NCBI GenBank assembly: GCA_963924565.1 | Contig: OZ004610.1 | Span: 14,446,001 to 14,510,000, forward strand | Source: Ascidiella aspersa | Lineage: Eukaryota | Length of the DNA stretch: 64,000 nucleotides | Reading direction: 5' to 3' | Shown here: one piece after another, positions 1-64,000 of the stretch | Layout: each line of letters starts with the position of its first letter | Position numbering within the stretch: position 1 is the first letter of the stretch | Position numbers and translations under genes: made by a program | Notes under the pieces: generated by a model | Database searches by the model: none | What the model was told of the DNA's origin: nothing | The model's input: the letters and a program-made list of their open reading frames with translations, nothing else

Positions 1-129
1 ATTAGCCAAACTAACGGTGGTATAAATGACTTAATTCAATCATAATCTTTCAGTCCAGCAATTTACCGCACTTATGTAGTTTAAATAGTCAAAAAGTGCT
101 GGAAATAGACTCGTGTATGGTTTGTCAAG

Positions 130-200
130 GAGGCGGCGGGCCGGATGAGTTACATTGGCGGGCCTGATCCGACCCGCGGGGCGTAGGTTTCAAACCCCTG
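130..200. mobile_element. Terminal part of a hAT/Charlie-like MITE; the other end is probably outside the window
   Basis: GGCGGGCCGGAT...GGCGGGCCTGATCCGACCCGCGGG...GTTTCAAACCCCTG resembles the subterminal and terminal motifs of hAT non-autonomous elements ending in CCCCTG. Confidence 0.5.
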
Positions 201-287
201 CCCTATAACATTGGATATAGGTTTATCTTGACTTTTTTCAATAAAAGTTTTGACGATACATTGGTTTCGAAGTGGTAAATCCACTAT

Positions 288-1420
288 CTAACTTAGAGCA
301 GCTCGGGATGCGGCCTTGTTCCTCAAACCCTCGAGGTATTTTCGAAACGTGAGGGAACGGCCCAGTATCACTCCAAAGTAGGTGGGGCATGGGTCAAAGG
401 GTAGGTTGGAACCGTTACAAAGGATGCGTAATACCCTGTTGTTTAATTTGAAGGCGAAGGCGACAGACTTTGTTTCGGTCAGCACCAGTCTCCATTTTTC
501 ATTGTATGATGAGAGTGTACCGACATCCTTGTTAGATTAGTTTCGACAGTTTTCCAACTCTAGCTTGACGTTAGTATGGCGATGTCATCTGCGTATGAGT
601 ATTTGCGGGCAGTGGTTTGGGGAAGGTCATACATGTATATGTTGAAGAGCATCGGTGCACAGAACCCTGTGGGACCCCATTTCTTAGCCGCCCCAATCGA
701 CTTTGTTGGCCGTCGCCGGTACGGAGAATGAAACTCCTGTTGGATACCAGTTTTCTGATAAAGTGTACCATGCGTTTGTCAGGGACGGTTTTCAGGAGCT
801 TGTAGGTTAGTCCCTGATGCCATATGGTGTCATAGGCGGCTGTCAGGTCTACGAATACAGCGCCTGTTTTGGTGTTGGCTTGGTAACCATCTTCAATATC
901 CTGCGTCAGGAGGGTGACTTGGTCTGATGTGCATCTACCACGCCTGAAGCTAGCTTGCTCTGGTGGTAATTGGGAATCAACGATAGGTTCTAATCGTGAG
1001 TGTTCGATTCGCTCAAGGATCTTGAAAGGGGTGCTTAGCAAGGATATTGGGCGGTAGCTCTTTGCATCATCGAGTGGCTTGTTTGACTTGTGTATGACTA
1101 GGCTATCATTAGGGCTCCTCTTCATATCCTTGGGATTTTTAGCTGGTTCATGCTCGACGAGAGGCAAGCCAATGGATTGCAGTCCGCCATGTGTGTAAGG
1201 AATTCTGGATGGAGGGGATCGGGGCCTGCTTCGTGCTTTACCGGACTTTAACTTCCGAAGGGCGTTGCGGACTTCTTCGGGTGTGAACTCGCTAGAGAGG
1301 TTTGCATCTGCAGTCGGTGATTTCCAAAGCTCTGATAGTTTATTTACCAGACTTGTCTTGGATAGCCGATGGATTTTGGCATTGTTTGTGCCATGTGGTA
1401 AACCAGGGCGAATCTCTTCA
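288..1420 (-). mobile_element. Degraded non-LTR retrotransposon (LINE) reverse transcriptase fragment, probably I-group (Vingi/Ingi-like)
   Basis: ORF 571-1167 has SYRPISLLS, EQASFRRGR, FVDLTAAYDTIWH and GVPQGSV. After a frameshift it continues FNIYMYDLP...YSYADDIA (YADD near 585-596). ORF 288-485 has the thumb-like TYFGVILGRSLTF. Frameshifts and truncation indicate a dead copy. The clade is recalled, not searched. Confidence 0.9.
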
Positions 1421-1819
1421 TGTTTGGTCGTAACATATTATACACTCTTTCGAAGGACGGATATATGTCCCGATAAAATTAATTTTAAGCCTGTTTAAAG
1501 ACTAAAATAGAAATTGTTATCGCGTGAAACGCGAATTTCGTATGTCTTTCTTGTTAGTTCCATGCATTTTTTGGCGTCTTTTCAGACAAAAGTCGCCCTC
1601 TGCACTGTGAAACACTTTGAAACAAAAGTATGTCAAACTTAGCTATTTGTAAATGGATGTTTTGCGTTACGATCGAAAGCATTTCGTCTAAAGCATATTC
1701 ACGAAAATTAGTATAACGGCCGTTTCCTACCCTGTAAACAGTGGTTGTCAATCGATGCCAAGTGGTTCCTTTAAGGAGGAATAGTTTCTATATTTGCGGA
1801 AGAAATCAACGTCGAAATG

Positions 1820-2290
1820 AAACACTGTTCGGAATAAAATCAAAATAGGACTAATACCTAATGGTGGTAGTCTCGTTAAAATCGAAATAAGCCCTAAATC
1901 CGTTGGATTAATACCTAAATGGCCAGAATCAGGCCTAAACAACACTTTACCTAACCCCAAACCCCACCCCTAATTACATCACTAACTCCCCTAATAATTT
2001 TAACCCTAAACCATTTTCTAACCACATCCGTAACCCACCAATAACCCCAAAGTACAAAAAATCCAGTGCTAAAACAGCGACGCCCTAATGGCACCGGTCA
2101 AACTAGGGCGTGCGAACGTCGTCAACGAACCGGCCGATGCCAGAACGACAACCCCCGATCGTCCCATACCCTCTAGTTACAGTTTCAGGCGGTATTTTGG
2201 CCATTTAGGTCCTACACGGATGCATTTAGGACTTATTCCGAAAGATTTAGATCTTATTCAGAGGATTTTGATCTTATTCTGTGTACACGG
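1820..2290. mobile_element. Foldback/MITE-like repeat with iterated GAATAAGACCTAAA-type motifs in inverted arms and a CCTAACCC-rich core
   Basis: 1829-1960 aligns by eye with 43849-43990. 2185-2290 carries the reverse-complement motifs (TTTAGGACTTATTCCG, GATCTTATTC). Confidence 0.6.
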
Positions 2291-4161
2291 TAGGCCTACT
2301 GCATATTACTGCGTATTTTGCTGTATTATGTTGTTGGTCTAACTATAATACTATGGTTTTACAGATTTTCCTGCTTTAGGAAATAGCCTACTGCTAAATA
2401 GGCAGAGACTGCTTGTCCATGATTTGGATAACGGATGGGGAATGAGTGGGGTTATACGTTGTCGTTGGGTTAGACTTAGAGTAAGAGTTTATTCTGACGA
2501 CATTTCGATTTAGACGTTTACCGACTCTTTTGTATTAGTCTAACAATTTGTGTCTTATTCCGACCTACTGTGCGACAATGATTTTATTTTAATTTTATTC
2601 CTATTGGTACAACTAATATTTGCCTACATGTATTAAATGTAATTTATGCTGTATATTGCCATATATGCATCGTCATTTGCTGTTTTGAAGAAACGTTTGC
2701 TGTTTTAAAGAAAGCCTTAGTAAAAATGGTAACGCTTGTCTAGCTCTCACCACATTTGCAAACACGCATTTTTCTCCACAAATTTAGCAAACGTTAGGTG
2801 GCTTTAGAGAGCCGATGTAAACAATGACGTAGTAAGTCGCGTGGTTTGCAAAATGTTCACCGCCGAATACAAACTACCAAGTGTGTTGATTGCGACTTGG
2901 CCTTGTATTTGCGATGAGGCTCGCATAGAAAAGTGGGTGTAGCATTGGTAAGGTAGTATGATAAAGCTTGTGTAAGTTTGAAAATATGTAACAACTTACA
3001 TGTTGCATGCCTATCAGTTTGGTATTCTGATTAGTTGTATTTAATAAGTCATGTTTTGCTGAGAATTTTAAACATGTCGTAATCTATTGTCGGTTTGTAA
3101 TCAAATACTTAAATTTGTTGTGTTTGTTTATTTGATATTTTTTTTTGGCATGAGTTTTGTAGAACTAGGCTTTATTTTGTAGCGATTTGCTACCAATATT
3201 AGCGAAAAGAAGCTATATTTGCAACTTCTTTTGCAGCATGCACACATTCCTATTTATAATTTTATATGTACATGCCAATTGATGGATTTTTGGTTAACCT
3301 AGTTCCTTAGCAATTAGTACTAATAATTTTCAAATTGTGTGTTTGTGGCAAAGTTGTAGAATACATTCAACTTAAAACCAGATTAGCTATAACATACTGT
3401 TTTTGAAAGGTTTTACCAATTTTAAATGCAAAAAAATTGGTTATCTAAAATCTAGATTTCCAGTCCATATAACAAAGTGTTACATAGACTCTCTTTAGTT
3501 AATATAAATAAATAACTGATACTGGTATAAATTATTAAACAACAAAAAACCCTGTATTTATGTACAGATATGAAGATGCCTGCATTGATTAATAGGCTAT
3601 TTATATGTGTTAAATATAAATTCTATATATCTTGTTCAAGTATTTTTCAACCATTTCTTCTCCTTTGATATAGATGTATATAAGCAAGCCACTATTATTT
3701 CTGCCAGTTAATGAAAAGGACTGCTGATTTAACAGACAGGAAGTTATTGGAATGCTTTACTCTTTGCCTGAAAGTCATTTGGTTTGGAATTTTATTTGTT
3801 TACTAAAAATGCCAGACAAAATTTTAGTGTAGGTCCTTAAGTGAAACTACAAGCAATTAAAAAATGCAATCAGACTGTTTTATAATGCTATACTTATTTT
3901 TTTCGGTATTTTAAAACAAATATTACATCATACTTTTTTAAGCTTTTGCTGCATTCAAACAGCAAACTATTAAGGACATGCTTTTTAAATGGTAATCAAT
4001 GACATGGTGACTTTCGTACTAAATAACTTTGTGATTTTGAAAATGTTCGAAATTTTCAAATTGTAAGCATAACTGATTTGTATTTTTGTTGTCTTATATA
4101 GGCTTGGAACATAATGTGCCTTTACCTGTAAAGCTGTCTTCTCTGCCTAACAAATAGGTCA

Positions 4162-7100
4162 ATGATGGATTATCTGTCTAAGGGAAAGACTGTGGATGAT
4201 TTGTCTTCGATAAGCAATCAGAATGGTAATAAATTTAACCAAGGCTTCTCAAAGAAATACAAGAAAAAGCTGTCTAAACAAAAATGCTTGGACATCTACA
4301 ATAATATACAGCTAATTGATGCCAAATCATTAGATGAACTTGACCCTTTTCAAAAGGTGGTCACTTCACCAGATTCACCTCACCTAGGATATGAGACAAA
4401 AGGTTTGTTTATTTTTAAATTATTAACTGTTGGTCCCAAAATACGCCTCATAACTTTCAGGTGGGATATTTGACTGGCACCTGCTAATACCATGCATGCA
4501 TATTTCATTAGCACCAGTAGAGCTGCATCAAATAGTTTGCTGGTGCGTTTTGGGCAAACTACTTAATAACCTGCATATGGGTGTCTCCGTCTAGCCTTTC
4601 ATTGCAAGACACGATTCTGGAAGCATGCAGCTGTCAAATAGTTATTAATATCCCATCACGGTGGTGACATTAAAATGCAATTGTCTGTGCTCAGACCTAT
4701 AAGCGCACAGACTCTCTGCAACTAAACTATCTTCTGTCTACTTTTAAGATGAGCAATATCACCTCAGGCAATAAAGCATAGCTAGATTGTTTAGGCTATT
4801 GACTTTGGTGTGTTCCATGGCCTACACTTACATATTTGTATATATTATTTAAGGTAGGACACTGTCTGAGTTGGAATTTATTGCTGACTATGGTTCTGAA
4901 ATATACACCGGTGGCAGTGGATACCTAAAAGGCTTGGAAGGTTCAAAGGCAAAAGGGAAACAACTGTTTTCACCAAGGTCAACGTCACTTGATGACGCAA
5001 AGTATGATTATATCTGGCAGTTAGATTAGTGTTTAATTGTTATTTATTCGGGCTAACAAAGGTCTGGAATAAAATTAATTTTGAAGGACATGTAAGTGCT
5101 TCACTTCTTTTAAGTATATATTGCTTTTCAATTTTTTTAGATTTACGAAATATTGTATACTTTATATGTTATCCTACCATGGTGCAGGATAAAAGTAAAT
5201 GTAACAATTGCGCCAAGAATATTTTTACTTAGACAATAATAAAAAAATCACAAGAACTTGTATAAAGTGTTAATCACTCTAAATAAGTGGTTCTCAAAAT
5301 TTTTTGGCTTATGGCAAGCTCAGAAAGTGAAACAATATTTGCAGCACACTTCTTACATAACAATATTATCATAACTTGACAATCGCCCCTAATATTCTGC
5401 AAGTCAATAGTTAAATTCCTTAATAACATCAGTTATATCATTGATATTGTGCATTCAGTCTTGAATGTTTACCTGTATGCACAATTAGGTTATTATCCAA
5501 AATTACAAAAAGTTTTGCGGCACACTTAATAATCTCTCACAATTTGAGAATCACTGCTTTAAATACTATTTTTGTGGGCCACAATTACAAGAATTAGAGA
5601 TAACAATTAATTAGTTTTTGTTTGTTTTTTATATTAAACTAACTTACTTAGCTTAGATGGACAACCAAGCAATCATTTAAAAATATTAACAAAAATCAAC
5701 AATATGATTTAAATTTAGAAAATGTTTTTAGAATCAGTTAAACAGAATGTAAATATTTTTTGTAGGCTGAGATTAAGATATTACCCATCTGTGGCTTGCT
5801 TACTTAAGCTAAAATAAGAAATGAAATAAACAAGTTGTCATACTAGTTTTAATATTTATTCGAGGCTACTTTAGAGGGCCTCAGGCTTTCCCTTGGTTGA
5901 TGGCCAGTTTGCTCTAGATTAGGTTTGCCCAGGCCTGCAAGTCACGTATGAACATTATTATCTGTGGCCTCAAGAACCTTGCTTAACTTTCCTATTTCCC
6001 AATCTTCTATCCTCATACCAGGAGATATCATATAGTGGTAGTGGGACCTCTAGGTAAAAAATCTCATATATATGTAATTTCTTAATTCCAAATATTTGCT
6101 AACATTTAAAAACACAGCATGGAAGTGCCTTATATTTGTGGCCTGAAAAACAATACAACGTTCGTAATCTTGTAAAACCCTGCATAGGATATGTGTTTAT
6201 ATGCAAATATGACATGTACTCAAATATACGCCAAATAAATAATATGACACCCTAAACATGTTATACTTATCTTTTAATAGATACACTATTAAAATCTTAC
6301 TTAACTTGTAGTGCTTCTTCTTCAACATCTTCAATTACAACAAGATCACCTCCTCTATCAAGAACCAACACCTTACCTGCTAACTATTCTTTGTCAAGAT
6401 CATTCTCAGTGTGTTCACAATACTCTAGTGAGATAACACCAAGGTTTGTTTTATGATTTACATTTGTTATTTTTTTTTAATTAAAATCAGGGCTGTAATA
6501 TATATATTTTTAATTGCATTTTACTCCTGACATGCATATTGTTAATGTATTTTACAAAAAATTTGACATTTTTATGATCTTAGAAGGCGGAAGAAACTAA
6601 CCTTGTTTGGTCGCCAAAATAGTCAACAGTTGTCATCATCTGTGTCTTCAATGCAGTCACTTTCTGTCAGCGATGCAAAAGTTCCATCGCCTGAGCGATT
6701 TACATCTATGTACCATGCTGTCAGAAAAGGGATAAGGTGGTTGCATTATTATTGTAGTCATTTGACAAAATGTTAGTTGCTTTATTGCAGTAACTGTAGT
6801 GTGTTATCTATGTTGTTTTTGTACTTTGTTTGCAGCGAGCACATCTCCGTGAATACAGCGGAACTAAATGTCCTAGAAATGCGTCAAAAGGAACCAGGAA
6901 GCTTTAATGCGGTAAGACTTAAAAAAAAACTTGGACACTAGAAAACATCACTATAAAGAAAATTTTCGGTCTTTGTTGCCTAGAAAGTATGTGTGTACCG
7001 TAATTTTTCTTTCTTTTCTGTGAATGCCTTTTATTTTATTGTTTTTATATTATTGGTTTATCATTACAGGCTCAAAGCTATGATGCTGACAAGGTAAGCA

Positions 7101-10100
7101 TAAGTTCCAAACAATATTAAAAATGTTATGCTTTGTTCTGCATACAGGCTACTGAACTACTTAATATTGATTGTAATAGCCTTTGCAATCTTTTATTCAA
7201 TTTCATTATGTATTACTATTGTAAAAAATATGGACAAATACTTTGAGATGCAAGCCAAAATTATAAAAATATTTGTTTCTGCGTATTTCAAAAATACAGA
7301 ATGGTGACTTACAAAAACAAATAAAACATTGAAATGTATTTTAGCAAATCAAAACTCTGGAGCGCATGATTAAGCGACTGCAGTATCAGCAGACACAAAT
7401 TGATGAGCTTCATGAAGCATATGCTTTGCAACAACGCTACAGGGAAGGTAAATAACAACATAAGTGAATGTATTGTATAAAATCTAATGTTTTTCAGTTG
7501 TAGTCTTTATAATTGTTATTTTCTGCACCTCTTTGTTTTCAGGTGCCTATAAACTTAAATCTGCCCTCAGCTCTTCAAGAGTGAGTTCCCGCTCATCTTT
7601 GGCAGGGATAAAGCACGACCTGTCACGGTGTACTGAGGTGTGCATGTTTCTGGTGTTAACAGGCAGTTAATAAACAGATTTATTTGTGTTTCAAAATTTA
7701 TATGTTTTTTTGGTTTATTCAGTTTTGTATAAATCATATTGGTTAAGGTATTAAAAGTTAAACTAAATGTTTTTGTTTGAAACAAAAAGAAAAACAAAAT
7801 TGCCTTTTAGTTTCCATATGTGTACACTTTAAAAGTTTTTCTTGTTGTATCAAATAATATCCCTAGCAGCTGATGGCCTCTCAGAGAAAGACAAATAGAA
7901 CATTGATGGGTATGGTTCACGTTGACAAACATCCTACTGTAATTACTCTTCCCATGCTAATTGCCTTAGCAAACACTAATGCAGTAGTGGCTTTATTATC
8001 CTGCCTTTAAGTGTTTGTTACTTTTGACTTTTAAATGGCAGGGATAATCCTAGAGTGCTGTGCTAATACTATTGCCATTTACTGTACTAATCAGTTTGTA
8101 ATATTTATTTCTAGCAATTTGCATGGGTTTAATTAAATTTCTGAATTTTCTTCTTTCTTTCAACTCTTCTTTGCTAAGCAATTTCCTGATTAAAACTTAG
8201 GTGTGTTTGTATTTAACGGTGAACGCATTACAAACATGTTGCTCTAATTTTCACATTAAACCATTGGCTTATACGGTGAATAGTAATTATCTAAAAAAAT
8301 TTTATTCATACATTTTATGTGTTATGCTTATCATGCATTTTACTTACATGTTATACAAATTTCAGACTCTTTGCACACTTGAACAAGAATTTAGAGCTTT
8401 ATTGGGACGCTTTCACTTTGATATGAAAGGTAATGTATTGCATAGTTTGACCCAGTTTATTAGTGTTATAATGAAATTCTCCCTTTAGCAATGACCTTGG
8501 TATGTGCTTAAAATAAGCGTCACAGTTAAAACTTGGGTAATTTATATCGGTTTTAAGTCTCGTTTATGCTGTTTAACTTTGGCTTTAAAAATGTTTAAAA
8601 AATCGTTAAATGTCGGTCGGTTTATATATACAATTTCTACTTGCTGCGTGTTGAATGTACTCTGGTCATATGCAATCGGAATTTAGGCAACCTTTCACAG
8701 TATTTTCGTCGTGTCTTTGCGGTATTTTTTCATGCAAAACATAACTGACCATCAAACGGTTTCCTGCGCCATCGTATCGACACAATCGGCAACGTCGTCA
8801 CGTCTTTCATCTCAAACCCCGCTCGAACTTAACTATTTTGCAGGCCTCATGGGCTTCGCTCGTCTGCGCGCCGGCGACCACTTCGAGGTGTCGGTTCGCT
8901 ACGGAGCCCAGAAGTGGAAGTTGCGTGGCTCGGTCAAGTCGTCGGGCGACCAGTCGTGGGACAAGACACAGCACACCATGCAGCCTCTGCTCAACGACCT
9001 TATCGACGTCAAGGTGCCTTCGGTTTTAACCATAAGCACCATGTAACAAACCCTATCACAAAGCAAGAGAGATTTGGCGTATTGCATGCTATCTCAAATG
9101 GGGTATAGTGCACCACCGGCGTGGCCCTGGGTGTCATAAGTATATGCCATTAACTAGGTAGTTATCCCCTGACGAGATCAGGAGCAAACTTGCAGTAAAT
9201 TTGTTAATTAATGCTGTTTTTCTTGCTTATTTTCCTATCATCTAACGACGCAAATAAATTAACAGACGTAAGTTAGATGAAGATGGCGCACGGGTCGGGT
9301 GTTGAGTCTTTATTAGAGCCACAGTCAAAACGCGTATTAACCACTGGTTTACTTATTGCGCCGAAAACTATGTAAAATGCACCGGTTTCACGTCGCTTTT
9401 TAAGTATATACTGTATGTTATAGATTAACTTTACAAGTCGTACATGCTTAAAAGCTTTTTGTAGAATTATTGCTTTGACATAACGTTTGTGATTGTTGAT
9501 TTTTCCATTATTTCAACATGTAACCCCGAACCGATGTTTTCTGAATTTATCCTGTTGCTTTTGTTATGTGCAACGCCAGGTGGTGGAAGTGAAGACACTG
9601 GGAAAGCACGTTATCGTCGGCACCGTTTCGTCCGAGACCAAAGATCTCTTTAAAGTAGAATCGCAGGTAACTAACCGGTGGTCTGTTGCACATTCGTCGG
9701 ATGTCTTACAAAACCATGTTTTGCACAGCTTCTTGGTTTCTCGTGCTTTTTGTCAGACAATAATTTGAGATTAGATGTCCGCTGGTGTACATTGTTACTG
9801 TAAAATGTTCCAATTCTTGTTTAGGCTGACTTGATATAGCGGTACACCGGTTACATCCTTATATAAACCTAACAAATGAAATTGGAAGTGGTCACCGATT
9901 CAGTATTCGTAGTTTATTTACGTCGCGCCACCATTTCAAAATACGCTGTAAAGGGCGTCCTCTTTCACTCAAAAGCAATCAGTCACAAAAATACGACTTA
10001 ATTAGCGCTTGGATTTACCTTAGTGCGTTCTTGTTGTGTTCAGAATCTCCTGATGGATATCAACGACACGGGAACAATCAAGCTCAGCATGACCGTGTCA

Positions 10101-13100
10101 TGGAGGTAAGCCAACAAACTGACATTTGTATTTTACCCAAATGGCTTGTTTGCGGACTGCGACATCCGTCAAGTTTTTTTACTTAAACTGTTGGCCCTTT
10201 ACGCATATATTATCTGGTCATTAACCCTTCCACCAATATTGTCCCTTTACCCATACAGTATTACTAACCGCAAATCATTCTAACTAAATTTTCAAGATGG
10301 CAAGATATATTACTTCTATTTGGTTTTTATGTCCAGCTGTGTCGCACTGCTCGCTCAAGGGTTTGAAATATTCGTTTTCTCCGTGTCGTGATAGACCATT
10401 TTAAGCCCTGTGGGCGCGCCGTATGTTTGGGCCTACCTAGTAAATAGTTAAGCAAAGCGGACGTGGCAACGGCTCTTATCTAAAAGTAAACATGGATTTT
10501 TAAATCCGGGACTTGAACTCGTAGAAGGATCGTATTTGGTCTTTCGAGAATTTTTGAAGCTTTGTAAAAAAAGGAAGACTATTTCACGTCGAATGCACTT
10601 TTCAATCTTGTGTAAATCGAGAGTTGTATTCAGTAGAAAGAGAGTGAAACGATTTTTTACCGCACTGAAGATGGCATAAGCACTTGCCGAAACGTATGCA
10701 AACAAAATAATGAATCTTTTATCATTTATTTGGGCCACTCTTTTTCTACTGAAGATTATGAACAGATTCGTGTTTAGTGTTCGAAAGTTGTATTATTATT
10801 ACGAAAATTGCCTTATTGTGGACGAACGTGACGCGTTCGTTCGAGGTTCACCAGAAGTAAGAAACGCCAATAAAGATTTGAATTGGCTCACCCGGCGTTT
10901 TGTCGTGCGCGGCAATCAGCTTGTCTGGTCACGTAAGCGCCCAATCACGCTCGACGATGTGTCACTTCCTAATCGATTTTTTTGTTATTGGCCTGGACGC
11001 GCAACAAATTTTCGACACGTGGCGTCGTCATGAACCACAGAAAAACTGCCCGACCGGAAATGGTGATTTGTCGAAAGCCTTTTTTTGCTGCTCCATTTGC
11101 TATCTTTTAGCGCCGCAATACGCGAAGGCATTTCGAGGACCTTGCTCGGTATGCCCTGGTAATTTTATGAATGTCGAATTTATAACCATTTGGTTTTATT
11201 CGAATGTCCCCTTAATCCAACCAACGGCTTGTAGTGATGGAATACAGTCGATTAAGCGTAGCTGAAAACTTCCGTATACTTTTGTATGCCGAGAGCCACG
11301 TTTATGGTGGAATAGGGAACCACAACCAAATTGGTTATGCAATCCTCAAGCGTCAATGATCTTGGATAATTACTGGTCAACAGCAAATTTTAAACTGAGA
11401 TGTAATCAATTGATTTTTAAAGTGTTTTGGGCGCTGTCTGAAAATTCCTTTATTTTTTTCTATCGCATCATGTTTTTGAAATATTCGCATTTAAATTTTT
11501 TAATGTATTGCTGTAGGCCTATTATCAATATAGGCATATTGCGCACTGTGACGTAATCCAACTTTGATGTGATTCACGTACCATTCAATATGATTTTACT
11601 GACGTTTCTAAATAAACAGTATAGGACAGATCTTTTTCCAAGGTTTTTTGTAATTAAAGAGAAAATTTCTAGATGTCAAAACAGATTTCGAGCTGAATAT
11701 AAATGTTGTTTAAACAAGTAGCCCACTCTCTAGCAGAATGATTCCCAAACTGTGTGCCGCGGCACACTAGTGTGTCTCGAGAGATTGCCAAGTGTGCCGC
11801 GAAACTTTTTTAAATTTTGAAAAATAAGTTAATTTATATTACCAATGGGCATACACGCAAGCATTTTAGACTGAAAAACGCACTATCTACTACAAATTAA
11901 TCATATTAAGACATTTACCCATAGTTTGCCGTGTGTTAAGGACGATTGTAAAAGGACTCTATAGTTATTCTGTTAAAAGAAATATTTAAGATATTTCTTT
12001 TTATTTGTGCCGTGAAACTATTTAAGATATTTTTAGTGTGCCGCGAGCCAAAACAGTTTGGGAACCACTGCTCTAGCTCTACAGCAGAAAAAATCAAAAT
12101 GAATAATTACAGATGTGTTGAGATTAAACCTTACGACCTAAACCTCTATTTTTGCTGGCAAGGCCAATTGATTTTACTCCGTTATTTATGTAGTCCTTTT
12201 GACGGCTACGAGTCACCAGCGACCGGGCATGTGAGCAATACGGCGGCCTCCGCCCTCATGGCCCCCGGCTCCGGTTCCAGGTTCCGTTCCATGTCGGTGG
12301 TGGATCGTTCCTCCCCGGGACAAGCCAGACAACGCAACCGACTCTCCAGCGCTTTTGCGCGCCCGCTGTCCACCATTAACTCGTGAGTTGTTCGTTAGCA
12401 AAATCAAACTGGAAGTCATGAATTGTGGCGTACTCACTCTTAGTGTTTTAAAACTTACTGAATGCTACCCTTCAGCCGACTATAAAATTATAAGTTTAAT
12501 TTCTCATGCATAAACCGTAGTTATTAAACCGCAGTTATATCTTCTGGCTTCGTCTATTTTTAAATCAAGAATTTGATTTATTAGAAAACTTGGTTTACAT
12601 AATTTTTTTTCTACAGATTTGTCCAATTAGACAATGTAATTTAGTCGCGAAGTTTAGCTATATCAACAAACTTTTATCAAGTAATATGCGTCTAACATGA
12701 TATTGTGATTTTTAACCAAGTTTTAATACATCGATACATTCTCATCCATTATGTATCTAGAGGGGCATTTCCTGTAAGATGCCAATGATCAATTGGTTTC
12801 AAATTGTTTCCTTCCTTTTTTTATTTGGCAAGGGTAATTTGATTGGTTTTACGAAAAATATAGTCGCGCATTACTACGTCTGTCCAATGTTTTCACTTTA
12901 CTTTAAGTCATCGTTGTTTTGCAGACCGTCAGCAAATGCCAATAACTCCAACAACAGAGAGTATCTCGAAATAGAGCAGCCGCCGCCACCAGCCAATCAT
13001 ATTTCAATCAACAGTACCAAGGTGATTTTGGCTCCGAAAATAAATCAGTTTTTGTCAGCTATGCGATTTCTTTCCAAGAATGGCATGCCGATTGTATAAA

Positions 13101-16100
13101 AATAAAAGCCAAGTGAATTTTGTTAAGTTTACCTTATTTCGAACCCTGAGTGGTTTACATTCCGGAATGTAGGTTGACATGTAGCAGACTAAAAGCTGTG
13201 ATGGTATGCCATTCTTTACTGCTGTATAACAGGCTACGTCATGCCGGCCTACTTCCCTTGAACAATGTTTTGTGAACCCCGGGGGAATTGTTAAATGGCG
13301 TTACGACCTTGCTCGAAGGAAAGCAGTAAAACCAATGATCGACCGTAATCGGCTTAACGGTTGTAACTCGCTTGTTTTGACCTGTTTACTCCGACAATGC
13401 ACATTACGCGATCCGATTGCGGTTTAGTTACATACAAAAACTGCATGTGGTGCTCCCAACCGTTTTTGATGTTTGTAAATAGTTTTGTATTTAGTACAAC
13501 TACCATCGGCTCAAATAAGGCTCCAAAGCGGATATTTTAACATTTGTCTGAATATTTTTTATTTACATATATTTCCATGCTTTATTAAGGAAAAATAAGA
13601 AACTGACTATGAATCATTATAATATAAATGCCTTCAACATCCGATTGGTATATTCCTATGGCACTTTATGCCTTGAGGAAATCGTTGGGCCTAATCAATT
13701 CTCAGCGAATTGATCCGTTTGCACTTAGCGCTGGGCAGTAATACAGGTCTCGAGCTTTCGATGTAAGAATAGGCAGCTTGGGTAATTATAGCTTAAGAAG
13801 TTTACTACTCTGTGCCTCTTTGGCGTCATATGTTTTAGGTAACCCTACACTTTTTCCACTATCTAGGACCTGCCAATTCTATGTACAAACTAACAAAAAA
13901 ATAAGTTTTTAGACTTTCGTAGCGTACTAAACCGGATGTGTGTTTCATTTGTGCCTTTCATTCACAGCCTACACACTTGAGGGGCGGCCTCAGCGAAGAA
14001 GAGGCCTTTCTACAGGCGATATCAAAGCCAGCGGTCGCCAACGGGCTGCCGCCTGCCACCGCTAGCGACAAACATCAGATAACGGCAAGCGAAGCGGAAG
14101 TTTTCGAGGTAAATTGACTTCGCCTATTGCTCGCCTCCAGTGCGCCTTATCCCATGGGAGATCGTTGTTGTGTGAGAATGCGCCGTTTTGACAAAGCATT
14201 TACAAGGGAAAGTGCGGTCTGGCATGCACCCTTGTCATTCTGCCTTCAATTTTTTTCGATGCCTGTCAGTCCTTGCTCGTATTTACTCTTTGTCCACCTG
14301 TTTTTTCTCACGTTTGGATTCGACCATTTATAGCAGTTGCTCAGGTCGCATCTTTCACATCGAGTAAATCTGTAACACTTTTGAAGTTCTTTATATTGTT
14401 TTGTACATTTTTTAGCAAATTCATTTTTCTCATTGGTGTTTTAATCTAATAATGCCAAATCTAATTTTAAAGTTTATCCTGTTTTATAATTTCGCTTTTT
14501 CAATACAAAATCTTAAAATGTTGCAGTATTTTATTCTTGATACTTTTTATTGGTATAATCTACGGGATGCTCGTTTAGGCCGAGCAGTTTTTTAATGCCT
14601 CTAACAGACCTGGCCGTAGTATGGTAGGTTTAGCTTGTTTGGATAGTATTATTTTTTTGACAAAAAGTTGACAAAACGTACTATTTATATCTTTTTTCTC
14701 AAGATTGTTACGAGCAGCATCAACACCACGTGTATTATGCTGTACACAAAAAGTGCTGCAAAATAACCGTAATCGTGCAAGCGACAAGCAAACGAGCAGT
14801 ATTTATATAATTGTCAGGAGCCCTCAGAGTCACAAACCGCGCCAGCCAGACCAAGCAAGCCGCTGAGTGCACGCGAAAGGCAAGCTCGTCGTCGTCTTGC
14901 CGCCAAAGCCACGCAACTCAATCTCGCCATGGACGACTACAGGGGGAGATACCCCGACCTGCGAGAGCTCGAAGACGATCTCGACGCGTTGATGAGTCAG
15001 CTCAAGGTACCTTGCCGCCGTTTTGTGATAAAGCTGTGTCATGGCAGAATCGGATGGCGATTCAAAGTTTTCGCGGCGTGTTTACTCTTCAAGTGTTCAT
15101 AGACAACAGAAAAAAAAATAGATTCTGTTGTTGTGGTTCAGTGGTCCTGCTGCGGCACACTGGGGTGCTATGTCTAATACTCAAGGGTGCATTTTTTTAA
15201 TTCCAGGAATTATATTTTTGCTAATATTGAGGAGCCATTCATTCTTTGTGTATGATTAGAGTACAATAAATAAAAACATAATTCCTACATTGCTTAGAGT
15301 TTATTTGTATTGTTCCAGTTTCGTTTATTTATAGTGAACTACTTGACGTTATAGTATAGTAATTTACTCAACGAAAATTCTAGCAGGGATGCCGCAATCT
15401 ACTTGTTTTTTCTGTGGGGTGTCACAAGCCATAAAATGTTGCGAACGACTGTTGCGTTAGGTTTCTTGGTCATAGTTGAAAGTGGGCCGTCGGGTTGTTT
15501 CGATTATAGTTAAGAGTTAATTTGTGCCGCGAAATCAATGCGGAATGTAGGCTGGATGCGTAATTGGGAAATCGACTTGGTAGAAAAAGAAATATGTGTC
15601 AACTGGGATACTGACGTCAACATGTTGTCAAGAATTTCCAAAGTTGTAGTTTTATGGCATTACTTTTGGTCTGAATTGCGAATTCACAAAAGTTTGTGAA
15701 ACAATTTTACATTCTGCAAAATGCGCTCGGGGTATCCTGCTACCTTTGAAATGATCCACTGCAAGTTTTTCAATACACACTGTTAAATTTATTTATGTTA
15801 ACTTGACACTTCTTGTATTGCTTTACAGCTACCAAAGCATAACATTATGACGTCCGATGGCTTTACCGTATCCGATGACGTATTTACTGCTAGCGACGAG
15901 GATGATGAAATCCCAGTTTTTGTAACAAGGTGGGTGGCGAAAGGATCTTTGTATTACATTTTCTAACTAAGTTTTAGCGTGATTGGGATCATGTCTTTAA
16001 TCTTTTTTTCTTCTGCGAAACCAACCATTATTATTCAAATTTAATTTATGGTATCAGTTCTGTACAGGATTTCTTATCACTTTTTATTTATTTGCTCAAC

Positions 16101-19100
16101 TTTCAGTAATTTGACCTAACTTGAATTGATTTAAAAAAAAGCCACTATGCCGACATATGTCCAAGTTTTAACGAGTTCCCAATTTAACCTTGACATTGAC
16201 ATTGACGCAGCGACAGCAACGCCACGAGTCACGCAGAGTTCACCTCGACCTCGGGAAAATTGATATGCGACGAGGCCCTGGTGCCGCATTTATCGCTGGT
16301 ACAAATGCTACTCAAGGTAAGTGCCTAAGCGAAGTATCTTGGAAAAATATTGGAATATTGTTACTTTTACTGAATTTAATGTAAGATTGTTTCTCAACGA
16401 TAGATGAACATCGCATAAGTGTAGGTTGGTCAAATTTAGATCACAATATTTTTTTATAAAGGTATCATAGAAATGTATTAATAGGTTAAACAAATAAACA
16501 ACAATTGATACTGCCTAGCCAAAAAATGAACATTTTGATTTTTTATCTTGCGCCATTTGGCAAAGTAATTTTATACCAAGGTTTCCCAGAACTTTCAATC
16601 TTCCTAGTCATGATTCTGTCAGCATTGCCAAAAAAATGTTTTACATGTTTTCAAATTTCGTGCGGTACGCCCAGCCAGGCCCTATTCACCCTACACATGA
16701 TTGCGTTAACTGCTGCTATAGCTATAGTTGCATAGAATAAAACTGTCGCATGCAAGGGACTATCTTTAATTACATTTTTTAATAAATGGGACGAAAAAAT
16801 TACAGTCCTTATTTAACTTGTTGCAAATGTTTTTCAACAACACTGTAACAACTTAACATGTCAAAATATGCGATAATGTTATAGTCGCGAATAAAATCGA
16901 TCTCTTAGGTACAAGAAAATGAATAGTATTCAGTACACCTATAACGTTTAATAAATATTCAGTACACCTATAACGTTTAATAAATATTCAGTACACCTAT
17001 AACGTTTCACGCATGTACACAAATTTAGCCGGTCACCAAGTATGTTTTGCGCTTAAAGTTTTTTGGTTGCTCGTGTTTGTGTGCGCCCTGTGTACGTCGT
17101 TATTGTACCCCGCAGTCGCATAAGTGTTGCACTGGCTTGACCCGTATTGTCCCATTCACAGGACGTGGGAGTGTTCGGCCCGCTAAGAGTGTGCGAGCTG
17201 CTGGCGCTCGACAAACTCAAGAAGCAGGGCAAGATTTTACGGAGGATTCTGGAAATATCGAAACAACCACAGAACCCGGCCTTGGAGGGTCGGTTAATCT
17301 GATTTAGAAAATCTTACACTGCTGTTTCTTGAAGGGGTTAAAAAGACTCCATGAAAGATTTTTTCTTATTTTTTTGCTATTAAAACACTGCCGCCATTAT
17401 GATTGTCCCATGTGTTATTATTGTCCTTAGTATCGCTATTTGATTTTTTACATTCGAAACTATTATAGTATGACCCCAAATGACTTTTGCTCATGCACAA
17501 TGCTCATCGTTTTTAACACCCTCACAAGCTGTAATTTGGCGCTAGGACAAAGTTTCTATTGAAAAGATGCATCTGTAGTGTTAAAAATGCAGCGTTGTGT
17601 TTATTGGTCAGCCGCTTTTTATGCGTAGACTAGTTTTTTTTTGCAATCGCTAAAACTATAAAAGATATGTTGTTGATTTTTAACGGTTACTGTTGCATTT
17701 GCCTCGCTCAGACTTGAAAGAGTTCTCGGGCCGTCGTGGTTTCCTGGAGATGTGGCGATCGTGTGTCGACGGGGGCGTATCATTCTGCGTCACAGGTCGC
17801 ACGCTAAGACTCGAACTCTGCTCCGAGTATTCGCGTCAGGTGCGGGACAAGCACCCGGACGTCGTCGACAAAGGTATACTGACCCGCAACGTTTTGTAAA
17901 TTAAATCCTACTGCGATTCGGGCTACACACAGTGTTTGTAATTGGAGCACGTTTCCCTCGCTTCCTTTTTTGTGTTGTCGTTGTTGTGAATTTACAACTG
18001 CCATAAATTGTAATTTGGTGCTTACAACTGCCTTTAATTTGAATCCCAACGAGAAAAAAGTTTACCACGAAAAAGCAAAAAAAAAATCTAGAATTTAGAC
18101 ATTATATTTTTAATAATTCGTAGGTTATATTTTGTATATTTATGTAGCAGGTCTTAATATACGAAAAAACTCTTATTTTTTTATATATCTAAATTTTTTG
18201 CACTAAAGTTTTCCTAAATGCTATTTTTTTTTGCCACTTTAGTTTTCCCCGAACTTATCCGCCGAATTATGTGGTCACCCGCTTCTGGCGATGTCGAAAA
18301 AGATGATGTCACCCTGTTCCAGATGGGTGCCTTCGTGTCGGATTCGTTGGAAAGCGAACGTGGCTACGACTTCGGAAAGATTGTCGACAAAATCGCCCAC
18401 GAGTGTGAGTGGACTTCGATATTTTATCTTTACAAGTTATGGTCGATTTTCGCCTTTGTGAAAGAAAAGTACATCTTTATTTCAAACTTGTTCTTAATCT
18501 TTTTCACTCCGATTGCCATTTAAAACAAGGCCCATTTGGTACGCTTTAAAACCATTGTTCATGTTGTGTATGTTTTGAATTATATGTAAACTAGGCGAAT
18601 ATTTGTTCCAAGCAACGAAACTTACAGTTTATATCGGCCTAACGGGGAAGTTAGACACTGTGGAAATACACAAACTACGCAATTTGATTCTTTGTGCATT
18701 ACATGTTTTTTATTGGCTTTCATTAGTTTGTCGTAGTTAAGGAGAGAAACAGAACTACTTTTTGTAAGTTAAAAATAGGGTAAAAACCAACGCATATGCG
18801 CCAGTGTCCGTCGAGAAATTGTGATCTTCGAAAACAAACCGCAACATCTTGTGAGAGTAGACCGAGTGACGTTTCACATTATCCCAACCCCGGCAGCCAG
18901 TCTCAGTACCTCCCGAATAACCTCGATTAACCCCGAGCGGTTGTTTAATGGCCGCCTTGGTGTGCGTGACGTCATGGCGAATTGGGTCGCACGTCGTTGT
19001 GCTGTGTAGTTGTTCTATTATGCACCATGGAGGAGGTTAACGGTCCGGTTGGACAAAGCCAGATGAGTTGCGTGACGTTTCTGTGTAGTAATGTTTAAAA

Positions 19101-22100
19101 CAAACGTTTTCTTTTAAGAACGACCTGCTTAAAATGGTTAGCATATTTTAAACAAATTACATTAATAGTGGTTCATATGCCAATGGTTCCCAACCGGGGT
19201 GTCATCGTTTTTTTGCTCTAAAACTTGCCGGCAAACATTTTGCATTCTTTGGGGTTTAAAGTTTTACTCAACCAGAATTCTACATAATGCAATTATTTTT
19301 TTATGAGTGGATGCAATAAATTGAGAACTATTTTTCAACACTGGGCACAATTAACGTGTGCTGTCATTATGCATTCATGTTCTTTTCAAATAAATGTTAT
19401 TTAAGTTTAATATTAGCTGCGTTATGTTAGTTGCTTCTACTACTTCCAGCACGCGAACGAAACTAATGATAAATAAATGTATGATATTTGCCTGTAGTGT
19501 ACAGTCGTTTCGATAAATAAGTTGTTTCAAATTGACAAAGAAGAGTTTAAGGTCTTTCGTAAAATAATGTGCCACACATCGGACGACCAATCAATTCATG
19601 CAAATACTATATTCGAATGATTTCCTAAAAAACTTCCCCTTCCATTTGTTGAATAGAAAGCGGAAAAGCCATCTGCCAAATAACCCGAGGCGCGTTGTTA
19701 ACACTTTAATTGCCCCTATCCCGTGCGTTTCTGTCATAACGGTGTGTGCCGTGCAGCTGTATACGATAACTGTCCTGTCGTAAGACAAAACAGAGACAAT
19801 TTTTGAATTATTAAATTACAAATTACTGTTATATTATCTTTACAAAGTTTGTTCAATGGCTACCTGGTTGTTAAGGTCCTGTGGAATTTATTAAACACCC
19901 ATCTATATAATTAGCGAAATTTGTAAACCATTATATATATATATTTAACCGACATTTATTTAGCAAACCGTATTAATTTTATTTTAAATATCAACTAACT
20001 CAAAACAACGGACACCTAACTTTATTTCGTGAATACAAATGATAAATTGGCCTGCAAAGGCCTTTTTTTCGTCTCTCTTCCAAAAGACTTGTGGTGTTAG
20101 ATTTAGAAAATCGCGAAGATTGAATAACGCACTTTTTTCATTTTTTATAGATTTAACCAAGAAACAGCAAAAAAACTTCATCATTCAACTTAAAATCGCA
20201 TCGCGTTCAACGCACGTCCATAACAGTTCTAATCATTATCGCTTTTTCCAATGTCCAGTGTTTATCACATCAACGCTGAGCTGCGGCGTGCGCGAGCTGA
20301 TCTTGGTCGCCATCCAGCGGATGAGCTCGCTGCTCGCTCTTCGCCTCAGCAACCTGCGCGCTCTCTCGCTCCTCCTGCTGGACGCCGATGCCGGGATTCG
20401 AACCGCTGCCGCCGCGCACATCAGGCACATCGCCACCGATAAGGCGCTACGCGAAAAGGTGAGCGAATGGGTTGAATGCAATCGGGCACAGGTCTGTTGG
20501 TTTAGCCATTCCAAGCTCGACTTAAGTCGGGGGGTTCAATCTTGTGAATTCACAACATTGTTTTTATCAACATATGCGTATTGTCAGGTACGATTCGCTA
20601 TACCTTGAATACCACAAAAAAAGTACAATAAATCCGAATAAAACTTATATGTTGTGTCACAATTAAGTAATAGCGCATGTCCCAAGCAAGTCGTGTCCAT
20701 AAATCTTTTGAAATAACAGGTATATAAGGTACATAAGTTGAATTTTACAGTTTCGCTGCACACCAACTATTTTTAGAAAACACAGTTTGCCTCAAATTAA
20801 CATGCAGGGTTGGCCTTGAATTAAAATTTGTCTACCAATCAGCACTCGCCCGAAACGAAGTACACTCGCATTGTCGAGAAAGCGGGCAAATGCCCAACCC
20901 TGCATATTATGTTTATTAAACCTATAAAATGAATCGATTTGGGATGTAAGCGACTATAACTTACGTAGCTACAATATTATTACACACCATTATCTACTAC
21001 TACGCGTAAGGCATGGAAGCTAAAGTTTACCATGTTAGTTTCTCGTTGTGTCAAGTCCAATCTGATGATATGCAAAAGCACTACTCAACAATGAGCTTAC
21101 GTTTATTAAATACTTTTTAAATAATCATTTTTGCAACGCAATAAAACACTAGGCCCCGATAAACAAAATGATTACTGATTATACTTGGCCTTAACCATAG
21201 ACTAGTAGCATCCGAATTTTTTTGTTTCATAATTAAAGAATACCAACCGTGGTATGTATGTAAAACTGGCCGATTGTGTATCGTTAAATGCTAACAAATT
21301 GTTTTATCGATTTTCCATCGACCAATTAGTTATGCACAATGCGGTCGATCACTATATTGTAATTGGATTGTAACATAATTTATTGCAAAGCAACCCTAGC
21401 TAATCGCATCTGATTAAATTGACGATACATTCAATTTTTATTAAATAATGCAAAATAATATTACGGAATAAATCATTTCCGTAAGGGTCGACATATAGCC
21501 GTCATAAGCTCTTAATTTTTTTATAAAACGTTTAAATAGTGGGTTAAGCCGTTTCAAGTTACCAGTTTTTTTTCGAAAAATAAAGGAAAGGACTAAAGCA
21601 GATTCCAAAAATCCTGTAGTACGTAGCCCACTTGGCCATTTGATTCTTTTTACTCTCACAATTAAATTTAACATTATTTATCTCTGCAAATTTTAATTTA
21701 AACTCTAATCAGGCCTTTGAATTCACGTTACATGAGTGGTGCCCCGCCTCAAACCTGCCACAATTTGTGGCCCCATTGCTGAAGTTTTGAACAAATGCGT
21801 CAGGGAACGACACAACCGTCTCTAAACACCTGATGAAAAACAAAGCTAATTAGATAACAATTAAAATATATATAACTGTGGTGGCACAAACTATATAGCT
21901 GACTGAGAGGCAGTTTCGATGTCAATGTGCTGCAGCTACCTTTGATACATTGTTTAATTTTTTTACGTTGCACACATTGAGTCTAATCTGAATCGCACAA
22001 TCGCAGGCGGTCGTGTCGTACGCCGAACTGCTGGAGAGCGGCTTGAAGCGGGACCGGCAGTGCGCGTGCATCGCAGTCGGCTTCTTGACGGCACTGGAGT

Positions 22101-25100
22101 GCGTACCACAGCTCGCCTATCTCTTCCACAGTGACCCTGAAGCTGAGGTGCGGGAGGCCGCCTCCAACGTACTGCTGTCGCTCGGTAGGTGGCGGTATTT
22201 TTCTGTTTTTGCGCACCGGTGGCGCTGCGGTGCGTGTTTGCAGGAAGGTCAGCTTAATCAGGTAGCACTATACTTACCTCAAGGGGGTCTTTAACCGTGA
22301 TCACGTAGGCGGTTGGCCCACACTTTGGCTTGGCTGACCCTTGCGATTACCCCAAATGCGGGTAACTCGGCCGTATAATGTCTGTTAGCGGGTTGTGCGT
22401 TCGCGCAAAACCCCATACATTTTTATTTTTTTTTAATTAGGTAGCACTCCCCTACCTCCGTTGAATCACCGGCTACCTAAGGGTGACGGGATGTCAGGGG
22501 GGATGGACCTGGCCACTACTGACTTGTTTAAAAATCACGGCCTATTTCTTGGCCAATGGGAAGAACCCAGACATAACCATTTTTTGGTTTAATTTCGTTC
22601 CACCACTGTGGGACATTAAAAAAGCCAGGTCGGACTGTATCTCATTTATTCTTTGATGAATCCAACCAGGACCGCGGTGACGGGTTCGATTTGCTGGAAG
22701 TATATAGTTCGCTAAATAATGCAAGTTCTTTTATAAAGTAAACCATTCGTAAAACCGACTTTTAAGCATTTCTTCGGTTTTGGATAGTGCCTCATATCCC
22801 TCATGTCCTGTTTAATAAAAAATATTTCATCACTATTTTTTTATTCAAAATATCGCACTTCCGTGGGTCACATAAAATATTGAGAAGTACTTCCCTTATA
22901 CCTCTAACCAGGACTATAAACTTAAACCAACCAGAAGTGGTTTTGGATAAGCCTGTGTGAAGGAGAACGAAATAGTTTTCTATCGGTTTACCTATATTAG
23001 GAGAATATAAGCGAAAGGCCAAGACGAGGGGCGAAATATTCAGGAAAGCATACTGATTAGGGAAAATTAATTTTGGATTTAATTTATTTTGTAAAGCAAC
23101 AATATGATCCTCTGCAGTAATTAATTCTTGACCAGGCGTGTTTCATCGTTAAGTGACAATTGCTCTTCCGCGGCTATCCTTTTGTTCTTTGGATAAATAA
23201 AACACGTGACAATAGTACTGCCTAGAATAAGTAAGCTTTGAAACACCAGTACTCAAACACTGTTGTATTTAGTGAAAACTTTCCTGCCAATCACTCCAAG
23301 TAACAATGATAGCACAGACATTATCCCTGTTACCCAAGTAGTGACCAATGTTTTGTCAATGGGATACGTTAGTTAGGTTAATATCTCCATTGAGCATATT
23401 ATCAGTCCAAGTATGTTACTTGTGCTCCACAAAGACAACCCGAAACTACTTGTGATATCTGAAGGCAGGTACTCAAATTGTTTTAATTCCAAACTGTGAC
23501 TATTTCCTAAATGAAAATATTCTTCAGGAATATAACCCTAAAGCTAAGCCCGAAGACAATTATCATGGTGCTGAAAGAACAGTTCGCGAATATGGACTTT
23601 GTTTCCTTTATAAACATAGCCGTTGTCTTTACGTCTTAAATGTTGTTGGCCTTGATTTCTTGTGCTGCTGTGGGAGCAGTTGGGGGCCTGTCTGTTATAA
23701 ACATATAAAACATTAACCCCCCAACAAACAAAAGCGGCCGCAGCAGCCCCGTATATTATCTGTAAATATCGTCGTCCATTCTGCAGCGAAAGTCGCTTAA
23801 ATTAAACGTGGAAACATTTGTTGCCGTGTCTGTCATATACAACAGAGTCGGCGGCAACATAAATGAAAATATATCACCGAAACTGATGCCAATCATAATG
23901 ACAGCTATCGCTGTGCCGACTTGACATTCAGGAAACCACAAAACTGCAAATGTCGAAGGCAAACCTACTGTCACTATTTCGCCCAATCCTGACAACATTT
24001 GTCCAACAAATATCAGCGGCATCAGCGAACGTACCTTGCCGTGAAATATAAACCACGCTAGCGGAATTGTTAGTAAAACCTAGCTTACATAGCATGCGTT
24101 TGTAATCCAATCCACTACATAATAAGGGACGCTAAAGAATTGCGAGTAAAAATTGCTAATTTGCCCTGAACTTGCAAAAGACAAAACTGCGTATAACTGA
24201 TAAAATGCTAGCCCGACCAGAAACAACCATCTTCTTTTGTAAAGCTTTCTGTGTCCATGATCCATTTTTTCCAATACTCTTTTAATCCCTTTACTGTAAA
24301 AAAAGGCAGACTCGTTTTATATATGACTAACCTATTGTAAAAAGATACACGAGTTTCCAATTCCAAGGCCTGTTTTTTTCACGTAGCTTTGTCGGATATT
24401 TTTTAACTAACAACTAAACATTAAAACGTAGGCTACAGCCATTCTGCTCAACCTCTAACATACGATAGTCATGCTGCGAACTTTTCTCCCGGACGATGCT
24501 TTGTGAACTTTGCCAGTACGTGGTGTCAAATAAATACCGTTATTTTATTAACGAATTAATAATAAACAACTTGGCTATTTGCTTATTAAGAACTGAATCA
24601 TAATTATATAAAAAAAAACGTTGTTTTGTGTATTTTCGTGGTGTTTTGACATAGCGTTTAAACACATGCTTGATTTAATATGCGCTACTTCCTATACCGT
24701 ACTTTCTCCTCTGTCTTAGCTATCAGCTATCTGGAGGATTCTTTGGCAGTCTGGCCATGCTTTAAATAATGTCGTTCCCCAAAATTTGCTCAGTTTTATT
24801 GACAACAGTAAAGTAAAGTTTGGCGTTTTAATTGACTGTTGTCTATCTTCCAAAAGTTTTAAAGACAAATATTGGAATAGGTGACTTTAGCAAATTTATT
24901 ATAAAGACCAAACTGGATTGGACGTCTGGCCGGAAGAGAGGTCACCCACCGATCGATTTACAACTTATGGTCATCTAACATTTTTCCAAAACTGATTTCG
25001 TGACGTACTTTTCCGAAACACAAAAATAGAGGCTTTGATGTCTTATTATCATCATTTTGCTTTTTGCCGGAATTCGTAAATATATGCCTTGTGATGAAAA

Positions 25101-26365
25101 CGCTGATACATTTGACAGGTTCAACTTAAACATATTAATTAAAGCGTCACATATCTGAGGTAATAAAATCGATTCGAAACTGAAAACGTTTTCAAAGTAT
25201 GTGTCATTTCTTGCAACGCCCAGTGTAGACTTGTATATATGCCGAAGGTGGCACACGTAATAATCGTGAAATTGATTAAGGCTACACTTTTTTGCCACAA
25301 TGAAACATGCACACACATATGTGTGTTAACAACTATGATCTAGCCCAGTGGTTCTCAACCTTATTGTACCCGTGGCCCCTTTGTGATGCTTTCAAATGGT
25401 CGCGGACCCCTTACATTTTTCTGGTGGATTATCTGCGTTTATAGTTCTTTTTAATAATTCAGTATATCTGCCTATAGTGTACCTTATGTTGAATAAATTA
25501 ACAGACAACACCAATTTACTGTATAACACGTTTATTTTAATGTGATTTCTGCTGCTGCATCTCCAAGGCAGTCTTTAAATGCGTGGTTGTGTTTTCGATA
25601 ATGCTAGAATAGATAAACGCATGTCATCTTTTCCAAATCCAGTACATGGAAACTATAATAATCCTGCCATTTATTTAACAATCTATTTGTGTTACATTTC
25701 AATGGAAGTGTTGCGTCACACTCAATTAGATTTGTTACGTCACAATGCGATTTACAACATTTTACAGTGTGATTTTATCACTTACTAAAATTGTGATTAA
25801 GCATGTTTCCAGCGTTAATTATGTTACTCAAGGTATACTTAGAAGTTTTTGCGGACCCCTTGAAAACGTTTTGCGGACCCCCGGTTGAGAACCACTGATC
25901 TAGCCCTTCTACGGCTGCTTTTTGACCGATTACGGCTTACTTATCTGTGTGCATGTTTCGTTGAATATGATATAGTACTTTAGGCCCCCTTCAATGTGAA
26001 GTTGCGTGTACTAGCAGAATGTAGCAAGCATTGGCATAGTTGTTTCTCGACTTGTTCCTTTGTGAGCCTGTGTAGCTCAGTTGGTAGAGCGACGTTTCCA
26101 GTATGTCCGGAGGTCGTGAGTTCGAACCTCGCTGCAGGCTAGTTGTTTTTCTAGCCTGCCCTGCTTGCATCATCGATCGACAGATTCGACGAGTCTGCGA
26201 TGGCTTTCGGTGTACTTGTCTGCCACAATTAAGTTTTTTAATTGCAATCTTATAGGCGACGAAGGCAGACTCGCGCGGGAAGAAGCGTCATCTACTTGGC
26301 AAGTGCAGACTATGACGCAACAGGTGACGTCAAGAAACCGACCACGGATGGGAACCGCCTTGTAA
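4162..26365 (+). CDS. RIPOR: RIPOR/FAM65 family Rho-interacting cell polarization regulator (24 coding exons)
   Basis: Phase-consistent GT-AG exons: 4162-4402, 4854-5001, 6312-6443, 6584-6736, 6836-6911, 7070-7093, 7345-7447, 7543-7637, 8366-8429, 8844-9013, 9580-9666, 10044-10105, 12194-12382, 12925-13021, 13968-14108, 14818-15006, 15829-15929, 16211-16317, 17162-17288, 17712-17873, 18243-18404, 20259-20458, 22007-22184, 26256-26365. FAM65 motifs: QIKTLERMIKRLQYQQTQIDELHEAY, GLMGFARLRAGDHFEV..YGAQKWKLRG, DINDTGTIKLSMTVSW, DDYRGRYPDL, FGPLR, a C-terminal ARM/HEAT-like region, and the ending GDEGRLA...GTAL*. The start codon is tentative. Confidence 0.9.
5285..5556. mobile_element. hAT-type MITE
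   Basis: TIRs (A)AGTGGTTCTCAAA / TTTGAGAATCACTG; 8-bp TSD CTCTAAAT / CTTTAAAT (7/8). Confidence 0.7.
10800..11100 (+). promoter_or_regulatory. Candidate intronic promoter or enhancer (CpG-rich, CCAAT cluster)
   Basis: CCAAT/ATTGG at about 10867, 10882, 10941 and 10987, and E-box CACGTG at about 11016, in a locally CpG-dense stretch of RIPOR intron 10106-12193. Confidence 0.35.
11736..12070. mobile_element. hAT-type MITE (GTGTGCCGCG subterminal family)
   Basis: TIRs ~AATGATTCCCAAACTG / CAGTTTGGGAACCACTG; TSD CTCTAGCA / CTCTAGCT. A related copy lies at 47558-47870. Confidence 0.75.
16927..17007. repeat. 29-bp minisatellite, about 2.8 copies
   Basis: TATTCAGTACACCTATAACGTTTAATAAA repeated perfectly. 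Confidence 0.9.
23100..24274 (-). pseudogene. Intronless FLVCR/SLC49-like MFS transporter pseudogene, nested antisense in the last RIPOR intron
   Basis: Motifs KLYKRRWLFL, VVDW, FVGQMLSG, FAVLWFP..QVGTA, DRPPTAPTAAQE and LTYPID. In-frame TAG at 24080-24082, TAA at 23756, frameshifts near 23750-23700, apparent internal deletions, and no introns. Confidence 0.8.
25346..25897. mobile_element. hAT-type MITE, young copy
   Basis: Perfect 15-bp TIRs CAGTGGTTCTCAACC / GGTTGAGAACCACTG, a perfect 8-bp TSD ATCTAGCC, and GCGGACCCC subterminal repeats. Confidence 0.9.
26066..26140 (+). tRNA. Atypical tRNA-like element (CCA/Trp-like loop): tRNA pseudogene or tRNA-derived SINE head
   Basis: Acceptor GCCTGTG/TGCAGGC; D arm GCTC-AGTTGGTA-GAGC (A box); stem GACGT/ATGTC around loop TTCCAGT; T arm GTGAG-TTCGAAC-CTCGC (B box); T5 run at 26146-26150. 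It lacks nucleotide 26 and has an 8-nt variable region. Confidence 0.55.
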
Positions 26366-26572
26366 ACCACAGACCGACTTGTCCGTCCTCTCTCTGCCAA
26401 TCATGCAAACCAGTTTATTTTTCCGAATTGTGTTTTTTATTGATTTACATATATTTTCTTGTCCGCAGTCGCTCTTCTACTTATGCTTGGAGGTTCTTGC
26501 CCTTTGTTGTTTTGTGATTCGTTAGTTTTCTGTGGACGCCTGAGCGTTCCGCCTTTGCAAGTTGTTTGTATC

Positions 26573-26578
26573 AATAAA
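26573..26578 (+). terminator. Probable RIPOR polyadenylation signal
   Basis: AATAAA about 210 nt after the stop codon. Confidence 0.45.
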
Positions 26579-27823
26579 CTTCCTTCCCTATGTGCCTCTC
26601 GTTATAGTTATATTAATATAATCTATGTTTTAAGAAAGTTTAAAAATGCAATATTTTGACGTTTACTATTTGAGAAAAAGCATATGTTTGCTTACGTTTA
26701 ATGTAGGATACGTTACAGTTAATTGCTGCGCTTAAAAAGCTATCACTTGCGGGCTGATAGAGCATAGATAGATGAATGAATTGTCAGAAAAATATTGCAA
26801 TTGGTAAAAGCAAAAAATAATTTAGGTATAGATTAGAGGTTTAAAAACTGAAGGGTTACAAGGTGGGGGACTCTTCGAGAAAAAATTATCTTTGTTTTTA
26901 TTTATTTAATACTGTTTTGCTTTAGCACTAATATGTCTAACTACTTTTTAGTCGTGACTTGAAAATCCAATCACTTCATCTATATACTCTCTTTGATATA
27001 AATCTAGATTATTTATTTCTTGTATTCAGTTCCAGTGACCTGTATAATATGACAGAATACTTCTACTCACACTGTAGTGGTGTCAGGCGTAATTACACCA
27101 GCCCATTACTCGAAACTTACTTCTGGCCAATTTACTAAGTTATGTTTTTATTTATCTGTAAACACTGCCTGCTAATGCTGTTCATTGCATATATTAAACA
27201 TATTATTCGCATAGGGGGGGAGCTAGTTTCGATAAATTGTGTCAAGTGGGGGCGACCTAAATAGTTTTAAGAACCCCTGAATTGAATGCTCGTGCTTGTT
27301 GTTCACCATTAAGTAGTTGTGAACAATTAAAAACCACCAAGTTAGTTTTAAAGGTTAAGAGATTCACCGCTGAAAGACTTCGTATTTTATAAAGTGATTT
27401 TGTATTTCATTAGGTCGACAATAAGCACGAAAAACTGCGTAGCGTAAAAAGAAAAGCGCGGTAAAAGATTTTTAGCAAAAAACACGGTCAGTGTTGTTAT
27501 TATCAGCAAGTTAAGACGGCGGCGACCATTCGATTAGAAACGAAACTACGAAAATAAAGAGTTAGATCAACTTCGACTTGCGCGAGAAAACGCACAAAAA
27601 GAAAGCGGTCGTTCGAACTACGTGCGAATACAAAAGAGTGAAAACTAGCCTAAACCAACCAGGCGAAAGTTACGTATACAAGGATAAAGTAAGGTAAAGC
27701 GGCGTGATTTGACGGTTTAAGGCGATTGAATGAGGTAGAAACTGCATCCGCAAAATCAAAGAGGAAAAGGCAGCGACCGGCCACGACGAAACCTAACAAT
27801 CCAAAGAGCTGCTATTAAGGCAC

Positions 27824-27829
27824 TTTATT
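27824..27829 (-). terminator. Possible GRIP polyadenylation signal
   Basis: TTTATT on + (AATAAA on -) about 340 nt past the stop. Another candidate lies near 27956. Confidence 0.3.
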
Positions 27830-28168
27830 GAATCTTTCAAGGACGTGATGTAAGATCATATCATACAATCATTCGTGCCGTTCAAAGGAGAACGTAATCC
27901 AAATGATTATTTTGGTTCTACATAATAATCGTATTTATAGAAAGATGATGTCGATTTATTGTATAATCGAAAACGTCGTGCATTACCTTGGGGAGTATAT
28001 TTTATCGGATAAAATATGCGAAACGCTAGAAAAATAAATATATAAAACATTCCTTTTTGAAACAGCTTCCATTTGGGATAGCGCAATAGACAGAAAATGG
28101 CGGCCAAAAGCACAAGTAAAGCAAAACTATTTAAGAAACTGACACAAAACTAGACTGGATTGCGAATA

Positions 28169-31100
28169 TCAATACGCGGGATAGTGGTGGTGCTGGGTCC
28201 TCAAGCTAATGGGGGGCGACAGAACAGGGCGGGCCCGGGGCATATGGGACAGGGGATTGACCGAGTGCCGGGACACCAGCAGGACCAGGGTGGGCTGGTC
28301 GTTGTCCACTAGAGGGATCGTCGAACGACAGTCGGCCTCGTGAGTCGAAGTTCCGTTAACCTGAAAGCATATCACAAAGTTTAGCATTAGGGTGAATCTT
28401 TATAAAATGCAAGACCATCGGCGAGTAGTCAGTCGATAACTGCTCCGCTGACGTGTATATTACCAGGTAAAACTCATAGTTAAAACACGAGTAAAAACAG
28501 GATCAGACGTTTTGTTTAGAAGAAAAAAATAAGGAACTGACGATACCACTTGGCGAAATATGTTTTCCTTCTAAACAAAACGTCTGATCCTGTTTTTACT
28601 CGTGTTTTAACTATGAGTTTTACTTGATAAAGTTTAGCACTATAGTGCAGGGGTTTTTAGACTTTTTTTACCGCGGACCCCTAAAAAAGATTTGCTTCGC
28701 ATGGACCACTGTCGAATGAATTTTTTTAGAGATGTCGTTATAAGTTTACGTCACAATACAAATAGACTTCGAAAATCTGCTGTTTGTGGTCCCAAAAAAT
28801 GTGAAAGTGTGATGGAGTCTAAATACATTCAGTGCGAAAACGTTTTAGTTTTAATTAAACTATTTTCTTTAAAAAAATTATTATTTTTTAAATATATACC
28901 AATATTTTAATTAGGCCTCGTACCCCCAACGGGGTCCATGGACCCCAGTTTAGGAACCCCTGCACTTGCGGGACACTTTGAAACGATACTTTATCAAACT
29001 TTGTGAATGCGCATGATTCGTAAATAAGTTCGACCGCGCGCGAGATTAGTTGCCGGATTGAGTGTCGAACTGTCGTAAGTTTAATCCAAAAACAAAAATA
29101 GCCCAATTAAAACAAAGGAAAGATCAGAAAAAACACGCAGGTGTTAGTTAAACGACATTGGAGTTCAAAAAATATTATTTCTAAATAGATGTTTTTTTTT
29201 TAATATCTCCGAAAGTCTGAGGACTTGCCTGAAGTATACGATCGTAAGGCATCAGTCCTGCCCTGTTGGCCGGACCACCCGGTTTAACGGTGTGCACGTA
29301 AACCCCCTTCTCTATCTGGCCGTCGGACATTGAGAAGCCGAAGTCGTCGCTCTGGCGATCTTTCATCAGCGTCAACTGCAAAACGATCATGGGTTGGGTA
29401 ATTACCCACAGTAAAAATTGCTATCTAGATTTCGCCAAACAGCTATGTTTCACAGCCGTCCTTAAACGATAACGATAATAATTAAGTTCTTATTAACTGT
29501 TTCACAATGGTTTTATGGCACTCATCGCTATTATCTGTGTTCAAAAATTACGGAAAACATTATTTATATTACACGCCGTTTGAAAATCACAAGAGTTTAA
29601 GAAAGAAATAAAAAACATTAGGTATTACACCATAATTATGTTATGAATCTTAGTTTAAATAAAATATAGATTGCACATGGTTCTATTGTAGTCTGTATAC
29701 TATACAGTATACTATACAGTATACTATACAGTATACTATACAGTATACTAGTATACAGTATACTATACAGTATACTAATATACAGTATACTATACAGTAT
29801 ACAAGTATACAGCCTATAGTTTTCGGACTAAAACGTTTTTTCAGATTTCATTAAACCACCTTTTGCAATTGCTGTGGCGACGAGGGCACTTGACCTTTGG
29901 CCGAGTAATCGCCCCATCCACTTCCGTGCGATTCGTACGCTGCGCCCCCTTGTGGAGCGTGATGGTGCCGACTCCCTCCCATGTAAGAGGCAGAAGGACG
30001 GTTGCGGTCCATCGTTGAAATTGTCAGTTTGCTCTGTATTTAATAATCGTCAGTTTGCTGTTTTAGTGACGTGGTTTATGCCAAAACGGGAAATATTTAC
30101 TATTATAACGACAACCCTGTCAGTCAAACCGAGGCAAAAATAATATTTCAACTGTGGATAGCTGTGAAGAAAAGTAAATTCGTTGAAAACAAAATTTAAT
30201 ACCAAAATAAATAGCGAGTGTTTTATATATTCACTGTCTGGACATTTTTACATTTTAGAGACAGAATATTTCTATTCTTAAGGCTTAACATATTATCTTA
30301 AAAACAAAAACTGCACGAACAATTACTAAAATATTTATTTAGCAGGATATAACGTTTTAGGGTTTGCACCTCTAAGTCTTGCATGTATCCGGTCGACTGC
30401 CCTACCGACTGAAGGTCATCCAACGCTCTCTGCCAGTCAGCTACCGACGCCGTTTTGCTGAAATTTAAGAGAAACGTTAAAAATTGAAATTGGACTTCAG
30501 ACTAATCAAATTTTCTGCAAACTAATACCACAAAAAGTGCTTTAAAGCAGCAACTAGCTTACAGCCTTAGATTAAAGTTTTGCTTAAGGGAGAATGATAG
30601 GCATTAGTTAAGTGGTACTTCAGTGAACTGACCTTCTGTCCGGCGCCTTGTAGCTTCGCGCTCTCAGCTGCTCTCGCTTGCCCCAAGTGTCCGAATAGGT
30701 TCGCGAAGGCCCGGTCTCAAACCTTTGGAAGAAAATCAAAGCATTGCAAGTTTAATATATTTCTTGGGTTCAAAATATTTTCAACTTTTTGGCATAAAAC
30801 ATTATTCGCATTAAAACACAAGGTTGGGGTATTTTTTAATCATGTTTTATTTAACTAATATACCAATCACACATCACGTTGTTCCTTTTTTAATCAAAGA
30901 TAGAGAACCATCCAGCTGGCAAAGGTGAATATTTGTTTACTTCCGTGCATTGAGCAACAAAGTCAAAACAAAATCACCCCTAACCAAAGTAAGGCTAAAT
31001 ACGATCGCCACACAAATAAATGTCAACTCACTTGTCGCGCAGTCGAGCAAACTGGGACGATCCGGGGTCGCTTCTCTTTTGCATGCGTAATGCTGCGCTG

Positions 31101-34100
31101 CTCGGCATAGTCGCGCTGCTGTGGGTCGCCCAATCCGTGCTCAGGTGCTGTCGGATGTCGAGGGTCGCCGGTTCGAATCCCGTGCTCGACGCTTTGTTGG
31201 GCGACTGGAGGTTGTGGCTGCCTGAGGCGAAAAAAAAAGTGCTTTAGGCGAAGCGGGAAAATAAGCTAGAAGAAACTTTTTAAGCTAGAAGAAAAAAAAA
31301 TTATAAATATTAGATAACAACGCGACCATAAATGCATTTCCCTATTTATGTAAATGCGAAAATGCTGACTGTGCAAATAGAGCAACCCAATCGCGACGAA
31401 GCCGAGCCGCAATTGCCATACACACACATTCTCCGAACGTTCAAATGGTAGCAACTTTGTAGTTCTGCCCATCGTTTGATGACACTGTGTAGTCTGTATT
31501 ACTGTCTTCCAGAACATGGAGTTCTAAAACTGTTGTCTTAGCACACATTTTGTTGTTACCAAAGTGTTACGTTTATTATTCAATTTTTTTAAGTTTTGAT
31601 TTGCAACGAAATTTAATTGGAAACCTTATCGAAATAAAATCCAAATGCTGGGAGAAATATTTTGGGACGACAAAAAATGACACTTATTTAGTTCCAATAT
31701 ACAAATTAAACAACAGCCTTTCTAACGCAATTGTCTATACAGGGTTTTAATGCGACAGCCGGCTCCAAATGCTTTGCTTAGGAACACGGAGGTACACTAA
31801 ACAAACGGTCAATCACTACTCACTAACATCATTATTCACGTAGTCACGTTTAACTGTTGTTTGGTGTTTCACAACTCTTACCTATGCTGCTTCTTGTTCG
31901 TTGTGTGTCCGCGCTCGAGTTCACCCACGACTCCACTGCACTGTCGATGCTGGGCGCTCCGGCCGGCCCAGGGCGCACACCCCTGTCCTTTTGGGGCATG
32001 GGAGGGTGAAGGTCCCTTTCGGCTTCGTGCGAGGGTGAGTGGTCGGGTAGGGGTCCCATGGGGGGAGGCAGGATGTCGTCTTCGGGGTCGCTTAGTTCGG
32101 AAATCGGCTCGTTCTATTGGTTTAAAAAGTAGGGGTTGATTTTGCTGTTCAACTTTCTGCGAACTGGAACACCACGGCGCATCTGTAAATGTGCATCGAA
32201 TCTCGAAACCAGATCATTTTCGACAAAAAAATGTTGCATTACAAAGGATAATATTTGTTTTTACTTTTAGGCAATTACCCTGGTGCAATCGTCCACTAGT
32301 AAGTTTGTCAATCTGTTATTGTTCTCGCTTATATATATTTAAGGTTCCAAAGTGGTATGCGTTCTTTGTTTAGGAAATCACCTATTTCCGTATTAAACTA
32401 TTTATGAGTAATACCTTGCGGTGGATAAGGATAAGAGGACGTCTGTCCCTAAAAACAAACATTCTATATGGTAACAAACAATATGCCTGACTATAAGATC
32501 TTGTAATTTAATTCCAGGTAACATATAAAAGACTCTTGGACGCTTATTGATAAAAAAAACATAAAATTTAAGAGTCGCAAGTACAAATAACCTGACAGCC
32601 TATCGCCTAACTTTCAAAAGGTACAGTGGTTTTATATGGTTAGATTTATTGAGATTGGTTCTGAGTTTCTCCGAAATTTGAGAATATTCAAAACGAAGAC
32701 ATGGCTCATATTTACAAATTGCTACTGATTAATGCTTATATTTTCTCAAGTTTTCGAATTAAACCCTTACTCCCCAACAAATTTATAGCAAGCGAGGCAT
32801 CATTGGAAAGGTGAGATCAATGTCTATGCAATGTGTTTGGTTTTATGGTGGGATGAAAGTTATTTGTGCCTATTGTGGTCGGATGTTTTTTGGGTGAAAA
32901 ATCGCGATATCGGGACTATTAATAGATTAATATGAAATTTTTAAAACTTTGAAATTTTTTAAATTTTTTTGTTCTTTGGCAAACTACGCCTCTAAAAATG
33001 AACGTGTGAAAGTTTCGTTCGATTGTGATTTTTAATAAGGGTACTAGAGACTTTCAAAAATTATCGCGATATGTCATGAATATTAATATCGGTTTTTGCC
33101 GAATTAAACCCTTACTCCCCAACAAATTTATAGCAAGCGAGGCATCATTGGAAAGGTGAGATCAATGTCTATGCAATGTGTTTGGTTTTATGGTGGGATG
33201 AAAGTTATTTGTGCCTATTGTGGTCGGATGTTTTTTGGGTGAAAAATCGCGATATCGGGACTATTAATAGATTAATATGAAATTTTTAAAACTTTGAAAT
33301 TTTTTAAATTTTTTTGTTCTTTGGCAAACTACGCCTCTAAAAATGAACGTGTGAAAGTTTCGTTCGATTGTGATTTTTAATAAGGGTACTAGAGACTTTC
33401 AAAAATTATCGCGATATGTCATGAATATTAATATCGGTTTTTGCCGAATTAAACCTTTACTCCCCAACAAATTTATAGCAAGCGAGGCATCATTGGAAAG
33501 GTGAGATCAATGTCTATGCAATGTGTTTGGTTTTATGGTGGGATGAAAGTTATTTGTGCCTATTGTGGTCGGATGTTTTTTGGGTGAAAAATCGCGATAT
33601 CGGGACTATTAATAGATTAATATGAAATTTTTTAAAACTTTGAAATTTTTTAAATTTTTTTGTTCTTTGGCAAACTACGCCTCTAAAAATGAACGTGTGA
33701 AAGTTTCGTTCGATTGTGATTTTTAATAAGGGTACTAGAGACTTTCAAAAATTATCGCGATATGTCATGAATATTAATATCGGTTTTTGCCGAATTAAAC
33801 CCTTACTCCCCAACAAATTTATAGCAAGCGAGGCATCATTGGAAAGGTGAGATCAATGTCTATGCAATGTGTTTGGTTTTATGGTGGGATGAAAGTTATT
33901 TGTGCCTATTGTGGTCGGATGTTTTTTGGGTGAAAAATCGCGATATCGGGACTATTAATAGATTAATATGAAATTTTTAAAACTTTGAAATTTTTTAAAT
34001 TTTTTTGTTCTTTGGCAAACTACGCCTCTAAAAATGAACGTGTGAAAGTTTCGTTCGATTGTGATTTTTAATAAGGGTACTAGAGACTTTCAAAAATTAT

Positions 34101-37100
34101 CGCGATATGTCATGAATATTAATATCGGTTTTTGCCGAATTAAACCCTTACTCCCCAACAAATTTATAGCAAGCGAGGCATCATTGGAAAGGTGAGATCA
34201 ATGTCTATGCAATGTGTTTGGTTTTATGGTGGGATGAAAGTTATTTGTGCCTATTGTGGTCGGATGTTTTTTGGGTGAAAAATCGCGATATCGGGACTAT
34301 TAATAGATTAATATGAAATTTTTAAAACTTTGAAATTTTTTAAATTTTTTTGTTCTTTGGCAAACTACGCCTCTAAAAATAAACGTGTGAAAGTTTCGTT
34401 CGATTGTGATTTTTAATAAGGGTACTAGAGACTTTCAAAAATTATCGCGATATGTCATGAATATTAATATCGGTTTTTGCCGAATTAAACCCTTACTCCC
34501 CTACAAATTTATAGCAAGCGAGGCATCATTGGAAAGGTTTACTCCTGCGCTACTTAAAAAAATGAGTTTCAACTTGGGATGAAATTTTTAATTTATTTTT
34601 TATGGCGAATATTAATATTGAATATTAATATTTTTTCGAATATTATTTTTTTTTTTCAAAATCTAAGAAACATAGTCCATTCTCAAGACGGTGGTAAAAT
34701 TTTTTTTCGAAAAAAATATACGTAATTAAGTTTATTTTGACGTTGAAATAATCTGCCAGAAATTATTTGCTGACTAGCTTTTGGTACGCTCACCCGTATC
34801 TCATTTCGCTGGATGGTGCTGGTTGCGAACGAAGGTGGCATGGCTGACGCTTTCCGTACCGCGTCCTGGCCGCCGTGGTGCCGCTTCTCCGCCCCAGGTA
34901 GTTCCCCGTCGGTGCCGGTGGGCGCGGGCAGGTCGGCCAGTTGGCGTCTAATCTTGAGATTAACTACTTCGCCGGCGTGCTGCAGCAGACCGATGGCCTC
35001 GTTAAGGGTCTTGGCTCGCAGCGGTGTGCTGTTGATGGAGAGGATCTTGTCTCCCACGTGGATTGCCCCGGTTCTGTTGCGAAGGAAAAATAGAGTGTTG
35101 AGCCTGCGAGGTTTATTTTTGTTTTTACCATTGAATTAGATAAAGGGTATAGATTAGTGTTTCTTAAATTTTTTTTCATACCCGAAACTTTTGGGTATAT
35201 ACCTGTATTTCTCTTGAATTTCTTGCGGAAGTTTTTATTACATATGCCCAAGTTGCATCAAAAATACTTCAAGTACTGTATGTACACTGAGTTAAGCGTT
35301 AAAGCAGTACTCCTCAACCTTTTTGTCCGTGGCATACCAATTTTTTTTCAATTTTTAATAACTTCGTATACCTCACAAGTCACAAATAGCAATGTTTAAT
35401 TGTGCACAGGAGGTAAAAAAAAAACTGATAATTAATTAATTGTTTGTTAAAGTGATTATAGTAGTCTCGAACTGGGCACAAGAAACTACGCATGCAAAAG
35501 TGCAAAAAACGTCAAAATTGAAGTTGATTTAATGTCTAGCTTGTTGTTGCATTGTTTCGGCAAGTTGGACATAACGTGGTGTTAGCTTTTTGGCGAGTAA
35601 TAACCGCACAACAGGTCCGGTTAAAAGTTTACAAATATGCCAATTGCTGTCTCTGTTGTGACTTCCACTAACACAGAACTAAGCTGTATACCCTTCGTAT
35701 ACCCTTCTCCAGCTGTATACCCTAGTTTTGATCTGGTATACACTTGGGTATACAGTTTACCCGGTTGAATAGCGCACTGCGTTAGAGAAAGTAAAAATGT
35801 AAAAAAAAAATGACCATTGTTGTTTTTACATTGGGATAACTGTTGATAGATGATGACCACTATTTGTCCTTTTGACTGTGCAGTCCAATCCGATTACACC
35901 AAGTTTGCTTATCTTTTAGTGTATATTTACGTTTTTAATTATATTTTGTGTTTTTGATATTTAAACGGTTGGCATGTACTTATTTTTAATTATTATTATT
36001 ATTAGGTTGAATTCTGAACTGAGTCGCCAATTGTAAACTTTTGTGATTTGAATGTTTATTTAAAAACATCCCAGTAATTTGTCAATTTTAATGTTTTCCG
36101 TTTAAATGTAAAAAAAATCGAAAGTCATTAATTTTTATACGATTTAGCACATCTGTCGAAATTATTTTCAGCGAGAAGAATAGCTTACACACATAAGACC
36201 TCATTTGCCGTGTTTGAAAAGTTTCTTTCTTGACATAAAATACACGTATAGCAGGGATGGCTCGCTTAAATCACCTGGAAGCCAGCCCACCCGGGGTAAG
36301 TCCGGAAATGACGATGGGGTCGAATTTTTCATCAGTCCCCGATATGGTGATCCCCAACGGACCCCCGTACCGCTTCAACTCGACAGTGTATGTAATGGCG
36401 CCGCTGGTGTCAGCATCCTCTGCAATGAAAAATGAATTATTTAGGCAAATTTTTAAAAACTGTAGTTGGTCAGAAGTCTGGTTTAGGTAACAAAAAAATG
36501 ATCGTGTAAAGTTCGGTAATAATTTATAATAATTGCGTTTATTCATTGTAGTGGCAACTGCCAAAGCCCATATTTTATATGTCAGAAATAAGTAAACTGA
36601 GTTTTTTATGGCGATATTTTAAACTTTCTTTAAATCAACAACTAAAATGAAACTTTCAGACGTCGAAGGGTAAAAATATTTACCATTTTTATATATTTAA
36701 AAAATACTGCTTTATTTTGATTTTGTCCAATAACCAATTATAAGATTTATGACGTTCTACCTACGTCATCCGCAGTTTTTATGACGATTCAAAAACGAAC
36801 CAACCTCGATTTGGTCGAAGCCCTACAACTTAGTTTTTAAGAAAGGGTTTTAAACTGGGGTCTAATAAACCCTCGAGGGTAGAATTGGTGACTGGAATGC
36901 AATTAGAAATGTGAATAAATGCACGAATCCGAAATTTGTACTAAACAAAACATATTCAACTGTTTCAACCATCAATAAGACGCAGCATACGCCAAAGAAA
37001 AAAAAACGCACCAGAATTCTCCTCGTCCTTAACGATCTTGAGGCGTACGACGTCTTCAGCGCTGGCGAGGAGGGCGTGTGCGTCATCGGCGCTGCATCCG

Positions 37101-40100
37101 TCCAACCTGACCCCGTCGATGCTGACCAGTCGGTCGCCGGCCTCCAGCGTTCCGGTCCGGTGAGCAACCGAGCCCCGCTTCACCTCGGCGATCATGAGGG
37201 CGTCCTCGTTGTGCAGACCTGCCACCATACGAGTTGCTACACTTTTATCGTGTATAGCTGTTTGTCATAAACTGTGTGTTGCGACACAACATTGCACCCT
37301 AAACAATGCTGTGCCGCGTAGCTTTTGTTATTTGGGAAGCTAACCTATTTATACCGCAAACACGCATACAAGACTTGAAAACACGCATACAAACACTTGC
37401 TTTTAGAAAACTTATAATAATAAATTATCCATCTATTTGCTTTCTATATAGTATGAAATAATTGTCAAGTTATAAAATTGTTGTTTTGTAACAACGGGGC
37501 AGCGAATGCAATTTTTTTATTTTTTCACTGTTCCGCATGCTAACAAGTCTGATAACCACTGATGTATAGCATAGTATAAATTTGACAGAAACTTCCTTTG
37601 GACCAAAAAAATTACAACATGCTACATGCCACCGCAATGGTTAAAGTATAAACAATGGAAACGAGTGAAAAAGGAAATTTCTTGGTTGGGCAATATGACA
37701 TAAATGTTTTTCAATCTTAAGATGTATTTTAAAAAAAAAATTAGCTAATGGATGCGATTCCAGAGCTTTTGAAGTCAAATGTATGGATATTATTTAACAA
37801 AAAAGTGTCGCACGTCAAATCAAAATATTTCAAAATCAGTCTACCTGTTTATGAGCAAAGCTATTAAATTTTCTTAATATTTCCTTAAAATGAAAAGCCA
37901 TGATACTGAGAATATTTGTAATTTTTAAGCAAGGGAATATTTAGTAGTACGTCCGCTTACCGCTGACCACAATGCCCAGATCGACACCCCTCCTCTTAGC
38001 AAGCTTGGCGTGGAAAGTCCCGCTACTGGGAACGACCGACTCCGCAACGTCGAACTCCAGCTCGAGAACCACCTGTCAATCAAATCGCTGCCATCATTCA
38101 AGTGATTGCTAGTGGCATTACACAATGCTTGGATGACATGCATTAGTGTGATTTATTAATACTTTATTTACGTATGTTTTATTGACGATAAACAGTGCTA
38201 TTTATTTAATTAGGTTTCTTTGTTTGCCTTACCTCGGAGTTATGACAGAGGTTTTTCAAAAAATAATATATATTACGTTCTTGTTTCGTAGGAAGATTAG
38301 GTCTAGTCCGGGTAACGTCAAATGCTATCTAGTTTAAAATTACTTTTATAATTAAAGTTATGTAAACCTATGGTATTGAAGTTTCTACCCTTTTTTTAAA
38401 AAATATTAGAGCCCGTTTAAGATTTAAAAAAAGGAAACAAAATCTGAAGTATTAAAAAGAAAACAAAAAGCGATCGCAGATGCACAGCGTAGCAAAAGAA
38501 TTTTAGAAAATCGATTTCCGCATTCCACAAGCTCGTTAACGGCGACAAAACAACACTCGACTGGCGAAAGCGAACAAACTGACCTGTCCAGAACAATAGG
38601 CGTCACTCAGCATGAGACTGGCGTCATCCATAGAACATTCCTCGCACCCATATCCGTTGATCGACACGATACGGTCGCCGGCCTGAATCATTCCGCACCT
38701 AGAAAGGCAGGGGGTTAAACCACACGAAACTCACGTAAAAATATTTTCTACCGCCTTTAAACAAACAATATCAATGTTACAAATTTAGTTATTATAGCCA
38801 CTTTGTGCTGAATAATGCATTTGGCCGCTGGAATCGCCGTTCGGATCGACTATCAGCCGACTCAGTATCCCTGAAGGGATAGGACTTGTGAATTTCGTAG
38901 CCTCCGTTTTCTCAGCGCTACGTGATCTTTTTGTGTGCGATTTTGTTTGTATTGCGTTATATTGCGCCGCCATTCGTCGGGTGGATACCGAGAGAATCGG
39001 ACGTATTTTGAGCACAGTTTGCAATCTTGGGGTTAGAAAAAACCTGTAGACTAATGCTAACACTTGGTATAAATGTGTGTTTGCCTTACACTGATTGTCG
39101 TACTGGCTACTAAACGTATTGCTTAAGAAGTTAAAGTCAATTCTTATTCTTAACAACTACTTTGTAGATCGTGTCCCGAACTGGTCTGCGACAATCAGGA
39201 TTTACATTTACAGGTTAGAATTAGTTAATGATGCAGTTAGGCTTGGGTTTCGGGTTGGGTAAAAGGTTTATTACGACCGTATAGATCCTATACCGACTGG
39301 TTTATTTCCATTCACACCTTTAACCGACTATCGGGTTATTAGTCCGTTTTTGGTCTTATTTCGACCGGTGATTTATTCAATCGATAAGGTTATCCCAATT
39401 TCGTTCAATGCTGGAGTCCCTGGAATGCACCGGGGCTTCAATAACATAATCCCTAAGTAAAAATACTGTGTATTTATCTCAAATTATCTAAGAGTACACG
39501 AAGCAGAATAATCAAATTCGTTTTGAAAATATTCTCGGCTCAGTTCCTGGCACGAACCTGTCGGCTGCGCTTTCCGGTTCGATATAGGCGATTACCGGCG
39601 ATCCGATCTCGGTGGCGAACACGCTTCCCTGCAGCTGGATGCCGAATGTTCCAGAAGCAGATGATGACGTCAGCGGGTCGCACGCGTCGTCCAAGGTCAT
39701 GAGGTGAACTTCGTTGAGCTCCGTATGCACAACCTGGTTGCCGCTGAGGTAGTCGGTGGAGGCGAGCGACACTGGAAGTTGATGAAGCGTGTTATGGCTT
39801 TCAAATGATGCATTCGATTGTTACGTCATTTCGGCAGGCTTGTTTTGTCTATTGAGTTAAGTTTTAAGCGATTTGAACGTTTATACCCGTTGTAAAGACT
39901 GCTTAACTTACTAAGTGAGTGTAGCTCAAGCGTCTGCACCAAGCGCGAAGCACAAAGCTTACAGATAATATAGATTTTTAAAGTAAAAAAGCAAAAAATA
40001 AAGCAAGCGTAGTACAAAATTGAAACGACCACAAACTACCACCGGTTTTAAAATTTAGCAATTAATTTTTAACAGTACGATTGCGAATGAAAACAATTGG

Positions 40101-43100
40101 AGATGTTCACTTGATTGCACAAATAATGTAAATTAAATACAAATCACCCATTCAAAATTGCTACACAAAAGCTATGAAGTGAATAAAAAAAATTAAATAA
40201 TCACACTAAGATTGAATTAGGGAATCTGTGCTACAAATTCGGTATGATTAGTTGCTAAGTGCACCACTACAAGCAAGCGGGTTGGACAGCTCGCGCCGTT
40301 ATTTCGCCAAATAATGCCCAATCTAGGAGCGGTGCAGCTGCAAGATTTGCAAGCGCATAGTTTGCAGCCGAAAGCGCTACACTACTGATGTTCTTACAAA
40401 ATGCACTGCTGCGCAAAGTTCCGTAGCGGCCCAAAAACTCTCCTCGTTCGTGCGGCAAGTCCGGGCCCAAGTAAACTGCAGAGCAGAGAAAATTTGCTGA
40501 TAAAGCGCGCCAATTTGAATTAAATTGTAGTGCCCGTTTTATGCGAGGGTAATTTAAACAAACAATTATACGACCAAGAGTCGCCAACTCTAACAGTGCT
40601 TTCAAAAATTTATCACTAAAATTTTATTTTAAACATTTCAGGTTAAATTATATTTTAATGCATGTTTTAGGCGTGGTCAATTTAAACAAACAATTCTACG
40701 AGCAAGAATCACAAACTGTGGCGGATATTTAAAAAATGCACTTGAAATTTGTTGCTAAACTTAGAAGTAGTTTAAACAGTCGACAGGTGTAAGGAAAACA
40801 TGGATAGGCCCTTCTGTAAAGTTTCGTTGGGTTTAGGTAATTAGGCGTGTAATGAACTGGTTCGAACCCAGGAGGAACCTCATCAATCGCGTTGCACGGT
40901 TTGCCAAAAAAATTTTAAACCTAGACTTTAAAAGGGGAGTGACACAAAAAGGCAGTTCGCTGAAAAGTTGGATAGTAAACGGTGGATATGAAACAAGGCA
41001 CGAAGAACCAGCCTGTACAACGTTTGCAAGAAATGATTTGCTATTTTACAGTGTCCGCAAATTTAATGAAAAGTAATATTATTCACCTTATTTATGTTTT
41101 TACATAAACAAATAGTAATTGTAGAACATAATTTTTTGGGGGGTAAAAAAGTTGCAACAATTAGATAAGCCTACTATTTTCATACTTCAATGAGTAACTA
41201 CAAAGGATCATACTTAAAAATAAATCCAAAGGAATAGTAATTTGTTTCTTGTCCAATTCATTCAATAGCAGCAGCAAAGTTACCAACACGCCGCATTTTA
41301 AACATGGAAATCGTAATTTGTACGGCAAGACTCGACGAAAACATTGTGGATAACTGTAGCTGTTTTATCCAACGCTAGGTGTGAAAATATGTATCAGGTT
41401 ACGGGTTTGGTTTTGTTGCGCGCTGCCGAGGTGTGAAGTGATTGTTTGACAACAAAGGGGAAGACCAGGAACAAGTAGTAACCAAAAACGCTGATCGGAA
41501 AAACCTTCATGTTTTAAAAAGGTAGCGTGTCTGCCCTAAGAGCGGTGATTTTAAAGGCGACCGTTAATATATACTTACTGTAGAAATATAAACAGGTGAT
41601 TATTTTTATTTTTTGAATCTTTAAACATCAGATCAATAAAGTAGCTTCGGAATATTATTTACAGCATAAAGAAGAACATTTTCAAGAAAACTGTCATAAC
41701 TTTTCCGGGTTTCTAGATAGGCAAACTTGGAAGCTTGAATGATTGTAGCTACAATTGTCGTGACTTGTAAAAGCAACCTTCTCGTTTGTGATGCTAGCGC
41801 CACACTACAAGCCTAGGCCACGGTGTGCTGTCAAAACGGACAAACGGCCCAGCAATTACGCAACACAGGAAAAAGAGCAACCTGTGGTATTGAGACGACA
41901 AGAAAAAACAGAACCTGGCTTGTCAATCGACAGAAACAACACTAAACACAGAGTGGCAAACATACAGTGACTCGCGTCGATTAGAGTTCTAGGATAGGTC
42001 TACCGGTGGAAGCCAGAATGAGAAGGAACGGCATAATAGATAAGTTTCGTTTTAAACGTTGTTTTCAGAAAAATGTATTTATTATAAATTCAGCTACAAA
42101 TTCGCGAGCTAAAATAGATAGTGGATTCGATTTTCGTTGGCAGTGCTTGTTATATATGTTATGCAAATCGCTGGGGTAGAAGTGCACAGCGTGATCCGCT
42201 TCTGCTCTCGCATTTTTTGTGCTGTTAAAGTTTTGTTTTGTTTTCAGACAATTGCGATATAATTTTAATAACTCCTTTTTGGCCGTCGAAAAGAGGGGAG
42301 AGAGAAAGAACAAATGCCACTGCTGCGCCCACTCGCGGCGTTCCTGATCACGGCCCTTATCGGCATTCGTCTGCCGACATCGCAATCCGCCCAGACCTCG
42401 CTGTTCCTCGCCTACAACGCGTCCGACGGGAGCCTGACGGGCGTCGACAACTGCACGTGCAGCTTCCTGGACCTGGATTGTACCGTCTTACCCTTCTGCA
42501 CCTGCGTCAGTCAAACGCTTGCCGAGCTGACTGCGGCTACGGAAGCGGCGAGCACCGCCAACGCTGTAAGCTGGTGGAACACGCGCCAAGTGCTGGTCTG
42601 CTGTGAAAATGCCACCAACACCGAGCTTACGCGCAGTACGGTCGCTCAGCTGGTCGATTTCTCCTACACGCAGGACCTGTCGTTTCGCGAGTGCCACCAG
42701 CTGCTGCCCAGTGACCAGCGCGAGGTCTACACTGTGTACGGACTACGAGAGTTAAGCGCACGGACCGCGGACAACGTTGCTTTTCCGAGCAAAGCCTTCG
42801 ACCTTGAAGACCCGGACGGTGACCTGACTGACGACTCGCGCCTCTACCGCGATCACCACCTTGCCGTGGTTAGCAGGAATATAGTGGACGGAGAGCGGGA
42901 TCTAAAAGCGGTAAGCTTTATCCACGAGCAGAACGACGAAGCGTTGCCGTCCCTGGTGCAAACTGCTATTGAGAGGAGTCCGAGCTCTATTCGGTCCAAG
43001 TCCGACGGGACGTTCATGTGGACGCCTATTTATAGCGACTTGATCGTGTAAATTCCATTTTGAACGTGATTGCGTGAAGTGTCTTTCTTTTTTTAAACTT

Positions 43101-46100
43101 CAGTGTTACTTTCCCTTCCATGACAAAAACATGCCAGTGCGATATGCTTGTTTTTATGCTTTGGCGTTTGTAAGTGCTCGCATGTTCGAAATATACTGTG
43201 AATAAACGCAAATACAATGCAATAAGCCTCCTATTCAAACAATGTTAACTCTTTTCTCGCTTAGTAGTTGGTGGATGAAACCACCAAACAGAAACTATAC
43301 AGCGGCTCAAGTGATGTGCAGTGCAAACTACGAGAAAATGTCGACAATGGAATTGCCTCGCATATATCGTGCCCTGTATCAACATGTGGACATAATACGC
43401 TGTTCGCTAAGGCAAAAGCAACGCTCTTATGCCGAATACCCGGCATACCACGAATAATTGAACAACATGAAAGTTATACCGTTATAATTCTACCAATTCC
43501 CATGAGTATCTCGTATTGTTTTAACGGTAAAATAAATGGCACAAATCTTTGCATAGCGCCGATAAACTTTCAAAACTATCGTTTTCTTTTACCTACTTTT
43601 TCGCAAATAAGCCATGTGAAAATACCAAAGCTAGAAAAATATCAGAAATGTTCAGTGAATATAGATAGTGTCATATTTGTTGGGCAAAAAACAAAACAAT
43701 ACCGTCGTGTAGTGAAATGAAATAAAATCACTGAACGAAATATATATTGCAACTAACAAAGAGCGGTCAACAAACAAATGAAGCGTTTTATGAGGACTCA
43801 AGCCATAAAGCTGAAATTAGAATAATATAAACTTCGAAATAAAACTCAGTTCGGAATAAGACCAACCAAAATAAGACTAATACCTAATAGTCGTAGTAAC
43901 GCCTAAAACTAAATAAGACCTAAACTCATCAGAATAAGACCTAAATGGCCAGAGTAAGGCTCATGCAACCTTTTTACCTAACCAAGAATCTCACAACTAC
44001 AACTTCACCAATAATTCCCATGAGAATTTTAACACTAGCCCAATTTCCAACCCCACACATACCCCGTACCCCTAACTTGGATTTATTATTTTGTTGGTCT
44101 TGATGCTATGTTATGATATATTATTCTGATTTAAATATTGTTGCTTTGTATGTCTTATAGTGCGTTCCCGTTCATACTTCGGAGGTTCCCTTCCTACTCT
44201 TCGACAGTACTGATTAAGTATTGATTGTTTGTTCCCAACACACGAAAACACCGCGTGAACAAATAGGTGAGGAACGGTGCAGATTACAGGAAAATTCAGA
44301 CGGGGCTGTTTACCGACAGCCTGAAACATCACGGCTCGTTGCGCAGGGAACGTAGGTAGGTACCCCCATCAACAGGAGGTGGGGCGGTTTCAGTTGCAAT
44401 TACGGAGTTAAAGCAATGCTTAAGGGTGTGAAGCTCAGTCGTTACAGCTTTCAGTTTGCTATACTTTGTACGAGTGAGGCTCAGTGATTGTGAGCAGCAG
44501 TTCTTTAAATGCGCCGCAGGTTTTTGTTGACAAGATTTTGGAAAAGTTTTTCTCTTGAGTTATATGCAACACTATCGTCTGATACAATAAAAAAATAGAT
44601 ACGTTAGATGTAGACGTTTCAGCAAGTATTAATCAATAATATTTAGGCACTACTTTTCGAAAAAGGGTATCGACAATCTACTCGGCAGATCAGTAGTTTT
44701 GAATTATCTGAATTAGGTGTAATATTTAAGCCAAGTTTTCAAGATCAGTGTAATATTTAGGCCTATTTAAGATGAGTTTCACATGAAAGCCACAAATATT
44801 CTAATGTCAAATATTTTCGTGTCGTACTAAGCTTTTGCGTTTCTTTTATCCAGCCATATTTCATCAAAAGGAGCACATGTCAGTGGTGAAACCCTGCAAT
44901 GTAGTCGCAGCGGCGATAATGATCGCGGCTCTGCGCCTTCACGACAGCGCGTTAGTGGCGGAGGGCGCCCAGACCTCGCTGTTTTTCGCCTGGAACGACA
45001 ATCGCAGCGTTATGGGCGTGCGCAACTGCACATGCGGCGAACTGGACCTGCACTGCGCCTTCGTACCTGGCTTTTGCACATGCGTCAACATTACATTGGA
45101 CGAGGTGGCGACGGTGGCCGAACGCGCCAGGTCCAACGGGACAGTAAGCTGGTGGAACGACAGGGAAGTTGTGATCTGCTGTGAAGGAGCGCAGACTACA
45201 AACGTCCTGGAACAAGTGCTCGTGCAGCTTGTCGACTTTTCCTTCTGCGAGGAACTCAAGTTCTACGAGTGTCACAACCTTACACCGAGTGACGAGCAAG
45301 CGGCCTACGCGGTGTACGGACTTCGAGAACTAAGCGCCCGAACTGTTACGAACGTCGAGCATCCGAAAAAAGCCTTCGACCTTGAAGACCCGGATGGCGA
45401 CTTGACCGACGACTCGCGCCTCTACCGCGATCACCACGTGGCCGTGGTTAGCAGGAATATAGTGGACGGAGAGCGGGATCTAAAAGCAATTAGCTTTATC
45501 CACGAGCAGAGCGACGAAGCGTTGCCGTCTCTGGTGCAGGCTGCTATTGAGAGGAGTCCGAGCTCTATTCGGTCCAAGTCCGACGGGACGTTCATGTGGA
45601 CGCCAATTTATAGCGACCCTATACGATAGATTTTTGTTGGCTTATGGCGTACAAAACTATAGCTGTGTGGTCTTTATTTTTGCATTTTGCTTTCGACTTT
45701 ACAGTTGAAATCGTATGGTGTTGTGCAGCTGCGGCAGTGTTATGTTGCGCTAATATTAATGTTGTAAATGTATTTATTTTTATTTTCGTTGTGATGCTCG
45801 CCAATCATATCAACCAAAAACTGCATGGATAACACACGTGTACATAAAAAAAAATGTGGAATCAAGGTGGCGCAAAGACTGAAGTCTCCGTGTAAGCGCG
45901 TTTATGTATTGTATCCACATGTTGACATAATTCACTATGAGCATAAAGACGATCGATTGTTGGACGTCAAACGACGATGGCTAAGAATTAAGATATTACA
46001 TCAACAAATCTGTACAAGATTATTAAATCAAGCAAATTTGAGAGGTTAAAAAAGTTTTTCCCGTAGAATACTGCGACAGAATTTGAAACAACAATATTAT

Positions 46101-49100
46101 CACTACACTTTAATTAAAAAAATTGAACTATGCCAAAGTGACAAAAAGGAAAAATATCATAAAAACCAACATTACAAGGGTTCTAATATGGTGTTCTACT
46201 CTACTAGTAATCCACCAGGTAAGCAAAATATACAAAATATTTTAAAAGATTGCGCTTTAAATATTGAATATTTTGCGTCTCCTAAGTTCACTCGCCAAAA
46301 ACGTAAAATCAGCCAACTCTTCATTCCAAAACAAACGTATAGTTTTCCGTTAAGAGAGGCGGGACAATAGTACGTAACAAGTGGGAAACAATAACCACTG
46401 TACTTCACTTTGTTGCGAGCACGTCACCAATTGCGAGTGTAAAGCATTCGCTCGCGCGAATTCACTCGCTTAGTTGAAAAGAAGAGGTCTTCAACAGTTT
46501 CGATAGCTTGGCGCAGAGCTTCGAGCGCACACGTCCGTCCTTGTGGTGGCGGTTAATAGGTGGTCTTATTTAACAAAATCAGCAGTTTTGTACTGTTTAC
46601 TAGTCGTTATTATATAGGAGATCTGCGTTTAAAGCGGCCTTTACACATTGGAGTGGGCATCCGGACTGGCAAGGCAAGAAAAGCAAGCAGGTATATCAAA
46701 GAAGGCATGGCGCTTACAGCTGGTTTTAAGGTGGTTTGGCAGCAAGTTAGTGGCAACGAGTGTACAGTCCTTAATCAGTCTTTACACATATAGATTGTTG
46801 CCGTTCGCTGTCAGTCGAGCGCAAAGCGACAAGGGGTTGGGCCTCGAAAATTTCAACCACAGGCGCTTTAAGGCACATATAATCCAACGCGACACGACCC
46901 AACTGGCGTGAATGGCTCGATGAAGGAAAGCGGCCGTCGCGGAAGTGGATTAGTCGAGTGGTTATGGAGGTCGCGAGGTGCTTGGCGTGCAAGGGCAAGC
47001 CGGAGAGGTGACAGGGACAATGGAATCGCTGGCCTGCTGCTCGAAAGCACAAGGGCCGCCTTCATATGCCGTTTGTTTTCGACCGCAAAGCACACAGGAC
47101 GCGCTTCCACTTCGGAGGGACGATTGATCCCAAGGCAAGGCCGTCAGATATGCCCATTGCCCAGACGCATTGGCGCATCTCGCTTGAAAAGCCAGGGGTC
47201 GCGAAACGGACAGAAAGATTTGCGTTTGGTGAGAAGCCTCGGTGCAGCTTGAATAGCTAGTGATCGATATTCGAAATCAATAGGAACATGGTGTGTTTTG
47301 TTATGTGTTTTTAGTAAGGTCAAGGTCGTATGGTGCTTTTGGTTAGGAAACCAGCAGGCAAACCAGGCAAAAGCAAAGCAATCACCTTTCGGGCAAAGTT
47401 AGACAGTTTAGTATTACGTGAAACTGCATAATATTTGAGGTTATCCGGTGGTTTAGTTTTGTTTTTACATTTGAATGATGGAGTTTACAGTCCTTATAAC
47501 TACCATATCGAGAAGAGGCTAAACAACAGGTTTATTTACTTTTTGAAGTGCTAGATACAGTGATTCCCAAACTGTGTGCCGCGGCACACTAGTGTGCGTC
47601 GAAAGATTGTCAAGTGTGCCGCGACACTTTTTGTAATTTTGGAAAATAAGTTATTTGTACTGCCAATGTGCATACACGACACGTTACCATTTTCGACCTA
47701 AATACGCTCTATCCATTACAAATTACTAATATTGAGACATTTACATATAGTTTGTCGTGTGTTAAGGACAATCTTAAAACTACTCTATGTTGTTCTGTTA
47801 AGAGGGTGTCGCGAAATAGTTAATAATGTTTTAGTGTGCCGCAAGCTAAAAAAAAGTTTAAGAGCCTCTGTGTTAGAAGATGTTGGTAACGAAAAGGTAC
47901 ATTGTCTTCAAGACCAGTTGGGCCAATTTTAACAAGAAATAGTAGAAAGGTTATCATCGGCGTCTAATGTAAATATAATAAGTTATTTGCAAGACGACGA
48001 ACAACAGACGTTTCACACGACTTTCAAAACGCCAGCCTGGCCATTTTGAATGGATGTTATAGCTGGCCTTCAGGGCCGCAATCTGCTTCCAGGTGTAAAG
48101 CCCAGAACAAGTGATCCGTGGTGTCGCGAACAGACGTGTTGTTTGCTTTCGGCATTTGGGGAGCAGGGGTAGGCGGAACAGTCGCACCTACACACGTAAA
48201 CATTCGACAAAAAGCGGAACGAAGGCAGAGCGGGGAGTGGCGGCAAAATAAAAGGCCACCGTAAGGTTGCGCGGCATAGCGGCTTTACTTATATGCGACC
48301 GCGGACTGCTAAACCCAATACTCATTTTCGGGTGAGTGTGAAACAGGTGCAGGCCGTTATGGGACTGGGAGCTTTGTCAGGTCAGGAAAGTATGGTTTTG
48401 AAATAAGCTAGGCACGACACGACCGACACGTCTTAGATTTGGCGCTCGGTTTTAAAAGTAGCTTCGCTAAACTCGCTAACTGGAAGACAAATCAGTTCTG
48501 TTTCTTTAGTTGTAGTTTTGTTAGCCAAATCGGTGCAGCTCTATACGGTGTGTAACAATTTTGCAAACGTAAATACAATTTTAAAGATAACAACATTTTT
48601 TTAGAAATTTAAAGCTCAAAGAGGTACGTTAGAACCTGTATCTTACATTTACCAGGGAAGGACAGAAAATCAAATTGTTGGTAGAAAAACAGCGCTGGTC
48701 AAGACCTTAACTTTATTAATGTATTATAAAGTAGCTCAGACACAACTGCAAGGTTCTACCTTGATCCAGCAACATCAGTTTAATTCCAGTTGCAAAAAAA
48801 AATTATTTATTGATTTATTTCGGTTGCAAAATTAACATAGCATCTCTCAATATGCTTCTGTTTTAACCAGATGCAGCGAGCCGCCTGTAGGTTTTTGGCA
48901 GCGACAGAAGCGAGAAGCCCTCTTCGTCTTATCGCGCTGTGCTGTCTGTCGCTTGTCGCACATTCCGGGGTCGTCCTGCTCAGCGACACGCCGACGCTGG
49001 GTCTGGACCGCTGCACCTGTGGCGAAAACTTTACGGCAGAGGACTGCAACGCCAGGGTTGATGAGCTAAAGGTTCGCGGCTGCGAATGCACGCGCTTGAG

Positions 49101-52100
49101 CGAGGTAGAAGTCAAACAAGCTGCGGAAAACGCGAGTGCGCGCAACGCGACGACTTGGGAGGATCGGACTGGCGATACGCGCGTGTGTTGCTTCGGACTG
49201 CTAAATGCGAGCCGCCTGCTGCGAAACGCGCTCGACTTTGGCTACGTGCGCCGCTTAACGCTTGACAATTGCGGGCGGACGATCGGCGGCGGCGCGGATA
49301 GAGTGGTGACGCTCTTCGGGTTGAAGAAGTTGGCGCTTTACGAAGGCGACCGCAACCGCAGCATCGACTTCGTCGCAAACGACCTCACCGACCTCTCGGC
49401 CACTTACAGACGCCATCACGTGGCGTTCGTGGCGCCGCGGGCGGTGCAAGCGATGCGGGCGTCGCGCGGAAGGCCCTGGAAGATCTGGAGCTTCGTGGCG
49501 TCGGCCGATTGCGCGCCGCACAGCGACGTTATCAGGACTGCGCTGAACCGCGCGCCGCGAGTGATACGGTCTGGACCGAATGACACTTTCATGGCGACGA
49601 CCATTTATGTTGATAATTAATTAATTAGCGACGACGCCCGATGGGTGGGGAAACGCCGTTTTTTGTCGCTGTGGCGCGCTGGTAAGCGACACGCTTCTAC
49701 TACAGCAAAGCAATGGCAATTTGAGAAACCAGAAAGTTGAACAGGAAAAATTTGAGCAAAAAACACTAAATCAATTAATTTGTGCAAATTGCTTTTCTAT
49801 CTATCACTTGCTGCCTGTGGCCCTAACTCAAACAATTCGCCTCTAATGTTCCCGATCGGATTAGGAAACACGTCACATGCTTTACCATATTTATTTAACT
49901 GTCCGACGATTGCATTTATATGCTATAAATATAAAAAATAAAAAGTGTTAGAAAAAAAAATCGGCGCAAACCATGCTTGTATTTCGTACTGAAAAGCAGA
50001 TATAGCATTCTGTCAAATAGGTTTAGACTGAAGGTGAAGTGTTTGATAACAAAGGAGTGGCGCTGATAAATTGATCGAAGCAGCTCGGCATTAATGGCCT
50101 TGTCAAGGGTAGGGTAGGTAAAGATAGATTGTTTTTGTAGATCAAGGGGTTTACGGATGGAAGCCTGTTTCGAGGTTTGGCCGATTTTAAAATAGTTCTG
50201 CTCGGCCGATAACAAACATTTCCCACTATACACATATAGGCTTCAAGGGAATTGGACTTGACATGGTTTCCCAAATTTTGTCTAGATTTCAACAGAATGA
50301 CGCCATACCGTTGAAATCGAATAAGTCAGTAAAAGCAAATCTATACAAGTCCCATAAAGGCGGAATCTAAAAACGGGGTTCGGGCCAAGCCTATGAAAGG
50401 AATTGTGATGATTTCGGTGATTATGCAGTGTAAACAGCGCAGAATAGTCTATAATAAGGTTCATTTTCTACATTCGTTCAAACGTTCTAAACCAGGTTTC
50501 CACCCACACTGGAGGATTTGGTTTCATATCACGTTCTATAACTTTGAAACGGGAAATCAAAATCCACTGGTGAATGAAAAAAGGTTAATAACTCAACAAA
50601 TACGAATTCTAAAGGCGTATAGTTTCAACAATAATTATCTCTCTAACAGTTACGAATGGTTTACAAAGGTTTTTGGAACACAAATCACCAATATTTAGCA
50701 TAGATTTACGAACAGTATGCTGTTAGCGTTGGATGTCCAGTTATTTTACGTATGTACAACTACGATTGTATTTAGTAATAAGCACACTTTAAGAAAATAA
50801 AAAACGGGTCGTAAGGTAAAAACATCTACTCAAACTACGTTATACATGTAGAAACATGGAAAACGTGTAACGGCAATTCGCAAAAAAGAAACTTACTGGC
50901 ACTGGCGCTGTACTTGTTCCGGGGCATACGCTTACGGTTCCAGCGGTTGCTGCCGCGGCCGAAGCTGGTGAGGGTGCCCACCCCCTGCTGCTGGCGCGCC
51001 ACTCGTTGTGAGTTTAGCGCCGTCATCGACTGAGCGCTCGTTATGAACGGAGTGAAGCGACCCTCTGCAAAACACAGCAAATTTGGTGATTTTTAACATT
51101 TAACATAATTAAATAATGATCTAAATAATATTCTTCTCCATGTAGTTTTTTCATATCAAGGCGGCATCAGACTCGTAAACCCTCCCGGGTTATTCGGTGT
51201 CACCTTGCTAAAGCGCATGTTCAATTTCTCGCGAACTTTGATCAATATTACATATGAAAAATGCGTATGGCAAAATAAATACTTTGAATAGTTGAACATC
51301 GTTGGAGCGTGCTTTTTGACGTTTTCAAATGTGATAACAAAACTAGCAACCGACCAGGAGGGCTGTTAATTTTTGCACACATCAAATGTCGGAATAAAGC
51401 AAAAAGAGCTGCTTGAGTAACGTTTCTGTGCGAAGCACAATTGTCATGAGTCCGTGCACGCACTTATGTTTACTCCTAAAGTGAAAACGAAATGGACAGT
51501 AGCGCGTAAGATTTTATCGACGTTCAAATATTTGCTGTCTAGCCTTATCGCGCGGTATATTAGAAAAATTTGTTATCCACAATACAAAAAAATGGTAAAT
51601 GCGCGAACTATAGTTGCAATTCTATGACGTACTTTTTATTTAAACAAGTTTAACAACATGTTCCGAAAACAGTTTTATTGTTTAAATATATAAGACAAAG
51701 CCTATAAGAGCGAGAGAATATTTTCGTTAAATGTACAACAATTATTGCTAGAAATGTTTTGTTTACATTTAGGAAAAAAATGTTTAATATAGAAATTGGT
51801 TTGTAATGGTGCAGAAGATAATAATACTGTCGTTACTTGTCGTACAATTTACAGGCTTACATTCTACAAATAACTAAAAAAAATCTGGAGTCGATTTTTT
51901 TGGCCTTTTGAGATTTTTTTTTGTAATGTTGGTTATTGTTGCATCTAATCTTTTACCACGTACGCAAAGTGCCCAAATTATCAAAGGCAAAAGTGCCTAA
52001 ATAGCCTGTCTCCGCGAAAAGACCGTTTTGGTTCTTTACTTTTTTGTCTGCTGCTGACGTCAATATCAAGAGAGGCGTCGTGTGGCGGACAAGCGTAGCG

Positions 52101-55100
52101 TGCTCCAGCCGCCCATTGGACAAAACTAAACGCCCTTGTTGCTGCGGTTTTAACAGTAAGTATTTCTCACTTAATCGAGAAACGGTTGTTTTTCTAGGTA
52201 ACGGGATTAAATGTTTCGGCATCAGGAAACTTACGCCGACATCGTGCTACTAACCAGACAATGGAATAGTTTGATTGAGGTTTGCCAGTGCTCCGCAACC
52301 GGTGTGCCGTGGCACACTGATGTGCCGCGAGACCATGCCAGGTGTGCCGCGACGTTCCTGGAGGTGTGTTACTTGCGTTTTTAAGTGAACTTATTAATCA
52401 GTAGAATTAACGCAAAAACTGGATATCGCATCATGGCAATTATTTTAAACTTATGCTAAAATCCAGGTGTAATATTATGGCCTTTCCATAGTCGTTTAAA
52501 CAGTTTTTAAAACCTATGTTACCTTCTTTTACCGGAAATTAAGTATTAAAATAGGTTTTTTGACTCACTCAACTTCCAGGAACTACACCAGGAGTACAGA
52601 CTTACGATAAATATTTTCAAACATTACGCGAAAGTGTAAAAGGGAGATTAACCATGCGCTCGAAACCTATGAAACATCATTGTAAATACATTATTGGCAG
52701 TATGTGACTGTAAAATTAATAATTAGTTTTGGCAGCGGTTTCGAAAAATAAATTAAGCAACAAAATACAAAGCACCAAGGTCAGGTTTCATTTTTCGAAT
52801 GCTATTAAAAGCCCTCTGCTCTGATCAGGTATTGCAAGGGGGTACAATTTTCAGAACTTTGACTGGGCTAGAAATTTTAGGAAGTCTGCAAAACCGCAAA
52901 ATAAGAAATGAAAGGAATGTAATACATAAAATTTTCGGCGCCTTCAGCGCGTTTCATCATAGATCAAGTCATGCCTATTTAGATTGACTGCATACGACAT
53001 TTCGTGATATTGTCATTTGTCAATCGACATACAGTTCGTAGGTGCGCCGCCAAATTGTTTTAACTCTGTTGGTGTGCCGCAAGTGAAAAAAGGTTGCGGA
53101 GCACTGGTTAAGGCGAAGGTTTAATGGTCTTTTGACAGAGTTTTTCCGAAAATTACTCCGAGAATCAACAAAATAAAAATCGAAAATGGAAACTGGCATA
53201 AAGCATAAGCCACGTAAACCCGGAACACTCACGTCCGTAGGGCTTGGGACTGGTGATGGCCAGGTGGGACACCGGCAGTATCTCGAGCTTCACTTGGTCA
53301 GAAGAGGTCTGCAGCATGTCGGACGCCTCGCGCACACTCACAGACCCGTTGCCCATGGAAACGTTGTCGATGGAAAGGATCTGGTCGCCAATGTGCAGAG
53401 CTCCGCATCTACGCGCATTGAGAAGGAATGAAGTCAATGCGGCAAAGTACTCGCATTCTTTTGTAATGACCTTATTTCAATGCACTTGTCTGGGATATTT
53501 TAATCACTTAATTGACTGTGGAGCTTTTATAACATTCTTCAAATTGCTTCGATGACACCATTACTTCTTGTACCCTAAGGTCAGCAAGTTTAGATATATG
53601 ATATATTTCACGACAATAACTCAACGTAACCGTATATTTAGATTAAATTAAAATACAAAAATGCCTTGATTTGTTTTTAACTAAAAACTTTAAATAGGAT
53701 CTACTAGATGGCGAGTTGCAGATTTAATTTAAAGAGCAAATATTTCAAAATACCGGGCAATTTCTCATCATCAACTTGGTGTGTGCTTACCAGTAGTTTA
53801 GGGCCAGCCACTGAATAGTCAAAAAATGCCTGTCAATTACGTCTAGTTATTGGCAAACATTGCGCGGTCAGATTACGGTAACTGGACGCCGCGCACCGCT
53901 GGCCAAGTTTACGACTGGATTGTCCAGTGTTTGAAATTGCGAGATTTAACAACGATCTAGTTACCGAAAAATGTTTCTTGCACTCGCGCGAGTGTTGACG
54001 AAACGGCCTGAATGTATATAACCCGGCACCGCGTACAATACAAACTTTTTACTTTCCCAGTCAAGACGGGGAGCCGCGACTAATCCCGTGATCAAATAAA
54101 GCAATTCGTCTTCATACTTCACCCTAGCATAGGTCCGACATCGACAAAAGGACAACGTCTGATGCTAATCGCTCAACGTCGACCGCGACAAGGCAGCTTA
54201 TCAACGAGGCAAAGATTACGAAGAACCACAACCCATTACCCGAAAGCGTTAAACATGACTGGGGCAGTTTATTTTTACGGTTACTAAGAAAAAAATGAAC
54301 AAAACAATGATTTTGAAGGTTTTTCTGTATTTGGAGTAATTTGTCAAAGAATAGAGGTGCGATTGCAGCAGAACAAAGTATATTTCACACATTTTTGTTC
54401 GAACTCATTTTTGGTCATTTTACGGTGCGTTTACGGTATAAAATTGCGATTTAATGAGCACGATTTGTATACTTTCAAAACCGCAAAACCATTAACCTTT
54501 ACGCCAGATTTCGATTTGCCTAAAATTTGTTATTTGTACCGACAATATCAGTCGAATTCGACCGCAGCCCACCCTGGAGCTCCTCCTAAATGTACACGTG
54601 TTGTCTATACTTGTGCCAATAGCAAAATAAAGTTCCATTCACCTGTCCGAAATGCTGGCGGGCTTGACGCGCTCGATACAGATCACTGGTTTCTTGCGGT
54701 GGGTCGACTTGGTTAGGGTAATCCCCAGCTCGGCGCCGGGCGTCTTGGAAACTTCGACCAGCAGAGGGCCAGTGGCGTTGGCGACCGCGTCTGTTTCGCA
54801 ACAAAACACCAATATTAAACTTCATTCATCAAATTAGGCCAGGGGTTCTTAAACTGGGGTCCATGAACCCCTTGGGGGTCGGTCCGTGAACTAGTTTAAG
54901 GTTTAATTGAAATATTAGTGTATTATTTAAGGAGTAATCAATTTTTCGTATTTTGACTCTACTTCATTTTCACATTTTTTGAACCATAATCACCATATTC
55001 CTAAAGTCCATTTGTATTGTGACGTCAATTTATGACGTCCCTTTTGAAATTTTTTTGCCTAACGTGCTTCACGCGAAATAAAAAATTTAGGGGTTCGCGG

Positions 55101-58100
55101 TAAAAAAAATTGAAGAATCCCAGAGTTGGGCGCATATTAGAAACATATATTATAGAAAAATACACTTCGAAAATAAATGACGATATCAGTTGTTCTGGAT
55201 TTACAAAAAAAGCGAAACCACAACGCCAATAATGAGTGTGAGTAATTGCTTTGGCGCCGGCAGTTAGTACGGAAACCGTTGTGCAAAAAGGCCGAGTCAC
55301 GCAATTATCGAATGAAAAAAATTCCTTCAACTTCCAGGCGGCAATTTAAAGCTTCGTCCAAATCAAGTTAAGCGGTAAAAATAATCGGTTTAAATCTGAC
55401 ATGGTGCAATTAACGCTACGGCCACATTTGTAGATGTGAAATTTCTCCTGAATAAAGACTTAGTGATATGACGTAACTACTCGCAGATAATGACGTCAGT
55501 TGTCAACGATAGACTTCATAAAATGAACAGTTTGTACGTCTTAAATATAAAATTTTTAAGTAAAAATCGATTTCAAGAGGTAAATGCACTAGTACAGGCC
55601 ACAGGGCCTTCTTAAAAACAAAAAAACTTTGTAACTTTAAAAAAAACAACTAACTTTTGACGTACGCCGATGGAAGCGACAACACTAAAAGTACATCTCT
55701 AAACATTCTACAAAATATATAGAGTTATTTTAAAATAACAATTCAAATCGCCTAGCCCAGAAAAGTTCTTTCGATATTTTTTAAGAGTTTATTAGGCTTT
55801 TATGTTTAAGGGTTTGTTCAGTTGGGCGCCTATCCTTAAAGTGCGATTGTCCGTTTCCAAGTGTCATTTCAGAAAAAAATCAAAAAAAAAAATAAAACTC
55901 ACCCATGACCGACACGTCGTACTCGATGGTGAAGTTAACGTCGTCGCCCAACGAGCGGATTGCCACCAGAGCTTCGTCCAGCATCAAGTGCTGTAGCTTG
56001 ATGCCGCCCGCCGATAAGATGCGATCGCCAGTCTTCAGGCTGCCTTCCCTGCGCGTGCATATGTGTAAACAAAGGCCTTTCGAGACGCTAATAACGGCCT
56101 TCGGGGTCCTTCGAATTAGATTAGGTTAATCCGCTGCGATTCGGTTGCTAACGACCGGACTTGCGTTTGAGTCTGGAATTTTATCGGCGCGGCGTGGCTT
56201 AAGGATACACCACCGCTGACAGGAAAGATGACAGGGGTGTTTTGTGCGCGGTTCGTTAAGCACGATTGTAAACATGCAAAGACATTACCGACGCTTTCTA
56301 TGTGTGTTTTTAGAATAAAGTCGACAAAACATTTTGAGTATATCTGTGCTTTAAATTCTGCAAATCTCACAATTCATCAAGTTAAGTGGGCTGGCCTTTA
56401 TCCAAACCTGTCGCCTCTTAAGATGTCCTTTTTTCAATGTCGGTCGTCTTTCTATTTTGTTGCGAAAGAGTAATAAAAAAGGCAAGATGATAGGCTTGAA
56501 TGTACACCACGAATAACACACAGGGACGCGAAAATGCGCACCAACAAAAGCATTTTGTTGTTGGAAACGGTTGAGGAGAAAGAACGGTAAACTTTGTTCC
56601 ACGATAACATTTAATCTCCATCAAACCACATAATGCGCACTTAACTTACGCCGATGGCTGTAGGTCACTATAGTGTTCCGTAGGAGAACGTCAGGTGTTC
56701 CACAACAAATTTATTCTTTTGACTAATGTCCCATGTAATGCCGATCGAAATCCATTGGTGTGTTATGGCCATCACCAGTTTAAATGTTCGTGAGTTGCTT
56801 CATTTATTGATATGTAATAACAAAACTCAGTAATCGAAACGTTTTTTTGAAGATGATGTCGATTTACTTTAGGCTTTAACATTTATTTCAAGCTACATCA
56901 CAGATCTGTACATTTAGTGTACCTAAGACTTAAAAAGGTTAAAAAAATGAGAAAAAACTGTTGTTGTGAAGTTTAACGAAATGTATTATACTAAACTTTC
57001 GTTTGGTGTTCGGCAAAATTATTTATAAGTTTATCACGGCCTAAAAAAGCTTGAAAAACACTGCTATAGGAGACCATACAACCGCAACATTTGGGATTCA
57101 TGTATAAAGCAATTTTGGATAGTTTTACGAATTCTGATGGGCTTACGGAAGCTAATTTTGTGGAGCAAGAAAAGTCACATAGAAAGGCATAAATGTTTAC
57201 TATTCTTAACAAACCGATTTTTTATTTTACCCAGCGGGGTATAAACAATGAAAGCAAGACCTAGCACAGTAAACGCCAGACTTAACCCTTTAAGCATTTA
57301 AATCTGTAGTACGAATAAAATTCGCCTAGTGAACTTTACGTCTAAATCCGTCTTTCGGGAGAAAGTTACTGTGTTTGCCGAGCCCAGTCAGTCATGGATT
57401 GTCCATGAGACGTATAGTACATCAAAACTTGGCGGTACAGCGAAATAGCACACAAAGGAGCAAAATTAAAAAAAACCTGCCAACAGGCTGTATAAAATAC
57501 TTCTAAAGCTTGACAGCCTTCGGCTAATTGCCAATTTACGGCGGATCCGCTGCAAAGCGCGCATGTAACGTGTGTCGGGCCCCAAGGGACAATAGGAAGG
57601 GTGACCTTCGAAAGTGCGAGAGAGCGGATCAATATGGGGTTTGCTTCCGTCAGCAACGCGACGGTGATCGCAACTGACGCAAAACGTTTTACCGGTTTCA
57701 ACTGATGGAATCGACTAATTTACCACACAACAAGCACAAGTGATGTGACAACCTAACTTTAACATGTAAAGTTTTGCGTCACATGTTGTATGCTATCGGA
57801 AGCATTTCCAAGTTACATTTGTTTTAAATAATATTACTTTATCGACCTGCGGATTAATGGCGCATAGTTTAAAAAAAGTAAAGACACAAATAAAATTGTC
57901 GAGGTTATGGCTATGTGTGCTCCTATTTAGATGGAAGGCCGATCGCCAGTTTAGTTGTTCTTTACTTAAACCTCGCTAATTCCCCATCAACAGAGTTTAA
58001 TAGTGGTTAATTACGGAATGTTTTACTCCCTTGGCTATAGTGGTCTAGCAACAGTTAAAAACGACAAAATCCGACGATCCCATAAAAACAACCGATGTAC

Positions 58101-61100
58101 AACGCATTTTTCTAAACTTAATCTATTAAAACAAGATACACACCAGGGCCGCTGTATCATTTTGAGTTACCTGTCGGCCGGCGAGTCCGCTCGAATGTGC
58201 GTGACTACCAGGGGGCGTGATTTGACGTGCTTGTCGTTGCCCCCGCCTCTCAACACGAAGCCGAACCCATCGCCCGCGCCGCTTCTGTCGCCGGCGCCGC
58301 CGCCGATCACCACGCCCCTTCGTAACTGGATGTCGGTGGTTTTCTGCACGATATGCGCAGTCTGCACAGCTGCGACAACAAAGAGCCTAGGTAATGGCTG
58401 CTATGTGAGATGGAACGTGGATTAAATGTTAGACGATAGTGCACATACAATTTACGTATTGCTTGCGACAGAGACGGGAGAAAATTTGCTCGAGGTCACG
58501 CTGTTTAAATTCTTGTGAAAACACGCACCGGTAAGGAGACCGTTTACTGAGGTATACAAATAACACACTGATAGAGAGCTGTAACAACAAAAAATCAGAT
58601 TCGATTTGTTTGAAGGAGCATGGGTAATGATGTCTGAACTTCCTTTAAACAGGTATAGCTTCTTTTTTTAATTGAAGGCGAACAGCCAATTTTAAATTGC
58701 CTCGAAATCCGGCTTGCGCGCAAAACGCTTACTGTTAACAACGGCAGACAATGAGTCAGTCAATCCGACCGGCAGCGATTTGCTTCATAAACAAACAAGA
58801 GGTTAGTTTGCAGGTAAGACCAACGACGAACCGGACGTCTCTGCAACATGGACTAAACAAGACCGGCTTGCAGGGACAGAGCGACTAATTTAATTTAAAC
58901 TCACTATTACTGCCACATGTTTTTTGCCCATCAGAGTATAAGCTTGCTGTAACTAGTAACGTTCAAAATGGAATCGGAAACATATCCCTGATTTTAAGTG
59001 GTAGTATCGGTACGTGTCCGATAAAGGGTATCGGTGTTGATCAGATACTAAATTAATTTGTCTATTTCATTAATGGTTTGCGACCGAACAGATATTTTTT
59101 AAATTTCTCTCAATCAAACAACAACCGTTTTATACAGATAGATGTCGTTTCGCTATCGGACGTACTTTTTTCAAAAATACCGGGTATTAGTATTGCTACG
59201 AAATGCATGAAATGTTGACAAATCCTACTTTTTGTTACTGCGTTTATAAATACAGAAATATAAATGCACTGAATATTTCTGTAGCTATAGCGTGCCTATA
59301 CTTAGTGGCTGGCGTGATGGTCATCGACAAGCGACTACGGTTTCCAGCCTTTGCCCTATAGACATGACCGCCGGTCGGAGATCGTGTGACGCCCCAATAC
59401 AAACACAACAAAAGCCGCATACCGCAGCTCGCGTGCCTGGACGCCGCACTCGAGCTCGTTTAACTACAAACCCTAAAAACAGAGCTGGAATGTTATGAGA
59501 AAACGGCAAACTGTGTTAGACTAGGCACCAGGTGATGCACCGAGCAAAGATTCTTCCCCGCATATTCCACTTTACTTTTTTTATTGGAGCTTACAGTAAT
59601 AGCTGCACTTTCGATACATGCGGAACTTTAACAGACTGTTTCGAGAAGTTGTGCTTTTGACAGCTTATATACATAAAGATTTTAGCTTTAGAGCAACGTA
59701 AGTTAGTTATCGAAACGATTACAAGATCAATATAAGCAAACGACATTTTAAAACATGTTGGATTTATCTACACCGCCGGTCGACCCCTTACCATTTTTGT
59801 TTTCCGGCAGTTGCTGGTAACTAAAAATGACATAACTATAGGCGGTAAATTAACGTTAAAGTGTAACAGAAATTTAGATCGATAATGACAAAACATTGGC
59901 AGACTCCGAAAGAGAAAGAAATTCATTTCAAATAATCATATTAGTCTCAGGGAAGTGCATTATTATCGCCGCTACCAAGAGTGGCCCGTATAAACTGCGT
60001 GACCTCGCATTCGGCGCTATAATAATGCAACACACGTTTCCCATCAAACTGTCCAACGTACTTGTGGGCGGCAGGTGGTATTCTATTTCGATGGTCACTC
60101 GCTCTCCGATGTTCTTCATCAGACTGATGATTTCGCCGTGCTTGAGCTTGGAGGTTCGAATCCCGTTCACCGCCGTGATAAAGTCGCCCACTTGAAGCAG
60201 GTCGCTTCTACTCAGGCGACAAGAATTTTACTTTTTGATAAGTGTTAGGCATGGTTTTGACGCCACAAACAAAACTGTGCGCACCGAATTCCATAAGGCG
60301 AATTTCAATATTCACTACATGATAAATATATTTTTAATTCAGTTTAAAATGCCTAAGGGTAAAACGATCGCAAATCCTAATCGATCGACATTTTACCGCT
60401 ATAGTTGAAAAAAAAACTTCATTCAAGATAGCAATTTTGACCCAATCGACTTTTTCATAAACCCAATATTCGTAATATCACAACGAGCCCCGGGAATACG
60501 ACAAAAATGTGTGTGGCTTAGCTCACGTTGCGCCTGAATTATTAAAACGTCTGAGGCAATATTGGTCGGGTTAATATCGATTGCCAATGATATTATGGCA
60601 TTATGGCGGGCTGGCGTATGGGCGATGTTGCGTAACTTCGTTATCGTAACCCAGGGATTGCACAGTATTCCTTTTGGAGTTGAATGAATTCGTTTTGAGA
60701 ACGGTATTTTGTTTGCTCAAATAAAACCGATGAAAAATAAAACACGTATTTACAACTATAACCGGTTAAGGAAAGACAAATGTACAACAAAACTGATCTG
60801 AGTACAATATTAGTTATTATTTGACAAAAGTCAAAATGAGAAACTGAAAAATAAGGAGTGTCGAAACTTAAAAACTAGTAAGAATTCCACATATTTTAAA
60901 GTGCACATTTATACAAATACCCTACCATATCCTATACAATTATAGGTAATATTTATTTATTGCAAACTTTACACGTAACGGGCAATTAAAACATTCAAAT
61001 ACCAAGCCTTTTTTAAGGTAGTTGTAAGACGCAACATGGTACTTTCCAAGTAAGTTTTCGGCTTTGTCAGAATAATATACTTACTTCGCGGCCATCCCGG

Positions 61101-61220
61101 AACCGCGCAGGTTTGACACGCGGGGGCGCCCTTCCTTGTCGGAGCCCCCGGAAACTGTGACCCCCAGTCCACATCCGTCCGTCTTGGCCAAGTTCACAAC
61201 GCATGTGCCCCTCTCATCCT
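28169..61220 (-). CDS. GRIP: Glutamate receptor-interacting protein (GRIP1/2-like, seven PDZ domains); 5'-most exon unresolved
   Basis: Exons in transcript order: 61220-61085, 60207-60062, 58369-58171, 56048-55903, 54790-54643, 53408-53233, 51064-50897, 40475-40398, 39771-39558, 38698-38584, 38072-37961, 37218-37012, 36419-36275, 35073-34794, 32113-31882, 31221-31032, 30722-30633, 30457-30370, 30033-29860, 29375-29229, 28360-28169. GRIP-specific motifs: [147 protein letters not shown]. Confidence 0.95.
28467..28623. repeat. Perfect inverted repeat (56-bp arms, 45-nt spacer)
   Basis: 28467-28522 (GTAAAACTCATAG...GTTTAGAAG) is the exact reverse complement of 28568-28623. Confidence 0.95.
28648..28962. 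mobile_element. hAT-type MITE (CAGGGG termini)
   Basis: Ends CAGGGGTTTTTAGAC / GTTTAGGAACCCCTG with GGACCCC subterminal motifs. An inverted relative lies at 54840-55123. Confidence 0.7.
29694..29811. repeat. 12-bp simple tandem repeat (CTATACAGTATA)n
   Basis: About 9-10 slightly degenerate copies. Confidence 0.9.
32755..34538. repeat. 345-bp tandem array, five full units plus a 58-bp partial unit
   Basis: Units start at 32755, 33100, 33445, 33791, 34136 and 34481 (CGAATTAAACCCTTACTCCCC...). Only a few single-base differences are visible. Confidence 0.97.
35305..35779. mobile_element. hAT-type MITE
   Basis: TIRs CAGTACTCCTCAACC / GGTTGAATAGCGCACTG; TSD CGTTAAAG / CGTTAGAG (7/8); GTATAC(CC) subterminal repeats. 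Confidence 0.65.
42314..43051 (+). CDS. EPCIP: Secreted Cys-rich glycoprotein, EPCIP/C21orf62-like paralog A (245 aa), nested antisense in a GRIP intron
   Basis: Hydrophobic signal peptide, then NCTC..DC...[35 protein letters not shown] and C-terminal FMWTPIY. These parallel recalled human C21orf62 motifs (NCSC..DC..CNC, LLNFTLVQDLKLSLC, YLAICGLKRL, ALKSYS, YVVTFIY). GC-rich codon usage, an upstream acceptor ending 42247, and AATAAA at 43201. Confidence 0.75.
   Translation: MPLLRPLAAFLITALIGIRLPTSQSAQTSLFLAYNASDGSLTGVDNCTCSFLDLDCTVLPFCTCVSQTLAELTAATEAASTANAVSWWNTRQVLVCCENATNTELTRSTVAQLVDFSYTQDLSFRECHQLLPSDQREVYTVYGLRELSARTADNVAFPSKAFDLEDPDGDLTDDSRLYRDHHLAVVSRNIVDGERDLKAVSFIHEQNDEALPSLVQTAIERSPSSIRSKSDGTFMWTPIYSDLIV
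43845..44105. mobile_element. Second copy of the GAATAAGACCTAAA / CCTAACC repeat family
   Basis: Homologous to 1829-2050, with a short inverted remnant at about 44085-44102. Confidence 0.55.
44877..45629 (+). CDS. EPCIP: Secreted EPCIP/C21orf62-like paralog B (250 aa from ATG 44877)
   Basis: Same Cys pattern and motifs as paralog A ([35 protein letters not shown]). The last ~83 aa differ from A at only 4 positions. Splice acceptor ends at 44853. Confidence 0.75.
   Translation: MSVVKPCNVVAAAIMIAALRLHDSALVAEGAQTSLFFAWNDNRSVMGVRNCTCGELDLHCAFVPGFCTCVNITLDEVATVAERARSNGTVSWWNDREVVICCEGAQTTNVLEQVLVQLVDFSFCEELKFYECHNLTPSDEQAAYAVYGLRELSARTVTNVEHPKKAFDLEDPDGDLTDDSRLYRDHHVAVVSRNIVDGERDLKAISFIHEQSDEALPSLVQAAIERSPSSIRSKSDGTFMWTPIYSDPIR
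47558..47870. mobile_element. hAT-type MITE, same family as 11736-12070
   Basis: CAGTGATTCCCAAACTGTGTGCCGCGGCACACTAGTGTG... is co-linear with the 11736 copy along its length. Confidence 0.75.
48871..49620 (+). CDS. EPCIP: Secreted EPCIP/C21orf62-like paralog C (249 aa), more divergent
   Basis: Signal or anchor hydrophobic stretch, RCTC...DC...[58 protein letters not shown]. The acceptor TTTTAACCAG directly precedes the ATG; a candidate upstream donor GTGAGT lies at 48332. Confidence 0.7.
   Translation: MQRAACRFLAATEARSPLRLIALCCLSLVAHSGVVLLSDTPTLGLDRCTCGENFTAEDCNARVDELKVRGCECTRLSEVEVKQAAENASARNATTWEDRTGDTRVCCFGLLNASRLLRNALDFGYVRRLTLDNCGRTIGGGADRVVTLFGLKKLALYEGDRNRSIDFVANDLTDLSATYRRHHVAFVAPRAVQAMRASRGRPWKIWSFVASADCAPHSDVIRTALNRAPRVIRSGPNDTFMATTIYVDN
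52286..53106. mobile_element. hAT-type non-autonomous element
   Basis: Perfect 15-bp TIRs CAGTGCTCCGCAACC / GGTTGCGGAGCACTG and GTGTGCCGC subterminal repeats. No clear TSD. Confidence 0.75.
54840..55123. mobile_element. hAT-type MITE, same family as 28648-28962, inverted
   Basis: CAGGGGTTCTTAAACTGGGGTCCATG... at one end; degenerate TSD AATTAGGC / AGTTGGGC. Confidence 0.6.
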
Positions 61221-64000
61221 CTGTAACGAAATTTGTCAGTTTAAACTGGATTCACCTTGACAATACGTAGAGAAAGTGATAGAAGCAGAGCACTAACTTT
61301 CAATAGGGTATTTGCTTACTGAAAGGTAAAACGTTAGTTCGCTACAAATGGGAAAAGTGTAAAGCGGCCAAATACTTTATGGATTAATATTATTAATTCA
61401 TTTTTTACCCTTCAACAAAACTGTACATCCGTGTGGTAAGAGATTTAGCTCCGTAGTGTTCATTAATACGGCGATTTTGCGTACAATGAACTACTGGTCA
61501 TTTAATTATCTATTTTTAAGTCTCCAATCAAAATCAACCTCGTTTTATAAAACTTTCAATATATTTTTTTTGTTTATACTATAAGCATTTTTTCCAGAAT
61601 TGAAAGCCTTAGAAGCGATTCCAATAATGTTTTATGTCTAAACCACTCGTGATTCGATACCACAAAAAAATGGTCAAAAAAAATTATACTTTTGCTTTTA
61701 TCACCGACCTGGTATCTCTTCGACTCTGGCTGGAACGATCTGAAGTTGGTCATCTGGAACAACGTTTCTTTCTGTATAAAACAAATCAAATTCAAACCTT
61801 TGCAAGTACACCTTAACGTCTGTGACATTTCAAATAAACTAAATGCGGTACTACAACGACACAAGGAGAGAGACACTTAAACAAAACAAAACATCTCAAA
61901 TAGCTTTCAACGGAAGCAGTTGCCACCGATCTCACCCACCGTCAGTCACAACAAAGCCATCTCTATCATCCTGTGAGCTTCCCTGGACTTTCTGCCTTCC
62001 GCTACACAACATCTCGACCGCTGCTACACAGAGAGCCCTGGTACAAGTGAAAGACTGGACTAAAAAGGGCTAAGCCGAAGCCGCAAACTTGTTTTGCCTT
62101 CCTATCGTGCTCCAACGCCGCTCTGAAGGTGCACTCACAAAACAGTGGGCTGCGACACCTGGTACAACAAGTACCCGATGCATTCACACAATGGTGGCAA
62201 TTTCGCTGCCGTAAAAGCGCAACACACCACACCGGCTACCGAGACAACCGCGCTGTTTGCAGAACAAGGAAGCGTCTGTGTTTTGTCGAGCCTATGCGAA
62301 CCGCAGGCGCACACTGCGACTCGGAAATGGCGCAAAGACGACCGGAGCCCAATTTCGATATAAACGCCATATCAGGCTACTTTGCTGATAGCAAATCGAT
62401 CGGAAAGAGGGGGGTGGGTAGTTTGAGATAATTTCGTTCTCGTGTTGTGAAACCTGGGGAAAGGGATTCGATATTTTGGCTGCCTCGCCGAGTTTGGTCG
62501 AAATAGGAGAGCGATATTTCGTTAACGATTTATTCGGTTCGGTGGCATTAATTGTTTAAATCTTGCTTACCAAAGGCAACATGTGTATAGCATCTGCCAG
62601 ATATCACGACATATGTTACACAATCCTAATTTTCAATAAAAAAACGAATACTATAAATACATCCACCTAATTGTAATAATGGTTTATTCAGCTTAACCTA
62701 CGCCTAACAATCGTACAAATACAAAATCAGCTTGTTAGCGAACAAAACGTTTAAAAACGTATCCCTTGTCTTTGCCTCGTCTCTTAATTCAGTATAGTCC
62801 AATACACACTGTTCAAATGAAGGAAAACACTGAACGGCGCTCAACTGTGTGGAAAACTCGCACTCTCCCGCGCCGGCCGCTTATCTAACACAAACAAGCA
62901 TGGGAGTTGTGCGTGCCAGCGATTTGTCATACAAGCTAACGACGCGTCAGGAGCCGGGTCGCCATCGGCGGTTCTTTGATGTCGGCAGAAGACAGAGTTT
63001 TTTCGCACCGTTGCCGGGCCGCGGTCGTTACGGGGCAGCAATTTGGGCTGGGGATAGACTAGCGCTGTTTTGCGGGAGAGACATTATCGACGTAGTGTTG
63101 CAGTGGCACTGCCTTTTTTATATGGTCCGTAATTGTCACTTCGACATAATGTAATATTAAACATTGCGCCTTTTTTACCAGTGGAGGGTTTTTCCTTGTT
63201 TGAACGACTGGAAACCTCATCGATATAAAGTAGCTACACTACATATGACTAAGACGATTACCAATGTTCCAAATCAGTTAATGCGATTTTGCGCGAAACG
63301 ATTTATGACTGGTTCCGATAAGCCAAAGGTGCATATAGGCCGAAATTGTTACACTTGCTCGGTTGGTGACATGAAACTATTAAAGTCAATTTGAAAAAAG
63401 AATGTTAAAAAACCTGCTCTTGCACGTGAATAAAGTTATTAAAATTCATATATGACTAAAGTAGACATATTGCCGGTATTCCATAAACCACGCTGCATAA
63501 TTGGCAGTTGGTTTACACAGACAATTCTCTAAGGTCTGGTGCCTGAATCGAAATAGTTTGACCTATTTTAGCTACTTGGCCACTAAGATGAAGATTTGGC
63601 CAGCAACAACAAAACAAACAGCACTGGGCCATTTTTTACGACAAGAATGAATAAAGTTTTTTGGTACTAACGTGTTTGAAATTCAAATAACAAAGCATGT
63701 GAATATGTCTGTGTGAGAGTCACCGTTTTAGATCTAAAGACTTCTGCTGATCGTTTACTTTAGATTGTCATGTACAATGAAGAAAAAATGGCGGTAAAAC
63801 AATATCGAGACTTCCCACTGTGAGTCAAAATAAATAATAGGAGGATTGAATTTGAACCTAAATTAAATTTAACACCTTTTCTTGTGGGTTTCGATAATCG
63901 GACGAACAATTTATATCTGTCGCCATCTTGGCACCACCAAGTTTTCAGACATAAATAGAAAGAGGAGACGAAGGTATTCTATGGTCAAGTTGTAGTTTTG

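Follow-up and report, generated by a model that had tools for sequence, protein, structure and literature searches.

The window, that is, the whole 64,000-nt stretch of the Ascidiella aspersa genome analyzed here, contains three genes in tandem, paralogs A, B, and C (table 1), all nested in one intron of a GRIP-type PDZ gene and antisense to it. A possible small exon at ~40300-40480 could split the host interval, with A, B, and C all above it. In each paralog the entire ORF sits in one exon; the acceptor-like site upstream of A would point to a non-coding first exon or trans-splicing. The tandem copies A and B are offset by 2,578 bp. By hydropathy only, the three products show an 11-residue peak of 2.6-2.9 within the first 40 aa and a 19-residue maximum of at most 1.4 thereafter, without a later transmembrane segment. 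No fourth copy was seen in the genome with P0021 as query, which returned the same three genes and one E=0.17 match, counts that are lower bounds. In RNA run X8 (6% read), depth is at most 2, in a single orientation, across non-repeat bins; this signal is compatible with host pre-mRNA and does not show A, B, or C. Contig depth in run X3, a run whose type is not on record, is ~10-fold higher over A and B than between them. Elsewhere, the genome holds a GH6-like exon above cut-off, a domain expected of tunicate cellulose synthase.

Table 1. Features of the A, B, and C locus, in window positions
Feature	Positions	Strand	Remarks
GRIP1/2-like host gene exons in the window	30623..60227	-	span of matched exons; gene ends undefined
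Inter-exon interval of the GRIP-type multi-PDZ host	39772..50896	-	contains all three paralogs
Acceptor-like site upstream of A	42231..42247	+	polypyrimidine and CAG; sequence
Paralog A	42314..43051	+	245-aa ORF without introns; signal-like hydrophobic segment at the N-terminus, 8 Cys, three sequons for N-glycosylation; EPCIP-like
Homogenised tract in A	42791..43039	+	codons 160-242
Best-supported conversion core	42830..43039	+	downstream of the codon-173 synonymous breakpoint; matching segment in B 45408-45617
Stretch identical in A and B	42863..42909	+	47 nt; identical also in run X2
Two adjacent allelic sites in A	42961..42962	+	A allele of X2 and X4 with B's letters; A allele of the window and X7 without
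Acceptor-like site upstream of B	44833..44853	+	sequence
Paralog B	44877..45629	+	intronless ORF, 250 aa; architecture as in A, 5 sequons; EPCIP-like
Homogenised tract in B	45369..45617	+
Acceptor-like site immediately before the ATG of C	48853..48870	+	sequence
Paralog C	48871..49620	+	intronless ORF, 249 aa; 6 sequons; 21-37% identical to A/B; not converted

On sequence grounds, A, B, and C are likely distant tunicate members of the secreted EPCIP/C21orf62 family (PF15137). The link runs through intermediates that exceed the Pfam cut-off. None of the three matches the PF15137 model at E up to 1, and their other Pfam matches are insignificant; a search of their own genome with the family missed the locus, and one 20.6-bit match on another contig, containing stops, was rejected. 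Homologous-protein searches returned no relatives, whether the query was B by itself or the alignment of all three paralogs. Using phmmer, A finds relatives with E down to 7.7e-33 over nearly full length, including P0004, P0005, and P0006 (E 1e-30 or better, residues ~20-240), which score 35.9, 34.3, and 40.8 bits against PF15137 (cut-off 27 bits). Among the nearest relatives, 13 of 19 match PF15137 and seven exceed the cut-off, one relative covering profile positions 37-218 of 218. The three top Atlas rows are all PF15137 (score 0.93, 177-186 shared features), at a recognition value, 1932, below the reliable level; a leucine-rich-repeat-like (LRR-like) resemblance appears in Atlas rows at 0.84 or less, with a structural Z of at most 3.0. 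Like EPCIP/CU062/C21orf62 (DUF4571), the products have ~220 mature residues, a signal-like N-terminus, no later transmembrane segment, and several sequons, and the ORF lies in a single exon behind an acceptor-like site, as in human EPCIP, where exon 4 holds the whole ORF and the protein is described as one domain (available part of PMC10487028). Unlike the published family, they are non-vertebrate, occur as a tandem array of three within a GRIP-type intron, antisense to the host gene, and themselves score below detection; in addition, they are ~25 residues longer than the 218-position profile, the last strand being preceded by an additional helical stretch. A near-conserved Trp at position 200 is absent from A/B. 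All named relatives are ascidian. The family was published as vertebrate-only and stated to be absent from tunicates (available part of PMC10487028). One ascidian protein carries a precomputed PF15137 tag, and the ascidian range extension may be latent in databases rather than unseen. Judged by title or abstract start, none of the EPCIP papers listed deals with invertebrate homologues; by keyword, no literature was found on C21orf62 in Ciona or on gene conversion between tandem paralogs in ascidians.

Genome L006 has one A/B-type and one C-type gene within the equivalent GRIP-type intron, and paralog C is likely the orthologue of the second of these. The intron synteny is common to L006 and L007, each with a single A/B-type gene. 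Because one gene of each type occurs elsewhere and every tree pairs A with B as sisters, the A/B duplication is later and lineage-restricted. No sister species turned up in which the A/B pair is present. Pairwise means and trees exclude the fragments P0009 and P0019; P0017, a 1518-aa repeat ORF, was discarded as spurious.

The tracts of A and B, found at exactly two places in the genome, differ at 14 of 249 nt, which changes 4 of 83 residues, as the first-pass annotation had counted. The replacements are L/V, V/I, N/S, and T/A, and the synonymous differences number 10 (Nei-Gojobori count). Upstream, the half-identity in protein that it reported corresponds to 70 of 132 residues (53%) in the mature N part (codons 27-159); at the nucleotide level, identity over codons 62-159 is 179/294, with no indels after codon 62. 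The abrupt 3′ end of similarity was likewise correctly placed: it lies three codons before the stops, and the flanks are unalignable, with no homology beyond chance matches of 19-22 nt (blastn, word 7). Between N part and tract, dS falls from 0.97 to 0.21, dN from 0.40 to 0.021, and dN/dS from 0.41 to 0.10, whereas four-fold sites differ at 18/33 and 5/32, respectively (Fisher p=0.0016). Most synonymous sites of the tract are indeed shared: same-residue codons differ in 33 of 82 cases before codon 173 and in only 4 of 64 after it (max-chi 21.95, 2/5000 permutations). The best synonymous breakpoint is therefore codon 173 (~42830), not 42791, the acidic stretch carrying four silent differences between A and B. 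Separate trees for the two parts, a check that had been proposed, show the A-B distance collapsing from 0.71 in the N part to 0.046 in the C part (15-fold), against outgroup distances only ~2-fold lower. The 14 differences fall in clusters, 7 of the 13 gaps between them being at most 5 nt where ~3 are expected (p ~0.01); the longest identical run, at 64 nt, is within chance expectation for that number of differences (p ~0.2).

The tract is most likely the product of interlocus gene conversion rather than of an assembly error or of selection acting alone. The partial conversion originally proposed is supported by the dS drop, the permutations, and one A allele with B's two-base state. Purifying selection alone, whether it acts on the protein or on some overlapping RNA or DNA element, is a very improbable cause of the similar 3′ thirds. 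The C part is somewhat more conserved to outgroups (A vs P0005, 0.45 vs 0.27) and the host intron around the tract is transcribed, but instead of the uniform dS that would indicate such selection, silent-site divergence steps down more than 4-fold at the tract, alleles vary freely within it, replacement changes included, and a comparable step occurs in none of 136 other family pairs. Just as improbable is that one gene is an unequal-crossover chimera that joins the 5′ part of one ancestor to the 3′ part of another: such an origin would likewise give one step in similarity at the 5′ side, but similarity should then run through the stop into the 3′ flank, and it ends before the stop.

An assembly or polishing artefact, or the assembly chimera named at the outset as a possible source of the identity, is hardly credible, even though no single examined read or contig spans both A and B. 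Other haplotypes reproduce both versions: both genes, each with its own flanks, are recovered in the contigs of runs X2 and X3, and raw reads of X7, from another study, contain both versions and the B-specific junction corresponding to 42791. In X2, the B tract agrees with the window's B and is interrupted only where A and B are identical over 47 nt; this piece stands as a contig of its own, at roughly twice the depth (259 vs 115-133). Shared states between paralog alleles are a recognised sign of gene conversion (available part of PMC3924837). Here there is one two-base case, at a position where T is the commonest residue in relatives, in two of three covering runs (X2 and X4; not X7); it is weak alone, and we treat it as a candidate segregating short conversion. 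Allelic variation in A is not depressed in the tract (5/249 nt vs ~12 of 480-500 upstream), and the alleles there include replacement changes; the contrast of polymorphism with divergence for the tract is not significant alone (Fisher p=0.41). Since 12 of the 14 tract differences are fixed across all haplotypes seen, conversion is now rare.

The first-pass annotation went further, viewing the pair as recognition proteins with diverging Cys-rich N-termini and a constant C-terminal docking module. This is not supported: all eight Cys of A are also in B, the N part is under purifying selection, and neither diversifying selection nor a family-wide constant module is found. Over the 136 family pairs, identity is 0.262 in the N and 0.276 in the C part, and the largest C-minus-N gap is 0.15, versus 0.42 for A/B; paralog C lacks the shared tract (37%). 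The acidic stretch, taken as possibly Ca-binding, fares no better as a family feature: codons 160-174 average 0.225 identity, only D168 is near-invariant, and 19 relatives have one to five acidic residues in the loop versus seven in A/B. In A and B, 15 of 15 residues of this loop are identical, though it is among the family's least conserved segments, and Ca binding by A/B alone may occur. Within the A/B-type subfamily the C part is moderately more conserved (0.39 vs 0.33), so that selection contributes. Gene conversion is a common process and by itself no mark of a recognition system. Clustered protocadherins are a variable/constant recognition array. A divergent 5′ and a homogenised 3′ part are shared by A/B with these and with the opsin and RHCE/RHD islands (available part of PMC3924837, for the latter two). 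Unlike variable/constant arrays, A/B are only two converted copies, with no shared constant exon, no positive-selection signal, and no family-wide constant module.

A less probable alternative is that the entire gene is under conversion pressure and that selection holds the N-terminal two-thirds of A and B apart for different partners, the C part being an interchangeable docking or oligomerisation surface. The dS step is sharp despite the lack of indels after codon 62, dN/dS is higher in the N part, and divergence islands such as opsin exon 5 have been described (available part of PMC3924837). PKD-repeat and REJ exons occur together at three loci, at 18.9 Mb on C1 and at 33.75 and 33.85 Mb on C2; at least three PKD+REJ genes are present in the genome, two of them a nearby pair. 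Yet the unalignable flanks leave no low-divergence background on both sides of the peak; there is no replacement excess (dN/dS is below 1, and silent changes make up 8 of the 11 allelic ones listed for A's N part); the Cys scaffold is wholly shared; and no constant C module exists in the family or in paralog C. The models of A and B (pLDDT 87.7 and 86.7) reach a pTM of 0.82 each over the full chain; apart from the acidic loop, the breakpoint shows no low-confidence linker, and the human protein, too, is described as a single domain (available part of PMC10487028). For this fold, Foldseek gave no match at E 0.001; the best VIA-align Z was 5.1 for A (rmsd 2.6, 72 aligned) and 3.3 for B, and the structure libraries searched contained no solved or predicted CU062 structure. 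A predicted A+B complex, run without alignments and with an uncertain partner fold, scored 0.00, a value that weighs neither for nor against pairing.

Overall, and with good confidence, we explain A and B as tandem EPCIP-like paralogs in a GRIP-type intron whose 3′ third was homogenised by repeated interlocus gene conversion. The 5′ two-thirds and the flanks have diverged close to silent-site saturation, the 3′ third has not. Somewhat stronger purifying selection on the 3′ third, together with the absence of indels, would have kept similarity there sufficient for ectopic pairing, and for this reason conversion would have persisted in the 3′ third after dying out upstream, probably not in a single event but in several patchy ones, the most recent of which may still segregate. 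The regional dS drop, the unalignable non-coding flanks, and the shared allelic state resemble interlocus conversion of tandem duplicates limited to the most conserved coding part (available part of PMC3924837); in contrast, 12 fixed differences remain in A/B, which places the pair near the end of its concerted phase. Only two vesicle partners of human polycystins are validated, and EPCIP is one of them (available part of PMC11968823). By analogy with the human protein, the A, B, and C products would be secreted glycoproteins that oligomerise, and they would likely bind polycystin-1-like proteins, of which the genome has at least three, through PKD repeats.

The conversion tract is real but ordinary, and the finding of an EPCIP-like family is more useful. 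We entertain, as an unlikely extension, that the EPCIP-polycystin-1 pair is pre-vertebrate, that both sides expanded in tunicates, and that the N-surfaces of A and B are held apart for different polycystin-1-like receptors while conversion keeps the oligomerisation end interchangeable; if true, the breakpoint at about codon 160-173 would map the receptor-specific surface of a protein without a solved fold. Ascidians carry several divergent EPCIP-like copies, some above the Pfam cut-off, contrary to the absence from tunicates stated in the available part of PMC10487028; therefore, the family goes back at least to the tunicate-vertebrate ancestor. A 20-sequence alignment folds confidently, into a structure without a clear PDB match, and EPCIP-polycystin function becomes testable in tractable ascidian embryos.

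Our results support partial gene conversion, proposed in the first-pass annotation, between the young tandem paralogs A and B, whose shared 3' tract is genuine and ordinary. The near identity reported for the tract was borne out: 42791-43039 and 45369-45617 differ at 14 of 249 nt and 4 of 83 residues. Upstream, the mature proteins are 53% identical, matching the half identity claimed, and the abrupt end described falls three codons ahead of the stop codons; the A and B flanks do not align, and the genome holds two copies of the tract. Synonymous divergence is not uniform, dS falling from 0.97 in codons 27-159 (N part; dN 0.40) to 0.21 in codons 160-242 (C part; dN 0.021), with 18/33 versus 5/32 four-fold sites differing (p=0.0016). 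The best breakpoint lies at codon 173 (~42830; 33/82 before vs 4/64 after), its statistic being matched in 2 of 5000 permutations, and between separate trees the A-B distance drops from 0.71 (N) to 0.046 (C), while outgroup distances fall by only half. Purifying selection contributes to the likeness of the C part, since a closer subfamily is more conserved there (identity 0.39 vs 0.33 in the N part); yet it cannot explain the step, as the N/C identity gap reaches at most 0.15 across 136 pairs drawn from 17 other full-length members (mean identity 0.262 in N, 0.276 in C), against 0.42 for A/B. The N part is itself under purifying selection (8 of the 11 allelic changes listed there are silent), and it is improbable that selection holds the two N parts distinct. 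Unequal crossing-over as the source of the pattern is argued against by the termination of similarity within coding sequence. Allelic variation likewise argues against a cold spot or hidden DNA element in the tract, since A alleles vary there about as upstream (5/249 vs ~12 in 480-500 nt; formal contrast not significant, p=0.41); the B tract of sequencing run X7 has 4 further allelic changes. Residual A/B differences are clustered (p ~0.01), as expected of overlapping conversion patches. At 42961-42962 the A alleles of runs X2 and X4 have B's letters, and A of the window and of X7 retains Thr, the commonest residue in relatives; these two bases are the sign of what is probably a short later conversion. 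Conversion is nevertheless infrequent now, because 12 tract differences are fixed across all haplotypes seen. Conversion is the mechanism we infer, and the review PMC3924837, in the part consulted, describes such a pattern for interlocus gene conversion, lasting where purifying selection maintains similarity and silenced in the flanks.

An assembly artefact, the chimera that the annotation itself had raised, was rejected. In two other runs, contigs recover A and B along with the flanks proper to each, no piece covering both genes, and raw X7 reads contain both tract versions and the B-specific junction at 42791. The X2 B tract carries the window's B letters, and the X2 assembly breaks only around the 47-nt A/B-identical stretch 42863-42909, its own contig at ~2x depth. 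X2, from the same study as the best-matching dataset (X7 is from another), represents another haplotype, since comparing 1,393 nt of its A allele with the window reveals 38 differences. Over 41500-42790 the window's A haplotype lies ~2.5-2.7% from those of X2, X3 and X7, while in X2 and X3 the 5' part of B matches to within 0-1 base across >1,000 nt; X7 joins an X2-type 5' part of A to a window-type tract. Run X4, registered under another organism label, yielded a 302-nt contig in which an X2-type A tract (42834-43045) runs into unrelated sequence, plus another short contig with a junction at 43045; both are possibly library chimeras (depth 3-5).

Genes A, B and C of the window and candidate partner genes in the same genome (G000)
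Feature	Position	Strand or orientation	Description
Paralog A	42314-43051	+	intronless ORF, 245 aa
Paralog B	44877-45629	+	intronless ORF, 250 aa
Paralog C	48871-49620	+	intronless ORF, 249 aa
PKD-repeat + REJ genes (two)	G000 C2:33.74-33.87 Mb (L010-L015)	opposite, pointing apart	~100 kb between, similar long exons
PKD-repeat + REJ gene	G000 C1:18.89-18.95 Mb		

The functional reading first attached to the tract, recognition proteins with variable Cys-rich N-termini and a constant docking module, is unsupported: the cysteines are common to A and B, purifying selection acts on the N part, conservation of the acidic loop is low, and neither C nor the gene pair of metagenome locus L006 is homogenised. 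The acidic stretch, suggested to bind Ca, has a family identity of 0.225, with only D168 near-invariant, and reduced confidence in both models; its identity between A and B therefore points to conversion and not to a conserved Ca site. AlphaFold2 models are otherwise confident (pLDDT 87.7 for A, 86.7 for B; pTM 0.82 for both), and PDB structure searches with them gave no clear match. All three proteins have a hydrophobic N-terminal segment, 3-6 sequons and no later transmembrane segment, suggesting secretion.

B follows A at an offset of 2,578 bp, and protein searches of the 309 Mb genome recover A, B and C alone (counts are lower bounds). On the opposite strand, a multi-PDZ gene encloses all three genes between its exons, and its exon 39515-39772 matches GRIP1/2 PDZ structures. 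At metagenome loci L006 and L007, identical across both nested genes, the same GRIP exons flank one A/B-type and one C-type gene, and A and B are sisters in all three trees (96-100% support), so the subtype pair is old and the A/B split a later duplication; consecutive accession numbers of two Clavelina members hint at the same tandem pair. The window also holds several repeats. A tandem array at 32590-34615, within a GRIP-type intron, has about six 345-bp units without an ORF, the inner copies 100% identical. The B-C gap (47557-47860) contains a dispersed high-copy repeat, likely of MITE or SINE-like kind, that carries TGTGCCGC motifs internally, has a read depth 30-300 times background and recurs at 11739-12055, 52289-53091 and 5481-5538; the A-B gap (43864-44160) contains a second high-copy repeat, with short internal AATAAGACC-type units, found also at 1838-2241. 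A fragment at 571-1125 (-) bears a resemblance to reverse transcriptases of non-LTR retrotransposons.

Searches against Pfam leave A, B and C unassigned. In Atlas, a protein-cluster resource, three PF15137 (EPCIP/C21orf62) clusters rank first (0.93), with a recognition value under its reliable level. Among the 19 phmmer hits from 1.84 billion representatives, 13 have a PF15137 match (E up to 0.1) and 7 clear the 27-bit cut-off, including one that spans model positions 37-218; the cysteines of the family are present in A, B and C. Named relatives among those looked up are all ascidians, namely Clavelina (3 proteins), Ciona, Styela and Phallusia (the other ~13 may include other groups). The Phallusia protein P0034, a 210-aa family member, is labelled 'Kielin/chordin-like protein' at source, probably wrongly. 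P0014, P0018 and P0020 group together (97-100% support); their C-terminal part is shorter, two of the three score well against PF15137, and the clade could bridge to vertebrates. The window's genome also carries a GH6-like exon above cut-off; such an exon is a tunicate marker and fits the inferred tunicate origin.

According to the sections consulted of PMC10487028, the entire ORF of human EPCIP/C21orf62 lies in the last exon, and CU062 oligomerises and binds the PKD repeats of polycystin-1; in A, B and C, similarly, an acceptor-like site precedes each ORF. Three loci of the genome have PKD-repeat exons followed by REJ exons, candidate polycystin-1-like partners. The same sections report the family as not seen in Tunicata or Cephalochordata, and our literature search found no report of invertebrate members. 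By homology that is transitive through their relatives, A, B and C are likely tunicate EPCIP homologues, which would extend a family published as vertebrate-only.

What the first reader, a model, noticed from the sequence alone, without database searches (positions are those of the whole stretch)
42314..49620. Three-gene cluster of secreted EPCIP/C21orf62-like proteins hidden antisense in one GRIP intron
Seen: three ~250-aa single-coding-exon ORFs with signal peptides, shared Cys spacing, several N-x-S/T sequons and a C-terminal FMxTxIY. All are on +, inside GRIP intron 40476-50896, by far the largest resolved GRIP intron. Knowledge: the motifs match my recollection of EPCIP/C21orf62, a poorly characterised exosomal polycystin-1-interacting protein that I know as single-copy in mammals. 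Inference: this is a lineage-specific expansion of an invertebrate EPCIP family, possibly a set of ligands or accessory subunits for polycystin-type receptors. It is the best candidate for an undescribed system in the window.
Basis: partly seen in the sequence, partly recalled or inferred. Interest (0 to 1): 0.85.

Follow-up and report, generated by a model that had tools for sequence, protein, structure and literature searches.

The report
Three nested EPCIP-family secreted protein genes
Three neighbouring intron-less genes sitting backwards inside an intron of a GRIP-like scaffold gene encode small secreted cysteine-rich proteins of the EPCIP/C21orf62 family, the partner of the kidney-disease protein polycystin-1, a family that the literature calls vertebrate-only but that also forms a small gene family in sea squirts.

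Summary
Three + strand ORFs are mutual paralogues: A 42314-43051, B 44877-45629, C 48871-49620. A/B are 67% identical and A/C 33%. Each has one N-terminal hydrophobic segment, eight invariant Cys, 3-6 N-x-S/T sequons and a C-terminal FMxTxIY. They lie between the PDZ3 and PDZ4 exons of a minus-strand seven-PDZ, GRIP-like gene.

The EPCIP call is supported indirectly. The window proteins do not hit Pfam PF15137 themselves. Their profile finds 22 proteins (best E 9e-45), and every named one is from an ascidian (Clavelina, Ciona, Styela). Six of the 22 pass Pfam's curated threshold for PF15137. A protein-language-model search puts protein B next to three C21orf62 clusters.

A vs B dN/dS is 0.42 outside a 249-bp gene-conversion tract and 0.10 inside it. 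The genome holds a fourth paralogue with introns, and at least three loci with PKD and REJ domains. AlphaFold models are confident (pLDDT 88-90) but match no solved structure (best Z 3.1).

Verdict: real new members of a known family. The result corrects a published "vertebrate-only" statement and is moderately interesting.

The parts
42314..43051 (+). Gene A: single-exon CDS, 245 aa, EPCIP-family secreted protein (stop included)
   Evidence: ORF; paralogy; homologues; AF2 pLDDT 88.4
44877..45629 (+). Gene B: single-exon CDS, 250 aa from the first ATG (the mechanical ORF starts at TTG 44835)
   Evidence: Atlas top hits are PF15137 clusters
48871..49620 (+). Gene C: single-exon CDS, 249 aa, divergent paralogue (33% identity to A)
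   Evidence: AF2 of the mature part gives pLDDT 90.1
42791..43039 (+). Gene A copy of the 249-bp tract homogenised with gene B (14 differences; dS 0.21 against 0.94 outside). It ends 9 nt before the stop codon.
45369..45617 (+). Gene B copy of the homogenised tract
   Evidence: constant offset of 2578 nt
42233..42247 (+). Pyrimidine tract plus AG, 66 nt upstream of A's ATG. Candidate 3' splice or trans-splice acceptor (inferred).
   Evidence: sequence
44839..44853 (+). Pyrimidine tract plus AG, 23 nt upstream of B's ATG. Candidate acceptor (inferred).
   Evidence: sequence
48856..48870 (+). Pyrimidine tract plus AG abutting C's ATG. Candidate acceptor (inferred).
   Evidence: sequence
43201..43206 (+). 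AATAAA 150 nt after A's stop. Candidate poly(A) signal.
46022..46027 (+). ATTAAA about 390 nt after B's stop. Candidate poly(A) signal (weak).
49937..49942 (+). AATAAA about 315 nt after C's stop. Candidate poly(A) signal.
40476..50896 (-). Host intron of the minus-strand seven-PDZ (GRIP-like) gene, with GT..AG ends. It lies in the PDZ3-PDZ4 linker.

Best explanation
A, B and C are three functional, tandemly duplicated, single-coding-exon genes of the EPCIP (C21orf62/CU062, Pfam PF15137) family. They are nested on the opposite strand inside the PDZ3-PDZ4 linker intron of a GRIP-like gene in what is most likely a tunicate genome. Each encodes a protein of about 220 aa after removal of the signal peptide: soluble, N-glycosylated, with four predicted disulfides and a single compact alpha/beta domain. 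Shown here: the ORFs, their paralogy, purifying selection, ectopic gene conversion between A and B, homology to a tunicate-wide family whose members meet Pfam's EPCIP threshold, and the presence of PKD+REJ (polycystin-1-like) receptor genes in the same genome. Inferred from the human protein (PMC10487028), which is secreted into the ER, self-oligomerises and binds the PKD-repeat array of the polycystin-1 ectodomain: these proteins act as lumenal or extracellular partners that bind the Ig-like PKD repeats of polycystin-1-like receptors, with different paralogues possibly serving different receptors. The nesting in GRIP is probably positional and not functional.
For: Paralogy and conserved Cys, sequon and C-terminal motifs. 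A profile of the three finds 22 proteins, 18 of them at E<=1e-10. All named ones are ascidian. Six pass the PF15137 gathering score, at 29.9-40.8 bits against a cut-off of 27, and their alignments are collinear over most of the model. The database precomputes PF15137 for this group. In the Atlas, the three nearest named clusters to B are all PF15137/C21orf62, sharing 178-187 of 256 features. dN/dS for A-B is 0.42 in the non-converted part and 0.10 in the tract; for A-C and B-C it is 0.33-0.61 by method, with dS saturated. GC3 is about 0.7. Only an N-terminal hydrophobic segment is present. AF2 gives pLDDT 88.4 and 90.1 for A and C, with the same order of secondary-structure elements. Like the human gene, the whole ORF lies in one exon, with an acceptor-like AG just upstream (PMC10487028 section 4.1). 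There are REJ hits at six loci, three of them with PKD domains beside them.
Against: None of A, B, C or the exons of paralogue D hits PF15137 directly, even at E<=10. The Pfam model run on the whole genome finds only a 40-residue stretch broken by stops. I could not obtain a vertebrate sequence, so there is no direct profile-profile or model-model comparison with human C21orf62. The complex prediction with a PKD-repeat exon gave no answer. Binding to polycystins is known for only one human protein, from one laboratory.
Confidence: 0.72

Rival explanations
1. They are true EPCIP homologues, but their function has diverged from polycystin binding. For example, they could be matrix, tunic, immune or gamete-recognition proteins that use the same fold on other targets.
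For: Sequence identity to the Pfam-passing relatives is only 20-33%, and there is no direct Pfam hit. Tunicates hold several deep subfamilies. The N-terminal half diverges quickly between A and B (dN 0.40). The complex test gave no answer.
Against: The Cys framework and C-terminal motif are conserved across the whole family. PKD+REJ receptors are present in several copies. No alternative partner is indicated by any result.
Confidence: 0.2
2. This is a lineage-specific secreted, cysteine-capped, LRR-like family that resembles EPCIP only by convergence or shared composition.
For: Second-tier Atlas hits are LRR families (0.80-0.84). Weak structural rows recur for LRR proteins such as RPP1, FBXL3, COI1, BT_1240 and Mex67 (Z 2.2-3.1). 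L-x-x-L-x-L-x-x-C-like motifs appear in the alignment.
Against: Six relatives exceed a curated family threshold with collinear, near full-length alignments. No Pfam LRR model hits any member. The LRR Z-scores are far below significance.
Confidence: 0.05
3. The three ORFs are decaying or unexpressed retrocopies of the intron-bearing paralogue D and have no function.
For: Their coding regions lack introns while D has at least two. No expression data could be obtained.
Against: All three frames are intact after dS > 0.9-2. dN/dS is 0.1-0.6. They have no poly(A) tails or flanking direct repeats. A/B and C are each closer to other species' genes than to D. Human EPCIP is also single-coding-exon (PMC10487028).
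Confidence: 0.03

Closest known systems
Human EPCIP / C21orf62 / CU062 (Q9NYP8; Pfam PF15137 ECPIP, formerly DUF4571), Lea et al. 2023, PMC10487028
   Same: Length of about 220-250 aa. Signal peptide and no TM segment. Several N-glycosylation sequons. A single domain filling the whole protein. The entire ORF in one exon, preceded by a splice acceptor. Family link through Pfam-passing intermediates and language-model features.
   Different: Three tandem copies plus a fourth with introns, instead of a single gene. No direct HMM hit. Found in a non-vertebrate chordate, where the paper says the domain is absent. Nested in a GRIP-like intron, whereas the human gene lies at 21q22.11 (PMC10487028). 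Oligomerisation and PC1 binding are untested.
Uncharacterised ascidian proteins: Clavelina lepadiformis XP_076804627 / CAK8698465, CAK8698464 and CAK8676756; Ciona intestinalis XP_078486799; Styela clava XP_039264417 / XP_039259894
   Same: The same family (E 1e-13 to 1e-45 to the window profile), the same Cys framework and C-terminal motif, and several paralogues per genome. In Clavelina two members have consecutive accessions on one contig, which suggests tandem linkage.
Small extracellular LRR proteins with a cysteine-rich N-terminal cap
   Same: Alternating short strands and helices, L-x-x-L-x-L-x-x-C-like motifs and an N-terminal Cys cluster. Weak structural and language-model resemblance.
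   Different: No Pfam LRR hit. Best Z is 3.1, so the fold is not shown to be LRR.

Membership tests
EPCIP / C21orf62 (Pfam PF15137) | Direct match of the protein to the PF15137 HMM at or above the gathering score (27 bits) | tested here: not met
   No PF15137 hit for A, B, C or the D exons at E<=10. The Pfam HMM run on the own genome finds only a stop-broken 20.6-bit fragment elsewhere.
EPCIP / C21orf62 (Pfam PF15137) | Homology to proteins that do meet the PF15137 threshold (transitive membership) | tested here: met
   The window profile hits P0001, P0002, P0003, P0006, P0009 and P0013 at E 9e-45 to 8e-19. These score 29.9-40.8 bits on PF15137 and carry a precomputed PF15137 label.
EPCIP / C21orf62 (Pfam PF15137) | Direct resemblance to vertebrate C21orf62 by an independent method | tested here: met
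   Atlas language-model features for B: ranks 1-3 of the named clusters are PF15137 / C21orf62 homologues, 0.94-0.93, sharing 178-187 of 256 features. This is soft evidence: recognition was 1936, below the 2300 mark, and protein A gave no usable hit.
EPCIP / C21orf62 (Pfam PF15137) | Signal peptide, no transmembrane segment, about 220 aa, single domain | tested here: met
   The hydropathy maximum occurs only at residues 1-20 (A, B) or 18-38 (C). AF2 gives one compact domain with a low-confidence N-terminus. SignalP itself is not available.
EPCIP / C21orf62 (Pfam PF15137) | Multiple N-glycosylation sites (the human protein has five, four conserved) | tested here: met
   3, 5 and 6 sequons. The N-C-[ST]-C sequon is near-universal in the family alignment. 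Actual glycosylation is not testable here.
EPCIP / C21orf62 (Pfam PF15137) | Whole ORF in a single exon | tested here: met
   A, B and C are uninterrupted. Paralogue D is split into three coding exons.
EPCIP / C21orf62 (Pfam PF15137) | Binds PKD repeats of the polycystin-1 ectodomain; self-oligomerises | tested here: inconclusive
   Complex prediction of mature A with a 561-aa PKD-repeat exon of a PKD+REJ gene gave 'no answer', score 0.00. Self-association was not tested.
GRIP (seven-PDZ glutamate-receptor-interacting protein), host gene | Seven PDZ domains arranged 3+3+1 | tested here: met
   Pfam PDZ hits on 5 of 10 minus-strand exon pieces. The remaining halves were recognised by G-x-G-x motifs. 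Orthology to GRIP1/2 itself was not tested.
Leucine-rich repeat proteins | Match to LRR profiles or an LRR solenoid fold | tested here: not met
   No LRR Pfam hit in any of the 25 members. Best structural Z is 3.1 and 2.8.

The most novel reading that the evidence does not exclude
EPCIP is not a vertebrate invention. It dates at least to the common ancestor of tunicates and vertebrates. In tunicates it radiated into several deep subfamilies that pair, paralogue by paralogue, with the expanded set of PKD/REJ polycystin-1-like receptors, for example in sperm-egg or cell-cell recognition. It does so through a disulfide-locked alpha/beta domain with no solved structural analogue. The A/B pair, with a fast-diverging N-terminal half and a conversion-homogenised C-terminal half, would then be a specificity module joined to a constant module.
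Probability: 0.2. Interest if true: 0.65.

Novelty: new member of a known kind. Interest (0 to 1): 0.42.

Why it matters
EPCIP is the only proposed soluble partner of the polycystin-1 ectodomain, and its role is unknown. The single paper on its distribution says it is absent from tunicates and cephalochordates (PMC10487028). A multi-gene EPCIP family in ascidians pushes the origin of the family back to before the tunicate-vertebrate split. It also offers compact, genetically tractable chordates such as Ciona for testing what EPCIP does with polycystin-type receptors. The diverse alignment yields confident structure models of a domain for which no solved analogue was found. The nested, antisense position is a common arrangement and is of little interest in itself.

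Tried and rejected
- Direct Pfam scans of A, B, C and the D exons at E<=1 and E<=10 gave only noise (Sigma70_r4_2, HSF, VEGF_C).
- The search for homologous proteins with C found nothing. With the 25-row profile only 2 of the family were recovered, because of the candidate cap. With the 7-row profile at E<=10 only more unnamed relatives appeared and no vertebrate sequence. No direct hhalign against vertebrate EPCIP was therefore possible.
- Atlas with A gave no usable hit.
- A PDB sequence search with the profile found nothing at E<=10.
- Foldseek against the PDB for both models gave nothing below E 0.17.
- VIA-align wide gave best Z 3.1 and 2.8.
- Complex prediction of mature A with a PKD-repeat exon gave no answer. 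This is evidence neither for nor against binding.
- The weak PF15137 hit on C9 (L005) is broken by stops and was discarded.
- A transposon or retrocopy origin is unlikely: no flanking repeats, tandem repeats or inverted repeats in the intron, and only four family loci in 308 Mb.
- The AU test for an A+B+C clade was not decisive (p 0.33).
- The three exons of paralogue D were examined only one at a time.
Full report
**1. Observation**

The ORF listing finds three long + strand ORFs at the stated places: 42314-43051 (245 aa), 44835-45629 and 48871-49620 (249 aa). The second is a TTG-extended ORF whose first ATG is at 44877, giving 250 aa.

The three align over their whole length, at 67% (A/B) and 33% (A/C) identity. 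There are 56 invariant columns. These include eight cysteines, a D-L-T-D / Y-R-x-H-H block and the C-terminal T-F-M-x-T-x-I-Y. They carry 3, 5 and 6 N-x-S/T sequons.

In each protein the only strongly hydrophobic stretch is N-terminal. That fits a cleaved signal peptide and no membrane anchor. SignalP was not available.

The ORFs are sharp GC islands, at 0.56-0.61 (GC3 0.68-0.74) in an intron of 0.37-0.42. There are no assembly gaps, tandem repeats, flanking direct repeats or inverted repeats in the intron.

**2. Host gene**

The minus strand carries PDZ half-exons on both sides of the cluster. Pfam PDZ hits lie at 59931-60227, 55883-56125 and 53168-53476 upstream, and at 36968-37264 and 34686-35135 downstream. 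The matching N-terminal halves, and a last PDZ at 29184-29420, are recognisable by their G-x-G-x motifs. This gives seven PDZ domains in a 3+3+1 layout, as in GRIP, with the cluster in the PDZ3-PDZ4 linker.

The proposed intron ends have a GTAAGT donor at 50896 and a pyrimidine-rich CAG acceptor at 40476 on the minus strand. The nested antisense arrangement is therefore confirmed. The exact intron limits still need RNA evidence.

**3. Family**

None of the three proteins hits any Pfam family meaningfully, PF15137 included, even at E<=10.

An HMM of the three was searched against 1.84 billion cluster representatives. It finds 22 proteins, 18 at E<=1e-10 and the best at 9e-45. They are 165-275 aa long apart from one 92-aa fragment, and they align from the signal peptide to the C-terminal motif.

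Every hit that carries a name is from an ascidian:
- Clavelina lepadiformis, three distinct clusters
- Ciona intestinalis
- Styela clava

All of them are annotated 'uncharacterized'.

Thirteen of the 22 hits match Pfam PF15137 (ECPIP, 'exosomal polycystin 1 interacting protein') at E<0.1 (which scanned the 25-row alignment including the three window proteins). Six exceed its curated 27-bit threshold: 40.8, 37.1, 35.9, 34.3, 32.7 and 29.9 bits. Their alignments are collinear and cover up to positions 21-217 of the 218-position model. The protein database's own precomputed annotation gives PF15137 for this group.

As a direct test by a different method, the ESM Atlas feature search with protein B returned three PF15137 / C21orf62 clusters as ranks 1-3 of the named clusters. 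Scores were 0.94, 0.93 and 0.93, with 187, 184 and 178 shared features; 170 or more is typical of same-family hits. LRR families came next, at no more than 0.84. Protein A gave no usable hit in the unfiltered mode.

I could not fetch a vertebrate EPCIP sequence with the tools, so no direct profile-profile or model-model comparison was made. I rate family membership at about 0.85.

**4. Family size and history in this genome**

Six-frame searches of the 308-Mb assembly, with the 3-row and then the 25-row profile, find only four loci. These are A, B and C, plus a paralogue D on another chromosome (C1, about 6.19 Mb).

D has the same signal peptide, N-C-T-C motif, C-C motif and W-M-F-T-P-I-Y end, but it is split into three coding exons. 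I examined its exons one at a time and did not join them.

A and B are sister genes (99/99 support). C is closest by score to two unnamed proteins, P0005 and P0008, and not to the A/B-like group. The deep nodes are unresolved, and an AU test does not reject an A+B+C clade (p 0.33).

dS between C and A/B is saturated, above 2. The 'lineage-specific expansion' is therefore clear for A/B only.

In Clavelina two divergent members have consecutive accession numbers on one contig. This suggests that tandem linkage of divergent paralogues is old.

**5. Selection and gene conversion**

| Comparison | dN | dS | dN/dS |
|---|---|---|---|
| A vs B, mature N-terminal part (133 codons) | 0.40 | 0.94 | 0.42 |
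| A vs B, last 83 codons (14 differences) | 0.02 | 0.21 | 0.10 |
| A-C and B-C | 0.86-1.07 | saturated | 0.33-0.61 by method |

High identity starts near A 42791 / B 45369. It stops abruptly 9 nt before the stop codons, at A 43039 / B 45617, after which the 3' flanks cannot be aligned. This is the signature of ectopic gene conversion confined to the coding sequence. It agrees with the other first-stage note on this stretch (s1-805333).

Intact frames under purifying selection argue against dead retrocopies.

**6. Gene structure hints**

These are read from the sequence only. Each ATG is preceded by a pyrimidine tract and an AG. The AG ends at 42247 (66 nt before A's ATG), at 44853 (23 nt before B's) and at 48870 (abutting C's).

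That fits a non-coding 5' exon, as in human C21orf62, whose fourth exon holds the whole ORF (PMC10487028, section 4.1). It also fits spliced-leader trans-splicing.

AATAAA or ATTAAA signals follow the stops at 43201, 46022 and 49937.

**7. Structure**

AlphaFold2 with the family alignment gives confident single-domain models. A has pLDDT 88.4 and pTM 0.83; mature C has 90.1 and 0.87. Both show the same order of strands and helices.

Neither model has a significant match in the PDB. The best Foldseek E-values are 0.17 and 0.5, with TM about 0.15-0.2. VIA-align against 48,161 representative chains gives best Z 3.1 and 2.8, with none at or above 5. The tool notes that models without a clear match usually still reach Z 7-8.

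LRR proteins recur among the weak rows, and also in the second tier of Atlas hits. An LRR-like alpha/beta arrangement with a cysteine-rich cap is therefore a lead, not a result. A missing match does not prove a new fold.

**8. Mechanism**

The only functional data are for human EPCIP/CU062 (PMC10487028; review PMC11781568). It is:
- a 219-aa glycoprotein with a signal peptide and no TM domain
- able to form detergent-resistant oligomers
- a binder of PKD domains 2-17 of polycystin-1
- co-localised with PC1 and PC2 on extracellular vesicles

By homology, the most likely role of A, B and C is as secreted or lumenal partners of PKD-repeat ectodomains.

Candidate receptors exist in this genome. 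REJ-domain hits occur at six loci, and three of them have PKD domains beside the REJ hit: C1 18.89-18.95 Mb, C2 33.74 Mb (-) and C2 33.85-33.87 Mb (+). One of these includes a 561-aa PKD-bearing exon.

A complex prediction of mature A with that exon gave 'no answer'. It counts neither for nor against binding. Binding is thus inferred, not shown; I put it at about 0.35-0.4.

**9. Comparison with the literature and novelty**

Lea et al. [quoted passage not shown] A full-text search found no paper describing non-vertebrate members.

The results here show a multi-gene family in at least three named ascidians and in this genome. Other notes of this scan also treat this genome as a sea squirt; those notes are unchecked leads.

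Automated Pfam annotation already tags several of these proteins. This is therefore an extension of a known family, not a new kind of system. It corrects the stated phylogenetic range, adds a tandem nested trio showing gene conversion, and provides good models of an uncharacterised fold.

**10. Limits**

- There was no direct comparison with a vertebrate sequence or model.
- The organism is inferred from its nearest homologues only.

Noticed in passing
window 22270-22414 (+): Full-length U1 spliceosomal snRNA gene (Rfam RF00003, 79.2 bits, above the gathering score), apparently inside or beside the region downstream of the GRIP-like gene.
   Followed up: no
window 26066-26140 (+): tRNA gene (Rfam RF00005, 41.5 bits).
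   Followed up: no
window 23759-24316 (-): Open frames with several hydrophobic, transporter-like segments (for example 23759-24079). They suggest a separate multi-pass membrane protein gene downstream of the PDZ gene.
   Followed up: no
L004 (G000:C1:6192376-6195624), exons about 743-927, 1457-1797, 2403-2717 (+): Fourth EPCIP-family paralogue (D), with at least two introns. The first intron is filled by a long (CCAA)n-type microsatellite. Its nearest relatives are P0014/P0030 and Clavelina P0011.
   Followed up: partly
G000:C2:33739000-33756000 (-) and G000:C2:33851000-33871000 (+): Two divergently oriented PKD+REJ (polycystin-1-like) genes about 100 kb apart, each with a PKD-bearing exon of about 560-590 aa. 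A third PKD+REJ locus lies at C1:18.89-18.95 Mb, and there are further REJ-only hits at C1:15.51 Mb, C1:32.89 Mb and C3:17.41 Mb.
   Followed up: partly
window 40515-40609 and 40643-40737: A 95-nt direct repeat (76% identity, 128-nt spacing) just inside the 3' end of the host intron. Its meaning is unknown.
   Followed up: no
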